IMG/VR virus record: IMGVR_UViG_3300032770_000002
Coordinates: 1 to 64,000 of that record
Direction: 5' to 3' (one strand)
DNA: 64,000 nucleotides
Part shown: positions 1 through 64,000 of the stretch, piece by piece
How positions within the stretch are numbered: position 1 is the stretch's first letter
Layout of the letters: each line of letters begins with the position of its first letter
The notes under the pieces: model-generated
What the model was told of the DNA's origin: nothing
What the model saw: the letters and a program-made list of their open reading frames with translations, nothing else
Database searches by the model: none
Made by a program: the position numbers and the translations under genes

Positions 1-1828
1 CGAGCGCAAGATTGAATGCCCAGGGTGCCAACGGAGCGACTGGAAGTTGAGCGGTGTAAACAGTCACGGTCTGGAGGTCAACCGTGGACAGGGCGTCGCT
101 TTGGTAATTCTTCGTGACCGTGTATGAAAAGTTGTCAGACGGGATGGTGAACAGCTCTGTCGAACTGTTCGTCGTCAGGTCATTGTTTGGCGTGGCCAAG
201 ATGACGGACGCCACGCCGCTCGTTGAACTGATCTGGCTGACGAGGTCAGAGTAGACAATCGAGTCGCCAGGACGCAGGGCGTTGATGAGCCCCTGAAGGA
301 GCAGGTTCAAGCGTTGAATGGTGTCGGTGAGACTTGCACCGCTGGCGACCTTGAACCTGAACGCGATTGGAGCGGCTCGACTCGTCCCATCGGCGATGAC
401 GATGTAGTCCGTGCCCATGGCCCGTGACGTCATCCAGTCCTTCAAGAGGAGCTTCAAGCCAGAGGACAGCGGGACAAGCGAGCCACTCGGGCCCGTTGTC
501 CACGCGTAGAGCGTTATGACGTTGCTCTCAAGGATTGAGTTCGTGGCGTTGGCGAATGCCCTGGCAAAAGCAACGGAGCCATCCGGGAATGCCCGCGCGA
601 CTTCTTGGCAGTCGTCAAGCGTGACGGCTCGGTCGTTGGCCTTAAAAGCCAACGGGATGTGGGTTCTCGCCTCCTCAAGTGTCTCCTCACTTTGGCCGCC
701 CTGCCCGCTTGAAGTTTGGTTGGTGATGGACACCGTTACCGGGTTCTGCGTGTTGGAGACAAACCCGATGACCGACGTGTTGATTGAGCCAGTCGGGACG
801 TTTCCTGCAGGGCCACCGCCGACACGATATGTCGCCACGATCACCGAGTTGGCCGGCACTGCTTGGCCAAGTTGGCCGTCACCAAACTGGATGACGGTAA
901 CTCCGAGAGTCGTTTCCTTCGTGATGAATGACGTGGATGAAGGCCCGAGGTCGATAGCCGACTGAACCTCGGTCCACGTCACCCCGTTGACCGTAACAAC
1001 GACGGACCCGTCAATGACGGGCGTTCGACTCAGCGTGAGAAAGAAGTTGGACGTGTCTTGCGCAGGAGCCGTGGTTTGATCCGTCACGGTCTGGCCTTGA
1101 AGGATCAGGACGCGCTCGTCAACCACTTCGGCCGCTGTCGTTAAAGCGGCACTGCCTTGATAGGCTGAGTCTAGAACGAGGCGGTTGTTGCTGATGGCTC
1201 CTGGCGCGGCGCTTATCGACGTAATCGTGTAGGGCGTCGAACCAGCGGACAATCGAAACGTCTGGCCTACGGTGACATACTGCGTCAAGTCGATTGAGCT
1301 GTCCACCGTGTCAACATTTTCAGAGCCTGGAGTGACGAGCACGAGCGTTGCGAGGACATTGCTCCCAACCTCACTGGGCGAAAACGTGACCACAGGAGTC
1401 ACCGGAGTCGTGTCGCCTGGGAGGATCGTGTAGTCCTGACTGACTTCGAACGGGGTGTCGTCACTGGCCTTGACGACGGTTCCCTTTTGGATGGTGACTG
1501 AGCTGTCCAGCACGCTTTGAATGGAGACCTCACAGAGCACAGAAGCCGGGGTTGGCCCATGCAGGCGATAGCCGCCGAGCGCGCCAATCCGAACTGCGGA
1601 CTCGCGCAGCGTGAACGTTGGAACAAACACTTCACCCGCTTGTCGGTTGATGAGAAAGGCCATCGTGGCCATGTTCCACGACATCAGGTCGACGAGAATT
1701 ACGCCGAAATCACTCGGCAGAAAGTCATTCCAGTTTGTTGGCCAACGCTCTTGGATTCGCGCCAACAGCGCTTGTTGATTCGAGCTGAAGTCGATGTCAA
1801 CGTAGCGCGTTAGATTTGTATTTTCCAC
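1..1828 (-). CDS. Baseplate wedge protein, T4 gp6 / baseplate J-like (3' end runs off the window)
   Basis: Not in the ORF track; translated by hand from GTG at 1828: VENTNLTRYVDIDFSSNQQALLARIQERWPTNWNDFLPSDFGVILVDLMSW...IQFGDGQLGQAVP...YRVGGGPAGNV...GGQSEETLEEARTHIPLAFKANDRAVTLDD. These are typical gp6 motifs, and the frame is open to the window edge. Confidence 0.88.
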   Translation of the reverse strand, partial: MENTNLTRYVDIDFSSNQQALLARIQERWPTNWNDFLPSDFGVILVDLMSWNMATMAFLINRQAGEVFVPTFTLRESAVRIGALGGYRLHGPTPASVLCEVSIQSVLDSSVTIQKGTVVKASDDTPFEVSQDYTILPGDTTPVTPVVTFSPSEVGSNVLATLVLVTPGSENVDTVDSSIDLTQYVTVGQTFRLSAGSTPYTITSISAAPGAISNNRLVLDSAYQGSAALTTAAEVVDERVLILQGQTVTDQTTAPAQDTSNFFLTLSRTPVIDGSVVVTVNGVTWTEVQSAIDLGPSSTSFITKETTLGVTVIQFGDGQLGQAVPANSVIVATYRVGGGPAGNVPTGSINTSVIGFVSNTQNPVTVSITNQTSSGQGGQSEETLEEARTHIPLAFKANDRAVTLDDCQEVARAFPDGSVAFARAFANATNSILESNVITLYAWTTGPSGSLVPLSSGLKLLLKDWMTSRAMGTDYIVIADGTSRAAPIAFRFKVASGASLTDTIQRLNLLLQGLINALRPGDSIVYSDLVSQISSTSGVASVILATPNNDLTTNSSTELFTIPSDNFSYTVTKNYQSDALSTVDLQTVTVYTAQLPVAPLAPWAFNLAL

Positions 1829-1924
1829 GTCTTACTTACGTTTTGGACACGCATTCGGGCAGCGCTTTAGAACGTGTGTTCTTGCTTATGACCGCATGAC
1901 CGCTTACATTGTGCATAAGACAGC

Positions 1925-3544
1925 ATGATTTTCTCACTTTGCTACACGTCAGTCCGGCCTGAGTTTATTCCTCAAGTCATTCAACTGTGGCGTAAAAAGG
2001 CCGCGCACCCGGAAAATGTTGAAGTGATTGTCGCCGTGGACGAGGGCGACACGGCGTCTTTTCAAGCTGCAACGGAAGCCAAGGCTGAGTGCGTGCTTGT
2101 CCAGACGGAACGGCCGTTCTCTTGCGTCAAGGGCTGGAACCTGGCCGCTCAGTCCACAAAAGGCTCGGTTCTCATCGCGATCGCTGACGATTTTGTCCCA
2201 CCTGACTCGTGGGATGAGCAGCTTTTGGGCGTGTCAGACAAAGGCTGGATTTTTGAAGATCGCGTCGTGAAAGTCTGGGACGGCTACAACCCAGACCTGT
2301 GCACCCTGTCCATTTTGACACGCGCTCGGTATAACCGGTTCGGCTACATGTTTTACCCTGGCTACCTGAGCATGTTTAACGACACCGAGTTTACGTCGCA
2401 CGCCTACCAGGACAAGGTCGTCATCGAGGCGATGAACTTGCTCTTTGAGCACAAACACCCTGACTGTGGAAAGCGGCCACGTGACAACCATGACCTAAGT
2501 CACGCGTCAAATCTGAGGTGGCAGTTGGGTGAGAGCCTCTTCAAATATCGTCGGGCCCAGAAATTTCCGCTCGACATGGGCCCGCGCAGCGATGCGTATA
2601 CGCGTCCAATTTTTCAACTTGAACTCGATGACTTTGCCGTCTATGTTCAAGCTGTTCGCGACGACTTTTGCCTGTTTGACACGTGCTACCGAATGGCGAC
2701 TTCGGGCATCCGCCACTTTTACCTGTTCGTTCCAAGTCACTACTGGGACGGCAACCCCGTCAAGGAGAGTGACTCAAAGCAGGTTGATCTTGTTGCGAAG
2801 ATGCTGTGCGACCTTGGGTGCAAGGCCAACTCCGTTCACTTGCCAGTGAATTTTGAGGGCCACGCAAATCGTCTCAGTGTCGAGACCGAGTTTCGGAACC
2901 AGTCATTGACCTACATGTGGGACCACGGCGTCAACCACGTGATTGTTGTCGATGGCGACGAGATTTGGTATAGCAAATTTATGGAGGCCGTCGCGCCATG
3001 TGTCAAGGAGCACGCGGCATTGCAGTGTCCGATGATCCCGGTGATTGGACTGCCCGGGTATCCCGTTGACCAGGCGTCTGACAACGCGGTCATTTACGTT
3101 CGAAAGGGAAACCTGTTCAAGGTGTGCCGAACCCCGACTCAGTCCGCCACGACAATTCCAATTCGTGGCGTGATTCACTTTACCGCCACTCGAAAGACCA
3201 CCGAGGAGATCGTCGCAAAGATGCGTGGTGGCGGCCACTACGACGACCCTGACTATGATTTTGAGGGGTGGGTTCAACGCAAACTGCCGAACATTAAGCC
3301 TGGCATGCGTGACGCCCACATGTATAAGCCCTATCAAATCTGGCCACTTGTTCGAGCCTGGACAATGAAGGAGATCGAGGAGATTCCTCCGTCAATTCGG
3401 CCATTTCTTGGACTGCCTACTGAAGCGGTCCAGGCGCCTCGACCGAACATCGTTGAGATGGCCAAGTTTTTGAACCGCCCACCATGCCAAGAACCGACAC
3501 ACAGAAATTACCGAGTTGGTGTCTTCGTCGCCGCTCGCCGTTAA
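1925..3544 (+). CDS. Two-domain GT-A (GT2-like) glycosyltransferase
   Basis: N-domain: VEVIVAVDEGD, KGWNLAAQ, VLIAIADDF. C-domain has a second DxD motif, HVIVVDGDEIW. Confidence 0.75.
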   Translation: MIFSLCYTSVRPEFIPQVIQLWRKKAAHPENVEVIVAVDEGDTASFQAATEAKAECVLVQTERPFSCVKGWNLAAQSTKGSVLIAIADDFVPPDSWDEQLLGVSDKGWIFEDRVVKVWDGYNPDLCTLSILTRARYNRFGYMFYPGYLSMFNDTEFTSHAYQDKVVIEAMNLLFEHKHPDCGKRPRDNHDLSHASNLRWQLGESLFKYRRAQKFPLDMGPRSDAYTRPIFQLELDDFAVYVQAVRDDFCLFDTCYRMATSGIRHFYLFVPSHYWDGNPVKESDSKQVDLVAKMLCDLGCKANSVHLPVNFEGHANRLSVETEFRNQSLTYMWDHGVNHVIVVDGDEIWYSKFMEAVAPCVKEHAALQCPMIPVIGLPGYPVDQASDNAVIYVRKGNLFKVCRTPTQSATTIPIRGVIHFTATRKTTEEIVAKMRGGGHYDDPDYDFEGWVQRKLPNIKPGMRDAHMYKPYQIWPLVRAWTMKEIEEIPPSIRPFLGLPTEAVQAPRPNIVEMAKFLNRPPCQEPTHRNYRVGVFVAARR

Positions 3545-3579
3545 AAATTTGCTCGCCTAAAGGCGTCCAGACTGAGTCA

Positions 3580-3906
3580 ATGGTGCGTCAGGAGAAGCTC
3601 ATCATAGACATCTTACTTGACGCTCACCAGCACGGGAAACGCGTCTTATATTGGGACCTCGTTGAGAAGGTCGTCAGACAATACCTCAACCCAGGCGACA
3701 GGCTTAGGGACGGCAGTGTTGAAGTCGTCGCGCTCTTCAACCGGCTTATGCGTGAGCGCAAAGTAACGCGTGACCGGCGCAACTATGAGTGCCACATCAA
3801 GTTAACTGACGTCTATGCCGAACAACTTGGCGTAACGTCGAAACCCACTGGCAAGATTGAGGAAAAGACACCGCGCTCAAGTGCCAGTGGCGGGGTTTAC
3901 CTTTAA
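3580..3906 (+). CDS. Hypothetical protein (possible winged-helix)
   Basis: ATG at 3580 within track ORF 3484..3906 removes the overlap with the upstream gene; helical, basic sequence. Confidence 0.5.
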   Translation: MVRQEKLIIDILLDAHQHGKRVLYWDLVEKVVRQYLNPGDRLRDGSVEVVALFNRLMRERKVTRDRRNYECHIKLTDVYAEQLGVTSKPTGKIEEKTPRSSASGGVYL

Positions 3907-3920
3907 GTTCTTTCGAACCT

Positions 3921-5162
3921 ATGGCAGACGACAATGAGCAGATGGTCATTCCATCTGCAGTGATTACCACCTTCAAGCGGCCATTCTGCATGGTGCGAAA
4001 CGACGAGGAGGTTTGGGAGTTTAAACCGCCCTACCGATACCTGTTCATGTCGGACCACCTTGGATACGCGGCTGAATATGTTGACACGGTCTCATCTCTT
4101 GAGTCTTGCTCAACCTATAAGCCTCTGCGTGCCGCGGCCAACCTCGTTGACCGAAAGATTTACGTTGAACGTCACCGTGACCGAGGCATTGGCGACCTGC
4201 TTTTCATGACCGGGGTGATCAACTACATTCAGTCAGTCACGGCCTTTGGGGCGAAGATTTACATTTACGCCTTGTCTGACCGTGGACAGGTCTTGTTTAA
4301 TCACCCGTCCCTTGCTGGTCGCATGCCGTATTATGGGCCGACGATCATCGACTCGCTCCGGTCATTTGACTACCATTGGATCGTTCCAACGGTGACTGAG
4401 CACAATGGCGAAGACGACCAGTTGAACGTCTACGACGCTCTTTTCAGGTCCGTAGGCCTTGACCCAGAACAGATTGACCCGAAGTTCAAACGACCCACGG
4501 TGTGTCTCGATGAAAAAGACGAAGCCAACCTGAACAGCTTGTTTTTCTTCATCTACAACGACAAGAATATTGACTTTCGAAAGATCCCATACTACGTTGT
4601 CGCGCCATTCTGTTACAGCTCGCTTCGAGCTTTTCCATATGGAATGTGGTTGAGCCTGTTGAAGGAACTCGCGGACCAGCGGCCAGTCATCGTTCTTGGC
4701 GAGATGAAGCACAAGCTTCCAGCGCCTGACATGAGTGCGGCCGATTTTGTGGCATCTTTGGGCAACATCAGTTCTAAAAACCCAATCATCAACTTGATCG
4801 GTGACGTTCCACTGCGCCTGTCCATGTCGGTTATCAACCAAGCGAGGTGCGTTTTCTGCCTTGACAGTGGCCCACTTTACATTGCCCAGGCGCTACGCAC
4901 GCCGGCCATTTCATTGTGGAGCAACTTAAACCCGGCCATTCGCATTGGTTACGATGCGCCCTACATGGCGTCGGCTGTTTGGCCGCGCCAGGCTTGTTAC
5001 CACGCGCCCTGTTACGCGTTCAGCGGGTTTCCTACAGACCTGTGCCCAAGGCATGAACATCAGCGTTGTTGTGAAGTGGCCATGGCCGTCGAGCCATCGA
5101 TGGTTCTAGAGAAGCTGGATCGCATTGAAAAAGACAACCCACGAAAAGTGGCCGTCGAATGA
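3921..5162 (+). CDS. GT9-family (heptosyltransferase-like, GT-B) glycosyltransferase
   Basis: RGIGDLLFM near the N-terminus and VFCLDSGPLYIAQALRTPAISLW near the C-terminus are GT9 signatures. Confidence 0.8.
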   Translation: MADDNEQMVIPSAVITTFKRPFCMVRNDEEVWEFKPPYRYLFMSDHLGYAAEYVDTVSSLESCSTYKPLRAAANLVDRKIYVERHRDRGIGDLLFMTGVINYIQSVTAFGAKIYIYALSDRGQVLFNHPSLAGRMPYYGPTIIDSLRSFDYHWIVPTVTEHNGEDDQLNVYDALFRSVGLDPEQIDPKFKRPTVCLDEKDEANLNSLFFFIYNDKNIDFRKIPYYVVAPFCYSSLRAFPYGMWLSLLKELADQRPVIVLGEMKHKLPAPDMSAADFVASLGNISSKNPIINLIGDVPLRLSMSVINQARCVFCLDSGPLYIAQALRTPAISLWSNLNPAIRIGYDAPYMASAVWPRQACYHAPCYAFSGFPTDLCPRHEHQRCCEVAMAVEPSMVLEKLDRIEKDNPRKVAVE

Positions 5163-5614
5163 GTGATTTTCCAGAGCTTCCAACACTTCGTCACATCACG
5201 TTAGGCGACTACAGCCTCAACGTCAGCCATTACCTGACGAAGGAATACGTTGACATCAGTGAAGCGGCGGCTGAGTTGCCGGCCATCATCGAGTGGATCA
5301 ATGAAAAACTCCAGGAGATGATTGAGTCGCGTGAACTGGCCAAGTGTGAACTGAAGCGACGTGAAGCTGCGGCCTTTTTTGACTTCCGCAAAAATGGCTT
5401 TGATGAAGACGAAGGCCTCTCTGGAAAGCCGACTGACAAGGCCGTTGAGTATGCCATCGAACTTCAAGAGAGTGTCAAAGAAGCCAACGAAAACCTTGCT
5501 GTTCTTGAAGGTTGGGTTTCACGATTAAAAAACCAACTCGAGACCTTCCGGGTCAAGTTCGACTTGATTCGATCAACTGAAGCTACACGACGAAAAGATT
5601 ACGAGACCACATGA
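5159..5614 (+). CDS. UvsY-like recombination mediator
   Basis: Coiled-coil 151 aa protein (KPTDKAVEYAI...LKNQLETFRVKFDLIRS) directly upstream of the SSB and RecA genes, with ATGA overlaps. Confidence 0.5.
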   Translation: MSDFPELPTLRHITLGDYSLNVSHYLTKEYVDISEAAAELPAIIEWINEKLQEMIESRELAKCELKRREAAAFFDFRKNGFDEDEGLSGKPTDKAVEYAIELQESVKEANENLAVLEGWVSRLKNQLETFRVKFDLIRSTEATRRKDYETT

Positions 5615-7014
5615 ATCCAGACTTCACTCCATCCCCAGAAATGATGGCCATGCTCGACGGCGAGCAGAAGGCAATCCAATCAAAACGACGTGGCTTTCGT
5701 CAGGTGAAAATTGAGGAGAACGACTCGTGGCTGATTCGTTATATTCCTTACACTTTCGGTCCCACGAACAAATTTTACCTCAAGGTCGCCAATCACTGGA
5801 TCTTTCGCAAGCCTTACTTTTGCCCACGTGAGACTGACCCTGAAGCTGGAGGCGACCCGAACTACGACTGTGAACTCTGTGCGACGTGCAATGACATGCG
5901 TGGAAGCCCAACGAGCGCCGTCAAGAACGCAGGGTTTAAGGGCTCAGCCACGCAGCAGTGGTTGATGTATTGCTTTGTCTACGAACGCGAGCTTGCAAAG
6001 CACCGTGGTGAGGTTGAGATTATCGAAGACCCCGAGGAACTGTGGACCCCATGGGAATATTGGCACAGCCAATGGGGGTTCGACGAATTCATCAGCATTT
6101 TTCGAAAGAATTACAACGACCGGCGCCACCCGTCGAATGTGCTTGACTTCATGACCGGGTCGAACTTCTGGGCCCGTGGCACTACGAAGGGCGTCAGTCT
6201 TCAGAAGCATGACTCTGGCCCAATCACCGAGGGCACGCCAGAGCAAATCCAGGAAATCATAAACTTCGCGTGGAGTAAAATTCGAGTTCCGACGCTGACA
6301 CCGCTCAACGATGAACAAACTCAGGCCGCGTTGATCAAGCTCGAGGAACTGGCCCGTGAAGCTCCCAAGCAAGACCCACGAGGTCGGCGCACCACGAATT
6401 TTAGGGAGCGGTCTTCCGATGATGACGCTGGAGACTTGGCGCCGCAACGTCCTCCGGCCGTCGCCAGGGCCCCACAAGTCAGCGCGCCACAGGTTAGCGC
6501 GCCACGTCAAGCACCTCCAGCTGTAACTCAAGCCCAAGTTGCTCCGCCTCGAGTTTCGGCCCCGAGTGCAGCTCCCACCGTTTCAGCTCCGCGAGTTTCT
6601 CCGCCAACTGTTGTCGTTCCAAAGGCGGCCAACATGCCGCCGTCGGTGTCAGCAACTCCACCAGCGCTTCCCACAGTTTCAGCTCCGGCACAAAATCAAC
6701 AGCCGTCACTCGGTGACCGACTGCGGGCGCGTCAGTCTCCAGCGCCAGCAGTTGGCGGCAACCCCAACGCGGCGTCAACCATCGACCCTACTGAGGACAA
6801 CGTCACTGATGAGCACCGTGACCCAGCTCCCCCGAACCCTAACGTTCAAGTCGATGACAACCCGCCTCCGCAAGTCTCGGCTGAGGGCATCGCCAATAAC
6901 GCTCAAGCCGCTCCAGTCGCGTCGCAGCCGCCGGCTGGTGCACCTTTAGTCGGTCGCACTAACCTGAGCTCCAAGCTGCGTGGGGCGATAGCCAACGCTT
7001 CGAACAGAAGGTGA
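5611..7014 (+). CDS. gp32-like single-stranded DNA-binding protein with long Pro/Ala-rich tail
   Basis: WLIRYIP...HW...YFCP...CELC Zn-binding core typical of phage gp32-like SSBs; lies next to RecA. Confidence 0.72.
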   Translation: MNPDFTPSPEMMAMLDGEQKAIQSKRRGFRQVKIEENDSWLIRYIPYTFGPTNKFYLKVANHWIFRKPYFCPRETDPEAGGDPNYDCELCATCNDMRGSPTSAVKNAGFKGSATQQWLMYCFVYERELAKHRGEVEIIEDPEELWTPWEYWHSQWGFDEFISIFRKNYNDRRHPSNVLDFMTGSNFWARGTTKGVSLQKHDSGPITEGTPEQIQEIINFAWSKIRVPTLTPLNDEQTQAALIKLEELAREAPKQDPRGRRTTNFRERSSDDDAGDLAPQRPPAVARAPQVSAPQVSAPRQAPPAVTQAQVAPPRVSAPSAAPTVSAPRVSPPTVVVPKAANMPPSVSATPPALPTVSAPAQNQQPSLGDRLRARQSPAPAVGGNPNAASTIDPTEDNVTDEHRDPAPPNPNVQVDDNPPPQVSAEGIANNAQAAPVASQPPAGAPLVGRTNLSSKLRGAIANASNRR

Positions 7015-7018
7015 TTGA

Positions 7019-8512
7019 ATGGCTCGCCGACGTGCGCAAAGCCCCGGTGCTGCACCCGCAGCTCCAAAGGGAAAGAAACTTGACCTGATTGGGCGTTGCA
7101 TCTCACGCATCCAGCGGTCATCCCCACGCAACTTTGAGAATGGCCAGATCCAGGTGATGCGAATGAATAGTTCACGGATGTTTTCATCCGTGAAACACGT
7201 CATTCGAAGCGGCCTTGACCCATTTGACGACATCGTCGGTCCGATCCCAATAGGCCGCGTCATGGAGGTCTACGGTCCCGAGGCCTCAGGAAAGACGGCC
7301 TTTGTCAAGAAGGTTTGCAAGCAAGCCTTCCTAAAGGACCTGTGGATTTACAACCCTGATGGCTCCCTGTCAAAGATCGAGGACGACACTGAAGTTGTCG
7401 TGTGCTATTTCGATAATGAGCACTCCATCGAGTCGTCAAACAACGAGATCATCATTGACGGCGTCAAGATTGATGGCATCCTGACGGAGTGTGACGTCAT
7501 TGAAGACCTGTGGAAGACCGTCGACAACGTCCTTGACGAGGTGAAGCTGTCGGCCAAGAATGAGGAAGAAAAACGCAAGAAGGCTGAAAAGGACGGCAAG
7601 ACTTACAAGCCAAAGAAATTCCTGACCGTCTTTATCGTTGACACTATTGCGTCAACGTCATCAATTGAGGAATACACCAAGGACTGGGGCGAGGAAGATT
7701 ATCCTCGCATGCCGAAAAAGCTCAAAGAGGGCTTTCGCCGAATGGTTCGCCGCATCGGCAACGAGAACGTCATCTTCATCGCCAGCAACCAGGCCAACGA
7801 GACGTTCGGCAACAAGAGCCGATACATTGCTCCTGACAAAAAGTTCAATTCACCCGGTGGCAAGGCGCTCAAATTCTTCGCCTCAACCCGAGTTCTTTTT
7901 GAACAGCTTCCAGTCAAGTTCGTTCTCGACGAGGAATACCAATTTCAACAGGGGTATGTCATCAGCTTTATCAGCACCAAAAACAGGTTAAAGAAGCCGC
8001 TTCGCGAAGGTCGGCTCATCCTGCTTTTTGACTCGGCCCCGAACATCTACGGTGACATAAGTCCGAGTGGGCTGAACAATGAATACTCGATTCTTGAAAC
8101 CCTGCTTTACCTGAAGTTCGTTCAATTTGAGGATGACAAGTTTCTTCGGTTCCACTTTCGGAAGTTCGAAATTCCGATGACGACGTTCAACGACCTCGAG
8201 GATGATGAGGACCCGCGAATGCCGAGTCGTGCCGATTGGGTGGCGTTCTACGCCGCTCATAAGGCTGACATTGACATGATGTGGAGAGCGGCCATCGACT
8301 ACATTCACAAGGACCGGTGCCTGACTAACGTCAGGGCCATTGAGGACAAGTCCACGGGCGAAGAGGAAGGTGAACAAAATGAAACTGGAAGTGACGGGTC
8401 GCCGGTTCAAAATGACACAGAACCAGCAACCTGTGAGAGTGTAAGTGACGCCCCAGCAATACCGTTGATTCCTCGAACGGGGGCTGTCTTGAGCATTCCA
8501 AATGAACCGTAA
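7019..8512 (+). CDS. recA: RecA/UvsX recombinase
   Basis: GRVMEVYGPEASGKT (Walker A), FIVDTIAS (Walker B), IASNQ, SPGGKALKFFASTRV. Confidence 0.93.
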   Translation: MARRRAQSPGAAPAAPKGKKLDLIGRCISRIQRSSPRNFENGQIQVMRMNSSRMFSSVKHVIRSGLDPFDDIVGPIPIGRVMEVYGPEASGKTAFVKKVCKQAFLKDLWIYNPDGSLSKIEDDTEVVVCYFDNEHSIESSNNEIIIDGVKIDGILTECDVIEDLWKTVDNVLDEVKLSAKNEEEKRKKAEKDGKTYKPKKFLTVFIVDTIASTSSIEEYTKDWGEEDYPRMPKKLKEGFRRMVRRIGNENVIFIASNQANETFGNKSRYIAPDKKFNSPGGKALKFFASTRVLFEQLPVKFVLDEEYQFQQGYVISFISTKNRLKKPLREGRLILLFDSAPNIYGDISPSGLNNEYSILETLLYLKFVQFEDDKFLRFHFRKFEIPMTTFNDLEDDEDPRMPSRADWVAFYAAHKADIDMMWRAAIDYIHKDRCLTNVRAIEDKSTGEEEGEQNETGSDGSPVQNDTEPATCESVSDAPAIPLIPRTGAVLSIPNEP

Positions 8513-8519
8513 AATTCTT

Positions 8520-8549
8520 GTTTACAACTTCATGAAAACAGGTTAGGGT
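8520..8549 (+). promoter_or_regulatory. Putative early (host sigma70-type) promoter
   Basis: GTTTAC-N18-TAGGGT; same class as five better copies elsewhere in the window. Confidence 0.45.
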
Positions 8550-8595
8550 TCTGGCAACGATGAAGCCTACGATTGGCTAATCACCTGAAAAACAT

Positions 8596-9132
8596 ATGGA
8601 AGCAACAAAGAAAGACGAGTCCGCAGCGACTCCGACAGCTGCACCCGCCGTTGAGATGCCCAGCGCAGCGCGCGTCAAACGCGTTGAGCAGGTCCTTCGG
8701 TCGGACGCCACACTCAAGGAACGTCTCGGCAAGAAAGACGTCAACATCAAGGGCCGTGGAGGCACAACCGAACGTTTCACCCAAGAGGCCGTGTCGGTGA
8801 CTCAGGCCCTGCTCGAAGCCAAAAAGGAACCCTTCACCGTTCTCAAGAAGGACATCGTTCTTTGCGCCCAGAAGGTCCTCAACATCAACACCGAAGCCGT
8901 CGCCCAGGTTGCCGAACCTCCGCCTCCTCCGAACGACAACAACAAGTCCGAAAAGGGCAGCAAGCCGCAGAAGACCACGGTGGACCAGACCATCTCCATT
9001 GTCAGCCTTCTCCTTTCGGCCATCAACATCGCCAAATACTCTGACTCGCACTCCGGCGCCGACGCTCGACGCAAAAAGCTCGAGGAGATCAAGGAAGAGT
9101 ATGTGGCTGCGGCCAACATCAAGATCAGCTAA
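8596..9132 (+). CDS. Hypothetical protein
   Basis: 178 aa ORF with good codon pattern, flanked by a promoter-like motif and a hairpin element. Confidence 0.7.
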   Translation: MEATKKDESAATPTAAPAVEMPSAARVKRVEQVLRSDATLKERLGKKDVNIKGRGGTTERFTQEAVSVTQALLEAKKEPFTVLKKDIVLCAQKVLNINTEAVAQVAEPPPPPNDNNKSEKGSKPQKTTVDQTISIVSLLLSAINIAKYSDSHSGADARRKKLEEIKEEYVAAANIKIS

Positions 9133-9148
9133 GAAGTCGAAGTTCTAT

Positions 9149-9227
9149 ACACAGCGCACGTAAGTGCGTGCCCAACATCGACTGGGCGGAAGGCTCGAAC
9201 CAGAAGTTTAGGTTCGGCCTTTTGTGT
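9149..9227 (+). ncRNA. Structured intergenic element (four-way junction; last hairpin may be a terminator)
   Basis: P1 ACACAG/TTGTGT encloses CGCAC-GTAA-GTGCG, GCCCA-N8-TGGGC and AGGC(T)CGAACC-N9-GGTTCGGCCT. Confidence 0.4.
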
Positions 9228-9263
9228 TTATTAGACCCGTAGACTTCATTACAGTCTTGTGAC

Positions 9264-10355
9264 ATGGCAGCCACAGTAGAAGTTCTTGACGAGAATCAGC
9301 CGGGTGAAGTTGTCCCTGAGGGCCAACACATCTTCCATGCTGCGAAGCTGGAGCCCATGGCGAAGAAGTGGCAAGAGCTCAATGCCGAAGGCCAGGCTGG
9401 AAGCAGCGAAGCCGCGGCCGCCGCGATGCGGCTTCTCGAGCAGATCATCATCCTCTCCACGCCAATGTTTGAGCGGTTGGCGATGCATGAGGAATTTCAC
9501 CTCACAGTTCCACTTTCCCAGCTCACGTCAGCCGCCCAAGAAAAGGTCGTCATCTGGCTCCTACGTTGGGACCCCGAAAAAGGGCGGCTCTTTTCTTGGT
9601 TTTCAAAGTGCGCCAAGAACGCGTTTCGTGCCGAGATAACCAAGGAGATTGGGTTCCGCAACAAGATTCACACGACAGACGAAAGCCTTGAGAAGTGGCT
9701 TGGCAGCGAGGACCACGAAGTCGACAAGCACGACTCGGCCAGCGAAGTTAGGCAGCGACTGCGTCAGATTACGTGCCGATGGGGACACCCACAGGAGATT
9801 GGCACGATTCACTATTTGCTCGAGTGCATCATTGAGGACAATCACGTCAAGGAAGCCGCCATTGAAGGGGCGTCATTCGCGTGGGGACTGTCCGCGGACC
9901 ACGTGCGCTTTTTCTACACGTGGTGCCTTATCGCCTTGCGCAACGTCATGCGGGACAAGATCAGCATCCCGATGACTGAGCAGGACTTGATTTGCTGCAA
10001 ATACTCCTACACCTACCTTCCTGATTTTTTGACCATCATTCCTTGGGAACGGTCATGCCCCCATTGTCGCAGTGGCGGCCTGAAGGACCTCATTGCAATG
10101 TTCCATGGGATGCGAATTAAGTTTCCGACGGCTGAAGAAATTGTGCGGTTGAAGAAGGATTATCAGATCCACGAAGAGATCGGCCAAAGCGACCTCGACC
10201 CGGATTCAGTCAGCGCGATCGTTAAGAAGCACAAGCGGCCTGCCAAAAGCGCTGAACAGCTTTTTCGAGACATGGCGCAACTCCATGACCCGAAAATATC
10301 AGGTGAATACTTCATCTACGACGAACATGACGACGCCTATACTAACCAACAATGA
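9264..10355 (+). CDS. Phage sigma70-like transcription factor (region 2) with Mor-like C-terminal domain
   Basis: LTSAAQEKVVIWLLRWDPEKGRLFSWFSKCAKNAF resembles sigma region 2; C-terminal MFHGMRIKFPT...KKDYQIHEE resembles Mor. Confidence 0.62.
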   Translation: MAATVEVLDENQPGEVVPEGQHIFHAAKLEPMAKKWQELNAEGQAGSSEAAAAAMRLLEQIIILSTPMFERLAMHEEFHLTVPLSQLTSAAQEKVVIWLLRWDPEKGRLFSWFSKCAKNAFRAEITKEIGFRNKIHTTDESLEKWLGSEDHEVDKHDSASEVRQRLRQITCRWGHPQEIGTIHYLLECIIEDNHVKEAAIEGASFAWGLSADHVRFFYTWCLIALRNVMRDKISIPMTEQDLICCKYSYTYLPDFLTIIPWERSCPHCRSGGLKDLIAMFHGMRIKFPTAEEIVRLKKDYQIHEEIGQSDLDPDSVSAIVKKHKRPAKSAEQLFRDMAQLHDPKISGEYFIYDEHDDAYTNQQ

Positions 10356-11853
10356 ACTAACCCTAGACTCCATCTTAACGCCGCCGATTGACCAGTTGTT
10401 TCGTGTGTCAAGAGGACCGTTAAGTCACTTGCCACAGAAGTTCGAAGACGTCAAAGACGACCTCGAACACCTGATGCAGAAGCTGGCCCACACCTACACG
10501 GACTTGTCCTGTGTTCACCTTCACACCGACGAACTGGTTGGTTCACAGTGGGAAAAATTCAGCGTTCTTTGGGATCGTGGCTATTTTGAAAAGTGCAGAA
10601 CCCGGCTGGACTTCTTTCGCCGGGCCAAGACGTGCCTCAGCAACCACGTCAAGGGTCAAGTGCAGAAATATCGTGGCACGGCCAAGCGCACCGGGATGCG
10701 TCCACCGCCTCGCGGCACTGTTCCCACTAAGCCTGAAGACTTTGTTTCGACCAAGCGCGTGGAGGTCAGTCTGGACGACCCGGAAAGCAACTGTCAACCG
10801 CCTTGTGAAAGCGAGCCCGTGTCAGGCGACGGACCGGACGGCGAGTTCGACGAGTTTCGAAGTTACCTGACCCCAATTGAACAGCTGGTTTACAACACGC
10901 TTCAGCCTCCGGCCGTTGGCAGTCAGCTTGAAAACGAGGCTCGTCAGCGAATGACCACGCTGGCCACGTTGAAGGCCGAACGTGGGGCGGATAAGAATCG
11001 AAAATTCGAGGTCAAGTTGACCAATGAAACTTTGGCTGAAGGCGTCGGCCTTGACCAAGAATGGTTTAAAAAGATCGAGCAGTCTATTCGACGGAAATAC
11101 GAAGACTTTAAGCGTATGGACAACGACCCGGAACTTCACCAGCAGGAGATGGAATATAACCAGGCCTTGGCTTCACTGAGCGAGGCTTTTGGCGTTCAAG
11201 TGCCGCGGTCACTAAGCAAGATCGTTGCACGCCGCGCCATGCTTCTTGCCGCCCGTCGAAACTACGACAAGCTCGAAACCAGCCCAGAGCTGAGAGAGTG
11301 CCTGGTCAAGGTGGGCCTCAAGGTCCCAAGCTACAACGGACTTTCACTTGACTGCTTTGGCGTCCTTCACGACGCCACCGACAAAACCTGTCGCCTCTGC
11401 GGGCAGCGTGAAGCCTGTCGCGTGGAGTCGGCGACTCTTGGGCTTGACGCCGTCGTCCTGCACCCATCGGTGCTGGGTGTGAAGCAGATTCGCATTCCGA
11501 CGCTTATCGTCAACGAGCAGCCGCAGCTTCCTGTGGCGAACGACCGCAATGACGGCATTCTCTCCTACCTCAACGAGACGTTCGCAAGGTCAATCATCAA
11601 CCAGGACACCTATTTTCGTCACCGCGAATCGTTCGGCGCTCAGCGTCCACCACAGATCTTTTGCGTGATGACGAGTCAACCCAGCGAGCACATTCGCCTG
11701 CGTTTTTGCAACCCGTCAGAGGAGCTCAAGTCCTTGTTGGACAAGCGTCGCAACGGGTGGTATCTCCCGGACACGGCGAGTGTTGAGGAAGGGATCGAAT
11801 TGATTGAGCGCCACTCGAGCGAGGTGATTCGAAAGGTCGAAACGGAGGGCTAA
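10327..11853 (+). CDS. Second divergent sigma-like factor with Cys4 motif
   Basis: Region 2-like LMQKLAHTY...DELVGSQWEKF...TCLSNHVK; region 4-like LTPIEQLVY...TNETLAEGVGLD; CFG-x9-CxxC-x5-C motif. Start uncertain (10285 or 10327). Confidence 0.4.
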   Translation: MTTPILTNNELTLDSILTPPIDQLFRVSRGPLSHLPQKFEDVKDDLEHLMQKLAHTYTDLSCVHLHTDELVGSQWEKFSVLWDRGYFEKCRTRLDFFRRAKTCLSNHVKGQVQKYRGTAKRTGMRPPPRGTVPTKPEDFVSTKRVEVSLDDPESNCQPPCESEPVSGDGPDGEFDEFRSYLTPIEQLVYNTLQPPAVGSQLENEARQRMTTLATLKAERGADKNRKFEVKLTNETLAEGVGLDQEWFKKIEQSIRRKYEDFKRMDNDPELHQQEMEYNQALASLSEAFGVQVPRSLSKIVARRAMLLAARRNYDKLETSPELRECLVKVGLKVPSYNGLSLDCFGVLHDATDKTCRLCGQREACRVESATLGLDAVVLHPSVLGVKQIRIPTLIVNEQPQLPVANDRNDGILSYLNETFARSIINQDTYFRHRESFGAQRPPQIFCVMTSQPSEHIRLRFCNPSEELKSLLDKRRNGWYLPDTASVEEGIELIERHSSEVIRKVETEG

Positions 11854-11854
11854 C

Positions 11855-12199
11855 ATGCCACAGCCAGACATGCCAATTGGTGAGCTTTACGCGCTCTTGC
11901 GCAAGCGAGGGTGGATCACGACCATTGACTTCTTGATGGTCTTTATCTTGGTCGGCACCATCATCGGTCAGGTTGTCACAGTCATCTTTACGAACATTGA
12001 CCATCGGTGGGCCATTGCTACAATTGCATTTTTGATCACCATTGTTGAGCTCTTGACGTGGGCCATCATCTTGCTGTTTCGAGTGGCTTACTTTGCCGTC
12101 ATCATCCAAGCGTCGCTTGATGAGATGCCGGCTACGTCTGCCCGGTTGGCCGTTCGATTTCTACGAACAGGCGTTCCTGCGGGCCAAGCGGGTGGATAG
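11855..12199 (+). CDS. Membrane protein (2-3 TM; holin-like size)
   Basis: Long hydrophobic stretches (FLMVFILVGTIIGQVVTVIF; WAIATIAFLITIVELLTWAIILLF). Confidence 0.6.
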   Translation: MPQPDMPIGELYALLRKRGWITTIDFLMVFILVGTIIGQVVTVIFTNIDHRWAIATIAFLITIVELLTWAIILLFRVAYFAVIIQASLDEMPATSARLAVRFLRTGVPAGQAGG

Positions 12200-12200
12200 C

Positions 12201-12938
12201 ATGGACCCATTTCAAACTAGGTCGCACAGTCTTCTTCTTGACTTATCGCGCCATCAGCCTACGATGACGCGTGACCTTTTCAACGTCTTTGAGGTTCAAG
12301 ACATCGCCAACGACGTGTGGACACAACTTCACCTTGGGCAAATGGCTGTCGTCAATGGAATTTCGAACGCAGAGCAGGCGTCCAAGTTTAAGATCCACAC
12401 GACGAACGCTTTCTGGATGCACTACCTCGCTAACGAGGACTATTCAGGAACGGCCCGTTGTCTAATCAACCCTCCTCCAAGGCTTGCGATTGATGAGTCC
12501 AAGAGCTTGGACATGGTGACAGTCCTGACTGACCAAGGTTACGGTCGATTTGGAACCTGCATTGACTTGCGATCGACGAATGACGGCGCGGCTCGCAAAC
12601 TTACACTTAATTCCATTCGAGGTGAGGAAAAAGGGTTCTTTAATGAGGTCGTAGTCTTTTGTAACGGACTGATTGGTCGACAAGTCTCGGTCCTGACTGA
12701 CTTGCTCTCCAAGCACCTGCTTCCTCAGACTACGGCCTTTATTTTTGAGGTTCCTAATACAAATGCGGGTTTGTGGACGTCGCTCTTTGAGCCACTGCCA
12801 GAATCTGATGTTGGCGCCCTCATTGAATCCATAGGGTCAAAGACAGGCTTCACGTTTAACCAAATTCAGGTTAAGGAGTCTGGTCCTAGGACCACCATCT
12901 TCTTCGGCATTGATGTTTCCGTAGATAAGCCAGCTTGA
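12201..12938 (+). CDS. Hypothetical protein, possible class I SAM-methyltransferase fold
   Basis: VTVLTDQGYGRFG (motif I-like), GFFNEVVVF, LLPQTTAFIFEVPN. ATG at 12201 follows the upstream stop. Confidence 0.4.
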   Translation: MDPFQTRSHSLLLDLSRHQPTMTRDLFNVFEVQDIANDVWTQLHLGQMAVVNGISNAEQASKFKIHTTNAFWMHYLANEDYSGTARCLINPPPRLAIDESKSLDMVTVLTDQGYGRFGTCIDLRSTNDGAARKLTLNSIRGEEKGFFNEVVVFCNGLIGRQVSVLTDLLSKHLLPQTTAFIFEVPNTNAGLWTSLFEPLPESDVGALIESIGSKTGFTFNQIQVKESGPRTTIFFGIDVSVDKPA

Positions 12939-13480
12939 AAGCTCGCTTAATCATCGACCAGCTCCTCTGTGAGATGCCGCGTTACGTTCTTGGAAAAAAG
13001 AGCAAACGGAAGCATGAGTTAGCGATCCAAGACACGCCACCGACACTTTACGTCAGCGACATCCGGGCTTTTGAAAAGGAGATCAAACCGGACTTCAAAT
13101 ACATCTTTCTTGACATCGACCCGATTCAGACGTCAATCAAGGACCTTATTGGCAGGGACCCTGATGACGACATCATGTTCGGCGGCTTGACTCCAGGGCA
13201 GCAACGGGCTCAAGCTCGCGAGATGAACCAGGACTATTATAGTGACTTAAAGCCATATGAGATTGAGCAGATTGACGCCAAGATCGGGGAGGTCACAAGG
13301 CTTTTCTATGAGTTTATCAACCAAGCCGCGGAACCCGGAGACAAACTCTTCAAGGTGACAGAGAGGGACTCCGGTGAAACGATTTTTGTGCTTTGCCAGC
13401 CTGAACGAGCTGATGAACTGCAGCGGGCCGAAACGATGGTTCATCGTAAGGTGGTCTCGAAGCACCTAAAATCCAAGTAA
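12935..13480 (+). CDS. Hypothetical protein (candidate internal head protein)
   Basis: TTG start overlapping the upstream stop; N-terminal ARLIIDQLLCE motif. Confidence 0.55.
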   Translation: MKARLIIDQLLCEMPRYVLGKKSKRKHELAIQDTPPTLYVSDIRAFEKEIKPDFKYIFLDIDPIQTSIKDLIGRDPDDDIMFGGLTPGQQRAQAREMNQDYYSDLKPYEIEQIDAKIGEVTRLFYEFINQAAEPGDKLFKVTERDSGETIFVLCQPERADELQRAETMVHRKVVSKHLKSK

Positions 13481-13488
13481 ATAAGCAT

Positions 13489-13818
13489 ATGCCAGTCACG
13501 ATTCGTAAAACTTCTGGAGGTCGTTACCGTGTCTCAACTCCGCATGGAGTGCACGCCAAGCACACGACGTTGAAGAAGGCCAAGGCCCAAGAGCGGCTTC
13601 TGAATGCTGTCGATCATGGGTGGAACCCGACTGGAAAGCGCAGCCGGCATGAAAGCTTGGACCTGGCCGAACAGATTTGCGACGTCCTTCTTTCCCGTGA
13701 CGGCCAGGTTGAAGAGTGTTCCGGGACGTGTTCAGGCTGCGGTTGTCGATCGGATGACCTGGAACATCGAGGCGACAAACTGCTTTGCCCTGAGTGCTTG
13801 TCTTGTTCTGAGGCCTAG
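13489..13818 (+). CDS. Small basic protein with C-terminal Zn-ribbon
   Basis: PVTIRKTSGGRYRV...KKAKAQERLLNAV; C-terminal CSGC and CPEC. Confidence 0.65.
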   Translation: MPVTIRKTSGGRYRVSTPHGVHAKHTTLKKAKAQERLLNAVDHGWNPTGKRSRHESLDLAEQICDVLLSRDGQVEECSGTCSGCGCRSDDLEHRGDKLLCPECLSCSEA

Positions 13819-13841
13819 CGGCCTTTGGGCGCTGCTCCAGT

Positions 13842-13967
13842 ATGTCAATTATTCCAAAGTGGAATAATCAATGCAATGTCACCTACCTTGTCACGGCGTT
13901 GATTCTGTATGTGGTCATCCCGCTAGGGGTAATCACGTTGATTGTCTACAGCTTATGCCGAAAATGA
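13842..13967 (+). CDS. 41-aa single-TM microprotein
   Basis: Hand translation MSIIPKWNNQCNVTYLVTALILYVVIPLGVITLIVYSLCRK fills an otherwise empty gap; below the track cutoff. Confidence 0.4.
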   Translation: MSIIPKWNNQCNVTYLVTALILYVVIPLGVITLIVYSLCRK

Positions 13968-14228
13968 CCTGACGTCCTTTCCAGGGAAGTCAAAGAGGTC
14001 GATCGGAAGGTAGCCAGACTTCTGCGACCCAATGGTCCACACCCCAACGACACTTTGCTGTTGGCCACATTTACCGCACACGAAAGTCAGCTTGTCAGTC
14101 ATCTCTGGGACGACTCGATAGATTTTTCCAACCTTGACCTTGTCAACTACGACATGCTCGCCGCATGGGCAGATTCCTAGCTTTACGAGTTTCGCCTTAA
14201 CTGACTTGTATGGCTTTGGCTTAGTCAT
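13953..14228 (-). CDS. Small Zn-ribbon protein
   Basis: CPCG...CGKC pair; coupled to the GT2 gene upstream. Confidence 0.55.
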   Translation of the reverse strand: MTKPKPYKSVKAKLVKLGICPCGEHVVVDKVKVGKIYRVVPEMTDKLTFVCGKCGQQQSVVGVWTIGSQKSGYLPIDLFDFPGKDVRSFSA

Positions 14229-15162
14229 GTGGAATGATGACTCCCTTGGGCTTGTCTACTCCGAGCATCTTCGCCACCGGAACTCCGCGGTCAAACCCGG
14301 CGTGGCAGTTGACGTATGGCGTGGAGCGAAGTGAGAATGGCTCATGAAAGCGGCCCATCTGATATTCACGGACTTTCTGGGACATCGTGGTCATGCTCTC
14401 ACGGTTCCACTCCTGCCGCGTTAGTCCGCTGACTGTTGGAGTTGCGTCGTGCTGGTGGTCAAGTTGTGGTGGGAAACCTGTCTCAATGTCAATGCACCCT
14501 TGTGGCTTTCCTAACACGTTCATGAAGCCAGTCAGCCTGGCTCGATTCGTGTAATCACAGTGTTCATTTTCCATCTTTGGAAAGCGTGTGTCGAAGTAAC
14601 CGATGCGGTTGAACAAGTTCCTGGTAATCGACATGGCGGCGCCGGTCATGCGCTCAAAGATCTTGACGTTCCACCCACGGATTGGCACCGTGGCCCATCG
14701 ATAGACGTCACCTTGCAGGTTGTTAAAACACAGCAGTCCGATGTCTAACTCATTGTGGGCCTTGGCATAAGTTGACGTGGCGTCACCAAAGAAGAGGAGG
14801 TCATCATTCAAGAGAAAGAGGTGGTCGTTGCCCTTGAGCAGGTCAAACAAGGCGATTGCTCGATTCGAGTTTCCAGCGACGCCAAGGTTGTTGTCGCCAA
14901 GAAAGACGTGGACGTCATGAGCGCCGACGTGTTTTAAGGCGTGTCGACACTCAAGCTTTGTCGCCAGCGCCGTAATCTCTGGCCTGACTCTGTCCAGGCC
15001 TTCTGGCAGTGTGAGCAAGTTAGGCTGGGTATTGTCCTTGGTGCTGCAGTCGTCGAAGATTGCGATGGTGTGCTCAAGCGGGGTGTGGTCAACGAGGCCT
15101 TTGAGGAGGCGGTTAAGAACCTCGAAACGGTTGTATGTTAGGATGCAAATCAGTGATGCCAT
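14221..15162 (-). CDS. GT2-family glycosyltransferase
   Basis: LICILTYNRF, IAIFDDCS, NLGVAGNSN, LFLLNDD, IGYFDTRF...EHCDYTNR. Confidence 0.85.
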   Translation of the reverse strand: MASLICILTYNRFEVLNRLLKGLVDHTPLEHTIAIFDDCSTKDNTQPNLLTLPEGLDRVRPEITALATKLECRHALKHVGAHDVHVFLGDNNLGVAGNSNRAIALFDLLKGNDHLFLLNDDLLFFGDATSTYAKAHNELDIGLLCFNNLQGDVYRWATVPIRGWNVKIFERMTGAAMSITRNLFNRIGYFDTRFPKMENEHCDYTNRARLTGFMNVLGKPQGCIDIETGFPPQLDHQHDATPTVSGLTRQEWNRESMTTMSQKVREYQMGRFHEPFSLRSTPYVNCHAGFDRGVPVAKMLGVDKPKGVIIPHD

Positions 15163-15179
15163 AGATAGCATCAAGAACA

Positions 15180-15497
15180 ATGCCTCCGCCGCTAAAAGTC
15201 CTCATCAAGAGGGAGCCGTTTTCAGAGATGTTCGACCTCTACGTCGAGGACCCATACTCGAAACAGCTGTCGTTAACCTCACCAACGCAGTCACTTACAC
15301 CTGATGAGACGCGTGACTGGTTCAGGGCCAGAGGCGGTGACGTCGACAAGCTCGAGGATGTGCTCGACTATTGCTGGAACTTCCCAAAATTCCGAACCGT
15401 TATCATCGCCAACCCAAGACCGGTCAAGAGGTCGCCCGTCGATCCTAAGCTTGAAGCCCTTGACCATGTCCTGACCGAAAGCGATCCTCCGGCGTAA
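15180..15497 (+). CDS. Hypothetical protein
   Basis: 105 aa ORF upstream of the head genes. Confidence 0.55.
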   Translation: MPPPLKVLIKREPFSEMFDLYVEDPYSKQLSLTSPTQSLTPDETRDWFRARGGDVDKLEDVLDYCWNFPKFRTVIIANPRPVKRSPVDPKLEALDHVLTESDPPA

Positions 15498-15552
15498 AAT
15501 TACCAGGCAACGGTTTGTTGATCTTCAACGCTCCAGGGTGGAGTTTTAACCT

Positions 15553-17388
15553 GTGCCCGAACCGCTAGTGGCTTTTCTGGACTGTGTAGTCAACGTGGGC
15601 GACAAAAAGCTGTTGCTTGAAGATACAGTCGGCGAATTCGTCGTTTCCAGCGGTCCGCAGCGGATTACTGAGAGCGAAGTCAATGGCCGAAAATTCATTC
15701 ACATTTCCGGGCGTTTATCACTTTGTGACACGCTAAACGGGAACAACCGCATCTACCCGCGAAAGGTATGGGAGCGGCAGTTCCAGCCGGACTCCAAACT
15801 GATGAAGCTGATTGAGCGTAATCGCTCTGTCGGCCTGCTCGAACACCCCAAGGACGGTCAAGTCACCCTCAACTCTCCAATTTCCCACCTTCTCGTCAGT
15901 GCAAAGCTCAATGAGGATGGAACCGTTCAAGGCGAACTGCGTCTCATCAACACGCCCGAAGGCCAAAAGCTAAGGGCCCTCATTGAAGCTGGTTACAACC
16001 CGCTTGTTTCAAGCCGTGGTTACGGTTCCCTCGAAAAGGACACTGAAGGCCACGACGTCGTCCAAGAGGACTACGTCTGTGAGGGTTGGGACGCCGTCTT
16101 CCACCCGTCATTTACGCAATGCGAGCTTGAAGCGGCAGGCGCCGTTGAGAGCACTGGCCAGCTACGTTCTGGTCGACGTCTCGGTGAGTCAACGCCTGGC
16201 GTCAACATGTGGTGCGTCTACCAGGCGTTAAGCGAGCGTGACTATGGGCGAACTTGGATGGCTCTCAGTGAGAGTGAGCGAGACGCCGTCGCCCAAAAGG
16301 CAAACTTACTTCCGCAGGACGAGAAAGTTCGTCTCGAGTCTGAGTTTAACGCGAAGCGGGTGGCCAAGATCACCATGGCCGAAAACAGGGAAAACAGGGT
16401 GATCAAGGAGAATCAAGGAATTTCGGGTCAGGCGACGCCGCCGAAACCCGCGCCTACTGGGGCGGCGCCTCAAGTCCCCTCAACCAACGAAAATCATATG
16501 GACGCGATTCGTCAAAAGTTACTCACAATCGCGGCTTTGAACCCGAAGTCGATGACGCCGACGCAACTCAGCGAAAGCCGAAATCAGCTTCGTGGACTCC
16601 ACAACGACGTGGCCAAGTGGCAAGCTGAAGATCAGACTCGTTCCTACGAGGCTGGCCAGATCCACAAGTCCATCGAGGAAGTTGAGTCGAAGTTCGACGA
16701 AGCCATCACTGGACCGAGGGCTGAAAGCGCGCGGTTATTGACCGAACGCCAGAAAACCCTGTCGGTGCTCAGTGCTACGGTCGATGCCGCGAAGACCATC
16801 AAAAAGCACCTCACCGAAGCCATTAGCAAGAATGGCAAGCTTGCTTCGGTGAACGCCAAGCTGCTCGAAGCCGTTCGTGCCTGGAAACAGGAAGCCGAGC
16901 ATTTTCAAGCCCTCGCAGCCCTTTACGAGGACAAGTATAACCTTTCGTGCGACACCCTCGACGTCATGTCGGATCGGTGGAAGTCAAATACCACTGAGCT
17001 GGGACGGCGCGTTGTTGAGCTCGAATTTGCCGAGGCGGTGAAGAACCCCGAGGTGAAGAAGAAGCTCGACGAAGCGAAACACCCGGATGATGTCGCCGAC
17101 GTGCGCGAATCCCTGTTGCCGAAGAACGGCACGGGCCAGGTCGTTGAAAATCAGGGCCAACCGCAGGGCAAGCCTCAAGGTCAGCCGGCACAAGCCGCTC
17201 CTCAGGGCCAACCCCAGCCGTTGAACGAGGCCCAGCGCTCAACGTCTAACGCGACGGCACAATCGCAGGGCGGACTGAAGCAGCCAACGGTCGTCCAACA
17301 CACGCGGCATCCCGGCACGCTCAAAGAGAGCATTGCCATTGCTCGTCGGTTGTCAGGAAGGCCAGTCGAAGCCGCCGCGGCTGCGTAA
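15553..17388 (+). CDS. Prohead protease (T4 gp21-like) fused to coiled-coil scaffold
   Basis: NGNNRIYP, GLLEHP, ISH, NTPEGQKLRALI, VSSRGYGSL, WDAVFHPS; long coiled-coil C-terminal half. Confidence 0.9.
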   Translation: MPEPLVAFLDCVVNVGDKKLLLEDTVGEFVVSSGPQRITESEVNGRKFIHISGRLSLCDTLNGNNRIYPRKVWERQFQPDSKLMKLIERNRSVGLLEHPKDGQVTLNSPISHLLVSAKLNEDGTVQGELRLINTPEGQKLRALIEAGYNPLVSSRGYGSLEKDTEGHDVVQEDYVCEGWDAVFHPSFTQCELEAAGAVESTGQLRSGRRLGESTPGVNMWCVYQALSERDYGRTWMALSESERDAVAQKANLLPQDEKVRLESEFNAKRVAKITMAENRENRVIKENQGISGQATPPKPAPTGAAPQVPSTNENHMDAIRQKLLTIAALNPKSMTPTQLSESRNQLRGLHNDVAKWQAEDQTRSYEAGQIHKSIEEVESKFDEAITGPRAESARLLTERQKTLSVLSATVDAAKTIKKHLTEAISKNGKLASVNAKLLEAVRAWKQEAEHFQALAALYEDKYNLSCDTLDVMSDRWKSNTTELGRRVVELEFAEAVKNPEVKKKLDEAKHPDDVADVRESLLPKNGTGQVVENQGQPQGKPQGQPAQAAPQGQPQPLNEAQRSTSNATAQSQGGLKQPTVVQHTRHPGTLKESIAIARRLSGRPVEAAAAA

Positions 17389-17421
17389 CCAAACAACAAC
17401 GATCAACTAAGGAAAACACAT

Positions 17422-18873
17422 ATGGTTATCCTGTCAATGGAAGGCCGCCCGGAATTGGTTTCAGACGGGGGCCAAGCATGTAACACGACCGAAATCTATG
17501 AGTGGGGTGCACACCTCGCCAGGACGCCGGTCGGTGTTGAAGAAGGCGACCCGAAAGGGTTGTGGAAGGCGAAAGGTTGGAAAGACCTGGTCGAGCACAT
17601 GGCGCCTGAAAAGCAGGCGTATGCGGCCGTCCTTCTCGAGAACGCGCGACGCAAGTTCGGGCGCCTCGACGAAGTGACCCGCACCCAGAACCTGGGCACG
17701 TTCGACAAGTGGATCTTCCCGATCATCGCGAACATGTCCGAAAACGACGTCATCGACCAGCTCGTCTCGGTTCAACCGATGGCCGGCCCAGTGTCGCAGA
17801 TCGTCTACATGGACATCGTGACTGACCGTCGGAAAGGTCGCATTCCTCAGGGTGCTCCAATGTGGCGCGCCACTCAGGGTGCTTCTGACCGTGACGGTGA
17901 CTCGGACGAACTGATTCAGGACGAGCCGGGCAACATGGCGTCGAACAAGATCACGTGCGACTGGACGCCACTGCGGCCTGGAACGATCGTCGTGACAGTC
18001 GGCTCTGACACCGTTCAGGACGATGGCAACGGTTTGCTTGGCGCGTCCGGGTCTATCGTCAGCGGCTCAGTCGATTACGCGACTGGCGTCATCACTGTGA
18101 CGGGGCCTGGAGCGTCTGACGCTTACACGGTGACCTACCAGTATAACTCGGAAGGCAACCAGAGCGTGATGGGTTACGAGATGAAGCTCACCTCGACCCC
18201 CGTGACCGCGAAGGTCATGAAGCTCAAGGCCGTCTGGTCCGAGGAAGCCGACCAAAACCTGCAGAGCATGTATAACATCGGCGCCGAGCCGACGATCGTG
18301 AACTCCATCACGAATGCGCTGCAATACCAAAAACACCGCCAGGTCATCTTCGACCTTCGCGCGCGAGCCGATGCTGGTTTCGTTGTCTGGGACGCTGTGC
18401 CTCCCTCGAACACGAACTACCAGACCCACAAGTTCAGCTTCAACGACGCTGTGCAGACGGCATCGATGTTCATCTTCGGCGCTACCAACCAGGCGACAGG
18501 CAATTGGCTCCTGCTTGGCTTGCAGCCGACGACGGTCGTTGTCACCCTGCCTCAGTTCGTTGCCCGTGCCAACCGCGTGGAAATGCAGGGCATCACCTAC
18601 ATCGGCGACTTGGCCGACAAGAAGGTGTTCGCCGACCCGCACTATCCGAATAACGAGTGGATGGTGGGATTCCGCGGGCGCCAGTTCGTCCAGACTGGCT
18701 TTGTCCTGGCCGAGTATCAAAAGCTCTACACTACGCCGGACATCATGCTCCCGGACTTCTTGCACCAGCGCGGTTTTGCGACCTCGTTTGCCAAGAAGAT
18801 GGTGAACAGCAAGATGTTCTGCCGCGGTATGGAGATCAACGCTCCGACCAACTTCACTGGCGCAATCGGCTAA
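17422..18873 (+). CDS. Major capsid protein (T4 gp23-like)
   Basis: LVSVQPMAGPVSQIVYM and VTAKVMKLKAVWSEEADQNL; follows the protease gene; AAGGA RBS; strong terminator downstream. Confidence 0.93.
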   Translation: MVILSMEGRPELVSDGGQACNTTEIYEWGAHLARTPVGVEEGDPKGLWKAKGWKDLVEHMAPEKQAYAAVLLENARRKFGRLDEVTRTQNLGTFDKWIFPIIANMSENDVIDQLVSVQPMAGPVSQIVYMDIVTDRRKGRIPQGAPMWRATQGASDRDGDSDELIQDEPGNMASNKITCDWTPLRPGTIVVTVGSDTVQDDGNGLLGASGSIVSGSVDYATGVITVTGPGASDAYTVTYQYNSEGNQSVMGYEMKLTSTPVTAKVMKLKAVWSEEADQNLQSMYNIGAEPTIVNSITNALQYQKHRQVIFDLRARADAGFVVWDAVPPSNTNYQTHKFSFNDAVQTASMFIFGATNQATGNWLLLGLQPTTVVVTLPQFVARANRVEMQGITYIGDLADKKVFADPHYPNNEWMVGFRGRQFVQTGFVLAEYQKLYTTPDIMLPDFLHQRGFATSFAKKMVNSKMFCRGMEINAPTNFTGAIG

Positions 18874-18906
18874 CCGAGTTCAGTCGTAGATCACGGTGCC
18901 ATATAT

Positions 18907-18936
18907 CCGGCCGGGCGAAAGCCCGGCCGGTTTTTT
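18907..18936 (+). terminator. Intrinsic terminator
   Basis: CCGGCCGGGC-GAAA-GCCCGGCCGG followed by T6. Confidence 0.92.
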
Positions 18937-18965
18937 GTTTACAAACGACGGATTCGTGGTATGTT
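18937..18965 (+). promoter_or_regulatory. Putative early promoter
   Basis: GTTTAC-N17-TATGTT with GTGG extended -10. Confidence 0.7.
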
Positions 18966-18974
18966 CTAATCCGT

Positions 18975-19253
18975 ATGACGCAAACTGAGATGGCAATTAG
19001 AACGGTCCTTGTCAACGAGGAGAAGGAACTACGCCAGCGGATGAATGAACTGGCCGAGAAATACGACTACCGCGGCATCACCTTTTCAAACGAAGATGAC
19101 GATGCGACAGTGGGTGAGTCACTTCAGCGTGGCCTCAATTCGAGGTGGTTAAACATCGTGCGTCTCATTTCGGTGGGCGACTTCTCAATTGGCTGGATCG
19201 CGAGAGAGCTTGACATGGACACCTTGGCCAAGGTTCACAGGGCGATGCCTTAA
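18975..19253 (+). CDS. Hypothetical early protein
   Basis: ATG 9 nt after the -10 box; the upstream part of track ORF 18657.. overlaps the capsid gene and is unlikely to be translated. Confidence 0.6.
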   Translation: MTQTEMAIRTVLVNEEKELRQRMNELAEKYDYRGITFSNEDDDATVGESLQRGLNSRWLNIVRLISVGDFSIGWIARELDMDTLAKVHRAMP

Positions 19254-19270
19254 GTTCTTACATGTGAACT

Positions 19271-19825
19271 ATGTCCTGGGACCGGGCAACGCGCCACATT
19301 CTTGACAACCACCTAAATGGCAAGCACAACAAGTTTATGCAACTGCCTGCTCCAATTCCATCGCCAGCTCCATTGCCGGCTCCATTACCAGAGTCTAGAG
19401 TGTCGCTCAAAAAACTTAAGCGGGTCGAGTCATTTTCTGAATTGACGTCTCGTCAATTTGACGTCGCCTTGCTAATCGTTCTCGGATTGACGAACAAGCA
19501 CATGTCGTTCTTGCTTGGAATTACGGTTAAGACGATTGAAAAACACCGCACGGACGTCTTTCAACTGCTTGGTTGTCACAACGTGTTTGAACTTCTGCGT
19601 GTGGCGCTCAAGAAGAATCTCCTGACTTTGGAAGAGTGGCTTGAGTGCCCGCACGAGATTGAGGCCTACTCAACCTACGCAAAACAGATTCTTTTAAAGA
19701 AACGTCATGGCAGAATTCAACCTGCGGAAGATAACGATCCGAAACTGGACGACAATTCAGGAAGCGGAGGTGGAATTCCCACCGAAGGGGCTGATCTTTC
19801 TTCTGGGAAACAACTTGGCATCTGA
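19271..19825 (+). CDS. Solo LuxR/NarL-type HTH transcription regulator
   Basis: LTSRQFDVALLIVLGLTNKHMSFLLGITVKTIEKHRTDVFQLLGCHNVFELLRVAL. Confidence 0.85.
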   Translation: MSWDRATRHILDNHLNGKHNKFMQLPAPIPSPAPLPAPLPESRVSLKKLKRVESFSELTSRQFDVALLIVLGLTNKHMSFLLGITVKTIEKHRTDVFQLLGCHNVFELLRVALKKNLLTLEEWLECPHEIEAYSTYAKQILLKKRHGRIQPAEDNDPKLDDNSGSGGGIPTEGADLSSGKQLGI

Positions 19826-21635
19826 AGGCCACCTCGACGGGTCTGGAGCGGGAAAAACGAATTTTGGAACGGCCATCTCACGGGCCGTTCTTGGGGTGCC
19901 GGACAAACTGGCTTCAAAACTCAGCAGGCACAAGCGAGGCAACACGTATGTCAGGGTGGCCGGCGATCTTCGTGGCGAGGACTTTGTCATCGAAACTGGC
20001 TACAAGTGCCAGGAATTGAGCAAAACTGGCGAAGGACTGCGCTTCCAGGTTGGCTCCGGTGAGCCGATCAGCCGTTCACACGTAAGCCTGACAAAAGAAG
20101 AGCTGACCCGGGTCATTGGAGTCGTTCCAGAGCTGGCCCGGTGGGTCACGTTCATCAACGGTGACAAACTCCAGTTTGATGAGCTTTCACAGCGTGACGC
20201 CGTCGAGCTCCTCATGGTCGCGCTTCGCCAGCCGCGGTGGTCGGCTGTCTCGAAGAGAAGCCGCAAAGTCTTGGACGTCATCAGCGAGGAGATGTCATTG
20301 AACGAGACTCGGGTTGCTGACACTCGAAGGGCGATTGCCGCGTGTGAAACGGCCATCGTCTCACTGAGCAGAAGCCGAGTCGACGCCCAAGTCGCTTACG
20401 ACAAGTCGCTCGCTGAACAGGTTGAAAGGTTAAAAAAGGAAAGTGACGACCTGCAAAAGCTGACGGAAGAGCTGGCCAAGATCGAGACGCGTCAAGCGGC
20501 CATCAGTAAGGAAATTGAACGCATCACCAAGGAAAAGGCCGAAAGCTACGCCGCGCTTGAAAACAAGCGCCTTGAGCTGGACGGGCAGTTGAAGATGGCC
20601 AGGGAGCCGATTCGAGGCCTCATTCAAGACTACACGCGAAAACAGGACTCCAAGGCCGCGGCGTGGAAATCGCTCCACAAGCCAGAGACGTGTCCGACGT
20701 GTGGACAACCGTGGACCTTGGACCATGAGCACAAGGCTCGACTAACCGAGTCCCTTGAACGCGCTCAGATGGAAGAGCTTGAGAGCAAGCAAAAGCTTGA
20801 GGCAGCTCAACTTCAGGTGTCGAAGCTTCAAGGTGAATTTGATGCTGTCTGTGAAAGCTTGAGCCAGCTTAACGTCAAAAATTCAACGGTCAAGCTGAGT
20901 GTCGAACACCGGAAACTTGGCGAGCAAGGTGACTCCATCACGAGGGACGTCCGCCAGATTGAGTTGACGATTGAGCGTCTTAGCCGTGGGCCGGACAAGA
21001 GTGGCATTGTCAAGGCGGAGACCGAACTTGCCGCAAAGGAGAACCAACTTCAGGAGTTAGGCTCAACCCTGGTAAAACTTGAAAAAGACCTCACGGACGG
21101 GCGCTCCTCGGTTGGAGTCATCAACTACTGGATCAACGCGTTCGACCCAAAGGGCATCATGAACATGCTCTTGCGTGAGGCGATTGGCCCGCTCAACGCC
21201 GTGACCAAGCGGGTCTCCCAGGTCATGGTTGGCGGCATGATCGAGGTGACATTCGACACGCGGCATGAACTTCAATCGGGTGAAGAGCGCGACGAGTTGG
21301 TCGTCAACGTAAAGGCTGTTGAGGGCGCCGACGAGTTGGACATGACGAGCAAGGGCGAGAGCAGCTTAGCCAACTTGATCATCAGTGAAGCCTTAGCTGA
21401 GATTAGCCAGGTTCATGGCTTGGTCAATTTTGTGTGGTTCGATGAAGTGACTAAGAATTTTCCAGCTCACGTGCGTTCAGTCTTCTACCAATATCTCAAG
21501 GACAAGGCCAACAGGCTTGACCAGCTCATCTTTATCGTTGACCACAGTGACGAGGTGATGAATTACGCTGACTATGTTCTCCTGGCAGAGAAGACTGTCA
21601 CGAAAGGGACCACGTTAAAATGGATCAACCGATAG
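19707..21635 (+). CDS. sbcC: SbcC/Rad50-like (T4 gp46) recombination ATPase
   Basis: GSGAGKT, CPTC zinc hook, SKGE signature, FVWFDEV Walker B, IVDH. Confidence 0.92.
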   Translation: MAEFNLRKITIRNWTTIQEAEVEFPPKGLIFLLGNNLASEGHLDGSGAGKTNFGTAISRAVLGVPDKLASKLSRHKRGNTYVRVAGDLRGEDFVIETGYKCQELSKTGEGLRFQVGSGEPISRSHVSLTKEELTRVIGVVPELARWVTFINGDKLQFDELSQRDAVELLMVALRQPRWSAVSKRSRKVLDVISEEMSLNETRVADTRRAIAACETAIVSLSRSRVDAQVAYDKSLAEQVERLKKESDDLQKLTEELAKIETRQAAISKEIERITKEKAESYAALENKRLELDGQLKMAREPIRGLIQDYTRKQDSKAAAWKSLHKPETCPTCGQPWTLDHEHKARLTESLERAQMEELESKQKLEAAQLQVSKLQGEFDAVCESLSQLNVKNSTVKLSVEHRKLGEQGDSITRDVRQIELTIERLSRGPDKSGIVKAETELAAKENQLQELGSTLVKLEKDLTDGRSSVGVINYWINAFDPKGIMNMLLREAIGPLNAVTKRVSQVMVGGMIEVTFDTRHELQSGEERDELVVNVKAVEGADELDMTSKGESSLANLIISEALAEISQVHGLVNFVWFDEVTKNFPAHVRSVFYQYLKDKANRLDQLIFIVDHSDEVMNYADYVLLAEKTVTKGTTLKWINR

Positions 21636-22039
21636 AGATTGAGAAGGAAGTTTCAATCGTGCCGTCCGTTCCAATCATGGGAACGATGACGACACTTGAA
21701 GCTATTTTTGGGAATTTCCAAGTTGGTTTTGAGGTTGGAAAGTTTCTCTACTATCGTGGCAGTTTGGCCCAAGTTTCAGGCATCACTGAAGCTGGGACCG
21801 TCGACCTCATTGGGTTTGGAATGGTGAAAGCTAGCGAGTGCAGCGTCCTGAAAAATTCCATCATGGACCACTTTCCAACGAGCATCGAGATACTTCCACC
21901 GCGTGACCGATGCTGGGTGTCACCTGAGGTCATCATCACTGACACTGAGCACAAGATTCGCTGTCCGAAGTGTTTCACCATCGCACGTGGAAAGACTTAC
22001 GCCGAGGCCTATGACAGGTGGTATGAACACTGCAAATGA
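21620..22039 (+). CDS. Hypothetical protein with C-terminal Zn-ribbon
   Basis: C...RCPKC...AEAYDRW (Lar-like pattern). Confidence 0.55.
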   Translation: MDQPIEIEKEVSIVPSVPIMGTMTTLEAIFGNFQVGFEVGKFLYYRGSLAQVSGITEAGTVDLIGFGMVKASECSVLKNSIMDHFPTSIEILPPRDRCWVSPEVIITDTEHKIRCPKCFTIARGKTYAEAYDRWYEHCK

Positions 22040-22368
22040 GCATGATTCGAGTCGGAAATAAGCGGGCAAATGCCAGTGACGAGTATAAGCCAGAGGCCGG
22101 CGAGGTCATCGTCAACATCGACCGCCCAAACGTCCTCGGAAACCCATACATTCCAAGCTCGTCAATGACACGCCAGCAGTGCATTGATCGCTTCCAGGAT
22201 GACTTGGACGCCGACTTTGCAGCCCGTGGACTGATGTTTGCTGAGTGCGCACGCATTGCTGGGTTGGTGCGTCAGGGTAAGGACGTGATCCTGATGTGTT
22301 GGTGTGTTCCAAAGCCTTGCCATGGCCACACGATTAAGGCCGCGATCGAAAGGTTGGTGAATGGCTGA
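22036..22368 (+). CDS. DUF4326-family protein
   Basis: IDRPNVLGNPY...LMCWCVPKPCHGHTI. Confidence 0.85.
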   Translation: MSMIRVGNKRANASDEYKPEAGEVIVNIDRPNVLGNPYIPSSSMTRQQCIDRFQDDLDADFAARGLMFAECARIAGLVRQGKDVILMCWCVPKPCHGHTIKAAIERLVNG

Positions 22369-22684
22369 GTTGAAGACAGCAGTTGAAGCGGCGATGGCGC
22401 GGTCTGAAAAGTCCCACCTAATCCCGCCAATGACTCACCCGCTGTCTCAATACTGGGAACAACCCAATCGCTTTGACATTGAGGTCGATGAGACCCACGC
22501 GTTGATGGGTCAAACGACTTTCAACCTGCTCCACGACTACTCAAACTCACAGCCAACCGGAGCATATGAGGGTAAAATGTGGCGGGCTTTTTACAGGCTG
22601 GACGGCTGGTGTCTCCTGTGGTTCGGGCCCAGCGACAAACCTGACATGGTTTCGGTGAACGCTAGAAAAATTCTAATCGCATGA
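22361..22684 (+). CDS. Conserved phage hypothetical protein
   Basis: [15 protein letters not shown]...[17 protein letters not shown]; overlapped in the operon. Confidence 0.65.
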
Positions 22685-23568
22685 AAGAATATCTCGACTT
22701 AATGCACCGCGTGCTTCAAGGGAAGCGACGAAAGGACAGGACTGGAGTAGGGACCGTCGGCGTGTTTGGTGAACAGATTAAGATCGACTTGCAGAAGGGG
22801 TTTCCACTCTTAACGACAAAGAAACTCCACACCAAAAGCATCGTTTACGAGCTGCTTTGGTTCCTCAAAGGGTTGACTAACAACGACTGGCTTAAGGAGC
22901 GTGGCGTCACGATTTGGAATGAGTGGGCCGACGAGCACGGTGACCTTGGTCCGGTCTATGGGGAGCAGTGGGTCAAGTGGCACGGCCTTAAAAAGGACTG
23001 GATAGAGGATGATAACTTGGGCCCGCGTGAACCCATCTACCGTGAGGTGGTCGTGAATCAAATCGACAACCTCATTCGAGACTTAAAGGACAACCCATTC
23101 AGTCGGCGGCACATTGTCAGCGCTTGGAATGTCTCGATGATTCCACAGATGAGGTTGCCACCGTGCCACACACTTTGGCAGTGCTACGTTGAAGAGCCAA
23201 ATCAAGGTGACGACCACATCATCAGTGACTTTGACCGAAATTCGTTGAGCCTTCACCTCTACGCGCGAAGCATCGACCTTTTTCTCGGCTTGCCATTCAA
23301 CATTGCGTCATACGCCCTGCTTACGCACATGCTCGCGGCCGTGACTGGTTTGGCCGTTGGCCGGTTGATCATCTCATTCGGCGATCTGCACATTTACCTC
23401 AACCACATCGACCAGTGTCGTGAGCAACTGAATCGTGAGCCGAGGCCGCTGCCAAGACTGGCTTGGGGAAGACCGGACATCACGAGCATCTACGACTTCC
23501 AGTTTGAGGACTTCGTCTTTTGTGGCTACGATCCACACCCGGCAATCAAGGCTCAAGTTGCCGTATGA
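22681..23568 (+). CDS. thyA: Thymidylate synthase (canonical, dUMP-specific)
   Basis: [45 protein letters not shown] (Asn specificity residue), GDLHIY. Confidence 0.97.
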
Positions 23569-23711
23569 AGTGTCCTATTTGCAAGAAGAACCGTGTGACG
23601 GTCGGCCACATTCTTGGCCATGGTGGAAAAGGCGTGCCAAAGACTCTTACGGCTAAGGAGCGGTTGGCCCGTCGTCGACGGATGCTTCACGCGAGGAAGT
23701 TTCGGTGGTAG
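23565..23711 (+). CDS. Small basic protein
   Basis: ATGA-coupled to thyA; MKCPICKK...[13 protein letters not shown]. Confidence 0.45.
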
Positions 23712-23714
23712 CCG

Positions 23715-23930
23715 TCATCGCTTGATCGGATTGACCGCGGGTGGAGGTCGGTTCTGCCATCGCTCCTTAAGTTCCTTCGACAGCTCCTCAACCTCGACAG
23801 TCAAGCTGCCGATGACGTCAGCCGGGTCATCACGCTCCTCGATGACGGCCGTCATGTCAAGGCGGAAGTTTTCAAACTGGCCAAGGCTGACCGTCCGGCC
23901 GATGCTGACTTCAGAGATTTTCATGGTCAA
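23715..23930 (-). CDS. Conserved phage hypothetical protein
   Basis: MKISEVSIGRTVSLGQFENFRLD; last gene of a leftward operon. Confidence 0.6.
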   Translation of the reverse strand: MTMKISEVSIGRTVSLGQFENFRLDMTAVIEERDDPADVIGSLTVEVEELSKELKERWQNRPPPAVNPIKR

Positions 23931-24232
23931 AAGTGGTCGTCGACATACTCTTTCCAGGATGCCAGAACCTCCTTGGCGAGGCTCTTGTCAGAGATTGTTA
24001 ACAACTGAGACTCGTCGCGGCTTCCTTCGCTTGCGCGGACGGCTTCTTCGATGCACCACCAGCGTTCCTGGTCAGTCATTGGCCGCATGGGCCCGTTCAT
24101 TGCCTCATTGTCGGCCGCGTAGGCGCGAAGAACGCGCTCCTGGAGTCCACAAACGCAGCCGTGGATTTGCACCTGTGGGTCGTTAAGCTGCTGGCACTGG
24201 CAGCGAACTGACTGGATGAGGTCGACAAACAC
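23927..24232 (-). CDS. Hypothetical protein
   Basis: Probable GTG start at 24232 within track ORF 23927..24313. Confidence 0.5.
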   Translation of the reverse strand: MFVDLIQSVRCQCQQLNDPQVQIHGCVCGLQERVLRAYAADNEAMNGPMRPMTDQERWWCIEEAVRASEGSRDESQLLTISDKSLAKEVLASWKEYVDDHF

Positions 24233-24240
24233 CCCTCTGG

Positions 24241-24414
24241 TTACTTGCTGATCTTTACCCATAATTTCCATAGATAACTTGTGAAAATTGACAGCATGAT
24301 TGAGATGATGCATTGAACGACCAGGCTGAGGCGAAGGTCAAAGGCGTCTTCGATCGAGACCCAGGCCAAATAGGGCAGCAACCACACCGTGAGAAATGTG
24401 AAAAACGCGGTCAT
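24241..24414 (-). CDS. 57-aa two-TM microprotein
   Basis: Hand translation MTAFFTFLTVWLLPYLAWVSIEDAFDLRLSLVVQCIISIMLSIFTSYLWKLWVKISK; ATGA overlap with the upstream gene. Confidence 0.55.
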   Translation of the reverse strand: MTAFFTFLTVWLLPYLAWVSIEDAFDLRLSLVVQCIISIMLSIFTSYLWKLWVKISK

Positions 24415-24743
24415 GTTTCGTAGAAGTTTCTCACGAGCTTGCAGACTTCCTCATGCATTGACTCGGCCTGTTCGATGGATCCGATGCACCGATTTTGGAA
24501 CGCGCTGAGTCGTTCATCGCCAAAGACCATCGTCTCCCAAAGTGGGCCCGGCGTAAACGTGATGTTGATCGGAAGTATAACCGTGCTGACTTCAGCCCGA
24601 TTGATGCGGTCTTTTTTAAGGACCACTCGCTTGGCCCATTCACCCCTTGACGACGAGCTAAAAACCCTGCTGAGCTCCTCAACGTTTGTCGCGCAAGCAG
24701 GTTTTCGGTCGTCGTCGATATACCAATATTCGAGCTCTATCAC
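24411..24743 (-). CDS. Conserved phage hypothetical protein
   Basis: EVSTVILP...LWETMVFG...QAESMHEEV pattern. Confidence 0.6.
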   Translation of the reverse strand: MIELEYWYIDDDRKPACATNVEELSRVFSSSSRGEWAKRVVLKKDRINRAEVSTVILPINITFTPGPLWETMVFGDERLSAFQNRCIGSIEQAESMHEEVCKLVRNFYET

Positions 24744-25894
24744 TCTTCTCCTACGGATTCAACCGTGACACGGCCACCTCGCTTGAGAGCTTGGTTGCCG
24801 ATCAGGTTGTCATGTTTGGCTTGATTGACCTTAAGAATCTCGGTTCGGACGTGCGCGGTGGTCACTTTCCACCTGGAGCGTTCGATGCCGATGCACGCCG
24901 CGTCGATGGAGTTGAAGCATACGTTCTGGATGTCACCACCAGACAGGCCACTTGAAGCTTGCGCGGCCTCGATGAGGTCAACTTCAACTCGGCCATTCGC
25001 TGGCGGCAGGTGCAGTGAGAAAATGGCCTTGCGCATGTCAAGGTCCGGCAGGTCAAACTTGACGTAGCGGCTGACACGGCGCATGAACGCCTCGTCAAAA
25101 TGATTCAGCAGGTTCGTTGCCATCAGCACGGGCCCGTCATAGGCGTCAAGTGTTTGGATGAAGACATTCTTGTCGGCGTTAAGCCGTTGGGCCGTGGCTG
25201 ACGGCCAGAATGTCCTGGCGGCGCACAGTGAGTCGGCTTCATCGAGGAAGAGGATGGCGTTGTAGCGCTTGGCCCTGGCGAAAATGGCCTTTCGGCTTTC
25301 AGACCCTTGAACTTGGCCGTAGTCGACTTGGTAGAGGAGTTTGCCGAGTTTTTCGGCGATGGCGTGGATTGTGATGGTCTTGCCAGTTCCAGGCGGCCCG
25401 TAGAAACAGTAGACTGACCTGCGAACTGGGCAAATGGCTGTCAGGTTGAAGGCTTCGTCGATCTCCTTGCGCAACTTGATTGAGGCCACCGTCGCGTCGA
25501 CCTCTCCCTGGGCGCTGGGGTCTAGCACCACCCGCGAAAAGCTATTTTTTGGGCGCACAAGGTCACCAGGCCCGGCGTTGCAGTCCTGAAAAATTTCGGC
25601 GAGTTTCGATTCTGACTCAGAGCTGTTGGCCGCGGCGATGACGCTGTCAATGAGCGTCATGTCAACACACCCGTCATTGTCGTATGGGTAGGTTTCAAAT
25701 TCGACGATGAACCGGTCAATGATCAAGGCCTTGTCGTCAGGGATGGCTGTAAACCTTCGTCGGAAGTTCACAAGTGAAAGCTTGAACCGCGAGCCACCGT
25801 TTCCGACGGCTCGGTAGTGGACGGTGTCGTTGTCACGCTCAAGCACCTCGTAAGGCCTGTGCGAGTTGTTGTGGCTGTAATATCGATTTGGCAT
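24740..25894 (-). CDS. AAA+ ATPase
   Basis: FYGPPGTGKT, ILFLDEADSL, MATN...FDEAFMRR (SRH). Confidence 0.92.
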   Translation of the reverse strand: MPNRYYSHNNSHRPYEVLERDNDTVHYRAVGNGGSRFKLSLVNFRRRFTAIPDDKALIIDRFIVEFETYPYDNDGCVDMTLIDSVIAAANSSESESKLAEIFQDCNAGPGDLVRPKNSFSRVVLDPSAQGEVDATVASIKLRKEIDEAFNLTAICPVRRSVYCFYGPPGTGKTITIHAIAEKLGKLLYQVDYGQVQGSESRKAIFARAKRYNAILFLDEADSLCAARTFWPSATAQRLNADKNVFIQTLDAYDGPVLMATNLLNHFDEAFMRRVSRYVKFDLPDLDMRKAIFSLHLPPANGRVEVDLIEAAQASSGLSGGDIQNVCFNSIDAACIGIERSRWKVTTAHVRTEILKVNQAKHDNLIGNQALKRGGRVTVESVGEE

Positions 25895-25901
25895 AGGTTC
25901 C

Positions 25902-26201
25902 TTATGGCTTATTGGTGTCTATAAACTTGCGCAATTCAGCGTCTATCAGCGATAGACGGTTCAGGTCATTTTTGGTCTCTTCGACTCCTGGCTCGAGGAC
26001 CGTCATGATGCTGGCAAACAAGTGGTGGGCCCCGAAGAAGAACGCCTTGCGGCATTCTCGCCTTTGAACCTCACTCATTTTGTCCAATCCAGTTAGGATC
26101 TCGTAGGCGCGCCAGCCTCCTTCGACGACGAGGCCCTTGTCGTTCAGTTCCTTGGTTATCTGCTCAACGGCCTTCTTTACGTTCTCGTTCATACGTTCCA
26201 T
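25902..26201 (-). CDS. Hypothetical protein
   Basis: In-operon ORF overlapping the upstream stop. Confidence 0.6.
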   Translation of the reverse strand: MERMNENVKKAVEQITKELNDKGLVVEGGWRAYEILTGLDKMSEVQRRECRKAFFFGAHHLFASIMTVLEPGVEETKNDLNRLSLIDAELRKFIDTNKP

Positions 26202-27217
26202 GTTCCTGCGCAGATTTTCTCAAACGTCTCCTGGGTGAACGTCTCAGCGCTTTTAAACGTCACCCCAGAAGCCTTCACGCCGTCAACAAATCCGACACAC
26301 ATCCGGATCCACGCGCCGACCTTGCGCATGGCGACGGTCGACTCCATCATGCGAAATTCAACGACCTTTCGACTGAATGTCCTGGTCCAGTTCAGGCCGT
26401 GATAGCGGTCACTGTGGTTGCGCCACCCACCGCAGCCATCAAGGACGCGCTCGATGCTCTGTGACTCGATCATGTCCATGATGCGGTGGGTTGGGTTGCG
26501 TTCGCAGTAGTGGTTGTGCTGGCGGCTTTCGTTGCACTCAGCGTAGAAAAATTCTTGGGCCTTGAGGTAGGCAATGGCGAGCCGCTTCAGGTCCGCTGGA
26601 TTGTGGTCGCTGACGTCGATGGTGACGTGAAGCCCACACTTCGAGTTGACCGCGTTTGGACAGACCTCGCGAATTTTTTCGACGGCGAGCTTGGCGTCAA
26701 AGATGCCGGCTTCGCCTGAGAGGATCGGTGACGCAAACTCGTAACCGCAGGAGCCGTCGCGCTTGACGTCCCACTGCCGGCCATCGGAGTGAAAGTAGTC
26801 GCCCGTTCGAAGGTTGACTTTCAGGCCTCGTTCTTGCATCTTGCCGGCGATTTGAGCTGGGGCCAAGTTTGAGTGGGTTTCAACCTCAACCCCAAAGCGC
26901 CGGCCAACTGAGCTTGGGCGCTCTTCAATGACTTTGACGTTTGGCGTGTCTGTCACGGATCGGCCTGCTTCGGTTCCACTTGACCGGATGACCTGATATG
27001 GGTTGTCTTTGCGCTTGGTCTTTTCTTTAAACTTTTTGTCCCAAGCGGCCTGTCGCACGGCTGGGTCTTCTGACACGACAAGCACCTTCGTTTGGCCCTT
27101 GGCCCCGATGGCTCCCCATGTCGAGATGACCTGGTGTCCGTCATCGTCCAATTGGAAAAACTTGTTGCACTCGCCTCCATCTTGGAGGCCACGATTTTCA
27201 AGGTAGACGAATTTCAT
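26189..27217 (-). CDS. WGR domain fused to COOH-NH2 ligase (Amidoligase_2-type)
   Basis: N-terminal CNKFFQL...VISTWGAIGAKGQ (WGR); C-terminal RFGVEVET, KRDGS, EFASP, CGLHVT, VVEFR. Confidence 0.8.
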   Translation of the reverse strand: MKFVYLENRGLQDGGECNKFFQLDDDGHQVISTWGAIGAKGQTKVLVVSEDPAVRQAAWDKKFKEKTKRKDNPYQVIRSSGTEAGRSVTDTPNVKVIEERPSSVGRRFGVEVETHSNLAPAQIAGKMQERGLKVNLRTGDYFHSDGRQWDVKRDGSCGYEFASPILSGEAGIFDAKLAVEKIREVCPNAVNSKCGLHVTIDVSDHNPADLKRLAIAYLKAQEFFYAECNESRQHNHYCERNPTHRIMDMIESQSIERVLDGCGGWRNHSDRYHGLNWTRTFSRKVVEFRMMESTVAMRKVGAWIRMCVGFVDGVKASGVTFKSAETFTQETFEKICAGTWNV

Positions 27218-27504
27218 AATCCCAAAACTTTGCGGTCGTGGTCAGTGAGTTTATCAAGCGCGGCTTTCTTTTCGGCCTTCTCTTTTTCTACTGCAGCTTC
27301 GTGTTGGCGGAAAAATTCAGCCACGTCAAGTTCCGACTGGAGGTGGTAAGCCCGCGGTGACGCATCTTTGTGCATGTTTACGACGGTGCTGCAATGCTCA
27401 AGGTCCGTGACACCGCAGATTTTGCGTTCGGCGTAACCTCCGTCTCGGCTTCCTTGGCTGTAGCCGTCCCAAGTGACAACGTATTTGAACTCTGGATTTT
27501 TCAT
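27214..27504 (-). CDS. Hypothetical protein
   Basis: ATGA-coupled in the early operon. Confidence 0.6.
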   Translation of the reverse strand: MKNPEFKYVVTWDGYSQGSRDGGYAERKICGVTDLEHCSTVVNMHKDASPRAYHLQSELDVAEFFRQHEAAVEKEKAEKKAALDKLTDHDRKVLGL

Positions 27505-27770
27505 TGTAGGATCAAGAATCGGGAGGTGTATGTTTCAGTCGTGACGCTGACGCCGTTGCAAGGCACTGACACCCAGCCAGCAATCTCGAGCGTGGTTTCG
27601 TCACGGTTGGTATTGACAAATCGAATATCAGCTTCGAGGAGAGTGATACGTTCCGGGCGATGACGACGCACGTGCTCGACGACGATGCCAGGAGTTCCCT
27701 TTTTATGCAGGTGAACTTTGTCACCGGCTTTAAATTCCGGGGCTGACGAGTGGCGAACGGTTAATTTCAT
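27501..27770 (-). CDS. Hypothetical protein (first gene of early operon)
   Basis: ATG at 27770 is 9 nt after the -10 box; SH3-like FKAGDKVHL...GIVVE. Confidence 0.55.
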   Translation of the reverse strand: MKLTVRHSSAPEFKAGDKVHLHKKGTPGIVVEHVRRHRPERITLLEADIRFVNTNRDETTLEIAGWVSVPCNGVSVTTETYTSRFLILQ

Positions 27771-27779
27771 CTTGGGGTC

Positions 27780-27808
27780 AATATACCACAAATCCGTGGT
27801 TTGTAAAC
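27780..27808 (-). promoter_or_regulatory. Putative early promoter
   Basis: GTTTAC-N17-TATATT with TGTGG extension. Confidence 0.75.
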
Positions 27809-27873
27809 AAAAAAGTGATTGGCCAAAAATCAAGTTCTTTGGCCTGAATGAACGCGCTTCTCAGTCGAAAGGC

Positions 27874-28887
27874 CTAAGACGCGGTCAAGCCTCGGAATGA
27901 CATCGCCGACTTCGTCGTCAACTTGAGCGTGTTGTAGAAGTTGTCACGAACGTCATCCGCGTAAGCGTTGCGGACGGCGACATTGACTGTGGTGTTTTGC
28001 TTGAATGAATTCGTGTATCCAGGATAGTGGACGAACGTGAACTCGGCTTCCAGGACCGACGGCATGTTCATCCCGCTTGCGTTTGGCGGGCGCAACCAAG
28101 GTCCCTTCAACCGGGTCCTGACTGCATTGATGTAGCCAACGCAATTGACACCAAGGCTGACGTTGTCATCACGCCCGTCAGAGATCAAGTTCAGCATTGC
28201 CGGGATCGGTGGATACGTGGAGTCCTCACCGCCGCTGTAGTTGCCGATGCTCGTCTGTTCTTGGACCGTATCTTGCTTATTCGGGTCCTGCTGTGCCCCC
28301 GTTTTGGCATCGACTGTGTTTGGTGTCGTGGCGTCTCCAGTCAGTCCTGTCGTGGCTGACGTTGAGGTTCCAGGTTGTTTTAGCCCTTGAACAGCCCCGG
28401 CATAGTAGCCAGAAATGATGTCCGGGTTCGTGCTGATTGGTAGCACAAAGGCGTGCAACTTGGCCGCGGTCGCAAGAAGCGTCAGCGCCCCGTGAATCGC
28501 ATACTCGTGGTCGTGGATTGAGAGTTGGAACGAGAGCGGAAGCTCCATCGGTTTTGTCGCGATATACCGATGGATGCCGTCAGGAGCCATGTAAATTGGG
28601 GCGACCTGAAAGTCGGCTGACCTGGCAAGTTCAATGACTTGAGGCATCGAAGGAAAGGTGATGACCAACGCGCCTCCGGTCGATGTGAACGGGTTCTGGC
28701 CTGATGACAACCAGGCTAAGGCTCCTGAATCAATGGAGAGACCAATCAGGCGTCCTTGGGCACTTCCTGGACGGCGATAGTCAAGCCGGCTTGCAACGAC
28801 GCTGTTGGTCGACGGACTTTGGTCTGGTGACGCTGGTTGGTCCGTAAAGCTAGAACCGAAACTTCTAAAATCTTCAACAAGTGACAT
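27874..28887 (-). CDS. Tail/baseplate structural protein (tube-initiator-like), tentative
   Basis: Directly follows the tape measure gene; beta-rich (PMELPLSFQL, VNCVGYINAV, EAEFTFV). Confidence 0.4.
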   Translation of the reverse strand: MSLVEDFRSFGSSFTDQPASPDQSPSTNSVVASRLDYRRPGSAQGRLIGLSIDSGALAWLSSGQNPFTSTGGALVITFPSMPQVIELARSADFQVAPIYMAPDGIHRYIATKPMELPLSFQLSIHDHEYAIHGALTLLATAAKLHAFVLPISTNPDIISGYYAGAVQGLKQPGTSTSATTGLTGDATTPNTVDAKTGAQQDPNKQDTVQEQTSIGNYSGGEDSTYPPIPAMLNLISDGRDDNVSLGVNCVGYINAVRTRLKGPWLRPPNASGMNMPSVLEAEFTFVHYPGYTNSFKQNTTVNVAVRNAYADDVRDNFYNTLKLTTKSAMSFRGLTAS

Positions 28888-28889
28888 AA

Positions 28890-31223
28890 TCAGGGAACTC
28901 CTCGAGGGTCGGTAATTCTGGCCCACCACGGAAGCGGCTTTTCCGGTTCACTCAGAGCTTTATGTTCTCGCTCATTGGCCTGACGATTAAGCTCTTCTCG
29001 GTATTTTCTTGAGTCATCGGTCTCACGAGTGTTTCGTTCTCGTTCGATTTTTAGCTGTTCACGGCTGTTTTCAGCAAGATCGGCCAGGTCTTTGGCCGCT
29101 TTCTCATTTTTGGCGCTTAATATGGCCAAAGCGGCTTGCCTGTCAGTGGCACGTTGAATCTCCTCATTTTCGAGGGTGTGAAGTCGAGCAACGACATCTT
29201 CAGGCCTGCGCAGCCCAGTGAGAAATCGGCCAACCACCTGGTTTCCTTCATAACCACCCCATAGGCGTCGAACACTGTCAGGACCAGCCATTACGGCCGC
29301 CAGTTGTTCCTTGGCAAATTGGCTTCGAATGTCATTGCCGTGTGAAAGCACAAGCTTTAGGTGTCGGGCTGACTCCATCTCCTTGTCAATGGCTTTGCTC
29401 ATGGAGCGGCCAAAAAGATAAATCAAGCCTCCACTAAGAAGACCCGCTACGACAATCGGTATGAGTCCGGCTGTGGTGATGATTCCAACGACGAGTCGAC
29501 CAAGACCGGCTATGCCACTGGCCGAGAATAGCCCCTTGGCCCACCTCAAAATTCCGCCTCCTTTTCCAGCGCCAACGCCAGCGGCTTCGCCTAAATTCAA
29601 CGCCAGTTGTTGCCCAGTAGCAATTTCAGCACTTTTTCCTAAACCAAGTATAGCCGCGGCTAGAGCGCCAATTCTATAACCTGCTTTAATTGCGGTAAGC
29701 GTAAGAAAGATCGTCGCGCCGGTTACCGTGATTTTTGATGCGGTCTCACTACCACCGATTTTTCCAACAACGTCGGCCAACAACGATGAAGTCCAACGAA
29801 TGAATCTCAATGTTGGCGTAAAGCCGCGCATTATCAAGGCTTCAAGTGACCCAGTCAAACGATGAACGGCCGCGTTTGTGTCAGTTAACTGTTTTCGCCA
29901 CCGGTCTTCAATCGTAACTCGAGTCAGTGTCTGGGAGTTGACGTCGCGCATCGACTCGGCAAGCTTCGCAAGAGCTTGCGTGCTCATGGTCCCGCCAGTC
30001 AATTGCTGGCTGATGTTTTCCAAGACTTGGAGCCGCCCAACTCCGGTTTTTCCGGCGGTGTCTTGTTGAACTCTGGCGGCCAGCCGCGTAAGCAAAGTCT
30101 GAACTCCTCCACTGCTTTGAAGCGCCTCGGGAGAAAGCCCGAAGACTTGAGCAAGCATGGCTCCTTGGGCTGTGCCGGCCATTGAACTGACCAATCGTTG
30201 GACGTTGCCGACCTCACCTGTTCGTTTTTTAAGCTCGCCTTCAACACGAGTGATAACTTCGAGTGCCCCGCGTGACGCACCTCCAATAACGATGTATGAC
30301 CGGCCAAGGGCATCGAGCATGCTTTCAGCTTCGGCCGCTGTTAATCGGGTATTGTCAAGAATTGTGGCCATCGTGTCGGCCAGTTGCTTGAATGGTTGGT
30401 TCAGAATCGCGGCCGTTCTGGCCAACTTGGCCGTTTGTTCGGCACTTAATCCTAGGCCTTCGCTGACTTGAATTGAAGTTTTAAGGACGTCCTTGAACTC
30501 GTCCTCAAACTTAAAAGCGTTGTTTGTTAGAGACATCATCATCGAAGCCGTTTCGGTGATTGATGACCCAGTCTTGATTTGTGCGGTTAGACCAACGTCA
30601 AAAAGTCTGCCACGAACTTCCAAGTCTGAATTGGCTTGAATCAACGACCGGTTAAATTCGTTGCTCCACTTGACGGCCTTGGATAGCCCTGTCCCAATTA
30701 CGGCTATTTCAACGGATTGTTCAATGAGGTGAAGGCGCCGAATTTTTTCATATTCAATAAGGGCCTTGTTCTCTTCGACTTGTTTGTGTTGAAGTTTTTC
30801 TAAGTTTTCTTGAAGGGTAATATAGCGATTGGCCATGTCGACTTGGTCACCCACAAGGTCATTTACCGATGCCTGAATTTTGGCGTGACGAAGTCCAGCG
30901 TCTTTTATTGCATGGGCCTGATTAAGCATCTCTGTTGTCACCCTTGGAAGTCCTTGGCCTAAAATCCCAATTTGACGGGTAATGGACGCTATGGCGTTTG
31001 ACGTGGCTTCAATTTCAGGCTTTCCCTTTGTCCAAATGTCATGCCATCTATGAACGTTCTTGATGAGACTTGGCATGATGGTGTGGGCCAAGGCACCAAG
31101 CGGCTCAGACGGTCGAAGTGCGTCCTTGAGAGCGCCGAGGGTTTTGAACGTTCCCTTGTAGACGTCCTCGGTGTGCTTTACTATCTGCTTGACAATCTGT
31201 TCGGTCTCGTGAATGTTAGCCAC
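28890..31223 (-). CDS. Tail tape measure protein
   Basis: 777 aa, Ala/Gly/Leu-rich and helical, with hydrophobic C-terminal segments; the only long helical tail candidate here. Confidence 0.72.
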   Translation of the reverse strand: MANIHETEQIVKQIVKHTEDVYKGTFKTLGALKDALRPSEPLGALAHTIMPSLIKNVHRWHDIWTKGKPEIEATSNAIASITRQIGILGQGLPRVTTEMLNQAHAIKDAGLRHAKIQASVNDLVGDQVDMANRYITLQENLEKLQHKQVEENKALIEYEKIRRLHLIEQSVEIAVIGTGLSKAVKWSNEFNRSLIQANSDLEVRGRLFDVGLTAQIKTGSSITETASMMMSLTNNAFKFEDEFKDVLKTSIQVSEGLGLSAEQTAKLARTAAILNQPFKQLADTMATILDNTRLTAAEAESMLDALGRSYIVIGGASRGALEVITRVEGELKKRTGEVGNVQRLVSSMAGTAQGAMLAQVFGLSPEALQSSGGVQTLLTRLAARVQQDTAGKTGVGRLQVLENISQQLTGGTMSTQALAKLAESMRDVNSQTLTRVTIEDRWRKQLTDTNAAVHRLTGSLEALIMRGFTPTLRFIRWTSSLLADVVGKIGGSETASKITVTGATIFLTLTAIKAGYRIGALAAAILGLGKSAEIATGQQLALNLGEAAGVGAGKGGGILRWAKGLFSASGIAGLGRLVVGIITTAGLIPIVVAGLLSGGLIYLFGRSMSKAIDKEMESARHLKLVLSHGNDIRSQFAKEQLAAVMAGPDSVRRLWGGYEGNQVVGRFLTGLRRPEDVVARLHTLENEEIQRATDRQAALAILSAKNEKAAKDLADLAENSREQLKIERERNTRETDDSRKYREELNRQANEREHKALSEPEKPLPWWARITDPRGVP

Positions 31224-31230
31224 GCTTTAA

Positions 31231-31839
31231 CTAACGAAGTTTGCGCGGTTGGCCGAGTTTTGTGACGACTGGCTTTTTGCGGGTCCTTGGCGTCCACTCT
31301 GGGTCATTTTCTTTTGTGTCCGGTTCACCATAAAACACTACGCCGGCATAGACTAGTTTTCCAGGACGTGTGTCGCCAGGAAATTGCTTCCATAGGATTA
31401 CGTCATCACGGTCGATGTCAGTTGCATTCTCAATGTCGGTCAAAATTCCCGGTTCGTTGACCCGCTTTCTTCGGCCAAAAAGTTCCCACCGTGCACGATC
31501 GTGGCCTTCGAGTTTTTGAAAGATAGTCACTTCTCCAAGTTTAACCATGCGGATTATGATGCCCACTTTCGTCTCTGGAGACATCTCTTTTTGAATATAC
31601 TGTTTAAGAGCTTCCAAGTCGCTGCTTATGGATGAATAGTGATGCCAAAGATGTGCTTCGCACGCGTCGACAAATGTTTTCCCATCGAGATAGGACGTCG
31701 AGCCCCAACCTGGATTTATGATGACTCCATATCGGATTCCAGACCCAGTTGGGTCGATTGCAGAGTCGATGACCATTCGAGCGTTCACGTCAATAACTAG
31801 GACCCAAAGCGATAAAAACGGTGGCGACGACAAGTGCAA
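31231..31839 (-). CDS. Hypothetical protein
   Basis: AT-richer ORF filling the gap; start uncertain. Confidence 0.5.
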   Translation of the reverse strand: MHLSSPPFLSLWVLVIDVNARMVIDSAIDPTGSGIRYGVIINPGWGSTSYLDGKTFVDACEAHLWHHYSSISSDLEALKQYIQKEMSPETKVGIIIRMVKLGEVTIFQKLEGHDRARWELFGRRKRVNEPGILTDIENATDIDRDDVILWKQFPGDTRPGKLVYAGVVFYGEPDTKENDPEWTPRTRKKPVVTKLGQPRKLR

Positions 31840-32368
31840 TTACGAGAATCGTTACAAATCCAGCCGTGTCAAATGGTTGGTTTTCATGGCCGGAGTGATT
31901 TATGCAGACTTTCTGAAATTCGTCTTTGACCTTTAAAATTTCAGCTTTATGCCCGGAAAGTTCGGCTCTTAGCTGACTTGCGTCTTTCCCTTGGGACTCC
32001 ATTTTAGCGGCCAACTTTTCACCGATTTCTATATTTTCAAGCGTAAGTTGGATTTTTCTTTTGGTTGCTTCAGGATCGAAGCGGGTTTCTTCATTGGCCC
32101 TGGCTATTATGGTCAGCATGATTACAGTTGCGAGTATCGCTGAAAATAGCAGAAGTGTGCCACAGAAGACGTCAGAGTCGTGGCGTGACATGGCGTCGAT
32201 GTCCAGGCCAAAAACAGAGGCGAAACAGCCAAGAGCGATGAAAATAAGGAACGACATTATTGGCACGGTGATTAAAAACGCCACCATGAACGCTTGAAGC
32301 CTTCCCTTTTCGGCGAACGCGAACAGTTTGATGGCGATGTATGTGACGATTAATGATCCAAATATCAT
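31790..32368 (-). CDS. Early multi-TM membrane protein
   Basis: Three or four hydrophobic segments; ATG at 32368 is 6 nt after the -10 box. Confidence 0.65.
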   Translation of the reverse strand: MIFGSLIVTYIAIKLFAFAEKGRLQAFMVAFLITVPIMSFLIFIALGCFASVFGLDIDAMSRHDSDVFCGTLLLFSAILATVIMLTIIARANEETRFDPEATKRKIQLTLENIEIGEKLAAKMESQGKDASQLRAELSGHKAEILKVKDEFQKVCINHSGHENQPFDTAGFVTILVIALVVATVFIALGPSY

Positions 32369-32374
32369 GGAACC

Positions 32375-32403
32375 AATATACTGCACTTCCTAAATTTGTA
32401 AAC
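32375..32403 (-). promoter_or_regulatory. Putative early promoter
   Basis: GTTTAC-N17-TATATT. Confidence 0.7.
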
Positions 32404-32457
32404 AAAAATGTGAAACGAGCCGTTTAAATGCCGCACTGGGCGGCGTTTACTTAGCCA

Positions 32458-32700
32458 GTGGAAGCGAAGTGTCTCATCGACGCCGCCGTTCGTCCGCGTG
32501 AGCTGGCGTTCGAGCACGTCTTGGAGAGTGACGTTGGCGCTTCCGTAATTTATGTGACGGCAATTTTTGACTCAATCGGGTCGGTGAAGTCATTGCACTA
32601 CAAAACTTTAGAATCTGCGTCAAGCCCGCAGGCCATTGAACGTTCATTCAACGAGTCTAAGAGAACTCTGGCCAACTTAGCGGCATCTTACCGTGGCTAA
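32458..32700 (+). CDS. Hypothetical protein
   Basis: GTG start; coupled to the next gene. Confidence 0.5.
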   Translation: MEAKCLIDAAVRPRELAFEHVLESDVGASVIYVTAIFDSIGSVKSLHYKTLESASSPQAIERSFNESKRTLANLAASYRG

Positions 32701-34435
32701 CTCACGCGAAATTCTCGAAGTCTGCTACACGCTTCCAGCCGGCCGTGGATTTCGTGGCGCTAAGGCCATGGCGCCGATCAAAGCCTTTAACATCAGTGTT
32801 AGTGGTGGTAGCTGGTTTGAGTCGAGTGAAGCAGAGGAGTTGATCAAGGACTTTCGTTACATTAGGGCTTGGGACATGAGTGGAAGCCCGATGAAGGTCA
32901 TGGCTGCTTTCGCAAACCTCATGGAGACGGGTGACAGTGTTGTTGAGGTCATCATCAACGACTTTCAATTTTATGTGTTGGCCAATGAACAGGAGATGGT
33001 GAAACTGGCCCGCCTCTCAGTCAACCAGTCTTTAGGTGAATCACAGCGGCTTGACGAGAACATGTCATTCCGCCAGCTGATGAACATGTCGACTCCCGAG
33101 CGCATTGTTCGAAGCTTGACCGTTCACGGCCCACCGCTCAACATTCGCGCGGTTGAGAACGCGATGTATTATCTCTTCAACTTCAAGAGCTCACCGTCAA
33201 CGACCGGACTTCGGCACAAGGGCTACATCAAGTTCATCAAGCCACTGCACCGCCGCCCGCTGATGGACGTTGACTGCATCGTGGACTGCACCTGTCCTGA
33301 CTTCCGATACCGTTGGGCCTGGGCCGATAAACAGCATGGCGCCAGCCGAGTTGGACCGCAGAGCATGAATCAGGCGCTTAACCGAGCTCCAAGGATCACC
33401 AACCCAACCGGGACCCCTGGGCTTTGCAAGCACGTTTTGGCGCTGCGGAACTGGATTGACAACTCGCTCGAAGTGCTAGCCTCTGACCAACCGGACAACG
33501 GTGACGTCTTGAAGCGCCTCATTGGCTACGCTCAGCACCGGCACTCAATTGAGCCTGAAGCCATGCGAGCGGCTAAGGCCCGTGACTACACCACGCTCTT
33601 GGCCAGGCTTCGACGACGGCAGGGTGAACCAAGCGCCATTGACCGGGCGATGGGCAAGACCCCGACGGGTGAACCTGAAGTTCCAGGAGCCATTGAGAAA
33701 ATTCCTCAAGCTGAACCACCGCCACCGCCAACTTTGCCTGAGCCGATTGAACTACCATCACCGACTCAGACCCCTACATTGCCGTCAGGTCCTACAAACC
33801 CGACGGAACTGCCTCCTGAGAAACCAGGTTTACCTCAGCCCGAAAAGAGGATAAAGCGAAAACCACCTCAGAAGGAAGAGTCTGTAGATAAAGCAGCTGA
33901 AAGAAAACTTGACATGAACCTTTTTGAAGCGCAGCAACTCCTGAAGGAGATGACCGACGATACGGCTCAAGTGGCCATGGGCAATGCTATGTCGGGTAAC
34001 CCGGCTGTTGGAAGCCAAGGCGGCACTGTAGCTTCTACGCCCAAGCCGGAAGGCGAGGGTGGTGATGTGACGCCTGAGAGCGAAGCGCTGAATTTGCTTC
34101 GCTCAATCAATGCCGGCATCGCCGAGCTGATCCCGGCGGTCAAGGCCATCAGCAGCGGTGAACAGACGATTGCTGGCCCTGAAGGTGAGGGTGAAGCTGA
34201 ATTTCCTGAACCCGGAGCGGGTGACCTTGAACTTGGCGGTGAAGACCGCTATGGCAGTCGTTTTTCGCCTGAGGAGCTGGGCAGTGAAGGCCGTGAGTTT
34301 GGCAGTGCTAGCCGAGAGTTCGGTGGAAGCCGTGAGTTTGGCGGCAGTGAAGGCCGTGAGTTTGGTGGCAGTTCAAGCCGCGAATTTGAAGGCAGCCGTG
34401 GCCGCGGGTTGAGTGTGCGTGGCCGAGAGGATTAA
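32693..34435 (+). CDS. SWIM-type Zn-finger protein with Pro-rich linker and repeat tail
   Basis: VDCTCPDFRYR...GLCKHVLAL; Pro-rich PEPIELPSP region; REFGG repeats. Confidence 0.65.
   Translation: MANSREILEVCYTLPAGRGFRGAKAMAPIKAFNISVSGGSWFESSEAEELIKDFRYIRAWDMSGSPMKVMAAFANLMETGDSVVEVIINDFQFYVLANEQEMVKLARLSVNQSLGESQRLDENMSFRQLMNMSTPERIVRSLTVHGPPLNIRAVENAMYYLFNFKSSPSTTGLRHKGYIKFIKPLHRRPLMDVDCIVDCTCPDFRYRWAWADKQHGASRVGPQSMNQALNRAPRITNPTGTPGLCKHVLALRNWIDNSLEVLASDQPDNGDVLKRLIGYAQHRHSIEPEAMRAAKARDYTTLLARLRRRQGEPSAIDRAMGKTPTGEPEVPGAIEKIPQAEPPPPPTLPEPIELPSPTQTPTLPSGPTNPTELPPEKPGLPQPEKRIKRKPPQKEESVDKAAERKLDMNLFEAQQLLKEMTDDTAQVAMGNAMSGNPAVGSQGGTVASTPKPEGEGGDVTPESEALNLLRSINAGIAELIPAVKAISSGEQTIAGPEGEGEAEFPEPGAGDLELGGEDRYGSRFSPEELGSEGREFGSASREFGGSREFGGSEGREFGGSSSREFEGSRGRGLSVRGRED
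34280..34402 (+). repeat. Coding tandem repeat (about 5 x (S/G)REFG(G))
   Basis: GGCAGTGAAGGCCGTGAGTTTGGC occurs at 34280 and again downstream as GGCAGTGAAGGCCGTGAGTTTGGT, with degenerate copies between. Confidence 0.85.
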
Positions 34436-34437
34436 CC

Positions 34438-34938
34438 ATGTATCCAGGGCAGTATCCACAACCGCAACAGCGGCGCACTGACTTACAGGCGCCGTTTATT
34501 TCAGGCTACTCGACGGTTCGCCTCTATGCGTCGCTTCTTGCAGCGACGACGATTCCGCCAACGAGGTTGACTGGGGTTTCAGCCGTCATCACGAACCTGC
34601 AGGATAAAACCGTTCAACTTGGGTTCGTGCCACTGGACGACCGAACCACGCCGATTCTTTCAGGGTCTGGGACGCGGTGCGAGCTTTACAGCCCCGCTGG
34701 AGGCGCCGACCTTGGAAAGTCGATCTATGTCTCTGGTGCGGCCGTCGTGGAAGTTAATTTCCAAACGTCGAAGCCATACCTTGAGATGTTCTGTGAAGGT
34801 GGCGGCCCGACGAACTGCCGGATCCAACTTGAGTCGCTCATTCAGTGGGACCAGATGGCCTTCGACAAGAGTGACACCAAGTATCCAGTCAACCAACTGA
34901 CTCAGCCGAAGTGGTCGGCCTTCCCGTGGCCTTCATGA
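34438..34938 (+). CDS. Hypothetical beta-rich (probably virion) protein
   Basis: In a late-type operon; beta-strand pattern shared with ORFs at 52674 and 60067. Confidence 0.6.
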   Translation: MYPGQYPQPQQRRTDLQAPFISGYSTVRLYASLLAATTIPPTRLTGVSAVITNLQDKTVQLGFVPLDDRTTPILSGSGTRCELYSPAGGADLGKSIYVSGAAVVEVNFQTSKPYLEMFCEGGGPTNCRIQLESLIQWDQMAFDKSDTKYPVNQLTQPKWSAFPWPS

Positions 34939-35249
34939 GACTTCACGAGCGTGACGACATTGGCAGCTTGCCAATCCCATCGATTGGCAAACGCTACGCC
35001 CGCATGACGTCGGCCGACCTTGCTCCTTCAAGCCCAGGTGGGATGTCGAAGAAGCAGTCGATGTGGTATAAGCTCGGCAACCAGCTCTTCAACAAGGGCC
35101 GGACGGTTGGCAAGTTTGACAGCAAAGATGCCGTCGGGACGGTGCAGCACTCGATGCATGGCGCGTCAGTGCATACTCCTAGCATGCCCGAAGGTGGCCG
35201 GCGCAAAATGGCCGAGGCTATTGTTGACCGGTTACTGAGTCGGGATTAA
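34935..35249 (+). CDS. Hypothetical protein
   Basis: ATGA overlap; ends in MAEAIVDRLLSRD. Confidence 0.55.
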   Translation: MRLHERDDIGSLPIPSIGKRYARMTSADLAPSSPGGMSKKQSMWYKLGNQLFNKGRTVGKFDSKDAVGTVQHSMHGASVHTPSMPEGGRRKMAEAIVDRLLSRD

Positions 35250-35261
35250 GTTCCTGACTCA

Positions 35262-36356
35262 ATGTCAACACCAAACTCGCAAGTCATCACCCAGTTTGGC
35301 TTTAAGGTCAAACAGGGCTTTCAGCCACTTCCTGGCCTGATCACCGAAAAGGTCGTCATCCACGAAAAGCTCAACTGCCCAGCGGTCTGGACATACTTTA
35401 TCTCGTCGGCCTACATCAAGGTCTTTAACGACACATTTCACGACCTGTTGTTGACGTCCACGCCACGGGTCTTCGTCAGGCTTGGAACCAGTGCGGCTGG
35501 GAAGGTCAGTTGGCAGCCTTGGCAAGAGCACTTGATCCTTGGCCTCTCAGCGTCGCCGAAGCCGAACAGCCATGCGTTTGTCATGCGAACTGCGGACCGC
35601 TTCGCTGAGATGAGGCGGGCTACTCCAAAGACGTCTTGGCAGGGATTGATCAGCTCGATTGTTGGGCAATTTGCGTCGGCCTACCAGTTGACCCCAGTCG
35701 TTGAGCCAACGGCCGGCCAATTTAGCCTCATCCAGACCCAAGCAAGCGACCATGATTTCCTTGTTGGGCGCCTCATGGCCAGGGCAATCACGCCCGCTGG
35801 ACGTGGTGACTTCTGCTCTTACGTCAGGGACCAGGAACTGCACTTCCATACGACGGGGTATAAAAAGACGCCCGTCGCAGTCCGATTTTTCTTTGACTCT
35901 TCAACTGAAATCACCCACATGGACCGGACACAAGAAAACGTGTATGCCGGCGCCGCTGGGCTGAAGAGCTACATCTTTGACCCCTACACTGGGGCAGTGA
36001 GCACGCGGTTGACCAGTCCGTCTGGACTCGTGCTTGGAAAGCACCGGCCTGATTTGAGCGGCATTGTCAATGGGCCAGTCACGACGAGTTGGACCGTCGG
36101 GGTGAATCAGTTCGATGAAGCCATCAAGCTTGCCCAGAGCCGCTTTGACACTGTCCACCTCAGCAATTACGTCATCAAGCTGAAGACAGTGCAGCTCCTG
36201 CTGAGGATTGACGACCTGGTCGACCTGGACCTCACCCAGAGCACCCGTGAATTCAACCCATGGAGTGGGCGATATTCGGTCAGTGAGGTGAGTCACTCCA
36301 TCGCCGTTGGGACTGTGACGTCGCAGGTGACAATGACACGTGGCGACGTCAACTAG
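35262..36356 (+). CDS. Baseplate hub (gp27 / late-control D-like)
   Basis: QTQASDHDFLVGRL, YVRDQELHF, WSGRYSVSEVSHSI...VTMTR. Confidence 0.72.
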   Translation: MSTPNSQVITQFGFKVKQGFQPLPGLITEKVVIHEKLNCPAVWTYFISSAYIKVFNDTFHDLLLTSTPRVFVRLGTSAAGKVSWQPWQEHLILGLSASPKPNSHAFVMRTADRFAEMRRATPKTSWQGLISSIVGQFASAYQLTPVVEPTAGQFSLIQTQASDHDFLVGRLMARAITPAGRGDFCSYVRDQELHFHTTGYKKTPVAVRFFFDSSTEITHMDRTQENVYAGAAGLKSYIFDPYTGAVSTRLTSPSGLVLGKHRPDLSGIVNGPVTTSWTVGVNQFDEAIKLAQSRFDTVHLSNYVIKLKTVQLLLRIDDLVDLDLTQSTREFNPWSGRYSVSEVSHSIAVGTVTSQVTMTRGDVN

Positions 36357-36371
36357 TCTAAACGGAAGCCA

Positions 36372-37472
36372 TTACACGGCGATGTGGTTGACCAGCTTCT
36401 TGACGTCTTCGTTGTTGCACTCGATGTTGCCATCCGCGCCACGAGTAGCCAAAACTCGGTTTGACCAAGCGTCATCCTCCTGGTGAGTCGCGCCATGCAG
36501 CGTGAATTCATCGTCACCGACGACTAGGTCGGAGATGACCTCAAGCACTTGGTCTGGAGTCGTGTTGTAGATGCGAAGGTTGTCATTGAACGGCTCCGAC
36601 ACGATGAGGATGTTGAACCGGTTGGCGATGTCCCTGGCAACCTGCGCGATCTCATCTTGGGAAAGGATCGCCTCATTGACCTCGTCCTCATCGTCAGCTT
36701 CTGGCTCGGCGTCCGATTCGACAAGGTGCCGGCAGGAGATCGGAAGCGCCGCTGGCTTGTATGCAACTGGAGCTTGTGGGATGCAGTTCCACGCCTCAAC
36801 AAGACCAGTCTCAAACACGACGTAGGCAACGTATTCCCGGAGCTGTTCAAACCTTTTGATTTGAAACGTGTGCGGTAATCGGCGGGCAACATTATTGATG
36901 ATCGCTGTTCGAGACGCGATGATCGTGACTGGTCGGCCGTCAACGGTGCAAAGCGCGCACTCCAGGCCCTGGTGGTGTCGATAGACGTAAAGGCCAGCGT
37001 TCGTCCCAGTCTCAACCCAAATCAACCCGGTTGAACCTTGGGCCTTGTTGAGGGCGTGGTGCTTGATCAGTGGACCGGCACACTGGCTATCGACTGGGAT
37101 GTGGCCAAGGCCATACTCACTTGCGATGCTGAGGTAGTTGTGGATGACGCCGTTGTGGGCAAAGATGATGTCGCTGTCCGCTCCATTTGGATACGTGAAT
37201 GGGTGGGCGTTCTGGTCATTGACGCCACCGTGCGTGGCGTAGCGGACGTGACCGTATCCAAGGTTGAACCGAGCTGCACGCTCAATTCGGTGGTTGCAGT
37301 TTCGGAGAAATCGCAGCGGGTCAATGGCCTTCTTGAAGACCTTAAACTTCATCTCGTCCTTGTCGAAGTAGACGAGCCCAACGGAGTGCGGGCCAAACAT
37401 GCGCGCTTCGTGATAAAGGCAGCGCAAGACCGAGTTGGTCATGTGACCGGCAAATCCAATGATGGCACACAT
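36372..37472 (-). CDS. Class II (Ntn) glutamine amidotransferase
   Basis: Starts MCAIIG (catalytic Cys); GHVRYATHG, NAHPF, FAHNGVI, VDSQ. Confidence 0.88.
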   Translation of the reverse strand: MCAIIGFAGHMTNSVLRCLYHEARMFGPHSVGLVYFDKDEMKFKVFKKAIDPLRFLRNCNHRIERAARFNLGYGHVRYATHGGVNDQNAHPFTYPNGADSDIIFAHNGVIHNYLSIASEYGLGHIPVDSQCAGPLIKHHALNKAQGSTGLIWVETGTNAGLYVYRHHQGLECALCTVDGRPVTIIASRTAIINNVARRLPHTFQIKRFEQLREYVAYVVFETGLVEAWNCIPQAPVAYKPAALPISCRHLVESDAEPEADDEDEVNEAILSQDEIAQVARDIANRFNILIVSEPFNDNLRIYNTTPDQVLEVISDLVVGDDEFTLHGATHQEDDAWSNRVLATRGADGNIECNNEDVKKLVNHIAV

Positions 37473-37476
37473 AGCT

Positions 37477-37809
37477 TTAAGCAGAGAACGCGGTTTCTTG
37501 CTGGCCCCTGAACGGAACGATTCGAAACCGTTTTTCAGGTTCGTCATCAAAGACGATGCAGTCTAACTCCGTGCAGATTTTCTTGTCGTTGTCGAAGAGG
37601 AGGCTTCCACGGTCCATAAACCACGCCTGATAGGTGATCGCCGTGTCAAGTTTTACCGTGATTTGCGAGCCGTCACCGCAGACAATTTTGACGTCGTCGC
37701 CTTCGACAGTCAGCGTGCGAACAACTTGATTGTGAACGGCGCAAATGATCTTGCCAGACTTGTGGCCGCCCATCAGGTCTCTGAATGACTCAATATGCAC
37801 TTGTTCCAT
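37477..37809 (-). CDS. Hypothetical early protein
   Basis: ATG at 37809 is 7 nt after the -10 box. Confidence 0.6.
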   Translation of the reverse strand: MEQVHIESFRDLMGGHKSGKIICAVHNQVVRTLTVEGDDVKIVCGDGSQITVKLDTAITYQAWFMDRGSLLFDNDKKICTELDCIVFDDEPEKRFRIVPFRGQQETAFSA

Positions 37810-37816
37810 ACCAGTG

Positions 37817-37846
37817 AATATACCACAAGTGCTCGAGTTTGTAAAC
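37817..37846 (-). promoter_or_regulatory. Putative early promoter
   Basis: GTTTAC-N18-TATATT with TGTGG extension. Confidence 0.72.
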
Positions 37847-37866
37847 AAAAACTTTCAAAAATAATT

Positions 37867-38160
37867 TTAGACCTCCTCGACAAGGTTAAACCGCTCTTCG
37901 AGCTCGAGCCAGGCGTCATCCGGGAGCGTGACGGAATAAAGCTCAATGGACGCCATGTTGGTGTTGCCGATGGCCTCGCAAAAGGATTTGACCGACCCGA
38001 CGGTTGCGAAAAACTTGCAGCAGTCTCGAGCGTCAATTTTGACCGTCTGGCCGTTTTCCGTGGTGACGACGGCTGACGAGTCATCATTGACTTGGACTTC
38101 ACTCGACGGGTCAAGTTCCTCGGCTAGCCTTTTGAGATTTTCAGACAATTCACTTCTCAT
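37867..38160 (-). CDS. Hypothetical protein
   Basis: 97 aa acidic ORF. Confidence 0.6.
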   Translation of the reverse strand: MRSELSENLKRLAEELDPSSEVQVNDDSSAVVTTENGQTVKIDARDCCKFFATVGSVKSFCEAIGNTNMASIELYSVTLPDDAWLELEERFNLVEEV

Positions 38161-38188
38161 ATGTGATTTAACGTAGTTTCAATAGCTT

Positions 38189-38749
38189 ATGCGTTTTTTA
38201 GAACGTCGCGATTTTACATATGACCCAAACCTGTTCCGGCTTGCTGACACTCAAACGGCTCTTAAGATTTACGCCGAGTGGATCCAGCGCTACACGCCAC
38301 AGCCGCAGCCCGTATTTTTCGAAGTTGATCGCTCAGTCGCTCGCATTGACCCGCTGTGGCACATGCCACTGACTGACCGAACTCAATTTTCTCGAGAGTT
38401 AAAACTTCCAACGGTCAATATCGGCAAGGAGAAAAAGCAGTGGACGCTTGATCCGAAGACGAACGTCTTGACGCCAAAGCAGCGTGACGTCTTTCTCCTC
38501 GCCCACAACCACCTTGAAAAGTTCGACTACTGGCCGCTTAAGGGCGACTTCATCTACTACAACGGCTATCGATTTCTAATCGTTGAAGTCGAGATTCCAC
38601 GCGAGGCTTACTGGCAACAAACCAATGTCTGGATGGGTTTAAACTGCCACAGTGAAATTGCCCTCGAAGGTGACGCAAAGCCCATGGTCAATCCGGGAGT
38701 GGCTGGCTCAGGCGAGCACAGCTCTGGGCCGATCTTATCAGCTGAATGA
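38189..38749 (+). CDS. Neck/head-closure protein (gp14-like), tentative
   Basis: IDPLW...PLKGDFIYYNGYRFLIVEV pattern; upstream of the sheath cluster. Confidence 0.4.
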   Translation: MRFLERRDFTYDPNLFRLADTQTALKIYAEWIQRYTPQPQPVFFEVDRSVARIDPLWHMPLTDRTQFSRELKLPTVNIGKEKKQWTLDPKTNVLTPKQRDVFLLAHNHLEKFDYWPLKGDFIYYNGYRFLIVEVEIPREAYWQQTNVWMGLNCHSEIALEGDAKPMVNPGVAGSGEHSSGPILSAE

Positions 38750-39063
38750 ACGAGGTTGATGAGTTGATGGTTGACTTAAGCAACGGCTTGAATGAGTCCG
38801 TTGACAGAAAGCTCCTGCACAAAAATCTCCTTGACGCCTTTGCCGCCCTGCGAAAGGACATGACGGAGTCTGAGTTGATTCAAAAACGCCTCACGCAGTT
38901 TGAGGGGTTGGCGAAGCGGTTGCGGGTCACGATTGAAGAAGGCCAGTTAAAGGTCGTCTCAGAACCATCGGATTCCCAAGTCATGACCGTCCTTCGCACA
39001 GGGTGTTACTGGCATGAGTCAATGGACATTGACTCGGTCTTTCTGGCGAGTCTGATTAGATAG
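38746..39063 (+). CDS. Hypothetical protein
   Basis: ATGA-coupled. Confidence 0.55.
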   Translation: MNEVDELMVDLSNGLNESVDRKLLHKNLLDAFAALRKDMTESELIQKRLTQFEGLAKRLRVTIEEGQLKVVSEPSDSQVMTVLRTGCYWHESMDIDSVFLASLIR

Positions 39064-39087
39064 ATTGCCCGCTGTAATTAGCCACAG

Positions 39088-39366
39088 ATGGGTCAAATAC
39101 GCATGAACATCGAAGCGATCATCTCGAAAGTAGACTTACGGAATAAGGCCAGCATCATGGAGGCGGCGAATCAGCTCATTGGGCTGAACAACGTCTCTGA
39201 AGGCGATGAGGTCACCGTGACGGACAACGACTATTACCCGTTTGAGGGTCAAGTGGGCCGTGTGACGAAAGTCGTGCCTGAACAGGGCGTGGCGCACGTC
39301 AAGTTCCCGAACGTGGCCGAACCCGTCGTAATGATGACCAACCTTCTCATTCCAGTCAACAAGTAA
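39088..39366 (+). CDS. KOW/SH3-like domain protein
   Basis: EGDEVTVTD...PFEGQVGRVTKVVPEQGVAHVKF. Confidence 0.6.
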   Translation: MGQIRMNIEAIISKVDLRNKASIMEAANQLIGLNNVSEGDEVTVTDNDYYPFEGQVGRVTKVVPEQGVAHVKFPNVAEPVVMMTNLLIPVNK

Positions 39367-40037
39367 TGGACTCAATCCGGCGACTTTTGGGCGAGGATGA
39401 AGTGGCGCCCGTAATGGTGCCGTCGACGACTCTGCTTGATCGACAACGGCGAGCGCGTCCATGGTTCCGCGAGGACCCGCCGGCAAGCAGGGAGTCTGAA
39501 GGCAGCGGCAGCAAGCCGACAAAAGAATCGCTCGTTGACAGTCTTAATGAGGTCTCCAAGTGGATTCGCGAGTCTCAAGCTGGTGACCTGTTCCCAGTGG
39601 CCGACCGCTTGGACAAGCTCGTCGAAGGCATTAACAAGAACGCTTTTGTGGCCTTTGACGCCACGATGTCAGTCACGACAGTGCGCGATCCGAACGTCGT
39701 CACGCAACCCAGGCCGCCTGAGCAGGACCCGGTAATTGCGGCCATTTTAGCCAAGGAGCCACCGCAGTCGAGCACGCAGAGCTCGCTACAAACTCCGAAT
39801 GTTCACGCCCAAAATCCAACTCCGGCGAATATCCAGAAAGCCATGGAAGACGCCGCGTTAGGGAAGGAAGCTCCACCAAAGATCACGCTAGTTGAATCTG
39901 CAGGCGCGGCTACAGCGGCCAGTTTGTTGCAAACCGGCGGTAGTTCCATGAGCGGTGGACCGCTTTTAGGGGCGCCTCCTTCTGGCGACACGACGAAGAC
40001 GTGGAACGCGTTCATGCGCTTTGTAAAAGCGAAGTAG
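39366..40037 (+). CDS. Hypothetical, partly disordered protein (candidate head protein)
   Basis: Multiple xxE-S motifs; Pro/Ser-rich. Confidence 0.6.
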   Translation: MDSIRRLLGEDEVAPVMVPSTTLLDRQRRARPWFREDPPASRESEGSGSKPTKESLVDSLNEVSKWIRESQAGDLFPVADRLDKLVEGINKNAFVAFDATMSVTTVRDPNVVTQPRPPEQDPVIAAILAKEPPQSSTQSSLQTPNVHAQNPTPANIQKAMEDAALGKEAPPKITLVESAGAATAASLLQTGGSSMSGGPLLGAPPSGDTTKTWNAFMRFVKAK

Positions 40038-40056
40038 TTACGACGGATTTAAGGCT

Positions 40057-42720
40057 ATGAGCCAAGACATCACAATTCAAACGTTTCCCGGGGTCTACGT
40101 CAACGTCCTTGACAACAGCTTTCCGACGAACATCGTTAGCCGATATAGTCTCGGCGTCACGGGCGTGGCATCCAAGGGGCCAATGAACGTCCCGACTCGG
40201 ACGCCATCCGTTACTTCATTCGTCAGCCAGTTTGGAAAGCCAGTTACGTCGAACCCAATGCCTGCCCAAGCCGTTGCGGCTGTGGGTGACTTTTCCGACG
40301 GCACCTGGTTTAACCGGGTCGGCCACGTCTACTCTGCCGTCGCAAGTGACGCGGCGAGTGTCGTTGGCTCAGGGTCGCCAGACCCATACAAGATTTACAC
40401 CTCATCGGCCAAGGACTTTCAACTTGGCGACTACATTCGCATCGTCGAGGCCGGCAAGATTTCGACGGTTAACGCGAGGGTCTCAGACTACATTCCTTCA
40501 GGCAACGTCATCAACCCGACTGGCCTTCAATTGGTGAGCACTGGTCCTGAAGCGGTTGAACTGGCCGACGACTACGTCAGCGCGTTCATTGACCGGAGTG
40601 AAGCCACGGACGCCGCGTCCAACGCCGAGTCATTCCTCAGTTCCATTGTCTACGGCGATAGCAACTATGTTGAAAGCGCCGGCTTCGTGACAGGGAGCAA
40701 GACGTCCTACAGTTTTGACGTCGATGGCTTTGTTGGGCCGCTGCCAATTACCAGCCTTGTCGTTTCCAGCGGCGTGGCCACGCTGACAATGTCCAACATG
40801 CCACGTTACCAAGTCGGCGATTACGTCCACATCGCCAACGCGGCCGTTAGCGGGTGCAATGGTGAGTTCGTCGTTCTCACAAGCGACCTCAGCAGTCAGA
40901 TCACCTTCAACGTGCCTGGCGAACTTGGGCCAGAGCTGCTTACGGGTGAAGCCCCTGTGGGTGGTTATGTGACCATCGACACGACTCCTGGAGCGTCTTA
41001 CGACTACACCAACGGCGTTGGTGAGACCCTCATCAATGGCGCCGCGCAAACTCAGACTACCGGAACGGTGGTTGCTCAGGGAAGCTTTATTCGAGTCTAC
41101 ACGTCGGCGCCGACGGCCACTGGGTCGTTGAAGCTTGTCGAGGGCGTGGCCGATGGAACGATCGCCGTGGCCGATGGTGCGACGGCTATCACCGTGGCCA
41201 TTCTTGCCCCTGGCGACCTCATCAAGATCGTTCAAACCAGTGGAGGTGGCCGGTCGACGACCTATGAGGCGATGGTCCAAGAAATCATTGGTGGGACGCA
41301 CGTCAATCTTTACCCGTCAAATGTGACGAACATCGGTTACCAGGCCGTGTCGCTGCAGGACAACTATTCAGCTGGCAACATCTATAAGGCTCACCGCGAC
41401 GCAAACGGCAACCTTGTCACGACGCTAGCCATTCACATGATTGCCGCCTCTGCCGGCACGTGGGCAAACAGTGACGGCGTTGCAAATGGACTGTGGGTCA
41501 CGGTGTCTCCTGGCGCCAACGCTGGCACGAAGAAGTTGCTCGTCTACGTTGACGGCACACTGGTTGAGACGATCGACAACTTGTCGATGGATTCGAGCTC
41601 AACGGACTACTTCCCAGCTCGCATCAACGGGCTCTCACAAAACATCGCCATCTTGACTGACACCGCTGGCAACCCAATTGGCATGCTTGGCTCTAGTCCG
41701 CCCGCCAACACGATGAACGGCTGGTCTGGCGCTTCGCAGAAGGTCAATTTTGCGGTCTTTGGCGACGAGTCACTCAACTATGGCCAAGGCTTTGACGGCG
41801 AAGTGATGACCACGCAGGACGTCATCGGCACGCTGTCTTCGACTGGAGCTTACACCGGGCTGCGGGCCTTCACACGCCCTGGCTCGAATTACAACTTGAG
41901 CGACCTCATCTGTCCTGGCATCACCGACTTAGCAGTGCACCAGGAAATGATCCTCATTGCCACGAAGATTTTTGCTGAGGCGCTCATTGACTCGCCAAGT
42001 GGGATAAACGGCCGACAGATCGTTGATTGGAGCAATGGCGCTGGAGACTATTCTGGCTCGCGTGCGGCCATTACAGCTTGGCAGGCTTCGCTGCCATGGA
42101 ATTGGATCAGCATCACTGACCCATTTACGGGCAACTCCATCAGTATCCCGCCGACAATCGCCTTGGCTCGCCAACGGGCCTTTACGTTTGACCACTTTAA
42201 GCCGTGGTATGCGGCTTCCGGCGTGAATCGTGGCGTCATCTCGATTGCCAACAGCGTCGAGTTTGCCACGGTCGATGATGACACGCGAAATGGCTTCATG
42301 GCATCAGGGCAGTCCATCACGCCCATCCTGGATGACTTTGGTCAAATCTTGGTCTGGGGCGACAGGACACTTCAGCGGACCAACTCCAAGCTGATCCAGC
42401 TGAGTGTGGCGACGCTGGTCAACTACCTGGCACTGAACATTGGGCAGCTTGGTCGGAAGTATATCTTCGACCCCAACGACCAGGAGCTGATCGTCCTCTT
42501 CACGAACGACCTTCGGTCGCTGTTTGAAGGGGTCAAGTCTGACCGTGGTATTTCGGACTACAATGTGGCCGCGGACAACTCGATCAACACGCCCGAAGTG
42601 CAAAACCAGCACGCAGCCATTGTCAACGTGGACTTCATTCCATTTGGGTCACTGGAGCGGCTCTACGTCAACCTGATTGTCGATCCTTCGGGCGCTACGA
42701 TCACCAACATCACGGGCTAG
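40057..42720 (+). CDS. Contractile tail sheath protein with inserted domains
   Basis: FPGVYVNVLD, GVASKGPMNVP, WYAASGVNRGVI, GQILVWGDRTL, RKYIFDPND, GISDYNV, LERLYV. Confidence 0.93.
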   Translation: MSQDITIQTFPGVYVNVLDNSFPTNIVSRYSLGVTGVASKGPMNVPTRTPSVTSFVSQFGKPVTSNPMPAQAVAAVGDFSDGTWFNRVGHVYSAVASDAASVVGSGSPDPYKIYTSSAKDFQLGDYIRIVEAGKISTVNARVSDYIPSGNVINPTGLQLVSTGPEAVELADDYVSAFIDRSEATDAASNAESFLSSIVYGDSNYVESAGFVTGSKTSYSFDVDGFVGPLPITSLVVSSGVATLTMSNMPRYQVGDYVHIANAAVSGCNGEFVVLTSDLSSQITFNVPGELGPELLTGEAPVGGYVTIDTTPGASYDYTNGVGETLINGAAQTQTTGTVVAQGSFIRVYTSAPTATGSLKLVEGVADGTIAVADGATAITVAILAPGDLIKIVQTSGGGRSTTYEAMVQEIIGGTHVNLYPSNVTNIGYQAVSLQDNYSAGNIYKAHRDANGNLVTTLAIHMIAASAGTWANSDGVANGLWVTVSPGANAGTKKLLVYVDGTLVETIDNLSMDSSSTDYFPARINGLSQNIAILTDTAGNPIGMLGSSPPANTMNGWSGASQKVNFAVFGDESLNYGQGFDGEVMTTQDVIGTLSSTGAYTGLRAFTRPGSNYNLSDLICPGITDLAVHQEMILIATKIFAEALIDSPSGINGRQIVDWSNGAGDYSGSRAAITAWQASLPWNWISITDPFTGNSISIPPTIALARQRAFTFDHFKPWYAASGVNRGVISIANSVEFATVDDDTRNGFMASGQSITPILDDFGQILVWGDRTLQRTNSKLIQLSVATLVNYLALNIGQLGRKYIFDPNDQELIVLFTNDLRSLFEGVKSDRGISDYNVAADNSINTPEVQNQHAAIVNVDFIPFGSLERLYVNLIVDPSGATITNITG

Positions 42721-43258
42721 TGGGTCTAATGTCGTTGATTACGGCAAATCGACCGAAGGCTTTTCTGGCCGCTCTATTGTAGGCTTTGGCTGCAGCAAGT
42801 TCACTTCGAAACATTCCAATTAGTCGGCCTTTTTTGTTGACTTGGATTTTAGCCTTCCAAAGGCCAGTCTTGGAATGGAGATGAACACCTTTAAATTTTG
42901 ATGTTAGACCTGATCGTCGGTCTTTTGGCCGATTACCCTGTTGTTGCACTTCTGTGGCCACTCTAAGATTGCAACGACGGTTGTCAAGACGCTCTCTATT
43001 AATGTGATCGGGTTCGCAACCACGCGGCACATTAATGATCCAGTAGGCCATCTGTAAATTTGCATGATTGGCGTAACCGTTATGTCCAAGATGCCATCTA
43101 TGTTTGTTGAGGCGGTCATAGTCGCGATTATTTACTATAGTGAAACCACACGAAGTGAAAACGGTATTACGTCCAGGGCGTCCAGGATGAATGGCTCTAA
43201 CAAGTTGAATGAGTCTTGCGTCAGGATCAAGAAGTGCTTCAAAGAATGCTACCGTCAT
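42710..43258 (-). CDS. HNH endonuclease with AP2 domain
   Basis: PDHINRERLDNRRCNLR; SKFKGV...WKAKI...AAKAYNRAARKAFGRFA. AT-rich and inverted between sheath and tube. Confidence 0.9.
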   Translation of the reverse strand: MTVAFFEALLDPDARLIQLVRAIHPGRPGRNTVFTSCGFTIVNNRDYDRLNKHRWHLGHNGYANHANLQMAYWIINVPRGCEPDHINRERLDNRRCNLRVATEVQQQGNRPKDRRSGLTSKFKGVHLHSKTGLWKAKIQVNKKGRLIGMFRSELAAAKAYNRAARKAFGRFAVINDIRPTSP

Positions 43259-43339
43259 TGATTCCAAGAACTGTAGATAAGCTGTGGAAAAGATGATTTT
43301 TATCGTCAGCGAAAAATTAGTAAATCCATCTAAGCCGTT

Positions 43340-43951
43340 ATGAGCAAAATGCTCTACAAAAATGAATGGGGCAGCCAAGGGTCAAACCTTGACCCACAAC
43401 GCACAGACCTGTTCCGGTTTTGGATCAACCTGCCGGCTGTCATTGGCGGCATGGGAAACTGGCAGGAGAACGTGTCGTTCGCCGTCCAGTCGTTTCCGTT
43501 CCCTGAACGCGCGCAGCAGACCTTTGAGATGAAGTATCTCAACCAGGTCAACCACATCCTCGGGTCTGACACGCCGACAGGGCCGATCGAGGTCCCTGTT
43601 CGCTACGCATTCACCCAGCCGACGGCTCAACTGCTCTATCGCTGGCACTACCTGACGTCGAACCCTCGAACTGGCTCAGTTGTTCGCACGACTCAGATCA
43701 AGACTTACGGGTTTTTCGCGTGGCTCATCCCGAGAAAGTTGACTCCCGACATCATCGACCAAATGGAAGTCGACCCGAACGCGCTTCAAATTGGCATGCA
43801 GTATCAGCTCGAAGGATGCATGCCGATCAACCTCAAGCCGACGGACGCCAACATGCTTGAGGGCAACGTGCCAGTCACGTTGACGTTCCGCCTGCAAATC
43901 GACAGGTTTTACCCGGTGAGTGTCGACGCGTCGAACATGATCTTTGCTTGA
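43340..43951 (+). CDS. Tail tube protein (gp19-like)
   Basis: LDPQRTDLFRF, FPFPE, LYRWH, YQLEGCMP, LTFRLQID; follows the sheath gene. Confidence 0.8.
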   Translation: MSKMLYKNEWGSQGSNLDPQRTDLFRFWINLPAVIGGMGNWQENVSFAVQSFPFPERAQQTFEMKYLNQVNHILGSDTPTGPIEVPVRYAFTQPTAQLLYRWHYLTSNPRTGSVVRTTQIKTYGFFAWLIPRKLTPDIIDQMEVDPNALQIGMQYQLEGCMPINLKPTDANMLEGNVPVTLTFRLQIDRFYPVSVDASNMIFA

Positions 43952-43993
43952 AGTTGGAGTTGAGTGACAGACAGATGGGGTTGAACAGGAACG

Positions 43994-44032
43994 AAAAGAC
44001 CCGCAGGGCTTGCCACCTTGCGGGTCTTTTTT
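43994..44032. terminator. Bidirectional intrinsic terminator
   Basis: AAAAGACCCGCAGG-loop-CCTTGCGGGTCTTTTTT between convergent genes. Confidence 0.88.
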
Positions 44033-44047
44033 GACAACTGACGGACG

Positions 44048-44485
44048 CTAACGAATGTTCACTTTGACCAGCCCATGGAAGCGGGCCAGGTCTTCAGCTC
44101 TGACACGACCGGTTAAGTCGTCGACCGTCATCTCGGTCTTGTAGGCCTTGACAGTCACTCGCGTGCCGCGTTTGGCGATGGTGAACAGGGCCTTCGGCCA
44201 GATGTAGACCTTCGTCTCGCCATCCTCGATGACGAGAAGCGTATTATCTCGGTTGGAGTTCCTGGCTTGCATCGAAGGGAGGTGGAGGAGGTTGTAACGT
44301 TCGTTCAACTCCTTCGACAGGCGGTCCAGTCTCGCCTTGGTCATGCACTTCAAGTCGGTCGTAGTCGAGCTTGTGATGACCGTCGCAGTCTCCCTCCCTG
44401 GGTTGATTTTCACAACCTTCAGGTCCTGGGTGTTGATCGACACAAAGGTCTCCCCCTTGGCAATCAGTATGTGCGTTGGTTTCAT
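44048..44485 (-). CDS. Hypothetical protein
   Basis: GGAG RBS before the ATG; good codon pattern. Confidence 0.6.
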   Translation of the reverse strand: MKPTHILIAKGETFVSINTQDLKVVKINPGRETATVITSSTTTDLKCMTKARLDRLSKELNERYNLLHLPSMQARNSNRDNTLLVIEDGETKVYIWPKALFTIAKRGTRVTVKAYKTEMTVDDLTGRVRAEDLARFHGLVKVNIR

Positions 44486-44906
44486 TGATTTTCTCCGGTT
44501 CTTTGATGTCGGTCACTTCAAGTTCGACCTCAACGTGGGTAACACGCCTAATTGGCCGATACGATTGTTCGACATACTTCTGCTGTTTTTGTAGTGCACC
44601 CGCGTAAAACCGCTTGAGTCGGGCAACAAGTTCAACGAGGACGCATCGGTTGAAGACCAGGTGGCTGAAGAGCATGCCAACGAACCAAACTGCTGGCAAA
44701 ACCCACAGCCACCGATTCTCGCCAATGGCAAGAAGCATGCCGGCTGTGAACGCCGTTGGTCCATAGACGAGCGCGCCAATCCTGTTGAACCGCCGAAGCG
44801 CATTGGTTAAATCGCGAACTCGAGCAGGTTGCAGTTGGAACGTAAGAACGAAGCGTCGACTTCGCCAACTAAGCCTTCGTCCGATCCAATGAAGCGGATG
44901 TCGCAT
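44244..44906 (-). CDS. Two-TM membrane protein with uncertain ends
   Basis: Core GALVYGPTAFTAGMLLAIGENRWLWVLPAVWFVGMLFSHLVF looks real; both ends overlap neighbours heavily. Confidence 0.35.
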   Translation of the reverse strand: MRHPLHWIGRRLSWRSRRFVLTFQLQPARVRDLTNALRRFNRIGALVYGPTAFTAGMLLAIGENRWLWVLPAVWFVGMLFSHLVFNRCVLVELVARLKRFYAGALQKQQKYVEQSYRPIRRVTHVEVELEVTDIKEPEKINETNAHTDCQGGDLCVDQHPGPEGCENQPREGDCDGHHKLDYDRLEVHDQGETGPPVEGVERTLQPPPPPFDASQELQPR

Positions 44907-45334
44907 CGGCCGTTCTTCGACTGTAACAAGCTCACTGCCTTGAGGTTCACCACCGTAAAATCGCCCGGGCCTGGTTGAACAGGTGCCACAGCGGTGGTCG
45001 TTGCTGCAGCAGTTACGGGTTCTTGTCGGCCTTCCGGCGCACGTTCAGACGTGGCTGGCGGCGTGATGGATTGACCGAGCATGAGCTTGCGGAACGGGGA
45101 GTCATTTCCAAGCAGGTTTTTAGCGGTCAACGCTGATTGGAATGAAGCCTCAACTCCAGCACTGCCCGGCGAGCACCAGCCTTTGTTCGAAAGGACGCGA
45201 AGGACCGTGGATTTCTTTGCACGGCCAGACGTCTTGACGTCCTCGAGGAGGGCACGTTCGACTTCGGCGAGGGCCGCAGTCAACTCGGCATCAGTTCTTT
45301 GATTGATTCTCATAGTTTCAAGCGCAAATTGCAC
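44807..45334 (-). CDS. Hypothetical early protein
   Basis: Directly downstream of a GTTTAC promoter. Confidence 0.6.
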   Translation of the reverse strand: MQFALETMRINQRTDAELTAALAEVERALLEDVKTSGRAKKSTVLRVLSNKGWCSPGSAGVEASFQSALTAKNLLGNDSPFRKLMLGQSITPPATSERAPEGRQEPVTAAATTTAVAPVQPGPGDFTVVNLKAVSLLQSKNGRCDIRFIGSDEGLVGEVDASFLRSNCNLLEFAI

Positions 45335-45345
45335 TCTTGGGCCAT

Positions 45346-45374
45346 ATCATACCACGAAATTGGATTTTGTAAAC
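45346..45374 (-). promoter_or_regulatory. Putative early promoter
   Basis: GTTTAC-N17-TATGAT with GTGG extension. Confidence 0.75.
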
Positions 45375-45383
45375 AGAAAAACG

Positions 45384-45851
45384 TTAAAAATTTAATTTGG
45401 CAAAGGAACCAAAAATTTTTCTGGCTTGACGATCATAAACCACGGCCGCTTCCGCTTCATCGTCAAACTGCCCAATAAAATTGTGTTGAACGCTAACACT
45501 CCATTTTCGATTTTGCTTATTCCAACTAACTCCTTTAAATTGACTTGAACGATTTGGGGTTTTACGTCTATTTGCGGTATTTTGGGCATGGGTCGCTGGT
45601 CGAAGATTTGACCGTGTATTATTCAGACCGTCACCGTTTTCGTGATCAACCTCTGGCAATCCAATTTTTGCAGCTATTTCACGGTGCATGTAAACACTCT
45701 TCTCACCGGCCGACGGGACGCTCTTGGCATACCAGTAAGTTTTATGTTTTGTTTGACTCTTTACCGCATACCATTTTCGTAGACTAAGCCATTCAAAATC
45801 TTCATCATCGACTAAAGCCGATTTATTTTGCGTAAGCGGTATTCTTTTCAC
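45384..45851 (-). CDS. HNH endonuclease with AP2 domain
   Basis: GTG overlapping the upstream TAG; IPLTQNKSALVDDEDF, YMHREI, VDHENGDGLNNTRSNLR, SQFKGVSW. Confidence 0.9.
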   Translation of the reverse strand: MKRIPLTQNKSALVDDEDFEWLSLRKWYAVKSQTKHKTYWYAKSVPSAGEKSVYMHREIAAKIGLPEVDHENGDGLNNTRSNLRPATHAQNTANRRKTPNRSSQFKGVSWNKQNRKWSVSVQHNFIGQFDDEAEAAVVYDRQARKIFGSFAKLNF

Positions 45852-47542
45852 TAAAAATTTCCGATGACCAGTGCCGGGCATGTCTGCTGGTCTGCCTTTT
45901 TTGCGTTGAACCGCAGGTCGTTTATGGCGTCTTCGACGCTGAAAACAATTGGCACGCCGTGGACGTTGAACGACGTGTTTATCAACGGAGTTCCGCACTC
46001 CTCAAGGATGCGTCGAATTGGAGCGGGTTCTGTCGGGTAAATGATTTGCGGCCTTCCTGACCATGAACTTTGGTCAGGATAAACGTGGGCGACGCCCATA
46101 AAATTATCCACAGGACGGACGTAATTGAGCGTCGTGATCATGTAGCGTTCTGAACCGACAACTCTGTTGAGGTTTGATTCAAAGGCCCACTTCGCCCACC
46201 TGGATGAAACGACCGGGGCAAATGGCATGACCGTATTTCGGCCGTTGATGTAATTGATGGTGTCAACATTTTCACTCGTCGGAACGGCTAGCGTGGACGT
46301 GTTGCAGAGTGCTCGCGGGCCAAACTCCATGTTTCCGTGGATGGTGTTGACAAGTTTGTTGGCCTTCAACAATTGCAAGACCTGCTCAATGTAGTCGTCA
46401 AGCGTGTGGGCAACGCGAACGTCAAGCTCGTCGCCATTGAGCATGATTCGCCTGAACGAAAGGTCACGCCTTCCCCACTTGAGCGACGTGAACGGAAATG
46501 AATATCCCTTGGAGGCGTAGACTCCGATCGCCGCTCCTTGGTCACCAGCAAGTGGAACTGCGCAAAACTGGCCGGAGATGGAGCTGAGAATGGAGTGGTT
46601 TAGCTTGACGTTGTAGTGCACGCCGCCTGTCACGATGACGTGCTTGACTCGGCTCCACGTCAAGATGAACCGGTAGGCTTCTTCGATGACCGTTTGAATG
46701 TAGTGGCCAACCACGACTCGAGTTTCCCACTGGTTAACGGTATTTAGGGCCTTGACGATCTTTCTCAGCCTTGCCCTGATTTTTCGTCTGGCCGACTCCA
46801 TGTCGTTAACTTGGATGAAGTCATCGAGTTTCGACTCCTGAGGGCGGAGAAAATTTGCGCTGCAAATCGAGGCCCACTCTTCGGCGTGGTCTTTTGCCAT
46901 CTGACGAAGCCACTCGATTTCCCGGCTACGGAGGACTTCGTTGACGTGACTCTCATAGCCTAGAAATTTATACTCGTCTTGGTTCATCGTCATCCCGACA
47001 AATTCAGTGGCATACTGGTAAAGCAATCCAAGTGACTTGTCGTAACCGTAGATCCGTGAAAGAAGTTGTGGCGTCCAACGCTCGGTGTCCGGCTGAATGA
47101 CGTAGATGGAAAACACCTCTTGGGCTGTGCCAAAACCGTCACTGACGACGATGTGGACGTCCCCCTCCGGCACTTGGCGCATGTGGCGTCGGTAAAATTC
47201 CACGGCCGCCCAAGCGTGTGAGTCGTGGTGTGTAAATCTGTGGTCTACGGACACGATCTTGCACTTTGGCAGGAACGTGCGAAGCACGTCAGGCTGCCAA
47301 TACTTCTGGAGCCTTGCGTGACGGGCTTTTTCAAGATTTTCACAGTCAAACCAGTGTGAGACGTAAACCGTCACGTCCTTCTTGAGCTTGGTGTGCTTGA
47401 TGACCTCATTGATGGCGTTGATTGGGAAGCGTGAGTCACTTTTCTTGCGAGTAAGCCGCTCTTCTTCGTATCCAATAACGTCAACGCCGTCGGTCCAGAT
47501 GGCCGAGGCATTGTGTCCGAGTGTGAGAAGTAGGTTGTTCAC
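45851..47542 (-). CDS. Carbamoyltransferase, NodU/CmcH/TobZ family
   Basis: GHNASA, YEEERLTRKK, HHDSHA, SDGFG, SLGLLY, EYKFLG, GGVHYNVKLN, GDQGAAIG, EFGPRAL, PFAP, INTSFNVHG.PIV. Confidence 0.93.
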   Translation of the reverse strand: MNNLLLTLGHNASAIWTDGVDVIGYEEERLTRKKSDSRFPINAINEVIKHTKLKKDVTVYVSHWFDCENLEKARHARLQKYWQPDVLRTFLPKCKIVSVDHRFTHHDSHAWAAVEFYRRHMRQVPEGDVHIVVSDGFGTAQEVFSIYVIQPDTERWTPQLLSRIYGYDKSLGLLYQYATEFVGMTMNQDEYKFLGYESHVNEVLRSREIEWLRQMAKDHAEEWASICSANFLRPQESKLDDFIQVNDMESARRKIRARLRKIVKALNTVNQWETRVVVGHYIQTVIEEAYRFILTWSRVKHVIVTGGVHYNVKLNHSILSSISGQFCAVPLAGDQGAAIGVYASKGYSFPFTSLKWGRRDLSFRRIMLNGDELDVRVAHTLDDYIEQVLQLLKANKLVNTIHGNMEFGPRALCNTSTLAVPTSENVDTINYINGRNTVMPFAPVVSSRWAKWAFESNLNRVVGSERYMITTLNYVRPVDNFMGVAHVYPDQSSWSGRPQIIYPTEPAPIRRILEECGTPLINTSFNVHGVPIVFSVEDAINDLRFNAKKADQQTCPALVIGNF

Positions 47543-48510
47543 TTTCGCTTGTCTATCGCGTTAAATAGCAGGTTCATGACGCACTGGTAGTGGACATATT
47601 TTGAATTGCCACGAGACGTGGTGCAGAACAGCGACCTCATGGCAGGTGAAATTGGAGCTGTCAAGTTTCCTTCAATCGTCAGCAGGTCATGAAGCAACAT
47701 CGAGGCTTCGCCGGGCTCTAGCGGAGGAAATGTCAGAGCCATGCCAGCGGGTTCACCGACTATAAGCGTGTCATCTCGAACGTGGAATGAACCGACATTG
47801 TGGTGGTAATAACCCATCTTAATGCCACTTCGGCCTTTTCCCCAAAGTTCGGCACGGACATAGTCCATCAAAAACGTAAAGAAGGCCACGTCATATCGAA
47901 ATCCATTCCACAGTTCATTGGACCGCATTGTCGCAATGGCGTGAAGCGCACCGTCACGCACTAAAAATTGCAAACTGGTCGTGCAAATGTGGTCTTTTGT
48001 GTCACTGAGATTGACCCTGGGACGGTTAAACAGGACGACGGCTTGCCTTGACATCGGGTCCTTTGCCAACCGCTTGATGGCCAACTCAAGCTGTCCTTCC
48101 TCGAAGACATACTGGCCGTAATTCGAGTTGATGTCGACACGCGTGTCTTCTGGAATGCTGCCGTCACGATGTTTGGCTGCGACGTTGTCCGTGATGCGTT
48201 TCCACATGTCTGGCCGATACTTGTCGATGCCATGAAGACGCTGATCGGCTTTGGCATACCACGCCAATTGGGCACCGACGTAGTCAATGTCGTCTTCAGG
48301 CCTTGAGGTTTGGGTGAAAAAGACCGCCCCTGGGACTTCGACGCTAAAGTGAAAATTCAGCAACTCGAGCCAACGAACGCCCTGGTGGTCTTCGACAACT
48401 GGAGCCTTGCAGAGTTGGTCGATACAGCTTGAAAATTTCAGCCCAAGTTTTTCATCCTTTTGCAATGTAGGCGTCGATGATGCTGTTGATGGTATTGACA
48501 TCGGTTTCAT
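47539..48510 (-). CDS. Thymidylate-synthase homolog, dCMP hydroxymethylase (T4 gp42)-like
   Basis: INSNYG, DPMSRQ, DHICT (catalytic Cys), MRSNELWNGFRYD (Asp at the cytosine-specificity position), NVGSFH. Confidence 0.85.
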   Translation of the reverse strand: MKPMSIPSTASSTPTLQKDEKLGLKFSSCIDQLCKAPVVEDHQGVRWLELLNFHFSVEVPGAVFFTQTSRPEDDIDYVGAQLAWYAKADQRLHGIDKYRPDMWKRITDNVAAKHRDGSIPEDTRVDINSNYGQYVFEEGQLELAIKRLAKDPMSRQAVVLFNRPRVNLSDTKDHICTTSLQFLVRDGALHAIATMRSNELWNGFRYDVAFFTFLMDYVRAELWGKGRSGIKMGYYHHNVGSFHVRDDTLIVGEPAGMALTFPPLEPGEASMLLHDLLTIEGNLTAPISPAMRSLFCTTSRGNSKYVHYQCVMNLLFNAIDKRK

Positions 48511-49063
48511 TGTCAGCGCTGACTTCGGTTATTTGGGACGACTGGTAGAAGCCGTGGATAAGCGTCCGGATAAACAAGAACTCGACATCCTGGAGAAGCC
48601 CCAGTTCGTTTGGGCGCATCGCATCAGACTCCTTTTTAGGCAACGGCCGAAACAGGAAGATGTGGTCGTAGGTTCTTGCGGTGGTCAGCGTTCGAAAGTA
48701 AAGCCACTTGAAGAAGCTCGTGTATTTTTCGAGCTGCAAGCTTGTCAACATTGACTTGTCAACGTAAAAAACGTAGTAGAAAAATGAATCGGCAAGTGAC
48801 CGGTCGGTCAGGATGATGGAATTCGGGTGTTTCTTGAGGGCGGCCTGTTCAGCGTTGAACTTCTCGCTGATGATTTCAATTTGCAGTTCAATGTATCGGA
48901 CTGGGTCCCGTCGAAGGGCGTCAATGTTGTCAATGCTAGCCCGGTCACGAATGCAGTCGCCAAGAACGACGACCCCGTTATAGTTTGTCCTTTCGGCAAT
49001 CTTTCGAATCATCGTGGACTTGCCCGAATGACACGCACCAGAAAAAGCGATCAACTTGCTCAT
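48452..49063 (-). CDS. P-loop (d)NMP kinase-like protein
   Basis: IAFSGACHSGKSTMI, ILTDRS, YDHIF; first gene of the modification operon. Confidence 0.75.
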   Translation of the reverse strand: MSKLIAFSGACHSGKSTMIRKIAERTNYNGVVVLGDCIRDRASIDNIDALRRDPVRYIELQIEIISEKFNAEQAALKKHPNSIILTDRSLADSFFYYVFYVDKSMLTSLQLEKYTSFFKWLYFRTLTTARTYDHIFLFRPLPKKESDAMRPNELGLLQDVEFLFIRTLIHGFYQSSQITEVSADNETDVNTINSIIDAYIAKG

Positions 49064-49093
49064 CGTTGGGTAGAACTGTTCTTTGTGGTTGGC

Positions 49094-49867
49094 ATGGCAA
49101 TCAAGACCAAACTTACAATTGACGTTCCCTCACGTGAACGGTTGAAACAGACCATTACGCTTTTGTCCCAAGGAGCGGCCAACCCAAAGGCATTCCCTGA
49201 CGGCCAGATTACAGTTTACCCATGGGATGTCCAGGTTGACGACTGGCTTGTCAAGTCAGGCCGCAACACGGACAGCAGCGTCTTTGACGTGATCCCTAAA
49301 CTCGCTGAACTTAACGGCTGTGACCTGGACGACCTCTTTGTTGGCGACGCAAGCACCATCCTTCTGGTCTCGCGATCGCTTCGTCACGGCAACAAAATTG
49401 ACTTTTCGCCCGTCTGCACGAACTGCCGCAAGACGAACAACGTGGTGACGCTAGACGTTCCAAGGCAGCTTCGCAAACTGGCTGAGAAACCCAAGGGGTG
49501 GGGCGGGACTGACACCATCGTCCTGCCCAGCATTAAGGACGAGATTGAGATTCGTCCACTGCGGCTTAAGGATGAAAAGGCCATTGAAAACATGACCCCT
49601 GAGGCCGCAGCGATGGTCCCGCCGGTGACGGCTCGCATGTGCCGCGCCATCGTGTCAGTCGGCGGTGGAAAGCCAGACAGTGTTGCGGAGATCGTGTCCT
49701 ATCTTAGGCGCCTTGACCCAGTTGACCAAGACTACTTGAGTGAACAGATTGACGCGCTTCACCCGCGCCTCGACAGCGATGTCACCTTCGTCTGTGACTA
49801 CTGCGGAAAGCAGTTCGTCTACACGATTAGCTTTGACCGCAACTTTTTTCGTAGCCGCGTCGCTTAA
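49094..49867 (+). CDS. gp26-like baseplate hub assembly / tail assembly chaperone
   Basis: DLFVGDASTILLVSR, CTNC and CDYC pairs, EIEIRPLR, C-terminal RNFF. The true start at 49094 is divergent from the kinase gene. Confidence 0.72.
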   Translation: MAIKTKLTIDVPSRERLKQTITLLSQGAANPKAFPDGQITVYPWDVQVDDWLVKSGRNTDSSVFDVIPKLAELNGCDLDDLFVGDASTILLVSRSLRHGNKIDFSPVCTNCRKTNNVVTLDVPRQLRKLAEKPKGWGGTDTIVLPSIKDEIEIRPLRLKDEKAIENMTPEAAAMVPPVTARMCRAIVSVGGGKPDSVAEIVSYLRRLDPVDQDYLSEQIDALHPRLDSDVTFVCDYCGKQFVYTISFDRNFFRSRVA

Positions 49868-50027
49868 AGCACTCAAGGTCCACTGGTCGACCTTGGCGAC
49901 GACGGCATTTTTTGTGCGAGGGGCGGTAATCGACCTAACCCGAGTCCCAGATTACGCCATTGACTGGGTCATTGAGACGTTTTCGGAACTTCAAGAAAAG
50001 ACGAAAAACGTCCCAAGAATGTGGTAA
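49842..50027 (+). CDS. Probable frameshift extension (gp51/gpGT-like) of the gp26-like protein
   Basis: The +1 frame is open across TTTTTTC at 49844-49850, giving ...VHWSTLATTAFFVRGAVIDLTRVPDYAIDWVIETFSELQEK; no good start nearby. Confidence 0.6.
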   Translation, partial: TFFVAASLKALKVHWSTLATTAFFVRGAVIDLTRVPDYAIDWVIETFSELQEKTKNVPRMW

Positions 50028-50032
50028 AATAA

Positions 50033-51031
50033 TTGTTTACAGTGAATAAGTGGCTTGAGGTCATCAATGTTGAGTGTCCGGATCACGGGCCGTATCAGGT
50101 TCAACGACAAGCTTTTGACGGGAAATTAAAAGGTTGTCCTGATTGTATTAAAATTTATCGAGTTTCAAAGGTGAATCAAATTCGAAAATTAGTCAAAAAT
50201 CGCCCTGGCCCAAAGAAGTGGTATAAAACTGAAACTGGACGTTTATTCCTTCTCCGACAGGCCGCTGAAAATAGTCGAAGAGCTGAATTGAGAAGACGTA
50301 GAAGGTTTACTCCTCAAGTCAAAAACTTAGTTAGAAAATTTTGTCATGTTGATAAAAGGTGGCTTCAAAGCAACGGATATTCGATTGATGCCGCACTTCG
50401 ATTTTATGCTGATGTCTACGTTGATTTTGATGTCGATTTTGACGTTCTCGACTCAGTTATTACACGAGATGAACGTTTGTCCGGCCATGAGCACGATCGT
50501 CCAACAATCAGGGCATCTACCATCGCCAGGTGTATTCGATGGACTGGCACGGTTGGTCAGGGTAAAATTCAACAGCCAATATTTTTCAAGTCATTCTTGA
50601 AAACTGGAAGTGGCAACTATCCCATTATAGTTGCACGTCGTGCGGCATTTGAATTTTTTCACGGCTTAAGTCTACCAGATGACGTGTATGTTTTACCTAA
50701 CTGTAAACATTGTCTGGATGTCTTATGCATTAATCCATTACACCATTTTTTAGGTGTGGAGAGAAATCGTCAGGACTACGTCAGAAGTATTTCAAATGTT
50801 GGTCGTCCAAAGACTAATGTGAAATCAACCCAATCCTCAGTGCCGCTTTCAATAAGGCCATTGAAGCTATATCCACTTCCAACCGGCTGGACAAGACGAT
50901 ATTTTGGTAAAATCACACGAACTGGCAAAGATGGAGAAACATGGCGCAAAAATTTTTTGAATGTGGCGAAACACGGTGGAAAAACTTTAGTGGAACTAGT
51001 AGTTGATGCCCGTGTTAATGGAGAATCGTGA
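50033..51031 (+). CDS. Degenerate HNH (Zn-binding-loop type) homing endonuclease-like protein
   Basis: CPDHG...GCPDC N-terminus; CIRWTG...VARRAAFEFFHG...C...CINPLH; AT-rich. Confidence 0.6.
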   Translation: MFTVNKWLEVINVECPDHGPYQVQRQAFDGKLKGCPDCIKIYRVSKVNQIRKLVKNRPGPKKWYKTETGRLFLLRQAAENSRRAELRRRRRFTPQVKNLVRKFCHVDKRWLQSNGYSIDAALRFYADVYVDFDVDFDVLDSVITRDERLSGHEHDRPTIRASTIARCIRWTGTVGQGKIQQPIFFKSFLKTGSGNYPIIVARRAAFEFFHGLSLPDDVYVLPNCKHCLDVLCINPLHHFLGVERNRQDYVRSISNVGRPKTNVKSTQSSVPLSIRPLKLYPLPTGWTRRYFGKITRTGKDGETWRKNFLNVAKHGGKTLVELVVDARVNGES

Positions 51032-51206
51032 CACCGTCAAATGCCCGAAGTGCGGCCACGAGTTCCGGTGTGACGTTGGCTGGCAGAAAGCTAGTGTTGC
51101 AGTTGGGTGTCCGAAGTGTTCGGAGATGATTCACCTGAATCTGCGCGGCTCTGGCACCAGCCCTGATGCTCGGCCAATCGTCGGGCCCAGGCCAGAAAAG
51201 CCGTGA
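51018..51206 (+). CDS. Small Zn-ribbon protein
   Basis: VKCPKCGHEF...VGCPKCSEMI. Confidence 0.55.
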   Translation: MENRDTVKCPKCGHEFRCDVGWQKASVAVGCPKCSEMIHLNLRGSGTSPDARPIVGPRPEKP

Positions 51207-51804
51207 CTGTGAAGGCGTTTTTTGCGATGTTACACTGCTTGCAACACGGGACCACATTGTCATCAATGTAACCTCGCTTGGAGTCAACTCGGTCAATCCC
51301 CATGTAACAGAATCTTGTCGGGTTAAATCTTCCAAGGCCATTTCTATATTCGACTGGGTAAGGTCTGCATCCACAATAGTGACAGTCGCTTTGCATAAGT
51401 CTTTTGGCCAATTCCTTGTCGAGGTTAAATTCAACATTCATTCTGAGAGATCGTTGATATATCGAGTTGAAGACTCGCGTGAATCCGGCTTCAAATGAGT
51501 TAATGCGAGTGACCCTGGTGGCCGCGGCAGTTCTGATCTTTTGGGCGCATTGAGCGCACTGTTTCATGCTATGGTTTTTCCTGCCGAATAAAGACGATGG
51601 TGGAACTAATTTGACGTTTCCGCAGGTGCATTGAAGTTTGAAGCACCACAGCAGTTTTCCACCGTAACGTGAATTTTGGGCCCACTCGTAACCGATGACT
51701 TTGAAACGACCGATTTCAGACCCGATTGGGTGTTCTTGAATGTATTGAGCACGTTTTTCTTTTCGAAGATTTTTACGGTGTTCCTCCGTCATTATGTATT
51801 TCAT
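51091..51804 (-). CDS. HNH endonuclease
   Basis: CTCG; CHYCG...GIDRVDSKRGYIDDNVVPCCKQCNIAK. Confidence 0.88.
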   Translation of the reverse strand: MKYIMTEEHRKNLRKEKRAQYIQEHPIGSEIGRFKVIGYEWAQNSRYGGKLLWCFKLQCTCGNVKLVPPSSLFGRKNHSMKQCAQCAQKIRTAAATRVTRINSFEAGFTRVFNSIYQRSLRMNVEFNLDKELAKRLMQSDCHYCGCRPYPVEYRNGLGRFNPTRFCYMGIDRVDSKRGYIDDNVVPCCKQCNIAKNAFTVTAFLAWARRLAEHQGWCQSRADSGESSPNTSDTQLQH

Positions 51805-51832
51805 AGGTTATTGATCTAACTCAAATACAGGC

Positions 51833-52696
51833 ATGACTGACCTCATAATTGACGGGAATGGATTTTTCGCTCACGCGTATTATTCGGCGGTTAAGCACGG
51901 GCGTGATCCTGTGAAAGTGGCCATGAAGTCAATCGTCAAGATGATTCGAAATGACGAATCTTACTTTTCACGGCACATTGATAGGCTTCTTTTTTGTTGG
52001 GACGGGGCTCCTAAGACGGCTAAACATCGGCCAACTCCAAAGCCTGAAGATTATCATCCGAAATTGGCTGACTTTTCTACGAGGTTGACGCCATTGACTG
52101 GAAGTGCTCAAGTCATGCTTGATGACCATGAAGCGGACGACGTTGTCGCTTCTGCGTCAGAGCAGACTAAAGCTGATCATGTGGTGGTCGTTAGTTCGGA
52201 CAAGGACCTCTCGCAGCTCCAATGTGACCGAGTCTCGTTTTATGACGTTCACTCGAAGATGCTCTTGACGCGGCGGGTCATCTGTGAGCGATGGCATGTT
52301 CACCACCCAATCCAAGTCGCCATTGCACTGGCCATCATTGGGGATATCGGGGACGGCATCAAGGGCGTGCACAAGTGGGGTGAGGGAAAGGTCAAAAAGC
52401 TATTTTCAACCATCCCACGTGAGACGCCGTTCGACCAGGTCATCGAGATCATCGTCAGTCAGATGAACGATGAACAGCAGGCTCAGTTTCTCGAGTGTTT
52501 GAGCGTGACGCTGTTGGACACGACAATAGAAGGCGTTCCTGAACCTGCGCCAGTAGCGCTGGATGACACTGAGGCGCGCAAGATTGAGCGAGAGATGGCT
52601 ATGCCATGGGCTGCCAGCGACAAGACGTCGCAGAACATCAACGAGTTTGACCGCTGGATGCGCGGTGAGAAAGTTACAGGCTCATCAACGGGATAG
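51833..52696 (+). CDS. 5'-3' exonuclease / RNase H (FEN family)
   Basis: LIIDGN, EADDVVAS, SSDKDLSQL, AIIGDIGDGIKGV..WGEG. Confidence 0.92.
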   Translation: MTDLIIDGNGFFAHAYYSAVKHGRDPVKVAMKSIVKMIRNDESYFSRHIDRLLFCWDGAPKTAKHRPTPKPEDYHPKLADFSTRLTPLTGSAQVMLDDHEADDVVASASEQTKADHVVVVSSDKDLSQLQCDRVSFYDVHSKMLLTRRVICERWHVHHPIQVAIALAIIGDIGDGIKGVHKWGEGKVKKLFSTIPRETPFDQVIEIIVSQMNDEQQAQFLECLSVTLLDTTIEGVPEPAPVALDDTEARKIEREMAMPWAASDKTSQNINEFDRWMRGEKVTGSSTG

Positions 52697-53075
52697 CCCC
52701 GCCGCTTGAACGAGTGTAATTCCTGGTCAGTGTAAAGTCAAGGACCGAGCTCCCTGAGGCGCTGGCATTGAGCCGGAGCTGCGTGAAGGTCCCGGTGACA
52801 ACGATGCTCTTAATTTGACCGGCCACGAGGGTTGAGTTCAACGGACTGTCGTCCGAGATGTTTGCAAGGTCAGACCACGTCCCGTCCCCTTCGAGCTGTT
52901 GAAAGTGATAGTTGATCGTGTTGGCCCCAGTGTTCTCGAGCGTGAAGATGTTGTCATTCAACCCGCCTTGAATGATGGTGAACATGGTGCCGTCAGTCTC
53001 TCCAACGGCGTTGGTGTCTTGGACGAAAGTTTTCAAGATGCAATAAGTATTGAAGGTTAGAAACGAAGGCGCCAC
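52674..53075 (-). CDS. Hypothetical beta-rich virion protein
   Basis: Last gene of the spike operon; start uncertain. Confidence 0.55.
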   Translation of the reverse strand: MAPSFLTFNTYCILKTFVQDTNAVGETDGTMFTIIQGGLNDNIFTLENTGANTINYHFQQLEGDGTWSDLANISDDSPLNSTLVAGQIKSIVVTGTFTQLRLNASASGSSVLDFTLTRNYTRSSGGAIPLMSL

Positions 53076-53620
53076 AGAAAGTTTCTGGCTGATGTCCCCT
53101 TGTTGATTGGGGCGTCCAAGATGGCTCGATTCAACAGCGTGCCATTGCCAGAAAACAAGCCAGCTTCCGTGATAAGGACGCCCTGGGCCTCGGTGTCGGC
53201 GATGGTGATTGAAACTCTGGCGATGAACGGCTCAGGATAGTCAATCGAGTTGACCGGCTTTAGTTCGCTGTCTGGCACGCTGTCCGCATCGCTGTCATAA
53301 AATGTCAATGGCGCTTCAAGGGCCAAGTCACCCACGGTCTCTGGTGTGGTCCCAGTTCCAATGCCAAACTGTGAGGCGATGTAGTCTGTGACTGGGCTGC
53401 GGCCGCCCCAGCAGTAGATCATGAGCTGACGACCAGCGTCAGTGTGAACGTTCGTTCCAATGGGCAACTCATCCGGCCCAATGGTCGGCCAGTCTTCAGT
53501 CGCCAGGTCAGGCACGTCAAGCAACCCGGCCTTTCGAGCCTCTCGCGCTGACATCACTTGCCCATCTTCAAGGATAATGCTGGCGATCGAGAGGAAGCCA
53601 GATAGTCTCATAGAGCTCAT
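53057..53620 (-). CDS. Baseplate/tail-fibre attachment-type protein
   Basis: FGIGTGTTP...DLALE...EAQGVLITEAGLF...LLNR. Confidence 0.65.
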   Translation of the reverse strand: MSSMRLSGFLSIASIILEDGQVMSAREARKAGLLDVPDLATEDWPTIGPDELPIGTNVHTDAGRQLMIYCWGGRSPVTDYIASQFGIGTGTTPETVGDLALEAPLTFYDSDADSVPDSELKPVNSIDYPEPFIARVSITIADTEAQGVLITEAGLFSGNGTLLNRAILDAPINKGTSARNFLWRLRF

Positions 53621-53635
53621 TCGGCTTAACTATGC

Positions 53636-54232
53636 TCAGATGTTCGGTAAGACGATCGGGCTCTTAACCGGCTGGGGCACCACGTCTGATTCAACGGAGA
53701 CTTCACCCCCGCTGACAATGACTGGGGTTGAGATCGACACTGACGGAACTGGAATTGGGACGTGGATCACCACAGGCGGCGGAATTGGAAACGGAATGGA
53801 AATCGGGAACTCAACGGCAAAATTCGGCAAGGCCAACTGGTAGGTTGGAGTTTGAACTTGAACTGGAGTCTGTTGGGCAACGAGCAAGACGTTGAGAACA
53901 ACGACGTCGCCAACGCGAAACACGATTGAAAACGTGGCCTGCGGGATGGCCTGAATGAGCTTGGTCGCGTCATCAACGATGTTTTGGATGATCTTGGTCC
54001 CGTTGGTCAGGAGAGACTGGATGGCCTCAGGTATTTTCAAGACCGACAGGGCCGCAAGGACGTAGTCAGCCACCAGTGACTTGACGTCCACGCCAATAAT
54101 CGGGAGCGGAACTTGAATGATGACTGCGAAGTTAAAGTTTGGCGAGTTCGAAACGGCCGCACTTGGCTGGCTTGGCGTGACGGTGATGAACCCGCTTCCA
54201 GTTGATGTTGTTGTTGTCGGTGAGATGGCCAT
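53636..54232 (-). CDS. Hypothetical structural protein
   Basis: Coupled to the spike gene; Pro/Val-rich. Confidence 0.55.
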   Translation of the reverse strand: MAISPTTTTSTGSGFITVTPSQPSAAVSNSPNFNFAVIIQVPLPIIGVDVKSLVADYVLAALSVLKIPEAIQSLLTNGTKIIQNIVDDATKLIQAIPQATFSIVFRVGDVVVLNVLLVAQQTPVQVQTPTYQLALPNFAVEFPISIPFPIPPPVVIHVPIPVPSVSISTPVIVSGGEVSVESDVVPQPVKSPIVLPNI

Positions 54233-55248
54233 TAGCTTGCTTGAATGCGAGTTGTAGCTGAATCCTGTGGAAAAAGACCTGCCGTTGGAATGGGTGGGCC
54301 AGTCGGTGACCCGTCATTCCCATTTGGGTGCTGGTGTGTCAACAGATACTGCAGCATAGTGGGCGTCAAGAGCAGGATTGGGTAGCCACTTGCTGAGCCA
54401 ATGGACGCCGCGGCGGTGTTCATGACAAACTGCGGCGCGGTCATTGAAATTTTTCCCTCCTCAACGATGATGCCAGTCGTTCCTTTTCCTGAACCGATCT
54501 GAACTCGGTCTGAGTCAATGCCGATTGTAAAGGCTGTGGATGAGGTGATGGCCACGTTTCCAAGCTCACTGATGGCGATCGTCGCGCCCGTTCCAGTTGT
54601 GATTGTGACTGAGTTGCCCTGGACCGTAATGAGGCAGTTTCCACATGAAAGTGAAAATCGTCCAGTCTTGAGGAGCGTGGACGTTGGCGCGTTGAGAATT
54701 GTCGTCGCCGCGGACACGACCGCGCTGTCAAGGCCTTGGATGACGATGTTTTGGCCAAGGTCGTTAAGTGAGATGCTTTGGCCTTTTGGCGTCTGGATGG
54801 TCGTCTTTCCACCGCTGGCCGCGCCACTCGTTTCAATGACAAGCTGGTGACCTTGCTGCGTGGTTAAGACGACTTGCGTGTCCGAAAATTGGATGCTGTG
54901 GCCATACCGCGTGAGGATGCTTCTGCTTGGCCCACTGTCGTCGTAACTGTGAAGCTTCAATGATTTTCCAACAGGGGCTGTGGCCCACTCCCAGATTGGC
55001 TTTTCTGGTTCACCATCGAGAAACTGAACCCACACGTTGTCTCCAACAGCCGGAAGCCAACTCATTCCACCAGAGCTGTTAGTGTTGCCAAATGGCAGAC
55101 CACGCGGCAAGGCCCACGGCAGGCGGTCTGTCGGGACCTCATTGGCCAACCCATAGACTGCGGGGACCCGGACCTTAAGTCGCCCCATTTGGGTCTGGTC
55201 ACGATTTTCCTCGACCAGACCGCCATAAATTCCATTTAGGTTTGCCAT
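54232..55248 (-). CDS. Baseplate central spike (gp5/Vgr/gpV OB-fold plus beta-helix)
   Basis: GRLKVRVP, LPWA, LPAVGDNVWVQFLDGEPEKPIW; C-terminal HQH...TGPP tip motif. Confidence 0.9.
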   Translation of the reverse strand: MANLNGIYGGLVEENRDQTQMGRLKVRVPAVYGLANEVPTDRLPWALPRGLPFGNTNSSGGMSWLPAVGDNVWVQFLDGEPEKPIWEWATAPVGKSLKLHSYDDSGPSRSILTRYGHSIQFSDTQVVLTTQQGHQLVIETSGAASGGKTTIQTPKGQSISLNDLGQNIVIQGLDSAVVSAATTILNAPTSTLLKTGRFSLSCGNCLITVQGNSVTITTGTGATIAISELGNVAITSSTAFTIGIDSDRVQIGSGKGTTGIIVEEGKISMTAPQFVMNTAAASIGSASGYPILLLTPTMLQYLLTHQHPNGNDGSPTGPPIPTAGLFPQDSATTRIQAS

Positions 55249-55267
55249 TATTTAACTTAGGTATCGT

Positions 55268-56137
55268 ATGATCATTGACGCCGTTAACCCGTGGGGCAAA
55301 GTTGGAAGCAACTTTGAGCCACAACGAAGTGACCTGTGGATTCTCGACTTAACGCCCGTCTACAACGCGATCATCGCTGGAAACTCAGACATCCAGAACC
55401 AGGAAGGACCGCGCTGGTCCGCAAGATTTGGCGTGGCGGCAAGCACGATAGGCGACTTTGCCCGCCAAGTCAACTCACTAGCTGACAAGCGTGACATTCG
55501 TTACTTCGCTCGAGCCGTCTCCATGCCGCAGGTGTCGATAACGCCAGAAGTGGTCTACCGCGACACGCGCCCTTACAACACGCCTGGCTGGGACCAACCG
55601 CCAAGTCCAGGGAGAATGGTCTTCGTTCACGAGGTGCCGACCATCACAAACAATGACGATGACGTGATGCGAAGCAGCATCTACACGCTGCTGTTTCTGT
55701 GGCGCATTTTATCACGGGCCGGTCGTGGTGGAATGTCAACGGAGTTTTCACTTTACCTAGACAAGGATTTCAAGGTGAACTACGGCTTTGACATTCGCAC
55801 GACGTTTCTTTGTGGGCAAGACTTACCACAGGCCGCGGCTGCAACGCCGCAATCGGCGACTGGCACTGACTTCTTTTCAAAGGTTAAAAATTTCGTGTCG
55901 CAACAGGGGTTGGTCAACCCGTTTTCGACGGGCGTTCAACCGTCAAGCCCTGTGCCGACTTCGACAAACATGGACCTTCTGCCAAATGGGCTGAAAGTGT
56001 CCGCCTCCTACGTCTTTAAAAACTGCTGGATTGGCTCGCTCACCGTGGGCCCTGAGCTAAGCTGTGAAGGAGCTCGATTTGTGGAAATTAACGCTGATTT
56101 TTACGCGGACGACGTCCTGCCTGTTCCGTTCTCTTAG
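55268..56137 (+). CDS. Second tail-tube-like protein (gp19/gp48/gp54 family)
   Basis: EPQRSDLWIL, ARAVSMP, YVFKNCWI, EINADFYAD; the opening resembles the tube protein at 43340. Confidence 0.65.
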   Translation: MIIDAVNPWGKVGSNFEPQRSDLWILDLTPVYNAIIAGNSDIQNQEGPRWSARFGVAASTIGDFARQVNSLADKRDIRYFARAVSMPQVSITPEVVYRDTRPYNTPGWDQPPSPGRMVFVHEVPTITNNDDDVMRSSIYTLLFLWRILSRAGRGGMSTEFSLYLDKDFKVNYGFDIRTTFLCGQDLPQAAAATPQSATGTDFFSKVKNFVSQQGLVNPFSTGVQPSSPVPTSTNMDLLPNGLKVSASYVFKNCWIGSLTVGPELSCEGARFVEINADFYADDVLPVPFS

Positions 56138-56346
56138 GAGTGCAAGATTGACGGGTTGCGTTGCGCAGGCTGCGCAGCTTCGGCTTCCTTCTTCTTGGCT
56201 TCAGCCAGCCGCTTGACCAGCGAGACGCCAAAGTTGACTGGAGCCTTTGGCCCGAGCTCTTTGCCAGCTTCCTCGAGCGTCATCGGCGGCTTCTTCGACT
56301 CAAATTGCTTGCAGTGTCGAATGTGTTCAAACAGTCTTTCGCTCAT
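56134..56346 (-). CDS. Hypothetical protein
   Basis: 70 aa, divergent from the primase gene. Confidence 0.5.
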   Translation of the reverse strand: MSERLFEHIRHCKQFESKKPPMTLEEAGKELGPKAPVNFGVSLVKRLAEAKKKEAEAAQPAQRNPSILHS

Positions 56347-56362
56347 ATTCTAAATAGCACAT

Positions 56363-57373
56363 ATGGCAACCGACTACAAGACAATCGTCAGGGACCTGTT
56401 CACGATTGTCCCAGACCGCTGTTCCGGTGACGAGCTTGTCTTCCTGTGTCCACAGTGCGATGACGCCACTGGAAACAGGTCGGTGAATGTCAGCAATGGC
56501 TTGACGAACTGCTGGAAGTGTGGAAATATCCCAGGGCATGCGGGCAACTTCATCTGGTGGTGTCGTCGACTGGGGTTTAATGTCGACGACGTTGCCCCAC
56601 CGCCAGACCTGAGTGAAGCTGAGAAACTTCTGGAGTCAATCAACTCCGAGCCATTTATTCCAAGCGTCGTCAACGTGACGCTCCCAAAGGGCTTCAAAAG
56701 CGTAAGAAAGAACATGTCGTCTGGCTATGTCAAGTTGATTGAGCGGATGGCCAATCGCAAGCGTTTGACGTTGGATGACATGGTCAACGCCGACGTTGGG
56801 TTTACGACGGAGGACTCGCTGTGGGAGCCGTATGCGATTTTTCCAGTCCGTGAGTATGGCCGCCTTGTCTATTATCAAGGCCGAACTTACGTGGACGACT
56901 CGAGCGGTAAAACCAAGCGATTTCCAAATCGCAAGCAGTGCCCATACGGGATGCAGAATTGGGTCTACAACATTGACGCCATACGACTGCGCCAACCTAA
57001 GCTAGTCGTGGCTGTGGAGGCCATTTTAAACGTGCTTTCGCTCGAAAAACTTGGGACGGATTTTACGACGGTATGCGTCTTTAAGCACGCCATCAGCTCA
57101 ATTCAGTTGGCCAAGTTAGCCGCCTTCAACTGCATTGAAGAAGTCTGTGTTCTTTATGACTCAGACTCCACGTTAAATGCGTGGGTTGAAGCTGGGTCCA
57201 AGTTGTCGAACAGGCTGCGTGTTTCGATAGCCAAGATGCCACGTGTCGACGGAAAGAAAACTGACCCAAACGACAACGCTCAGCTCGCCGTCGAGTCGGT
57301 TCAAAAACGAAAACCTTATACGTTAGTGTCTGAACTTGAAGTTTTGTTTGATAGTCTAAGTTCTTTCAATTGA
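56363..57373 (+). CDS. DNA primase (Zn-finger plus TOPRIM)
   Basis: CPQC...CWKC, IFPV...YYQGR, VAVEAILN, LYDSD. Confidence 0.78.
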   Translation: MATDYKTIVRDLFTIVPDRCSGDELVFLCPQCDDATGNRSVNVSNGLTNCWKCGNIPGHAGNFIWWCRRLGFNVDDVAPPPDLSEAEKLLESINSEPFIPSVVNVTLPKGFKSVRKNMSSGYVKLIERMANRKRLTLDDMVNADVGFTTEDSLWEPYAIFPVREYGRLVYYQGRTYVDDSSGKTKRFPNRKQCPYGMQNWVYNIDAIRLRQPKLVVAVEAILNVLSLEKLGTDFTTVCVFKHAISSIQLAKLAAFNCIEEVCVLYDSDSTLNAWVEAGSKLSNRLRVSIAKMPRVDGKKTDPNDNAQLAVESVQKRKPYTLVSELEVLFDSLSSFN

Positions 57374-57409
57374 AGACGTAGTCTCTAGCACACCGCCGCT
57401 TACCTTTTT

Positions 57410-58132
57410 ATGGATGATCAATTGGACAAGGATGGTCTCCCGAAAAATGCACCACCGCTACCCGTTCCGCTTAACCGGCTGAAACCGTTGGGCCAGCGAG
57501 TCGTCATTAAGCTTGTTGACACTGAGGTCAAGACAAAAAATGGCGTCCTCATTCCGAGCAAGATGGACGAGTCTTTTAACCGACTAGGGCGAGTTCTCGC
57601 TGTCGGTGACGGGATTGTCGGTGGCAAGCCGAACCCAATGTTCGTCAAGCCGGGTGACATTTGCTTTTTCCAACTGGAGCGCCTCCACGCCGTCAACTCG
57701 TCTTACGTGGATTCAGAGCATGGGCTTGTCTTCTTTCTCCACAACTTGGACATGATCGGCATCCTCAGTGAGCCATACTTTGACCTCGAGTATTTCCACG
57801 TTGTTGGGTCGTGGGTCCTAGTCAAGGTTGCGTTGCGCAGCATCTTCGCGGACTCAAAGCTCGTGCTCCCGCAAATTGAAAATACGACTCACGAACTGCA
57901 GACTTATACCGTCGTTCAGAAGGGCACCGGAGTCAAGGCTGACTTCCAAATTGGCGATGAAATTGCCCTGACGAGAAGCCGGTGCAATCCGATTTATCTG
58001 GACAGAGATCTCTACGGGTGGATTGAGGAAAAATTCATCCATGGGAGCATGCAGGCTCCCACAAATATCCAGCTCACCGTGAAAGGTGATGCATTAAAGC
58101 GCGCAGGACGAGTTGTCGAATCCAAGGGATAA
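57410..58132 (+). CDS. groES: Co-chaperonin with two tandem GroES-like domains
   Basis: LKPLGQRVVIK...TKNGVLIP...GRVLAVGDG...VKPGD; second copy VVGSWVLVK...SKLVLP...VVQKGTG...QIGDEI. Confidence 0.8.
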   Translation: MDDQLDKDGLPKNAPPLPVPLNRLKPLGQRVVIKLVDTEVKTKNGVLIPSKMDESFNRLGRVLAVGDGIVGGKPNPMFVKPGDICFFQLERLHAVNSSYVDSEHGLVFFLHNLDMIGILSEPYFDLEYFHVVGSWVLVKVALRSIFADSKLVLPQIENTTHELQTYTVVQKGTGVKADFQIGDEIALTRSRCNPIYLDRDLYGWIEEKFIHGSMQAPTNIQLTVKGDALKRAGRVVESKG

Positions 58133-58232
58133 AAACCTTTGGCGATGGCTTGACTGGCAGAGTCGTGTCGATCGAAACAACGAGAATCGGCCGGCCGCTC
58201 AATTGAAGCTCATACAATTTACTCACAGTCAT
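58074..58232 (-). CDS. Possible 52-aa microprotein
   Basis: MTVSKLYELQLSGRPILVVSIDTTLPVKPSPKVFIPWIRQLVLRALMHHLSR, preceded by a TAGTTCTAA motif. Confidence 0.25.
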   Translation of the reverse strand: MTVSKLYELQLSGRPILVVSIDTTLPVKPSPKVFIPWIRQLVLRALMHHLSR

Positions 58233-58324
58233 GCTTAAAGTTAGAACTACGGTTAACTTTTTGTAGTGTTTTAATCGTCTTGGTCGTGATTGAACTTCAA
58301 CAACATTAACACTTAGGCAAAATC

Positions 58325-58885
58325 ATGAATATAGAGCCAACTACTACCGCCACGGTAGCTGAACAACCCATAGTTTGGAAGAAGTTTGAAGACGCCAGAC
58401 CGTATACGTCTGTCATTGGTTTTGCGTTTGACGAGCACGGCCGATTTCCAATCTTTTTTAGGTCAAATAAGGTCAGGAGTGCCAAGAACGCGTGGAGCAT
58501 GCCGTCTGGTCTTCACGAGATTGGACTCCCATTCTGGCACCAGTTCAAGGTGGAACTGAAGGAAGAGCTCAACATTGAGATGGACACAGGCCCAATCCAC
58601 AAGATTGGTTTCTACGAAAACATCATCCGCTCAGTTCCTGGCGAGGACAACTGGCACTGGGTGCTGCTGCTTGTCGCCGCCAAGGTGAAGTCGCTTGGGA
58701 CGCTGATGAACATGGAGCCTGAAAAGCACTCTGACATTCGCGTCGTGACTGTCGACGAGCTTTATAGTCAATACATGGACAAGACTTGGTCGAAAAATCT
58801 CAAGGAAGCCTTGCTTGAGTATCAGCCAGTCGTTCGTCGATTGGTCAAGCCTTCAGAGACGTCACCCAAGGCCGTCACCGTTTAA
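58325..58885 (+). CDS. Nudix hydrolase
   Basis: WSMPSGLHEIG...ELKEELNI Nudix box variant; PEKHSDIRVV. Confidence 0.82.
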   Translation: MNIEPTTTATVAEQPIVWKKFEDARPYTSVIGFAFDEHGRFPIFFRSNKVRSAKNAWSMPSGLHEIGLPFWHQFKVELKEELNIEMDTGPIHKIGFYENIIRSVPGEDNWHWVLLLVAAKVKSLGTLMNMEPEKHSDIRVVTVDELYSQYMDKTWSKNLKEALLEYQPVVRRLVKPSETSPKAVTV

Positions 58886-59958
58886 TGAGATACCTGATCT
58901 ATACGGATTTACAGGCAGGCGAAGGCAGTGAACGGTGTTTCCACGACCCAACTCTGCCGCTCCAACGGTGGCGGGTCAAGCTGTTTTTCGAGGTGCTGTT
59001 GGAGTTATTCGAGGAGGCGTGCTGTGACGGCCTGTGGGACTTAGGTGACACGTTCGACGATCGAAACTCAATCCCTGTTCCGACACTGGACAATTTATTC
59101 GCCTGCCTTGAGTGGTTCAAGGTCACGTGCGACAACAACCTTAAGCTTGTCGGCAACCACGACCAGCATGTAAAATCTGGAAAGGTCCACTCTGGCCGAG
59201 CATTTACCGGAGTGTTTCAGGTCTACGACACGCCTGTTGTCAGGGAAATCTGCGGAGTGCGTGTCCTGCTCTGCCCATATCCTGATGAAGCTTTTGACCT
59301 TGAAACGTGGCTTGATGAGAACCTTCTCAAGGACGGCACGCGCCAACTGGTGCTTGGACACTTTCAAGTGGAAGGGACTCGTGACAGAGATGGTCGCATC
59401 TTGAAAGGTGGCGTGCACGTTGGCATTCTCAAGCGAGCGACGCTGGTCCTGCTTGGCCACGTCCATCACCCACAGTCCATTACGCAGACGATTCACTACA
59501 TTGGGTCGCCATTTCAGCAGGACTTTGGTGAGGCTGGCGAGGACAAGCGCGTGGCTTTGTTGGACCTTCCGGAGCTAACTCTACAGTGGGCGCCGATCTA
59601 CGGATTTCCAGTCTACAAACAAGTCACTATTGACGAATGGCTTAATGTGGTTGATTCAGGGCCTTCTGTGGACATTGGAACTGACGAGGACAGGTATCGC
59701 GTCGTCCTTAACTCACAGGCCGATGTGGAACGCTATTTCAACCATCCCAAGATGCGCCAGGCGAAGCCAATCTATGACGGCATAGCCACACAACTGGCCG
59801 CAAAGTCCGGCGCGACCAAGACTGGCCCAGTGTCATTTGACGCTTCGGACGTCATTCAGCGGTTTTTCAAGCAGCGACCGCCAGCGGAGCTTCATGGCCT
59901 GTCAGCTGATGAATTCCTTCAAGTTGGAGTCGATCTTGTAGCGGATTCGGTTCATTGA
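58885..59958 (+). CDS. sbcD: SbcD/Mre11-like (T4 gp47) nuclease
   Basis: YTDLQ, LGDTFD, VGNHD, LGH, GHVH, YIGSPFQQDFGE. Confidence 0.88.
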   Translation: MRYLIYTDLQAGEGSERCFHDPTLPLQRWRVKLFFEVLLELFEEACCDGLWDLGDTFDDRNSIPVPTLDNLFACLEWFKVTCDNNLKLVGNHDQHVKSGKVHSGRAFTGVFQVYDTPVVREICGVRVLLCPYPDEAFDLETWLDENLLKDGTRQLVLGHFQVEGTRDRDGRILKGGVHVGILKRATLVLLGHVHHPQSITQTIHYIGSPFQQDFGEAGEDKRVALLDLPELTLQWAPIYGFPVYKQVTIDEWLNVVDSGPSVDIGTDEDRYRVVLNSQADVERYFNHPKMRQAKPIYDGIATQLAAKSGATKTGPVSFDASDVIQRFFKQRPPAELHGLSADEFLQVGVDLVADSVH

Positions 59959-60066
59959 TTATGTGCAATGTCGTTGATGTTCAATAGCCGGCGAAGCTGA
60001 ACCAGAATAAAGGTTAGCTAGCCACACGGCCAGGTGGCCTGACACGAACAAACAACGTAAACTCAC

Positions 60067-60633
60067 ATGAACCAAATCAGTGACATTGGCTTCGGCACTG
60101 ACATCAACAAACTGGCCGGTTATGCCACGCGCACAAACGACCGCTTGGGGGTGTTCGAGCTATTAGTCAAGAACATTAGCCCGCCGGTTACCGGCGGACA
60201 AGGTGGTCCTTCAGGTCCTGCCGGCGGAACAACGTCTGGTCCGGTCTTGCGTTTTCAGCTGAAGGAGTATGATGGCATTACCAGCCCATCTGGCTGGAAG
60301 AATGTCGGCAATTACGTGGACATCGTCGCCGGCGGATACAAGACGATCCACGTCAACCTCACGGCCGAAAAGCTGGGCTTCTTCGGTTCTGGATACGATG
60401 GCACCAGCGGCATCGTCTCTGGCGGCGGGGCGACTACTCCCAAAGCGGCTGTGGCAAACGTCAGCGTCGTCATGGACAACAAGTCGGACCTGCGCGGTGC
60501 GCAGATTGACATCGTTGTTGGTGGGCGCAAAGGTTGGGGTTACGACGATGGCTTCGACACTGGCAACCTCATCCCGAAATGGGGCACGGTTGACCAAGCG
60601 AGCGGCAACATTAGCGGGATTAACAGCCCGTAA
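60067..60633 (+). CDS. Abundant virion (decoration-like) protein, tentative
   Basis: A/C-rich unstructured leader like that of the capsid gene; own terminator; Gly-rich beta protein. Confidence 0.5.
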   Translation: MNQISDIGFGTDINKLAGYATRTNDRLGVFELLVKNISPPVTGGQGGPSGPAGGTTSGPVLRFQLKEYDGITSPSGWKNVGNYVDIVAGGYKTIHVNLTAEKLGFFGSGYDGTSGIVSGGGATTPKAAVANVSVVMDNKSDLRGAQIDIVVGGRKGWGYDDGFDTGNLIPKWGTVDQASGNISGINSP

Positions 60634-60667
60634 ATTCCAGTTCGCCAGTTCTAAGGTGATAAGAGCG

Positions 60668-60699
60668 AGGCGAGGGCCTGTGGCGGCCCTCGCCTTTTT
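60668..60699 (+). terminator. Intrinsic terminator
   Basis: AGGCGAGGGCC-TGTGGC-GGCCCTCGCCT-TTTT. Confidence 0.85.
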
Positions 60700-60713
60700 A
60701 GCGTAGTTAACTT

Positions 60714-61121
60714 GTGAAAGACGACCAGTTCCTCACTTACATCATCGAGGCCGATTTAGGCGAACCGAACGTTCAGGCGTATTTCGACCGCCTGATGATG
60801 CGCCTCTTCGAATCACCGCCACTCTTGGCCTCATTTGTCAATGCAGCCACGTTCGAAGATGGTGACGACGTCGTTATCCAGTTGGAGTTCCACCAAGTTC
60901 CGCGAGAGTTCCACCAGGACTTGGCAAAGATCGCCGGTGCTCGAGACGTCCAAGTTGTTGTCTATGAAAAGGACTCGACAACTTACACTGGAATGCAGGT
61001 GAGGTTGAAGAACAACGACCTAGCTCCGAAGATGAACGTGGAGCCTGAGCACGGAGTCATGCCACTTCAACTTACCGGCGGATCAAACAACTTAGGCGGC
61101 GCCCAGGGCAGGGTCGTTTGA
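60714..61121 (+). CDS. Hypothetical protein
   Basis: GTG start after TAGTTAAC. Confidence 0.55.
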   Translation: MKDDQFLTYIIEADLGEPNVQAYFDRLMMRLFESPPLLASFVNAATFEDGDDVVIQLEFHQVPREFHQDLAKIAGARDVQVVVYEKDSTTYTGMQVRLKNNDLAPKMNVEPEHGVMPLQLTGGSNNLGGAQGRVV

Positions 61122-61334
61122 CTGGTCGGTAGCGTTTAAGTAAAGGCACCGATTTCCGAGAAAGTCTAAAATAACCTTCCGCGCAAATTGATGATGAGAC
61201 CGGATATTGACAACGCGATTCTTGGCCATTCGGTCTTCCAACAGAGCTACTTGGCTCCGTGGAATGCGAAAAGCCACAATCTCAGTGTCTTCGCTCTCGT
61301 CTACTTTGGCTCTACTGTGTCTGCTATTAGCCAT
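61092..61334 (-). CDS. Ribbon-helix-helix DNA-binding protein
   Basis: EIVAFRIPRSQVALLE...RSHHQFARKVILDFL fits the beta-alpha-alpha RHH pattern. Confidence 0.6.
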   Translation of the reverse strand: MANSRHSRAKVDESEDTEIVAFRIPRSQVALLEDRMAKNRVVNIRSHHQFARKVILDFLGNRCLYLNATDQSNDPALGAA

Positions 61335-61362
61335 GGACTACATTTAATACGATCTTTGGTCG

Positions 61363-61396
61363 TTGTAAACTGTTTTTTGTAAACTTTTTTGTAAAC
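61363..61396. repeat. Triple direct repeat TTGTAAAC (GTTTACAA on the minus strand); candidate operator
   Basis: Copies at 61363, 61377 and 61389, between the divergent RHH and portal genes. Confidence 0.7.
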
Positions 61397-61397
61397 A

Positions 61398-63329
61398 ATG
61401 AATCTTAAGTCTGTAGGGCTCCAAGTTTTCAGCACGCTCGGGATGATTGGAACGCCCGCTTCGCGTGACATGCTTATTCCACGTGCTGCGACCCCAGACG
61501 CTGAACAAGGACTGACCAAAGAGTTCCTCGAGATGGGGACCGTGGCCAATCCAGACATCTGGGCACGGTATGCCCAAGTGATGAAAGCGCCGGCAAATTA
61601 CCGGCAAATGCTTAACACGTGGGAGGAGATGTCCAGTTGGGACCTGCTTGCCGCGGTCCTCCAGGAACTTTGTGAGGAAGCCATCAATTGGGACCAGTTT
61701 AACCCAGGCCCAATCTGGTATGAGTCAAATGACCGTGAATTTACAGCTGACTTAAACCGCATGGCGAAGCGGGTCGACGTTGAGTCAATCGCATTCAGTC
61801 AAGCTCATGGAATTGCGGCGCTTGGAAATCACTTTGAGCGCATTCACTACGCCCGTGGTGAGGGCGTCCAAGGACTGTCATTCATCCCAGCTCACCAGAT
61901 TCGACGCTACTGGCTTGAACGCAATCGTCGCTGCATCGGCTTTATGTGGGACCAGCACAAGCCAGATAAGGAGAGCGTGTGGGCAGGTCCTGACAACGCG
62001 ACGCCCATTGAGCGCGTTGCGATCAACAAAAACGGCCACCTTGAGGAGCTGTGGTATCCATTCGACATCTTGCACTTTCGCCGCCTCGCCAGAAACCGAG
62101 AGACTGAACATGGTGAGCCCATCTGTGCGGAAGCCGAAGGCATCTATCGAAAGCTGCGAATGGGCCTTGACCAGATGGTCGTTCACCGGTGCCAGGTTCA
62201 GCCCGACCGATACGTCATTAACATTGACACGCAAGAGCAACCGCCGACAGAGCAGATCAAGACGGTCAATGCGTGGCGGCGGTCGATGCGTTCACGCCAG
62301 TCATTCGGCCAGGGCGGCGGGACCAACCTCAGTGACCCAACAGACTTTCGGTCATTCTACAACCCACTCGCGTTGGACACCATTCTGTGGGTGGCGAAGC
62401 CAAAAGGATTTGAGCACTCGATTACCAAACTTGGCGGAACGACACAAGTTCCTGACGTCTATGACCTCGAGCTGCTGACCGACCTATTTTTTTCGATTGT
62501 TGGCGCGCCGAAGATGTGGTTCGGCCTTGGGTCAAAAGATGGCGAGAACCCACCTTCTGGCCGAGCGTTGCTTGCGTCAGACATTCGCTCACTGCGCAAG
62601 GTTCGGTCGATTCGCCGCCCGCTTCTTGCCGGTTACCTGTGGCTTGGCTACTTCCACGCTGTGCTGCGTGGCAAGGACCCAAGGGAGTTGACGATTAACG
62701 TCAAGATGAGCGACATCGGCGGCCTCGAGGACCAGATGAAGCTCGAGCTGTTGAACTCAAAGGCCGAACTTCTCGCCTCGCTCGGCGGTGTGATGGAGCA
62801 ATATAACTTGCCAAAAGACGCTTGGATTGACTTGGTCTTTCGCCGCTACCTTCACCTCCCTGATGAGGTGGTCAACACGTTCTTGACTGCGCTGCCTTCA
62901 CCAATGCAGCCCATGGAGATGGAGTCCATCGCCAGTGGCCAGTTCAAGAACGTTTCGACGCGAGCGTTGCTTGACGCGATCGACATTCAAATTCGCAACA
63001 ACCCCAGGTGCCGCGGTCTAGTTCGTCAGATCAAACAGCTGGTTGAAGGTGAGGAGGACGGCTTGACCCCGCTTCCACGCTACGAGTCAGTCGAAGACGT
63101 CCTGTCAATGGGTCAAACCTTGAACGAGGAAGTCGTCAAGTCACCTGAAGACAGCTATCGCCTCAGCTTGATTGAACGCAACGACAACGCCGCGTCAGAC
63201 GCGAAGCGTAAAATCCACTTCCTCCAAGACTCAAAGATGACAAATGGCAACGGTTCCCAGAAGACGGTCTGGGAGTCAACGAGCTGGCGCAAGTTCATGC
63301 CGAAGCGGACCACGCAACTTCACGGATGA
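61398..63329 (+). CDS. Portal protein (T4 gp20-like)
   Basis: DILHFRR, GEPI..EA..IYRKL, PDRYVINID, YNPL...LWV, ITKLGG, GAPKMWFG. Confidence 0.88.
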   Translation: MNLKSVGLQVFSTLGMIGTPASRDMLIPRAATPDAEQGLTKEFLEMGTVANPDIWARYAQVMKAPANYRQMLNTWEEMSSWDLLAAVLQELCEEAINWDQFNPGPIWYESNDREFTADLNRMAKRVDVESIAFSQAHGIAALGNHFERIHYARGEGVQGLSFIPAHQIRRYWLERNRRCIGFMWDQHKPDKESVWAGPDNATPIERVAINKNGHLEELWYPFDILHFRRLARNRETEHGEPICAEAEGIYRKLRMGLDQMVVHRCQVQPDRYVINIDTQEQPPTEQIKTVNAWRRSMRSRQSFGQGGGTNLSDPTDFRSFYNPLALDTILWVAKPKGFEHSITKLGGTTQVPDVYDLELLTDLFFSIVGAPKMWFGLGSKDGENPPSGRALLASDIRSLRKVRSIRRPLLAGYLWLGYFHAVLRGKDPRELTINVKMSDIGGLEDQMKLELLNSKAELLASLGGVMEQYNLPKDAWIDLVFRRYLHLPDEVVNTFLTALPSPMQPMEMESIASGQFKNVSTRALLDAIDIQIRNNPRCRGLVRQIKQLVEGEEDGLTPLPRYESVEDVLSMGQTLNEEVVKSPEDSYRLSLIERNDNAASDAKRKIHFLQDSKMTNGNGSQKTVWESTSWRKFMPKRTTQLHG

Positions 63330-64000
63330 TCACGATTACCCACAGCGAGACGCTTGTTGGCCGCAAGCTGGCCGTTCAACTGGCCGCGACGGACGACGTT
63401 GTCCTATACACCAATGCCCTGGACGTCAGCATCTCGTGGGGCGACGGAACGGCCGTCCAGGTAATCTCAGGGTTTAGCCCATTTGAGTCGGCCGTTTACC
63501 ACACTTTTCAGGCCGACGGGCTCTACCTCATCCAAGTCACGGCCAAAAATCACCGCGCTCCAACCCCAGATGCCTCAACAGTCAGCATTCCACTGACCAT
63601 TCGAACGCGCCCGCCCATTCAGCTGTCCACGCAGGTTTCAAATGGGTTCATCTTTGGCCCAATCATTCCACTTCAGCGTCGATTTCCAAATCAAGACCAG
63701 TGGTGTTTCAACATTGGCAGTGACTTGCAGGTGCTTGAGTCAAATGTGACGCTCCTGGCCTTGACGTCATACGGTGAGCGCTTGATGAACCCGACATACG
63801 GGACGGGGTTGCGCCAGCTTATTTTTGAAAAGGACCTGCAGTTTGTCGAGACTGTCGGCAAGGAGCAGCTAAGCATTGCCGTCAATCAATTCGAGCCTCG
63901 AGTCAACGTCGAGTCCGTCACGGTCAAGAGCCTCAGCGACACGTCGGCCATGATCACGCTGCAGATTTCCCCGAAGGACAATCTTGGCCAAGCAATCGAG
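63326..64000 (+). CDS. PKD-like domain fused to gp25 baseplate wedge protein (3' truncated)
   Basis: Not in the track; ATGA overlap with the portal gene. ISWGDG...HTFQADGLYLIQVTAKN (PKD), then GERLMNPTYGTGLRQLIFE...FEPRVNV (gp25). Confidence 0.82.
   Translation, partial: MITITHSETLVGRKLAVQLAATDDVVLYTNALDVSISWGDGTAVQVISGFSPFESAVYHTFQADGLYLIQVTAKNHRAPTPDASTVSIPLTIRTRPPIQLSTQVSNGFIFGPIIPLQRRFPNQDQWCFNIGSDLQVLESNVTLLALTSYGERLMNPTYGTGLRQLIFEKDLQFVETVGKEQLSIAVNQFEPRVNVESVTVKSLSDTSAMITLQISPKDNLGQAIE

What the first reader, a model, noticed from the sequence alone, without database searches (positions are those of the whole stretch)
9264..10355. Sigma region 2 fused to a Mor-like activator domain
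Seen: the N-half has a sigma70 region-2 pattern (WDPEKGRLFSWF..CAKNAF), but no standard region 4. Instead the C-terminus reads DLIAMFHGMRIKFPTAEEIVRLKKDYQIHEEI...VSAIVKKH after a CPHC motif. Known: Mu Mor/C proteins have an FGG-x-IY-x-P...RN/D-xx-I...LA.KY pattern, and T4 gp55 lacks region 4 and needs gp33. Inference: a self-contained sigma plus activator fusion that recognises a phage-specific promoter class.
Basis: inference. Interest (0 to 1): 0.6.

Follow-up and report, generated by a model that had tools for sequence, protein, structure and literature searches.

The report
Phage sigma factor fused to Mor
An uncultured 230-kb wetland phage encodes a T4 gp55-like RNA polymerase sigma factor whose tail end is a complete Mor/C-type activator module, a domain combination that is conserved in hundreds of related phages and that I did not find described in the papers I searched.

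Summary
The ORF at 9264-10355 (+, 363 aa) is real. It has at least 239 homologues, many of them on 200-255 kb phage contigs.

**N-terminal half.** Residues 25-135 fold as sigma region 2. The region through residue 236 superposes on T4 gp55 (Z 10.7, 125 of 137 residues). The gp55 PHROG and Pfam Sigma70_r2 match weakly.

**C-terminal part.** Residues 237-345 are homologous to Mor/C-family activators:
- Pfam Mor hits 24 of 60 family members.
- A profile of this domain alone retrieves stand-alone 113-157 aa proteins. All six that I scanned match Pfam Mor, and one aligns by hhalign at E 1.7e-10.
- The model matches the solved Mu C and Mor structures.
- The domain is predicted to homodimerise through the Mor-type beta-strand (0.64 against 0.00 for controls).
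- No Pfam sigma region 4 match was found.

The CPHC motif, however, sits in an insertion found only in the closest relatives.

**Not shown:** that the protein works without partners, or which promoters it reads. I found no promoter class for it. A second sigma-like gene with regions 2 and 4 lies directly downstream.

**Also seen:**
- Inteins split many homologues exactly between K115 and C116 of region 2.
- GTAC is absent from the whole genome.
- About 30 sigma-70-type promoter sites, probably early promoters.

The parts
9264..10355 (+). Gene for the sigma-Mor fusion protein (P0001, 363 aa plus stop)
   Evidence: ORF and translation. 239 homologues at E<=0.01, the 120 best listed being 294-484 aa. 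Conserved synteny in L006-L008.
9336..9668 (+). Sigma region-2 homology domain (residues 25-135), with the motif QEKVV..W..W.P.KG.LFSWFSKCAKNAF
   Evidence: VIA matches: 4x8k_A Z 10.2 rmsd 2.2, 2o7g_B Z 9.9, and T4 gp55 7d7d_F Z 10.7. phrog_234 E 0.006, or 1.9e-4 against the genome. Pfam Sigma70_r2 in 11/60 members. Column identity 0.76.
9606..9611 (+). K115|C116 junction inside region 2. Homologues carry a mini-intein or a LAGLIDADG intein exactly here; this gene has none.
   Evidence: P0177 and P0169 align to P0001 up to ..FSWFSK and resume at CAKNAF. Pfam Intein_splicing and LAGLIDADG_2 lie in the inserts. C116 is invariant.
9669..9725 (+). Conserved acidic linker (residues 136-154), predicted disordered, net charge -6
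   Evidence: pLDDT below 50 for residues 136-153, yet column identity is 0.77. Its role as a sigma-finger or linker equivalent is inferred.
9726..9971 (+). Middle helical domain (residues 155-236). Its first helices align with the helix-loop-helix of gp55. Its relation to sigma regions 3/4 is unresolved.
   Evidence: The gp55 superposition spans model residues 23-236. gp55 is described as a sigma-R2 domain plus an HLH in PMC7892883. 3mzy_A Z 5.8 over residues 153-236.
9972..10298 (+). Mor/C-family module (residues 237-345): dimerisation-like helices 237-279, beta-strand linker 280-290 (HGMRIKFPT here, GGxRxKIPT in the family), and HTH 291-342
   Evidence: Pfam Mor matches 24/60 members; P0104 scores 26.6 bits against a cut-off of 24.9. 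Mu C 9l0x_G Z 6.9 and Mor 1rr7_A Z 5.9 with 87 of 94 residues aligned. An Atlas cluster of 134-aa viral proteins carrying Pfam Mor matches. The domain profile retrieves stand-alone proteins that match Pfam Mor. hhalign against P0247 gives E 1.7e-10.
10045..10074 (+). Insertion holding the CPHC motif (residues 262-271), found only in the closest relatives and P0027. It is a shortened form of the longer Cys/His cluster in several of them.
   Evidence: Alignment A1, columns about 311-328: present in P0001, P0004, P0006, P0009 and P0027, absent in the others shown.
10290..10352 (+). Conserved C-terminal tail (residues 343-363): DP-x-R-x-G-E-[YHF]-x-[IVL]-[YF] followed by acidic residues
   Evidence: P343 is at least 90% conserved; G347 and E348 are invariant. 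Tails are listed. It resembles the T4 gp55 clamp-binding end SLDFLYEAND. Its function is inferred only.
9133..9263 (+). Structured intergenic leader upstream of the gene, with a terminator-like hairpin followed by a U-rich tract
   Evidence: MFE -49.3 kcal/mol, z -5.07, 0 of 200 shuffles fold as well. L008 has different sequence at the same place, and by eye it also has hairpins followed by T tracts. The simple terminator scan did not flag this region.
8513..8549 (+). Copy of the genome's sigma-70-like promoter class (TTGTTTACA, 17-nt spacer, weak -10 TAGGGT) upstream of ORF 8596-9132. This is the nearest promoter-like site upstream of the sigma gene.
   Evidence: Genome-wide class listed; local sequence.
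10327..11853 (+). Neighbouring gene P0123/P0002 (508 aa): a second sigma-like protein with regions 2 and 4, a Cys cluster and a YjbR-like C-terminal domain. It overlaps the end of the sigma-Mor gene by 29 nt.
   Evidence: Gene call of 508 aa. AF2 model pLDDT 68. VIA: sigma-2 over residues 32-117 at Z 7-8; sigma-4 over 166-266 (3vep_D Z 7.2 rmsd 2.2, 2h27_D Z 6.0); YjbR 2fki Z 8.6 over 406-508. It lies next to the fusion gene in L006-L008.

Best explanation
The gene encodes a phage promoter-specificity (sigma) factor of the T4 gp55 type that has a Mor/C-family activator module fused to its C-terminus.

Shown here:
- The N-terminal half is a sigma region-2 domain plus a gp55-like helical extension.
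- The C-terminal 110 residues are homologous to stand-alone Mor proteins. They include the Mor dimerisation helices, the beta-strand linker and the HTH.

Inferred mechanism:
- The region-2 domain docks on the beta-prime clamp helices of the host RNA polymerase core and reads a -10-like element, as gp55 does.
- The conserved acidic linker and the middle helices take the path of the gp55 HLH or the sigma linker.
- The Mor-like module binds duplex DNA upstream of the -10-like element. It probably does so as a dimer, formed with a second copy through the Mor-type beta-strand and helices, on a dyad-like site.
- The module may also touch the beta flap or the alpha-CTD, as Mor and C do.

On this reading, upstream anchoring is built into the sigma polypeptide. 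In T4 that anchoring is supplied by gp33 plus the gp45 sliding clamp, and in Mu by a separate activator working with host sigma-70.

The gene sits behind a structured, terminator-like leader and a sigma-70-like promoter. This fits expression after the earliest genes and a role in switching to middle or late transcription.
For: Context and family:
- The genome is a complete 230,253-bp phage with a distant T4-type core: UvsX, a gp21-like protease and a gp23-like capsid protein.
- The family has 239 clusters at 90% identity, many on 200-255 kb contigs.
- A 22%-identical relative, P0225, keeps the whole architecture (hhalign prob 99.6, E 1.4e-24 over 315 columns).

Sigma part:
- VIA Z 10.7 to T4 gp55, with 125 of 137 residues aligned; Z 8-10 to many sigma-2 domains.
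- The top Foldseek PDB and BFVD hits are sigma factors.
- phrog_234, the family that T4 gp55 matches at 2.9e-69, matches only this ORF in the genome.
- A manual register anchored on the shared N-A-F motif puts gp55 pocket residues H95/Y97/T99 (PMC7892883) opposite the conserved F110/W112/S114.
- Inteins home into this motif in many homologues. This fits a conserved, important site.

Mor part:
- Pfam Mor in 24/60 members and no region-4 hit.
- The domain profile finds stand-alone proteins; six of six tested match Pfam Mor, two above the cut-off.
- hhalign against one of them gives E 1.7e-10, prob 96.9.
- Structural matches to Mu C and Mor and to an Atlas cluster of Mor-like proteins.
- Homodimer prediction: ipSAE 0.64 against a best control of 0.00. 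The runs agree in at least 79% of their contacts, and partner pLDDT is at least 69. The calibration mark was reached by 20 of 30 proteins solved as pairs and 1 of 23 solved as single chains. The interface covers residues 237-300, including self-pairing of the beta strand.

Other:
- No gp45-type or beta clamp was detected in the genome.
Against: - There is no biochemical evidence of any kind.
- P0001 itself has no Pfam hit. The Sigma70_r2 hits in relatives are all below the cut-off.
- hhalign of the family against the single T4 gp55 sequence is not significant (E 0.32).
- I could not find a recurrent promoter class that this protein might read.
- The dimer pass may reflect the model's memory of the solved Mor structures. 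A dimeric sigma has no precedent that I know of.
- The adjacent sigma-like gene with a region 4 could be a required partner.
- Negative clamp searches with T4 and bacterial models do not exclude a divergent clamp.
- The host is unknown.
Confidence: 0.6

Rival explanations
1. Two-component sigma. The fusion protein works only together with the conserved downstream sigma-like protein P0123. P0123 would supply the region-4/beta-flap contact, as gp33 does for gp55, while the Mor-like module adds upstream DNA contacts.
For: The two genes are adjacent and overlapping here, and P0123-like genes lie directly downstream in L006-L008. P0123 has sigma-4-like residues 166-266. P0001 lacks any Pfam region 4.
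Against: P0123 has its own region-2 domain (and weakly), so it looks like a complete sigma in its own right. No interaction was tested. Neighbouring genes alone are weak evidence.
Confidence: 0.15
2. Ordinary small sigma factor. The C-terminal HTH is simply a diverged region 4 that binds the beta flap and a -35 element, and the likeness to Mor reflects only shared HTH ancestry.
For: Full-length Foldseek and VIA alignments to sigma-B, sigma-32, AlgU, BldN and sigma-28 run through to about residue 350. The nearest named Atlas cluster for residues 237-363 is a viral region-4 protein, but at a score of 0.79, which is a lead only.
Against: No Pfam region-4 hit in 60 members, against 24 Mor hits. 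The profile search finds Mor proteins. The match includes Mor's N-terminal helices and the GG..IP beta linker, which sigma region 4 lacks. A Mor-type dimer is predicted.
Confidence: 0.1
3. Sigma mimic or host-takeover factor. The region-2-like domain occupies the sigma site on core polymerase to displace host sigma. Alternatively, the protein is a Mor-type activator that merely tethers itself to the polymerase. Neither version involves reading a -10 element.
For: No cognate promoter class was found. Phages do encode proteins that bind polymerase at sigma sites (general knowledge).
Against: The residues that line the gp55 base pockets have conserved counterparts (F110, W112, S114). Region 2.3/2.4 is the most conserved part of the protein.
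Confidence: 0.1

Closest known systems
T4 gp55, the late sigma factor (phrog_234; PDB 7d7d chain F)
   Same: Both have a sigma region-2 homology domain followed by a short helical (HLH) element and no Pfam region 4. Both are encoded by a phage with a T4-type head and recombination core. Both end in a hydrophobic-acidic tail. The structural match is Z 10.7 over 125 of 137 residues.
   Different: This protein is twice as long. It carries a conserved acidic linker, a larger middle domain and a whole Mor-family module. No gp45 clamp was detected in the genome, and no TATAAATA motif occurs in it. Sequence similarity is marginal: PHROG E 0.006, and hhalign against T4 gp55 alone is not significant.
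Mu Mor and C (Pfam PF08765; PDB 1rr7, 9l0x)
   Same: The module shares the dimerisation helices, the conserved beta-strand linker (GG-x-x-x-x-IP) and the C-terminal HTH. A homodimer through the beta strands and helices is predicted. Profile-level homology to stand-alone proteins that match Pfam Mor is established.
   Different: Mor and C are free 129-140 aa proteins that activate host sigma-70 holoenzyme from dyad sites upstream of the -35 element. According to bioRxiv 10.1101/2025.05.02.651988 they act as tetramers. Here the module is covalently joined to a sigma-like protein, carries an extra tail, and has no known DNA site.
ECF (group 4) and small phage sigma factors
   Same: The region-2 fold and motifs are shared (FxxWFxxxAxN). 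A disordered linker follows region 2, and an HTH lies at the C-terminus. Many BFVD and Atlas neighbours are phage sigma factors.
   Different: The C-terminal HTH belongs to the Mor family, not to region 4. An additional 80-residue helical domain is present. All Pfam sigma models score below their cut-offs.

Membership tests
Sigma-70 family | Region 2 domain (fold and the 2.1-2.4 motifs) | tested here: met
   VIA Z 8-10 at rmsd 2.2-2.6 A to solved sigma-2 domains. The conserved motifs are visible in alignment A1.
Sigma-70 family | Pfam Sigma70_r2 match above the gathering score | tested here: not met
   P0001 has no hit. The best relative scores 20.2 bits against a cut-off of 24; 11 of 60 members hit at E<=0.1.
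Sigma-70 family | Region 4 HTH that binds the beta flap and the -35 element | tested here: inconclusive
   No Pfam region-4 hit in 60 members. Both the middle domain and the C-terminal HTH can be superposed on sigma-4 in different full-length alignments.
Sigma-70 family | Binds RNA polymerase core and confers promoter specificity | not testable with these tools
   This needs biochemistry.
T4 gp55 late sigma (phrog_234) | Profile match to the family | tested here: inconclusive
   E 0.006 by hmmscan, and 1.9e-4 in the genome search, covering profile positions 71-147 of 181. hhalign against T4 gp55 alone gives E 0.32.
T4 gp55 late sigma (phrog_234) | Sigma-R2 domain plus HLH architecture | tested here: met
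   7d7d_F Z 10.7, rmsd 3.8, 125 of 137 residues aligned, model residues 23-236.
T4 gp55 late sigma (phrog_234) | Works with a gp45 sliding clamp through a C-terminal clamp-binding motif, and with gp33 | tested here: inconclusive
   The tail resembles SLDFLYEAND. No gp45 was found with PF02916, PF09116 or phrog_223, and no beta clamp with PF00712. gp33 was not searched.
T4 gp55 late sigma (phrog_234) | TATAAATA-type late promoters in the genome | tested here: not met
   TATAAATA occurs 0 times in 230 kb.
Mor/C family (PF08765) | Pfam Mor match above the gathering score | tested here: inconclusive
   P0001 itself has no hit. 24 of 60 relatives hit at E<=0.1. P0104 scores 26.6 bits against 24.9, over profile positions 21-95 of 107.
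Mor/C family (PF08765) | Homology to bona fide stand-alone Mor proteins | tested here: met
   The profile of residues 237-363 finds 113-157 aa proteins at a library-wide E<=1e-3. Six of six tested have Pfam Mor as their best match; two are above the cut-off. hhalign against P0247: prob 96.9, E 1.7e-10.
Mor/C family (PF08765) | N-terminal dimerisation domain, conserved beta-strand linker and C-terminal HTH | tested here: met
   Mor 1rr7_A has 87 of 94 residues aligned, and Mu C has 93 aligned. GGxRxKIPT is conserved, with invariant G, R and P. The family definition is taken from bioRxiv 10.1101/2025.05.02.651988.
Mor/C family (PF08765) | Forms dimers | tested here: met
   This is a prediction only. 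ipSAE 0.64 against a best control of 0.00. The mark was reached by 20 of 30 proteins solved as pairs and 1 of 23 solved as single chains. Contact agreement is at least 79% and pLDDT at least 69. The pass may reflect memory of the solved Mor structures.
Mor/C family (PF08765) | Small free-standing activator of host sigma-70 holoenzyme that binds a dyad upstream of the -35 element | tested here: not met
   The module is the C-terminal third of a 363-aa sigma-like protein. No binding site was identified.

The most novel reading that the evidence does not exclude
The fusion is a new way of building a promoter-recognition factor. A gp55-type sigma carries its own dimeric, class-I-activator-type DNA-binding module. 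On this reading, one polypeptide (as a dimer) reads both a -10-like element and an upstream dyad. It thereby replaces both the gp33/gp45 sliding-clamp system of T4 and the separate Mor/C activators of Mu. A dimeric sigma could even bridge two polymerases or two promoters.
Probability: 0.3. Interest if true: 0.75.

Novelty: new variant of a known kind. Interest (0 to 1): 0.62.

Why it matters
Sigma factors and transcription activators are normally separate proteins. T4 late transcription and Mu middle and late transcription are the textbook cases of how phages add upstream anchoring to a polymerase with a weak or absent -35 contact.

A widespread phage family that fuses a gp55-like sigma to a Mor module would link these two paradigms. 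It would also give a compact, testable system for asking how upstream DNA contacts can substitute for region 4 or for a sliding clamp.

The frequent inteins at one fixed site in region 2 mark that site as a conserved position in an important gene. They also offer natural split points for protein engineering.

Tried and rejected
**Promoter hunt (inconclusive)**
- k-mer enrichment in intergenic and upstream DNA found only the sigma-70-like class TTGTTTACAAA-N11-12-TGTGGTATATT.
- A home-made EM motif search gave no robust second motif.
- TAGTTA turned out, in the three junctions I checked, to be a TAG stop codon followed by TTA just before the next gene's start.
- CGTAG[TA] is about 2.7-fold enriched within 60 nt upstream of starts, 21 sites against about 8 expected. 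It has no extended consensus, so it is a lead only.
- TATAAATA is absent.
- A conserved dyad block upstream of the head protease gene is essentially single-copy: 0-2 matches to its core pattern per relative genome, and only one that matches the block.
- TGTAGACA is over-represented in four of five relatives. The G005 sites show no shared flanking motif and read like ordinary genic sequence; ORFs were not called there.

**Sequence searches that gave nothing**
- tblastn of P0001 against 50,697 phage records: no match. The N-terminal half alone gave only E 2-8 hits, one of them a Sinorhizobium phage late sigma.
- The family profile against PDB sequences found only a chance hit.
- hhalign of the family against single sequences: Mu Mor E 0.016 in the expected register, Mu C E 0.25, T4 gp55 E 0.32.
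- A word-based search with the C-terminal domain alignment found only family fragments.
- BLASTP of P0001 against P0002 found nothing. Profile against profile gave E 0.009 in the region-2 register.

**Clamp searches**
- PF02916, PF09116, phrog_223 and PF00712 were all negative.
- The phrog_168 hit at 24740-25894 is a generic AAA ATPase, not a clamp loader.
- phrog_12791 was negative.

**Taxonomy**
- Cluster look-ups gave no names or host.
Full report
**Context.** The window is the first 64 kb of a complete 230,253-bp virus record with direct terminal repeats. The only sequencing run found to hold it is a wetland metagenome. The genome has a distant T4-type core:
- UvsX-like recombinase at 7019-8512
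- gp21-like prohead protease at 15553-17388
- gp23-like capsid protein at 17422-18873
- tail sheath at 40057-42720
- SbcC- and SbcD-like nuclease subunits at 19707-21635 and 58885-59958, primase at 56363-57373, and a weak portal match at 61398-63329

The capsid protein is at most about 30% identical to that of any phage record in the collection searched. The lineage is therefore not represented among those phage records.

**The observation.** It is a real, conserved gene. A word-based search found 239 clusters at E<=0.01; the 120 listed are mostly 330-365 aa, and many lie on contigs of 200-255 kb. The gene order is kept in three relatives that are 50-73% identical: glycosyltransferase, two ORFs without family matches, UvsX, in the two more distant relatives a small metallopeptidase-like gene, one more small ORF, this gene, then a gene of about 510 aa. 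Sixty members align over their whole length with 56% mean column identity.

**N-terminal half.** P0001 alone hits no Pfam or NCBIfam model. It does hit phrog_234, 'late sigma transcription factor', at E 0.006. It is the only place in the genome that hits this family (E 1.9e-4). T4 gp55 matches phrog_234 at 2.9e-69.

An AF2 model built on the alignment has mean pLDDT 82. Its matches are:
- T4 gp55 in the gp45-dependent activation complex: 7d7d_F, Z 10.7, rmsd 3.8, 125 of 137 residues, model residues 23-236.
- Many solved sigma-2 domains at Z 8-10 and rmsd 2.2-2.6 A over residues 25-129.
- Foldseek's best PDB and BFVD hits are all sigma factors.

According to PMC7892883, gp55 is a sigma-R2 homology domain plus a helix-loop-helix, with a C-terminal clamp-binding motif on a linker. 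A manual register anchored on the shared N-A-F motif places gp55 pocket residues H95, Y97 and T99 opposite F110, W112 and S114. F110 is invariant and the other two are at least 90% conserved. That register is an inference from the sequences, not a tool result.

After region 2 comes a segment (136-154) that is predicted disordered and acidic, yet is as conserved as region 2 itself. A four-helix domain follows (155-236). Its relation to sigma regions 3 and 4 I could not settle.

**C-terminal part.** Pfam Mor (PF08765) hits 24 of the 60 relatives. The best, P0104, scores 26.6 bits against a cut-off of 24.9, over profile positions 21-95 of 107. No region-4 model hits any member.

Structural matches for residues 235-343:
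- Mu C (9l0x_G, Z 6.9, 93 residues aligned)
- Mu Mor (1rr7_A, Z 5.9, 87 of 94 residues aligned)
- an ESM Atlas cluster of 134-aa viral proteins, 14% of whose members carry Pfam Mor (TM 0.55 by the target)

Following the operators' advice I searched the domain apart. An HMM of residues 237-363 from the 60 members, run against 1.84 billion representatives, found 86 proteins at E<=1e-3. Besides family members, these include stand-alone proteins of 113-157 aa. All six that I scanned have Pfam Mor as their best match, and two are above the cut-off. One of them, P0247, aligns to the domain profile with hhalign probability 96.9 and E 1.7e-10 over 88 columns. Those columns cover the N-terminal helices, the GG..I.IP strand and the HTH.

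The defining anatomy of the Mor/C family is a dimerisation domain, a conserved beta-strand linker and a C-terminal DNA-binding domain (bioRxiv 10.1101/2025.05.02.651988). All three parts are present here.

A homodimer test of the domain passed:
- ipSAE 0.64 against 0.00 for the best of three controls.
- The runs agree in at least 79% of their contacts, and pLDDT is at least 69.
- The calibration mark was reached by 20 of 30 proteins solved as pairs and by 1 of 23 solved as single chains.
- The interface is residues 237-300, with the beta strand pairing with its twin.

This pass may reflect the model's memory of the solved Mor structures. It shows likeness to Mor, not binding.

**The CPHC motif.** The motif lies in an insertion that only the closest relatives and one other member (P0027) have. 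Several of those relatives carry a longer CxxC...C form. Most of the family has no insertion at all. It is not part of the conserved design.

**How widespread the fusion is.** P0225 (385 aa) is only 22% identical, but aligns with the family profile over 315 columns spanning both halves (prob 99.6, E 1.4e-24). The fusion is therefore older than the immediate clade.

**How it probably works.**
- Shown: the domain composition, its conservation, and a phage context with a T4-like core.
- Inferred: region 2 binds the beta-prime clamp helices and reads a -10-like element, as gp55 does. The Mor-like module, probably as a dimer, binds duplex DNA upstream and may contact the beta flap or the alpha-CTD, as Mor and C do. 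Upstream anchoring would then be built into the sigma.
- Consistent with this: no gp45-type clamp or beta clamp is detectable in the genome. That is weak negative evidence.
- A caution: the extreme C-terminus, after invariant G347 and E348, is conserved as aromatic, any residue, hydrophobic, aromatic, then acidic residues. This recalls the gp55 clamp-binding end SLDFLYEAND. A link to an unrecognised clamp cannot be excluded.

**What I could not show.** I found no promoter class for this protein.

The only recurrent intergenic motif has about 30 copies, TTGTTTACAAA-N11-12-TGTGGTATATT. It reads as a strong sigma-70-type promoter: TTTACA, a 17-nt spacer, TATATT, an extended -10 and an A/T-rich upstream tract. 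These are most simply early promoters read by the host's primary sigma.

One weak copy lies at 8513-8549, upstream of ORF 8596-9132. Between that ORF and the sigma gene lies a 131-nt spacer that folds far better than shuffled controls (z -5.07) and has a terminator-like hairpin. A relative has different sequence at the same place, and by eye it also has hairpins followed by T tracts. This suggests that expression of the sigma gene is gated. That is an inference.

All other motif leads failed or stayed weak; they are listed under Tried and rejected.

**The neighbour.** The next gene (10327-11853, 508 aa) overlaps the sigma gene's end. It evolves faster (about 33% identity among relatives). Its model (pLDDT 68) matches:
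- sigma-2 domains over residues 32-117 (Z 7-8)
- sigma-4 domains over residues 166-266 (3vep_D Z 7.2 rmsd 2.2; sigma-E region 4 on DNA, 2h27_D, Z 6.0)
- YjbR/DUF419 proteins over residues 406-508 (Z 8.6)

The phage thus carries two tandem sigma-like genes. They may serve different temporal classes, or they may act together. I did not test an interaction between them.

**Comparison with what is known.** The protein works most like T4 gp55 in its front half and like Mu Mor/C in its back half. It fails the formal Pfam thresholds for both families when scanned on its own. Family-level profiles, reciprocal searches and structure all support homology to both. I found no description of a sigma-Mor fusion in four full-text searches. 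The jumbo-phage survey PMC7824862 has no whole-word match to 'Mor' or 'gp55' in its text. The library searched is incomplete, so this is not proof of novelty.

**Verdict.** The domain interpretation is supported, and the functional inference is plausible but untested. I rate this a new variant of a known kind, with interest 0.62.

Noticed in passing
window 10327-11853 (+): The gene directly downstream encodes a second sigma-like protein. It has a region-2 domain, a region-4 domain, an invariant Cys cluster (C343, C355, C358, C364) and a YjbR/DUF419-like C-terminal domain. It lies next to the fusion gene in the three relatives examined (L006-L008).
   Followed up: partly
window 9606-9611 (K115|C116 of P0001); homologues P0008, P0169, P0177, P0214 and others: Many homologues are 488-538 aa or about 700-780 aa. 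In the three scanned this is because of an insert: a mini-intein in one, and a LAGLIDADG-endonuclease insert, presumably an intein, in two. In the two aligned to P0001 the insert sits exactly between FSWFSK and CAKNAF of sigma region 2. The +1 Cys is invariant even in alleles without an intein. About 20 of the 86 representatives found have these lengths.
   Followed up: partly
whole genome G000 (230,253 bp), window included: The tetranucleotide GTAC does not occur at all, against about 888 copies expected from base composition. This is a complete avoidance that suggests pressure from a GTAC-specific restriction system. TTATAA, TATATA, CTATAG and TAGCTA are also strongly depleted.
   Followed up: partly
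G000, about 30 sites; in the window at 8519(+), 18936(+), 27802(-), 32397(-), 37840(-), 45368(-), 50034(+): A highly uniform sigma-70-type promoter class: AAAATTTTGTTTACAAA, then 11-12 nt, then TGTGGTATATT. It is mostly intergenic and clusters at 79-102 kb and 129-227 kb. These are probably early promoters read by the host's primary sigma.
   Followed up: partly
window 15512-15545; relatives L011-L036, upstream of the prohead protease gene: A conserved block of about 28 nt with a dyad lies upstream of the head protease-capsid operon. In relatives it reads TTGATTGA..TTCAATCGTCTTAGGTGCG; here it is TTTGTTGATCTTCAACGCTCCAGGGTGGAG. It is essentially single-copy per genome, so it is a gene-specific control element rather than a promoter class. 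It is a possible target for a dimeric HTH protein.
   Followed up: partly
window 9133-9263: The intergenic spacer upstream of the sigma gene folds unusually well (MFE -49.3, z -5.07). It contains a hairpin followed by a U-rich tract. The primary sequence is not conserved in a 73%-identical relative, which by eye has other hairpins with T tracts at the same place.
   Followed up: partly
G000; e.g. window 31233(-), 40035(+), 53632(-), 60704(+): TAGTTA(G/A) is strongly concentrated 4-20 nt before start codons: 13 of its 23 genome copies. In the three cases I checked, the TAG is the stop codon of the preceding gene. The gene junctions therefore share a fixed stop context of unknown meaning.
   Followed up: no
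window 17389-17421, and the same place in L009-L036: The leader of the major capsid gene is A/C-rich (for example AACAAACAAAAAAC before the ATG). Most of the 18 sequences examined show no Shine-Dalgarno-like GGAG. This may hint at the host's mode of translation initiation.
   Followed up: no
window 5611-7014 (+): A conserved 467-aa ORF upstream of UvsX has a Cys-rich N-terminal part and a long Pro/Ala/Val/Gln-rich repetitive tail. It has no Pfam or PHROG match.
   Followed up: no

What the first reader, a model, noticed from the sequence alone, without database searches (positions are those of the whole stretch)
45851..49063. Cytosine hypermodification operon: dNMP kinase, dCMP-modifying TS homolog and carbamoyltransferase
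Seen: three overlapping minus-strand genes form one operon, and a separate canonical ThyA exists at 22681, so the second TS homolog is not needed for dTMP. Its RSN...GFRYD motif has Asp at the site where ThyA has Asn, marking cytosine specificity as in T4 gp42. Known: the T4 logic is dCMP to modified dCMP, then kinase, then incorporation into DNA. NodU/CmcH enzymes O-carbamoylate hydroxyls, and phage members have been reported to carbamoylate 5hmC. Inference: this jumbo phage replaces C with a carbamoylated derivative, possibly a new one given the altered active site and the extra glycosyltransferases.
Basis: partly seen in the sequence, partly recalled or inferred. Interest (0 to 1): 0.85.

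Follow-up and report, generated by a model that had tools for sequence, protein, structure and literature searches.

The report
Phage cassette for carbamoylated hydroxymethylcytosine DNA
A 230-kb uncultured T4-like phage carries a tightly linked kinase, dCMP hydroxymethylase homolog and carbamoyltransferase that most likely turn the cytosines of its DNA into 5-carbamoyloxymethylcytosine, a modification pathway first described in 2021, so this is a new example rather than a new kind.

Summary
Three minus-strand genes at 45851-49063 encode a P-loop nucleotide kinase, a thymidylate-synthase-family cytosine C5 enzyme and a NodU/TobZ-type carbamoyltransferase. They overlap: GTGA between the last two, and up to 59 nt between the first two. 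A canonical ThyA sits at 22681-23568.

The TS homolog carries the full dCMP hydroxymethylase signature: Cys, Asp at the Asn177 site, Asp three residues before the Cys, Ser-x-Tyr, and the Ser167/Arg126 deoxyribose markers. It lacks the Asp169Asn mark of 5-hydroxy-dCMP synthases. Its nearest solved relatives are T4 dCMP hydroxymethylase and MilA.

The same three genes stay linked in every related viral contig I could inspect. This matches the pathway of Yang et al. (eLife 2021): 5hmC carbamoyltransferase makes 5-carbamoyloxymethylcytosine.

Two details are not in that paper. The kinase is a cassette-specific dNK/TMPK-fold family, unrelated to T4 gp1. The window's TS homolog also belongs to a 45-member clade in which the otherwise universal catalytic Glu58/60 is Gln or Leu. 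Cassettes with a canonical Glu use the same kinase and carbamoyltransferase, so a new base is unlikely.

The glycosyltransferases lie 30-45 kb away and show no link to the cassette. No dCTPase was found in the 112 kb inspected. Verdict: new member of a known kind, moderate interest.

The parts
48452..49063 (-). P-loop nucleotide kinase (203 aa) with a dNK/TMPK-like fold. Proposed 5-hydroxymethyl-dCMP kinase. First gene of the cassette.
   Evidence: Pfam AAA_28 1e-11 and dNK 4e-6; phrog 'thymidylate kinase'. AF2 model pLDDT 87; Foldseek top hits are thymidylate and deoxynucleoside kinases. The P-loop GACHSGKS is at residues 8-16, so the ATG at 49063 is the start, and the 186-aa database call cuts the P-loop. 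Relatives are always next to CT and TS homologs.
47539..48510 (-). Thymidylate-synthase-family dCMP C5-hydroxymethylase homolog (323 aa as the longest ORF; the start may be 48510, 48501 or 48465).
   Evidence: The best solved relatives by sequence are T4 dCMP hydroxymethylase (3e-18) and MilA (5e-17). By fold, the top 11 Foldseek hits are MilA or T4 dCH. Signature residues C176, D207, D173, S129/Y131, S197 and R155 are present; Q81 stands in place of Glu58/60.
45851..47542 (-). NodU/CmcH/TobZ-type O-carbamoyltransferase (563 aa). Proposed 5-hydroxymethylcytosine carbamoyltransferase. GTG start inside GTGA, overlapping the TS stop.
   Evidence: phrog_1601 4e-62; Pfam Carbam_trans_N and Carbam_trans_C; PDB NovN, GdmN and TobZ. 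The HHDxH, DGFG and GDQG motifs are invariant in 19 homologs. 36-38% identical over its full length to the CTs of Xp15, Effie and the Bacteroides phages, which sit beside Asp177 TS homologs.
22681..23568 (+). Canonical thymidylate synthase ThyA (context: dTMP synthesis is covered separately, as with td plus gene 42 in T4).
   Evidence: Pfam 5e-105; NCBIfam NF002497 at 372 bits, above the cut-off of 327; Asn177, Leu143, His147, Glu58 and Asp169.

Best explanation
The three genes are one conserved cassette that makes the phage's DNA cytosines into 5-carbamoyloxymethylcytosine (5cmdC). Step 1: the TS homolog adds a one-carbon unit from methylene-tetrahydrofolate to C5 of dCMP, and water captures the intermediate, giving 5-hydroxymethyl-dCMP. 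Step 2: the kinase phosphorylates it to the diphosphate. A host nucleoside-diphosphate kinase makes the triphosphate, and the phage polymerase incorporates it. Step 3: the carbamoyltransferase makes carbamoyl-AMP from carbamoyl phosphate and ATP and transfers the carbamoyl group to the 5-hydroxymethyl oxygen, either on the dNTP or on newly made, preferably single-stranded, DNA. A separate ThyA keeps thymidine normal. Shown here: family membership, active-site signatures, overlapping gene arrangement and strict linkage of the three genes across divergent phages. Inferred: every catalytic activity, the kinase's substrate, the stage at which carbamoylation happens and the extent of C replacement.
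For: TS homolog. Its nearest solved proteins by sequence and by fold are cytosine-nucleotide hydroxymethylases, ahead of all thymidylate synthases. It has Cys146, Asn177->Asp, Leu143->Asp and Ser94/Tyr96, which Park et al. (PMC6400193) give as the hydroxymethylase signature; their D145N mutant is dead. It has Ser167 and Arg126', the deoxyribose markers of the MilA study (PMC5175136). Position 169 is Glu, not the Asn diagnostic of 5-hydroxy-dCMP synthases (PMC13326640).

Carbamoyltransferase. It has the full two-domain architecture with conserved metal and nucleotide motifs. Yang et al. showed that a phage CT found beside an Asp177 TS homolog converts 5hmC in ssDNA, dsDNA and 5hmdCTP to 5cmdC using carbamoyl phosphate and ATP (PMC8670742). 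The sequence printed in that paper shares, by eye, the motifs LLLTLGHNASAI, THHD.H, GNMEFGPRALCNT, INGR.TVMPFAPVVS and LINTSFNVHGVPI with the window protein.

Linkage. The order kinase-TS-CT recurs in related 27-154-kb contigs. A profile scan of IMG/VR with the kinase found 11 loci: CT was adjacent in 10 of the 10 with enough flank, and a TS homolog was present in 9 of those 10, even where the gene order differs. Bacteroides phages carry CT, a kinase homolog and a TS homolog in a row.

Kinase. A confident model has a TMPK/dNK fold. Lee et al. list TMPK-like 'nucleotide kinases' next to TS homologs in three other cytosine-hypermodification clusters, and show that a cognate kinase raises incorporation of the modified base.
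Against: No enzyme here was assayed, and no DNA was analysed. Gln81 replaces Glu58/60, which Park et al. describe as conserved in all TS/CH/dCH members and needed to activate the folate cofactor. The enzyme may therefore work differently or slowly. The kinase has no detectable homology to T4 gp1 (hhalign probability 3%). Its fold does not separate nucleoside kinases from nucleotide kinases. I could not align the window CT to the characterised enzyme computationally, because its sequence has no reference in the tools. No dCTPase, MazG or dCMP deaminase was found in the window or in the adjoining sequence inspected, about 112 kb of 230 kb. Complete replacement of C therefore remains open.
Confidence: 0.72

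Rival explanations
1. Same pathway, but the kinase is not the 5hm-dCMP kinase. It could be a deoxynucleoside salvage kinase feeding dCMP to the hydroxymethylase, or it could act on another nucleotide. Phosphorylation of 5hm-dCMP would then fall to a gp1-type kinase elsewhere in the genome or to a host enzyme.
For: Foldseek hits include deoxynucleoside kinases (dNK, dCK, dAK) as strongly as thymidylate kinases. The conserved D-R-S motif resembles the E-R-S motif of dNKs (own knowledge of the dNK family). 118 kb of the genome were not inspected, so a gp1 homolog may exist there.
Against: This kinase family was found only next to CT and TS homologs, and its gene overlaps the TS gene. That fits a step specific to the modified nucleotide better than general salvage. 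Lee et al. found that a cognate dNMP kinase is what boosts incorporation of a modified dCMP.
Confidence: 0.15
2. The Gln58/Glu169 clade of TS homologs makes a C5 substituent other than hydroxymethyl, so the carbamoyltransferase yields a carbamoylated base not yet described.
For: Glu58/60 is replaced by Gln or Leu in a well-supported clade of 45 sequences (support 0.996). Asp169 is often Glu and Tyr209 is variable there. The literature calls the Glu universally conserved and catalytic. A single active-site change, D169N, is already known to switch this fold to hydroxylation.
Against: All other hydroxymethylase signature residues are kept. Divergent cassettes with the same kinase and CT families carry TS homologs with canonical Glu58, Asp169 and Tyr209, which argues for one shared product. 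Position 169 stays acidic, not Asn.
Confidence: 0.07
3. The carbamoyltransferase acts on a non-nucleic-acid acceptor such as a sugar, a metabolite or a virion glycan, as other NodU/CmcH enzymes and cyanophage homologs may do. The phage DNA would then carry plain or glycosylated 5hmC.
For: The family is broad. Yang et al. note CTs in unmodified contigs flanked by glycosyltransferases. The window encodes several glycosyltransferases.
Against: The window CT is translationally coupled to the TS homolog (GTGA). Its full-length relatives at 34-67% identity sit beside TS homologs in every locus examined. Cyanophage CTs match only the C-terminal half, at 25-29% identity. The glycosyltransferases are 30-45 kb away.
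Confidence: 0.05

Closest known systems
5-hydroxymethylcytosine carbamoyltransferase pathway giving 5-carbamoyloxymethylcytosine (Yang et al., eLife 2021, PMC8670742)
   Same: A NodU/TobZ-type two-domain carbamoyltransferase encoded beside a TS homolog with Asp at position 177, in a tailed phage. Many sequence motifs are shared with the characterised enzyme. The predicted chemistry is the same: carbamoyl phosphate plus ATP, with O-carbamoylation of 5hmC.
   Different: The window cassette includes a dedicated kinase, and the word 'kinase' does not occur in that paper. The partners that paper reports, PRA-PH/MazG-like pyrophosphatase and dCMP deaminase, were not found near the cassette. The TS homolog lacks Glu58. 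The host genome is a 230-kb T4-like myovirus.
Bacteriophage T4 hydroxymethylcytosine pathway (gp42 dCMP hydroxymethylase, gp1 dNMP kinase, td, alpha/beta-glucosyltransferases, gp56 dCTPase)
   Same: The logic is the same: a TS-family hydroxymethylase with Cys, Asp179, Asp145 and Ser94/Tyr96, a phage kinase, a separate thymidylate synthase, and decoration of the hydroxyl.
   Different: About 27% identity to gp42, with Gln instead of Glu60. The kinase is not homologous to gp1. The decoration is predicted to be carbamoyl, not glucosyl. No gp56-like dCTPase has been seen so far.
MilA, CMP hydroxymethylase of mildiomycin biosynthesis
   Same: It is the best structural match over the full length, including the C-terminal extension. 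It has Asp at positions 177 and 143.
   Different: MilA has Ala176/Lys133' for ribose. The window protein has the Ser/Arg pair of deoxyribose-specific enzymes.
5-hydroxy-dCMP synthases of RB69, DLP3 and RL38J1 (Lee et al., NAR 2026, PMC13326640)
   Same: TS homologs with N177D and an acidic residue at position 143, clustered with a TMPK-like nucleotide kinase and with group-transfer enzymes.
   Different: They carry the diagnostic D169N and use a flavin and O2. The window protein and its whole clade have Glu or Asp at 169.
5-hydroxymethyluracil DNA kinase (5-HMUDK) clusters of thymidine-hypermodifying phages
   Same: A P-loop kinase gene co-located with a TS-family hydroxymethylase gene.
   Different: No homology beyond the P-loop to M6 gp54. 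Those systems act on uracil (Asn177) and pair with aGPT-Pplase/AADT genes, none of which are seen here.

Membership tests
dCMP hydroxymethylase (T4 gp42 type, TS superfamily) | Catalytic Cys (E. coli C146 / T4 C148) | tested here: met
   Cys176 is invariant in alignments A1 and A6 and in 177 of 177 family sequences.
dCMP hydroxymethylase (T4 gp42 type, TS superfamily) | Asp at the Asn177/Asp179 position (cytosine specificity) | tested here: met
   Asp207 in GFRYD aligns to T4 Asp179.
dCMP hydroxymethylase (T4 gp42 type, TS superfamily) | Acidic residue three positions before the Cys (Leu143 in TS, Asp145 in T4), plus Ser94 and Tyr96, which hold the substrate water | tested here: met
   Asp173, Ser129 and Tyr131. 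Criterion from PMC6400193 and PMC13326640.
dCMP hydroxymethylase (T4 gp42 type, TS superfamily) | Catalytic Glu58/Glu60 that activates methylene-THF | tested here: not met
   Gln81 is in register (Q-L-A-W against E-L-E-W). The position is Gln or Leu in all 44 full-length members of the clade.
dCMP hydroxymethylase (T4 gp42 type, TS superfamily) | Deoxyribose markers Ser167 and Arg126' (MilA has Ala and Lys) | tested here: met
   Ser197 and Arg155. Criterion from PMC5175136.
dCMP hydroxymethylase (T4 gp42 type, TS superfamily) | Conversion of dCMP plus methylene-THF to 5hm-dCMP | not testable with these tools
   Needs an enzyme assay.
5-hydroxy-dCMP synthase (RB69 gp48 type) | Asn at position 169 (D169N) | tested here: not met
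   Glu199. No member of the clade has Asn at this position: the 45 members have Glu, Asp or, in two cases, Ser.
5hmC carbamoyltransferase (Yang et al. 2021) | Carbam_trans_N (Kae1-like) plus Carbam_trans_C (YrdC-like) architecture with conserved His/Asp metal motifs | tested here: met
   Pfam hits to both domains. H105, H106, D107, H109, D135 and D334 are invariant in 19 homologs. PDB hits to NovN, GdmN and TobZ.
5hmC carbamoyltransferase (Yang et al. 2021) | Co-occurrence with a TS homolog carrying Asp177 | tested here: met
   Overlapping genes in the window. The same holds in all related loci.
5hmC carbamoyltransferase (Yang et al. 2021) | Close sequence relationship to the assayed enzyme | tested here: inconclusive
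   The sequence is printed in the paper, but it has no reference in the tools and was not among the top 120 database hits. Only a by-eye comparison of motifs was made.
5hmC carbamoyltransferase (Yang et al. 2021) | Differentially conserved residues at TobZ positions 408, 421 and 423 | not tested
   No TobZ-numbered alignment could be obtained. TobZ ranked below the alignments that were printed.
T4 gp1 dNMP kinase | Homology to gp1 | tested here: not met
   hhalign of kinase profile A3 against T4 gp1: probability 3%, P-loop region only.
dNK/TMPK-fold nucleoside and nucleotide kinases | P-loop plus the fold of thymidylate and deoxynucleoside kinases | tested here: met
   AF2 pLDDT 87. Foldseek against PDB and BFVD gives probability 1.00 and TM-scores of about 0.45 to 0.70 (up to 0.67 in PDB, 0.70 in BFVD) to TMPK, dNK, dCK and NadR-type kinases. 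Pfam AAA_28 and dNK.
5-HMUDK (hydroxymethyl-pyrimidine DNA kinase) | Homology to M6 gp54 | tested here: not met
   hhalign aligns only 22 P-loop columns. tblastn of phage genomes finds no 5-HMUDK phage.
Canonical thymidylate synthase ThyA (gene at 22681) | Score above the NCBIfam equivalog cut-off, and Asn177/Leu143/His147/Glu58 | tested here: met
   NF002497 at 372.3 bits against a cut-off of 327. Residues confirmed.

The most novel reading that the evidence does not exclude
The 45-member clade of TS homologs that lost the 'universal' catalytic glutamate (Gln or Leu at Glu58/60, often with Asp169->Glu) uses a changed mechanism or cofactor. It would then deliver a different C5 group, so these jumbo phages carry a carbamoylated cytosine that has not been described. 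A lesser version: the clade shows that folate-dependent pyrimidine hydroxymethylation can run without that glutamate.
Probability: 0.08. Interest if true: 0.7.

Novelty: new member of a known kind. Interest (0 to 1): 0.4.

Why it matters
In the paper library I searched, 5-carbamoyloxymethylcytosine appears in a single study, which found it through metagenomic enrichment and one recombinant enzyme. No complete phage genome or full gene set has been tied to it there.

This window places the pathway in a near-complete 230-kb T4-like genome and defines a three-gene unit that can be expressed as it stands. It also names the likely missing kinase step. That kinase belongs to a family seen only with this pathway.

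Finally, it exposes a natural clade of hydroxymethylase homologs without the textbook catalytic glutamate. That clade gives enzymologists a ready-made test of what the residue is needed for.

Practically, such DNA should resist many restriction enzymes and APOBEC-type deamination. This matters for sequencing and for host-range studies of uncultured large phages.

Tried and rejected
- **Nucleotide similarity to sequenced phages:** none. Protein-level relatives in GenBank phages reach only 32-38% identity, and the capsid protein about 30%. No cultured relative can be used as a proxy.
- **Finding the assayed carbamoyltransferase in the protein database:** I looked among the hits using a few short motifs and did not find it in the top 120. 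A computed alignment was not made because the printed sequence may not be pasted.
- **5-hydroxycytosine synthase reading:** rejected on position 169.
- **dCMP methylase reading:** rejected on Asp at position 143.
- **CMP (ribo) hydroxymethylase reading:** disfavoured by the Ser167/Arg126 pair.
- **5-HMUDK-like DNA kinase reading:** no homology.
- **T4 gp1 orthology:** rejected.
- **Search for a dCTPase, MazG, dUTPase or dCMP deaminase:** nothing turned up. I used Pfam and PHROG scans of all remaining window ORFs, tblastn with the Xp15, Effie and Bacteroides-phage neighbours, and precomputed Pfam on flanking loci from about -10 kb to 101.7 kb of the contig. The only candidate is a weak NUDIX protein.
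- **Promoter and terminator scan of 43900-49400:** counts at chance level, so uninformative.
- **Glycosyltransferase follow-up:** an IMG/VR scan with the GT9-like protein found only the contig itself. No statement on its substrate is possible.
- **Walking the whole 230-kb contig:** stopped at the look-up cap. About 118 kb remain unseen.


Full report
**What is in the sequence**

The reported interval holds three minus-strand ORFs:
- 48452-49063, 203 aa
- 47539-48510, 323 aa
- 45851-47542, 563 aa

Pfam and PHROGs assign them as follows:
- a P-loop kinase: AAA_28 1e-11, dNK 4e-6, phrog 'thymidylate kinase'
- a thymidylate-synthase-family protein
- a two-domain NodU/CmcH/TobZ-type carbamoyltransferase: phrog_1601 at 4e-62, with Carbam_trans_N and Carbam_trans_C

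The TS stop and the carbamoyltransferase GTG start share the tetranucleotide GTGA. The kinase stop lies inside the 5' end of the longest TS reading frame. The TS start could be the ATG at 48510 or 48501, or the TTG at 48465. Each of these overlaps the kinase gene. The kinase start is the ATG at 49063, because the P-loop GACHSGKS occupies residues 8-16 and all homologs align from residue 1. The 186-aa gene call stored in the public database cuts the P-loop off. A consensus promoter and terminator scan gave chance-level counts and shows no internal terminator.

**Genome context**

The window is positions 1-64000 of a 230,253-bp viral contig, JGI 3300032770 Ga0335085_10000140. It encodes:
- a gp23-type capsid protein, an S77 prohead protease, a T4-type portal, a tail sheath and tube, and baseplate proteins
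- UvsX-like recombinase, primase and SbcCD
- a canonical ThyA at 22681-23568

The ThyA passes the NCBIfam equivalog cut-off (372 bits against 327) and has Asn177, Leu143, His147, Glu58 and Asp169. There is no nucleotide match to any sequenced phage. The capsid protein is only about 30% identical to the nearest cultured phages. This is therefore an uncultured, distantly T4-like jumbo phage.

**The TS homolog**

By sequence, its best solved relatives are T4 dCMP hydroxymethylase (3e-18) and the CMP hydroxymethylase MilA (5e-17). Thymidylate synthases score 1e-5 or worse. An AF2 model (pLDDT 85.6) gives the same order by fold: the top 11 Foldseek hits are MilA or T4 dCH.

In E. coli ThyA numbering, the window protein reads as follows:

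| Position | Window residue | Meaning |
|---|---|---|
| Cys146 | Cys176 | catalytic Cys |
| Leu143 | Asp173 | acidic residue of hydroxymethylases |
| Ser-x-Tyr | Ser129, Tyr131 | T4 Ser94/Tyr96 |
| His147 | Thr177 | as in T4 |
| Ser167, Arg126' | Ser197, Arg155 | deoxyribose markers |
| Asp169 | Glu199 | stays acidic |

Park et al. define Asp145 with Ser94 and Tyr96 as the hydroxymethylase signature. They show that their D145N and Y96F mutants give no product, and their Ser94 mutants point the same way (PMC6400193). Lee et al. use the acidic residue at 143 in the same way. They also show that Asp169->Asn marks the flavin-dependent 5-hydroxy-dCMP synthases (PMC13326640). The window protein and its clade never have Asn there. 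The MilA study assigns ribose versus deoxyribose preference to Ala176/Lys133' versus Ser/Arg (PMC5175136). The window protein has the Ser/Arg pair. The enzyme is therefore best read as a dCMP hydroxymethylase.

**One real oddity**

The glutamate that Park et al. call conserved in all TS/CH/dCH members is Gln81 here. That residue is Glu58 in E. coli TS, Glu60 in T4 and Glu68 in MilA, and it activates the folate cofactor. The alignment is firmly in register: Q-L-A-W against E-L-E-W.

An exhaustive HMMER scan of 1.84 billion representative proteins found 3989 relatives but only 23 at E<=1e-30. In a tree of 177 family members, the window protein falls in a clade of 45 with support 0.996. In that clade the position is Gln (40) or Leu (4), with one truncated sequence, while the sister groups keep Glu. 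The clade also often has Glu at 169 and a variable residue at Tyr209.

The change does not track a different pathway. More divergent cassettes with the same kinase and carbamoyltransferase families carry TS homologs with canonical Glu58, Asp169 and Tyr209. I therefore read it as a tolerated or compensated substitution. A changed chemistry remains the low-probability novel case.

**The carbamoyltransferase**

It has both domains of the TobZ/NovN/GdmN family. The His/Asp motifs HHDxH, DGFG and GDQG and the C-terminal nucleotide-binding motifs are invariant across 19 diverse homologs. The family is large: 1347 hits at E<=1e-20 among the candidates scored.

Full-length relatives in Xanthomonas phage Xp15, Acinetobacter phage Effie and six Bacteroides phages (36-38% identity) all sit within a few genes of Asp177 TS homologs. 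Cyanophage carbamoyltransferases match only the C-terminal half, at 25-29% identity.

Yang et al. expressed one such phage enzyme from a contig that also encoded a TS homolog. They showed that it needs carbamoyl phosphate and ATP. It converts 5hmC to 5-carbamoyloxymethylcytosine in ssDNA (nearly 100% on an oligonucleotide), less well in dsDNA, and in 5hmdCTP (about 60%). It has no activity on 5mdCTP or 5hmdUTP (PMC8670742). Their printed sequence shares many long motifs with the window protein by eye. I could not compute an alignment because the sequence has no reference in the tools, and it was not among the top database hits.

**The kinase**

A confident model (pLDDT 87) matches thymidylate kinases, deoxynucleoside kinases and NadR-type kinases, with probability 1.00 and TM-scores of about 0.45 to 0.70. 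It is not homologous to T4 gp1. It is also not homologous to the 5-hydroxymethyluracil DNA kinase M6 gp54 beyond the P-loop.

Its most telling property is its distribution:
- The word-indexed database search found ten relatives, several on the same short contigs as the TS homologs.
- GenBank phages have it only in the Bacteroides phages, between the carbamoyltransferase and a TS homolog.
- A profile scan of IMG/VR found 11 loci. The carbamoyltransferase is adjacent in all 10 with enough flank and a TS homolog is present in 9, even where the gene order has changed.

A kinase bound this tightly to the other two genes is best explained as the step that carries the modified monophosphate towards the triphosphate. 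Lee et al. show that a cognate kinase is what makes a modified dCMP appear in DNA. They also list TMPK-like 'nucleotide kinases' beside TS homologs in three other clusters. The substrate remains inferred.

**Synteny and insertions**

In relatives L005, L007 and L008 the cassette lies between baseplate/FEN genes and the tail tube and sheath, as in the window. Protein identities are 31-64% across the block. Four window genes have no counterpart there and look like homing-endonuclease insertions:
- HNH ORFs at 42710-43378, 45384-45998 (directly after the carbamoyltransferase) and 51091-51804
- a low-GC ORF at 50033-51031

**What is not supported**

The glycosyltransferase-like genes are weak GT2/GT9 matches 30-45 kb from the cassette. 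They sit at 1925, 3921 and 14221, with a fourth GT9 just outside the window beside a collagen-repeat protein. They lie among baseplate, head and recombination genes. Nothing ties them to DNA, although nothing excludes it.

No dCTPase, MazG, dUTPase or dCMP deaminase was detected in the window or in the flanking sequence inspected, about 112 kb in all. These are the partners Yang et al. report around such cassettes. The only candidate nucleotide hydrolase is a weak NUDIX protein with a degenerate box at 58325-58885. Whether all cytosines are replaced is therefore open.

**Verdict**

It is a new member of a pathway known since 2021. Two features are worth a specialist's note: a cassette-specific kinase family, and a natural clade of hydroxymethylase homologs lacking the catalytic glutamate. 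All activities are inferred from homology and linkage. The co-expression and LC-MS experiment listed under next steps would settle them.

Noticed in passing
window 47539-48510 (residue 81) and 44 related proteins (P0002-P0031, P0162-P0176): A well-supported clade of TS-family hydroxymethylase homologs has Gln or Leu where every characterised TS, dCH and MilA has the catalytic Glu58/60. It often also has Asp169->Glu and a variable Tyr209. Bacteroides phage BF503P1_00040 has Leu there independently.
   Followed up: yes
window 42710-43378 (-), 45384-45998 (-), 51091-51804 (-), 50033-51031 (+): Three HNH endonuclease ORFs and one low-GC (0.44) ORF with a weak endonuclease hit flank the cassette. 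None has a counterpart in the syntenic contigs L005, L007 and L008, so they look like homing-endonuclease insertions. One sits directly after the carbamoyltransferase and overlaps its 3' end.
   Followed up: partly
window 48452-49063: The public gene call for the kinase is 186 aa and starts at Met18, which removes the P-loop. The 203-aa ORF from the ATG at 49063 matches all homologs end to end.
   Followed up: yes
window 1925-3544, 3921-5162, 14221-15180; L010:14075-15235 (contig about 65.5-66.6 kb): Four glycosyltransferase-like genes (weak GT2 and GT9/heptosyltransferase matches) lie among baseplate, head and recombination genes. One is next to a collagen-repeat protein. Their substrate (virion protein, host envelope or DNA) is unknown, and the GT9-like protein has no close relative in IMG/VR.
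   Followed up: partly
window 26189-27217 (-), 36372-37550 (-); L013:7122-8204, L013:18749-19810, L014:2886-3848: Several Amidoligase_2 genes (one with a WGR domain) and class-II glutamine amidotransferase genes are scattered over the genome. This gene set is known from large phages and has no assigned role here.
   Followed up: no
window 58325-58885 (+): NUDIX-domain protein (22.6 bits, just above the Pfam cut-off) with a degenerate NUDIX box, directly upstream of the SbcD-like gene. It is the only candidate nucleotide pyrophosphohydrolase found.
   Followed up: partly
window 44048-44906 (-): ORF 44244-44906 has a predicted membrane segment and is conserved in relatives. It runs 240 nt into the next conserved ORF, 44048-44485. 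In the overlap, the substitution pattern against L005 follows the frame of the downstream ORF only. Both ORFs, and 44807-45334, are co-directional with the cassette, conserved with it and of unknown function.
   Followed up: partly
L012:15681-16640 (contig about 86.9-87.9 kb); L011:11101-12423: Outside the window the same genome encodes a Dam-like N6-adenine methyltransferase (MethyltransfD12) and a Sulfotransfer_4 protein.
   Followed up: no
window 19271-19825 (+), 22036-22368 (+): A LuxR/GerE-type HTH protein sits just after the capsid gene, and a DUF4326 protein lies just upstream of ThyA, separated from it by one small ORF (22361-22684).
   Followed up: no
L002:7547-8047 (Acinetobacter phage Effie gene 370): A small ORF lies between the MazG-like gene and the TS homolog in Effie's carbamoyltransferase cluster. 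Its N-terminus weakly matches the window kinase's P-loop region (E 0.014), hinting that a kinase belongs to that cluster too.
   Followed up: no

What the first reader, a model, noticed from the sequence alone, without database searches (positions are those of the whole stretch)
47539..48510. gp42-like enzyme with three non-canonical active-site residues
I aligned it by eye to T4 gp42 as I recall it (YIQRELEWY / DFMCT / MRSNDVVFGFRND / GSLHVY). This protein reads YVGAQLAWY / DHICT / MRSNELWNGFRYD / GSFHVR. The catalytic Cys and specificity Asp are kept. The catalytic Glu60 equivalent is Gln (codon 48268-48270), the RSND Asp is Glu, and the sugar 3'-OH-binding Tyr is Arg. Inference: altered chemistry (different C5 substituent, folate-independent hydroxylation or ribonucleotide preference), which would change what the carbamoyltransferase receives.
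Basis: partly seen in the sequence, partly recalled or inferred. Interest (0 to 1): 0.75.

Follow-up and report, generated by a model that had tools for sequence, protein, structure and literature searches.

The report
Glutamate-less dCMP hydroxymethylase homolog in phage
A wetland giant phage carries, between a nucleotide kinase and a DNA carbamoyltransferase, a relative of the T4 enzyme that makes hydroxymethyl-cytosine. The relative has lost the glutamate that all known folate-using members need, so it either does the usual job in an unusual way or does different chemistry.

Summary
ORF 47539-48510 (-) is an intact thymidylate-synthase-fold protein, closest to T4 gp42 and MilA. HMMER, MAFFT and hhalign all place Gln81 at gp42 Glu60, Glu199 at Asp171 and Arg245 at Tyr218. 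Cys176 and Asp207 are kept.

Gln (rarely Leu) at the Glu60 site marks a well-supported clade of about 45 metagenomic proteins; 122 of 126 other relatives keep Glu. Asp171Glu marks a sub-clade. Arg245 is not conserved: that site varies freely inside the sub-clade.

Every clade member with visible context lies in a kinase / TS-like / carbamoyltransferase cassette. That system is known to give 5-carbamoyloxymethyl-cytosine (Yang 2021). Carbamoyltransferases also pair with canonical Glu/Asp/Tyr enzymes, so the variant is not required for the pairing.

All nucleotide-binding, deoxyribose-type and water-activating residues are invariant, as is the PABA side of the folate site. Only the pterin and activation side is remodelled.

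My best reading (about 0.5) is a dCMP hydroxymethylase that activates methylene-folate without Glu60. A cofactor or product switch (about 0.3) has a 2026 precedent in the Asp169Asn flavin 5-hydroxy-dCMP synthases. It is also suggested by Glu60-less, Asn171 paralogues beside other carbamoyltransferases and by a second, canonical paralogue in this genome. Ribonucleotide preference is not supported.

The parts
48452..49063 (-). dNMP-kinase-like P-loop protein (203 aa), first gene of the cassette
   Evidence: Pfam AAA_28 (E 1e-11) and dNK (E 4e-6). phrog_2107 'thymidylate kinase'. A homologous gene sits directly upstream of the TS-like gene in all related loci.
47539..48510 (-). TS-fold, gp42/MilA-like enzyme (323 aa): the finding
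   Evidence: PF00303. PDB phmmer hits to gp42 and MilA. The AF2 model has pLDDT 90.4 and pTM 0.91. Foldseek finds gp42 at E 9e-17 and MilA over the full length, TM 0.67-0.69. The 5' end overlaps the kinase gene by 59 nt, or 50 nt if Met4 is the start.
48268..48270 (-). Gln81 codon (CAA) at the position of gp42 Glu60 / E. coli TS Glu58
   Evidence: Placement. Codon. Clade: Q 40, L 4 of 44. Outside the clade: E 122 of 126.
47914..47916 (-). Glu199 codon at the position of gp42 Asp171 / E. coli TS Asp169
   Evidence: E in 29 clade members, D in 14, S in 2. D in 124 of 126 outside the clade.
47776..47778 (-). Arg245 codon at the position of gp42 Tyr218 (relaxed site)
   Evidence: Y in 124 of 126 outside the clade. 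Variable only in the Glu199 sub-clade.
47983..47985 (-). Cys176 codon, the catalytic nucleophile (gp42 Cys148)
   Evidence: Invariant in all 172 aligned sequences.
47890..47892 (-). Asp207 codon, the cytosine-specificity residue (gp42 Asp179 / TS Asn177)
   Evidence: Invariant in the clade. The role of this residue is described.
47989..47994 (-). Asp173-His174. Asp173 matches gp42 Asp145, the water activator. His174 is a clade-specific residue at gp42 Phe146 and a candidate substitute acid/base.
   Evidence: D145 is invariant. His occurs in 37-38 of 44-45 clade members, against E/F/V/T outside the clade.
48133..48135 (-). Asp126, a clade-specific residue at gp42 Glu91, three residues before the Ser129-x-Tyr131 water-binding pair
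   Evidence: D in 43-44 of 44-45 clade members. Mostly T outside the clade.
45851..47542 (-). O-carbamoyltransferase (563 aa, NodU/TobZ family). Its GTG start overlaps the TS-like stop codon (GTGA).
   Evidence: Pfam PF02543 and PF16861. phrog_1601. Solved homologues are NovN, GdmN and TobZ. The 4-nt overlap is shown. It shares short motifs with the biochemically characterised 5hmC carbamoyltransferase printed in PMC8670742.
22681..23568 (+). Canonical thymidylate synthase ThyA. This paralogue shows the phage relies on the host methylene-folate pool.
   Evidence: PF00303 at E 5e-105. Glu, Asp, Asn177 and Tyr are all present in the alignment.

Best explanation
The protein is a functional dCMP-modifying enzyme of the gp42/MilA hydroxymethylase branch. 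It is the middle gene of a tightly packed kinase / TS-like / O-carbamoyltransferase cassette in a complete 230-kb contractile-tailed phage from a wetland.

Inferred pathway:
1. Cys176 attacks C6 of dCMP. Asp207 selects cytosine. Arg155, Ser197 and His243 hold a deoxyribonucleotide.
2. A one-carbon unit from methylene-tetrahydrofolate is added at C5.
3. The exocyclic methylene is hydrated by the conserved Ser129 / Tyr131 / Asp173 water system, giving 5-hydroxymethyl-dCMP.
4. The neighbouring kinase phosphorylates this product.
5. The carbamoyltransferase turns the hydroxyl into 5-carbamoyloxymethyl-cytosine, either on the triphosphate or on DNA.

What differs from gp42 is the cofactor side. The Glu that normally activates methylene-folate is Gln. 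The pterin-contacting Asp is Glu. Tyr218 and Arg220 are no longer constrained. I infer that folate is bound in a shifted pose and activated by another group. The clade-specific His174 and Asp126 are candidates.

Shown: fold, residue equivalences, clade conservation, gene context. Inferred: substrate, cofactor, product, and the compensating residues.
For: - By sequence and by fold the protein is far closer to the two solved hydroxymethylases than to the flavin-dependent enzyme. gp42 scores E 3e-18, MilA 4.5e-17, and 9iqc only 1e-4. Foldseek ranks gp42 and MilA first.
- Every nucleotide-site and hydroxylation residue of gp42 is invariant across the clade, down to about 35% identity: S94, Y96, R123, D145, C148, T149, R168, S169, N170, D179, H216. 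Mutagenesis in PMC6400193 shows S94, Y96 and D145 are needed for hydroxymethylation.
- The PABA-stacking residues Tyr56 and Trp82 are invariant (44 of 44), Gly175 and Phe176 are kept in most members (39 and 33 of 44), and the folate-tail Arg177 is kept in most of the Glu171 sub-clade (26 of 29). This contrasts with the class C Glu60-less paralogues, which have lost Tyr56, Trp82, Gly175 and Arg177.
- The phage keeps a canonical ThyA, so methylene-folate is available and used during infection.
- The same carbamoyltransferase subfamily and the same kinase pair with canonical E/D/Y homologues in other phages.
- Carbamoyltransferases next to Q-type and next to canonical enzymes are at least 90% identical at 97 columns. 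They differ consistently at only one position. This argues for the same acceptor.
- An enzyme of this subfamily converts 5hmC, but not 5mC or 5hmU, to 5-carbamoyloxymethyl-C.
Against: [quoted passage not shown]
- From memory, not checked here: Glu58/Glu60 to Gln mutants of E. coli and L. casei TS and of gp42 lose orders of magnitude in kcat.
- Four clade members have Leu at this site, which can do no acid-base or hydrogen-bond work.
- A change at the neighbouring Asp (D169N) is now a proven marker of a cofactor switch in this superfamily.
- The genome carries a second cytosine-type, fully canonical paralogue (TS2) that could itself supply 5hm-dCMP.
- The Q-clade may be sister to Glu60-less paralogues whose folate site is clearly dismantled.
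- No activity has been measured for any member of the clade.
Confidence: 0.5

Rival explanations
1. Cofactor or product switch. The Glu60-less enzymes no longer use methylene-folate in the classical way. One option is a flavin/O2 hydroxylation like RB69 gp48, giving 5-hydroxy-dCMP. Another is a different one-carbon donor or nucleophile. The carbamoyltransferase would then receive a different acceptor, for example giving 5-carbamoyloxy-cytosine.
For: - The three deviating sites all line the folate pocket.
- Two of them are also changed in the flavin-dependent 5hodCMP synthase RB69 gp48 (Asn171, Phe218). The Glu60 site there aligns to Phe in two of three alignments.
- D169N is experimentally diagnostic of that switch.
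- About 20 other carbamoyltransferase loci carry, next to carbamoyltransferase and kinase, a Glu60-less paralogue with 'MRSSN' (Asn171) plus a separate canonical enzyme.
- A tree that holds these paralogues together with the Q-clade is not rejected and has the higher likelihood (AU p 0.90).
- The window's genome also has a canonical cytosine-type paralogue, TS2.
- The one class-specific carbamoyltransferase position is His309 against Phe.
Against: - The diagnostic Asn is absent. The site is Glu, Asp or Ser in all 45 clade members.
- The PABA-side folate residues that the Asn171 paralogues have lost are invariant here.
- Similarity to the solved flavin enzyme is weak (E 1e-4 against 3e-18 for gp42), and it is not among the top 50 Foldseek matches.
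- Basal members of the clade still have Asp171 and Tyr218.
- The tested carbamoyltransferase of this subfamily works very well on 5hmC. 5hoC was not tested.
Confidence: 0.3
2. The protein is no longer the primary hydroxymethylase. It would be a sub-functionalised paralogue. It might bind or channel 5hm-dCMP made by TS2 toward the kinase and carbamoyltransferase. Or it might run a folate-independent Cys-dependent exchange on 5-substituted dCMP.
For: - A canonical Asp179-type paralogue is present in the only complete genome of the lineage and in L095 and the class C loci.
- Loss of the folate-activating Glu, with the Tyr218 and Arg220 sites relaxed.
- The tight, overlapping gene arrangement with the kinase and the carbamoyltransferase.
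Against: - The catalytic Cys, the cytosine-protonating Asp and the water-activating triad are strictly invariant over deep divergence. That is what is expected of an enzyme still doing the full reaction.
- In fragments of related phages (up to 94 kb searched) only ThyA and the Q-type enzyme were found.
- TS2 belongs to a widespread family that occurs in phages without any carbamoyltransferase.
Confidence: 0.12
3. Ribonucleotide (CMP) preference caused by loss of the sugar-binding Tyr.
For: In gp42, Tyr218 hydrogen-bonds the sugar 3'-OH together with His216. It is Arg here.
Against: - The experimentally defined determinants of ribo preference are Lys133 and Ala176 in MilA and BcmA. The A176S/K133R mutant reverts to dCMP.
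- This protein and the whole clade have Arg and Ser, like gp42 and TS, and keep His216.
- MilA itself keeps the Tyr.
- The Tyr site is simply variable, including Tyr in the closest relatives.
- The context is a DNA-modification cassette.
Confidence: 0.03

Closest known systems
T4 gp42 deoxycytidylate hydroxymethylase (PDB 1B5E, 6A9A)
   Same: Same fold and best sequence match. Shared residues: catalytic Cys, cytosine-specific Asp, the Ser/Tyr/Asp water-activating set, Arg/Ser/His deoxyribonucleotide contacts, and the Tyr56/Trp82 PABA contacts. Both are followed by an enzyme that decorates the 5-hydroxymethyl group.
   Different: Glu60 is Gln, Asp171 is Glu, Tyr218 is Arg and Arg220 is Asp. There is a C-terminal extension of about 75 residues that gp42 lacks. 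Sequence identity is only about 25%. The partner enzyme is a carbamoyltransferase rather than a glucosyltransferase.
MilA CMP hydroxymethylase of mildiomycin biosynthesis (PDB 5B6D, 5JNH)
   Same: The predicted structure aligns over its whole length, including the C-terminal helical extension (about 320 columns, TM 0.67-0.69). Both have Asp at the specificity site.
   Different: MilA has Glu68, Asp and Tyr218, plus the ribo-preference pair Lys133/Ala176. This protein has Gln, Glu and Arg, plus the deoxy pair Arg155/Ser197.
Flavin-dependent 5-hydroxy-dCMP synthases (RB69 gp48, DLP3 gp80, HY126; PDB 9IQC) (Lee et al. 2026, PMC13326640)
   Same: A TS-fold enzyme acting on dCMP with Cys and Asp179 kept. 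It has substitutions at the Asp171 and Tyr218 sites and probably at the Glu60 site. It works together with a dedicated dNMP kinase.
   Different: The diagnostic Asn at E. coli position 169 is absent (it is Glu here). Overall similarity is weak. The folate PABA residues are retained here. Flavin use is untested.
TS homologue + 5hmC carbamoyltransferase system giving 5-carbamoyloxymethyl-cytosine (Yang et al. 2021, PMC8670742)
   Same: A TS homologue with Asp at position 177 co-occurs with a two-domain NodU/TobZ-type carbamoyltransferase on phage contigs. The window's carbamoyltransferase shares several exact motifs with the enzyme they characterised.
   Different: That paper analysed positions 147 and 177 only and does not mention the Glu58/Glu60 site. 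Whether their contig carried a Q-type or a canonical TS homologue could not be settled. The co-occurring dCMP deaminase and PRA-PH domains they report are absent from this genome.

Membership tests
Thymidylate synthase / pyrimidine hydroxymethylase superfamily (PF00303) | Profile match above the curated cut-off, and the TS fold | tested here: met
   PF00303 at 33.4 bits against a cut-off of 24.3. AF2 model with pLDDT 90.4. Foldseek probability 1.00 to gp42, MilA and many TS structures.
Thymidylate synthase / pyrimidine hydroxymethylase superfamily (PF00303) | Catalytic Cys nucleophile and phosphate-binding Arg residues | tested here: met
   Cys176, Arg155 and Arg196 are invariant.
gp42-type folate-dependent dCMP hydroxymethylase | Asp at the pyrimidine-specificity site (gp42 Asp179) | tested here: met
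   Asp207 is invariant in the clade.
gp42-type folate-dependent dCMP hydroxymethylase | Acidic residue at the water entrance (Asp145) with Ser94 and Tyr96 | tested here: met
   Asp173, Ser129 and Tyr131 are invariant. Their roles are described.
gp42-type folate-dependent dCMP hydroxymethylase | Catalytic Glu60 that activates methylene-tetrahydrofolate | tested here: not met
   Gln81 by three alignment methods. Q or L throughout the clade.
gp42-type folate-dependent dCMP hydroxymethylase | Asp171 and Tyr218 contacting the pterin and the 3'-OH | tested here: not met
   Glu199 and Arg245. The roles of these residues are described.
gp42-type folate-dependent dCMP hydroxymethylase | Methylene-tetrahydrofolate dependence and 5hm-dCMP as product | not testable with these tools
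   This needs an enzyme assay or LC-MS.
Flavin-dependent 5-hydroxy-dCMP synthase | Asn at E. coli TS position 169 (gp42 171), the published diagnostic | tested here: not met
   Glu199 here. The clade has E 29, D 14, S 2 and no Asn.
Flavin-dependent 5-hydroxy-dCMP synthase | Bound FMN and O2-derived oxygen | not testable with these tools
   This needs purified protein and 18O2 labelling, as described.
MilA/BcmA-type CMP hydroxymethylase | Lys133 and Ala176, the ribose-preference pair | tested here: not met
   Arg155 and Ser197.
TS homologue + 5hmC carbamoyltransferase DNA modification system | Cytosine-type TS homologue adjacent to a two-domain NodU/TobZ-type carbamoyltransferase on a phage genome | tested here: met
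   The arrangement is conserved in 12 or more related loci.
TS homologue + 5hmC carbamoyltransferase DNA modification system | 5-carbamoyloxymethyl-cytosine in the DNA | not testable with these tools
   There is no cultured phage. The sequence comes from a wetland metagenome.

The most novel reading that the evidence does not exclude
[quoted passage not shown] This branch comprises the Q-clade of this phage lineage and possibly its sister group with Asn171 and a dismantled folate site. It would parallel the recently found flavin-dependent 5-hydroxy-dCMP synthases. The carbamoyltransferase in these phages would then decorate something other than, or in addition to, 5-hydroxymethyl-cytosine, for example 5-hydroxy-cytosine. 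That would give a cytosine modification not yet described.
Probability: 0.3. Interest if true: 0.85.

Novelty: new variant of a known kind. Interest (0 to 1): 0.62.

Why it matters
The TS fold was long thought to do one kind of chemistry with an invariant catalytic Glu. In 2026 a single Asp-to-Asn change was shown to mark a switch to flavin-dependent hydroxylation.

This finding is a second natural, deeply conserved departure at the cofactor site, and it is always tied to a DNA carbamoyltransferase. Two outcomes are possible:
- If the enzyme still makes 5hm-dCMP, it shows how methylene-folate can be activated without the 'essential' Glu. That is a long-standing mechanistic point for TS enzymology.
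- If it does not, it points to a new phage DNA base.

Either way it supplies a simple sequence marker (Gln/Leu/Met at the Glu60 site) for sorting metagenomic TS homologues. It also supplies a small set of genes whose products can be tested directly by the published plasmid LC-MS assay. Modified cytosines matter for phage resistance to restriction and CRISPR and as tools for epigenetic sequencing.

Tried and rejected
- **Near-identical DNA in deposited phages:** none found.
- **Searching the long JGI/ENA contigs of relatives for further TS paralogues:** those records are not held. Only five IMG/VR fragments could be searched.
- **Literature on E58Q:** the full-text search returned nothing relevant. 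Statements about mutant kinetics therefore rest on memory and are marked as such.
- **Later papers on 5-carbamoyloxymethyl-cytosine phages:** none in the library.
- **Placing the biochemically tested MetaGPA carbamoyltransferase in class A or B using 15 short motifs:** not discriminating. The window's carbamoyltransferase shares 7, but some canonical-TS loci share 5-6. A full alignment was not made, because that sequence exists only as printed text and I did not paste it.
- **Convergent (three or more) independent losses of Glu60:** the free quick trees suggested this. The AU tests do not reject a single origin for the Q-clade plus the Asn171 paralogues (p 0.90, with the constrained tree having the higher likelihood). 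They also do not reject the Q-clade plus P0117 (p 0.10). I therefore do not claim convergence.
- **Two small ORFs between carbamoyltransferase and canonical TS in L088 and L089:** they give only faint TS-core similarity (hhalign probabilities 44% and 1%). No conclusion.
- **dCTPase, dUTPase, MazG, PRA-PH, dCMP deaminase and DHFR families:** not found in the genome. How, or whether, unmodified dCTP is excluded is unknown.
- **Whether relatives of this phage also carry TS2:** unresolved.
- **Pseudogene or sequencing error:** rejected, given the intact frame and the conservation across the clade.
Full report
**What is there**

The window is the first 64 kb of a complete 230,253-bp phage genome with direct terminal repeats. 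It was assembled from a wetland metagenome.

ORF 47539-48510 on the minus strand encodes 323 residues. It passes the Pfam thymidylate-synthase model (33.4 bits, cut-off 24.3) and matches PHROG 160. Among solved structures its best sequence matches are T4 gp42 (E 3e-18) and MilA (E 4.5e-17). Ordinary thymidylate synthases and the RB69-type enzyme 9iqc score only 1e-4 to 1e-5.

An AlphaFold2 model built on 110 relatives is confident (pLDDT 90.4, pTM 0.91). Foldseek ranks gp42 and MilA first. MilA aligns over the whole length, including the C-terminal helical extension that gp42 lacks.

The gene is packed between two others on the same strand. Upstream is a P-loop dNMP-kinase-like gene (48452-49063; AAA_28 and dNK), whose end it overlaps. 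Downstream is a two-domain NodU/TobZ-type O-carbamoyltransferase (45851-47542). The carbamoyltransferase's GTG start overlaps the TS-like stop codon in GTGA.

Around the cassette lie a tail sheath gene, a 5'-3' exonuclease and a baseplate hub.

**Check of the observation**

They give Glu60->Gln81, Cys148->Cys176, Asp171->Glu199, Asp179->Asp207 and Tyr218->Arg245.

The Gln codon is CAA at 48268-48270, one base from GAA. It is not an error, because the state is shared by the whole clade.

**How special the residues are**

An exhaustive HMMER search of 1.8 billion representatives found 3,989 relatives. Twenty-three have E below 1e-30, followed by a clear drop.

- In the close group (about 45 sequences, 35-61% identical) the Glu60 site is Gln in 40 and Leu in 4.
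- In 126 more distant relatives it is Glu in 122.
- Asp171 and Tyr218 are kept in 124 each of those 126.
- The nearest homologues in deposited phages, two of them next to beta-glucosyltransferases, are all Glu/Asp/Tyr.

On maximum-likelihood trees the Gln/Leu group is one well-supported clade (SH-aLRT 95-99) nested among Glu/Asp/Tyr sequences. The Asp171Glu state marks a sub-clade inside it. Tyr218 is lost repeatedly, but only inside that sub-clade, where Arg220 also turns acidic.

So Gln81 is the clade marker, Glu199 is a sub-clade marker, and Arg245 is one outcome at a relaxed site. Other clade-specific residues are His174 (gp42 Phe146, next to the water-activating Asp and two residues before the Cys) and Asp126 (gp42 Glu91).

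**What is kept**

Every residue that binds the nucleotide or is needed for hydroxylation in gp42 is invariant in the clade: Ser94, Tyr96, Arg123, Asp145, Cys148, Thr149, Arg168, Ser169, Asn170, Asp179 and His216.

Mutagenesis of gp42 showed that Ser94, Tyr96 and Asp145 are required (PMC6400193).

The MilA work defined ribo versus deoxy preference by Lys133/Ala176 versus Arg/Ser (PMC5175136). The clade has Arg and Ser, so a deoxyribonucleotide is expected, and the ribonucleotide idea is not supported.

On the cofactor side, the PABA-stacking Tyr56 and Trp82 are invariant, and Gly175 and Phe176 are kept in most members.

The changed positions are Glu60, Asp171, Tyr218 and Arg220. They are the ones that, in the gp42 ternary complex, activate methylene-folate through a water at N10 or contact the pterin ring and its water shell.

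**Context in other genomes**

Every clade member whose surroundings could be read has the same kinase / TS-like / carbamoyltransferase order inside the same syntenic tail-gene block. This covers L002-L006, L010-L014, L045, L087 and L097-L102. The link with the carbamoyltransferase is therefore complete, but it is inherited within one phage lineage.

A survey of 78 IMG/VR loci found with a carbamoyltransferase profile shows three arrangements:

- **Class A:** the Q-type enzyme just upstream of the carbamoyltransferase (6 loci).
- **Class B:** a single canonical Glu/Asp/Tyr, Asp179 homologue a few kb downstream (about 40 loci, including jumbo phages with DnaE).
- **Class C:** two homologues (about 20 loci, plus L095 with P0145). 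One is canonical. The other, beside the carbamoyltransferase and kinase, lacks Glu60 (Met/Leu/Ile) and mostly has Asn at 171 ('MRSSN'). It has also lost Tyr56, Trp82, Gly175 and Arg177.

A further group pairs a distant carbamoyltransferase with a canonical TS-kinase fusion. One relative of that group, P0117, has Gln and also follows a carbamoyltransferase.

In an unselected sample of TS-like viral loci, only 4 of 57 Glu-type genes had a carbamoyltransferase within 4 kb. All Glu60-less ones did.

The number of independent losses of Glu60 is not settled. Free trees need three or four. But a tree uniting the Q-clade with the class C paralogues is not rejected and fits better (AU p 0.90). Adding P0117 to the Q-clade is not rejected either (p 0.10).

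**The genome's other paralogues**

The phage has a canonical ThyA (22681-23568; E 5e-105) with Glu, Asp, Asn177 and Tyr.

It also has a third homologue, TS2, at 187967-188797 next to a class II ribonucleotide reductase. TS2 has Glu/Asp/Tyr, Asp179 and the hydroxylation residues. TS2 belongs to a large family (more than 1,100 proteins at about 60% identity) that also occurs in phages without carbamoyltransferase.

No dCMP deaminase, PRA-PH, MazG, dUTPase-fold or DHFR gene was detected.

**What is known**

Yang et al. 2021 (PMC8670742) found that TS homologues with Asp177 and carbamoyltransferases co-occur on cytosine-modified phage contigs. They showed that one such carbamoyltransferase, with carbamoyl phosphate and ATP, converts 5hmC to 5-carbamoyloxymethyl-cytosine in single-stranded DNA, in 5hmdCTP and, less well, in RNA. 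It does not act on 5mC or 5hmU. They did not examine the Glu58/60 site.

The enzyme they printed shares exact motifs with the window's carbamoyltransferase. I could not decide which class it came from.

Lee et al. 2026 (PMC13326640) showed that TS homologues with Asn at E. coli position 169 make 5-hydroxy-dCMP using a flavin and O2. These include RB69 gp48, DLP3 gp80 and nine diverse others. They also showed that a dedicated dNMP kinase acts next. RB69 gp48 equals PDB 9iqc. It has Asn171 and Phe218, and the Glu60 site aligns to Phe in two alignments and to Glu in one.

**Interpretation**

I think the most likely reading (about 0.5) is that the enzyme still makes 5hm-dCMP from dCMP and methylene-folate, and that the cassette ends in 5-carbamoyloxymethyl-cytosine. 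Three observations weigh most:

- The nucleotide and hydroxylation machinery and the PABA side of the folate site are fully conserved.
- The enzyme is much closer to gp42 and MilA than to the flavin enzyme.
- Carbamoyltransferases paired with Q-type and with canonical enzymes are nearly indistinguishable. Ninety-seven columns are at least 90% identical in all three classes, and only one position, His309 against Phe, is class-specific.

The price of this reading is that the role of Glu60 must be taken over or made unnecessary. His174 and Asp126 are candidates by conservation only.

The main rival (about 0.3) is a cofactor or product switch. It draws on the precedent at the same Asp, on the Leu variants, on the class C paralogues that may be the sister group, and on the presence of TS2.

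A third reading (about 0.12) is that the protein has become an accessory to TS2. The invariance of the catalytic residues argues against it.

Nothing here measures activity, so the product remains inferred.

**Novelty**

The cassette as a kind is known. The conserved Glu60-less state of its TS homologue, the follow-on changes at Asp171, Tyr218 and Arg220, and the Asn171 paralogues beside other carbamoyltransferases are not described in the papers I could search. I rate it a new variant of a known kind. It is of real interest to people working on TS mechanism and on phage DNA hypermodification, and it can be tested directly with a published assay.

Noticed in passing
G000 187967-188797 (outside the window; L008:1414-2244): A third TS-family paralogue, TS2, sits next to a class II ribonucleotide reductase with a TSCPD domain. 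It has canonical Glu/Asp/Tyr, the cytosine-type Asp179 and the hydroxylation residues. It belongs to a family of more than 1,100 metagenomic proteins at about 60% identity whose product is unknown.
   Followed up: partly
L118:8357-9151, L129:8373-9212, L132:8422-9321, L095 (P0145) and about 16 further IMG/VR loci: These carbamoyltransferase-kinase cassettes in other phages carry a TS-like paralogue with Met/Leu/Ile at the Glu60 site. It has 'MRSSN' (Asn171, the published signature of flavin 5-hydroxy-dCMP synthases), Lys146, and has lost the folate PABA residues. A separate canonical homologue lies 1-2 kb away. This hints at carbamoylation of 5-hydroxy-cytosine or at mixed modifications.
   Followed up: partly
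window 45851-47542 (-), residue His309: This is the only position that consistently separates carbamoyltransferases paired with Q-type TS homologues (His, 10 of 10) from those paired with canonical ones (Phe, 90-100%). It lies in the GGV-x-YN motif.
   Followed up: no
window 22681-23568 (+) and 22036-22368 (+): Canonical ThyA (E 5e-105), with a DUF4326 protein just upstream. The phage therefore encodes three TS-fold proteins.
   Followed up: partly
window 42710-43378 (-) and 45384-45998 (-): Two HNH_3 endonuclease ORFs flank the region downstream of the carbamoyltransferase. The second overlaps the carbamoyltransferase's 3' end as an ORF. Related loci have no ORF with an HNH domain hit at these places, so they look like homing-endonuclease insertions.
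   Followed up: no
window 50001-52000: GC drops to 0.44 against about 0.53 elsewhere. The ORFs here, 50033-51031 (+) and 51091-51804 (-), have no Pfam match. They interrupt the kinase-to-exonuclease spacing seen in relatives, so they are probably mobile insertions.
   Followed up: no
L089:6760-7416 and L088:7341-7955: These small ORFs lie between the carbamoyltransferase/kinase and the canonical TS homologue in two jumbo-phage loci. They show a faint resemblance to the TS core around the 'DP-S/T-R ... D-x-x-C' region (hhalign probabilities 44% and 1%). They may be degenerate TS-like proteins or unrelated.
   Followed up: partly
L015, L022, L032, L077 (IMG/VR): A distant carbamoyltransferase type is followed by a canonical TS homologue of about 480-500 aa. 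In L032 the extension gives a weak thymidylate-kinase domain match (below Pfam's cut-off); L015 gave none, and L022 and L077 were not scanned. If real, this is the same three activities as in the window but in a different arrangement.
   Followed up: partly
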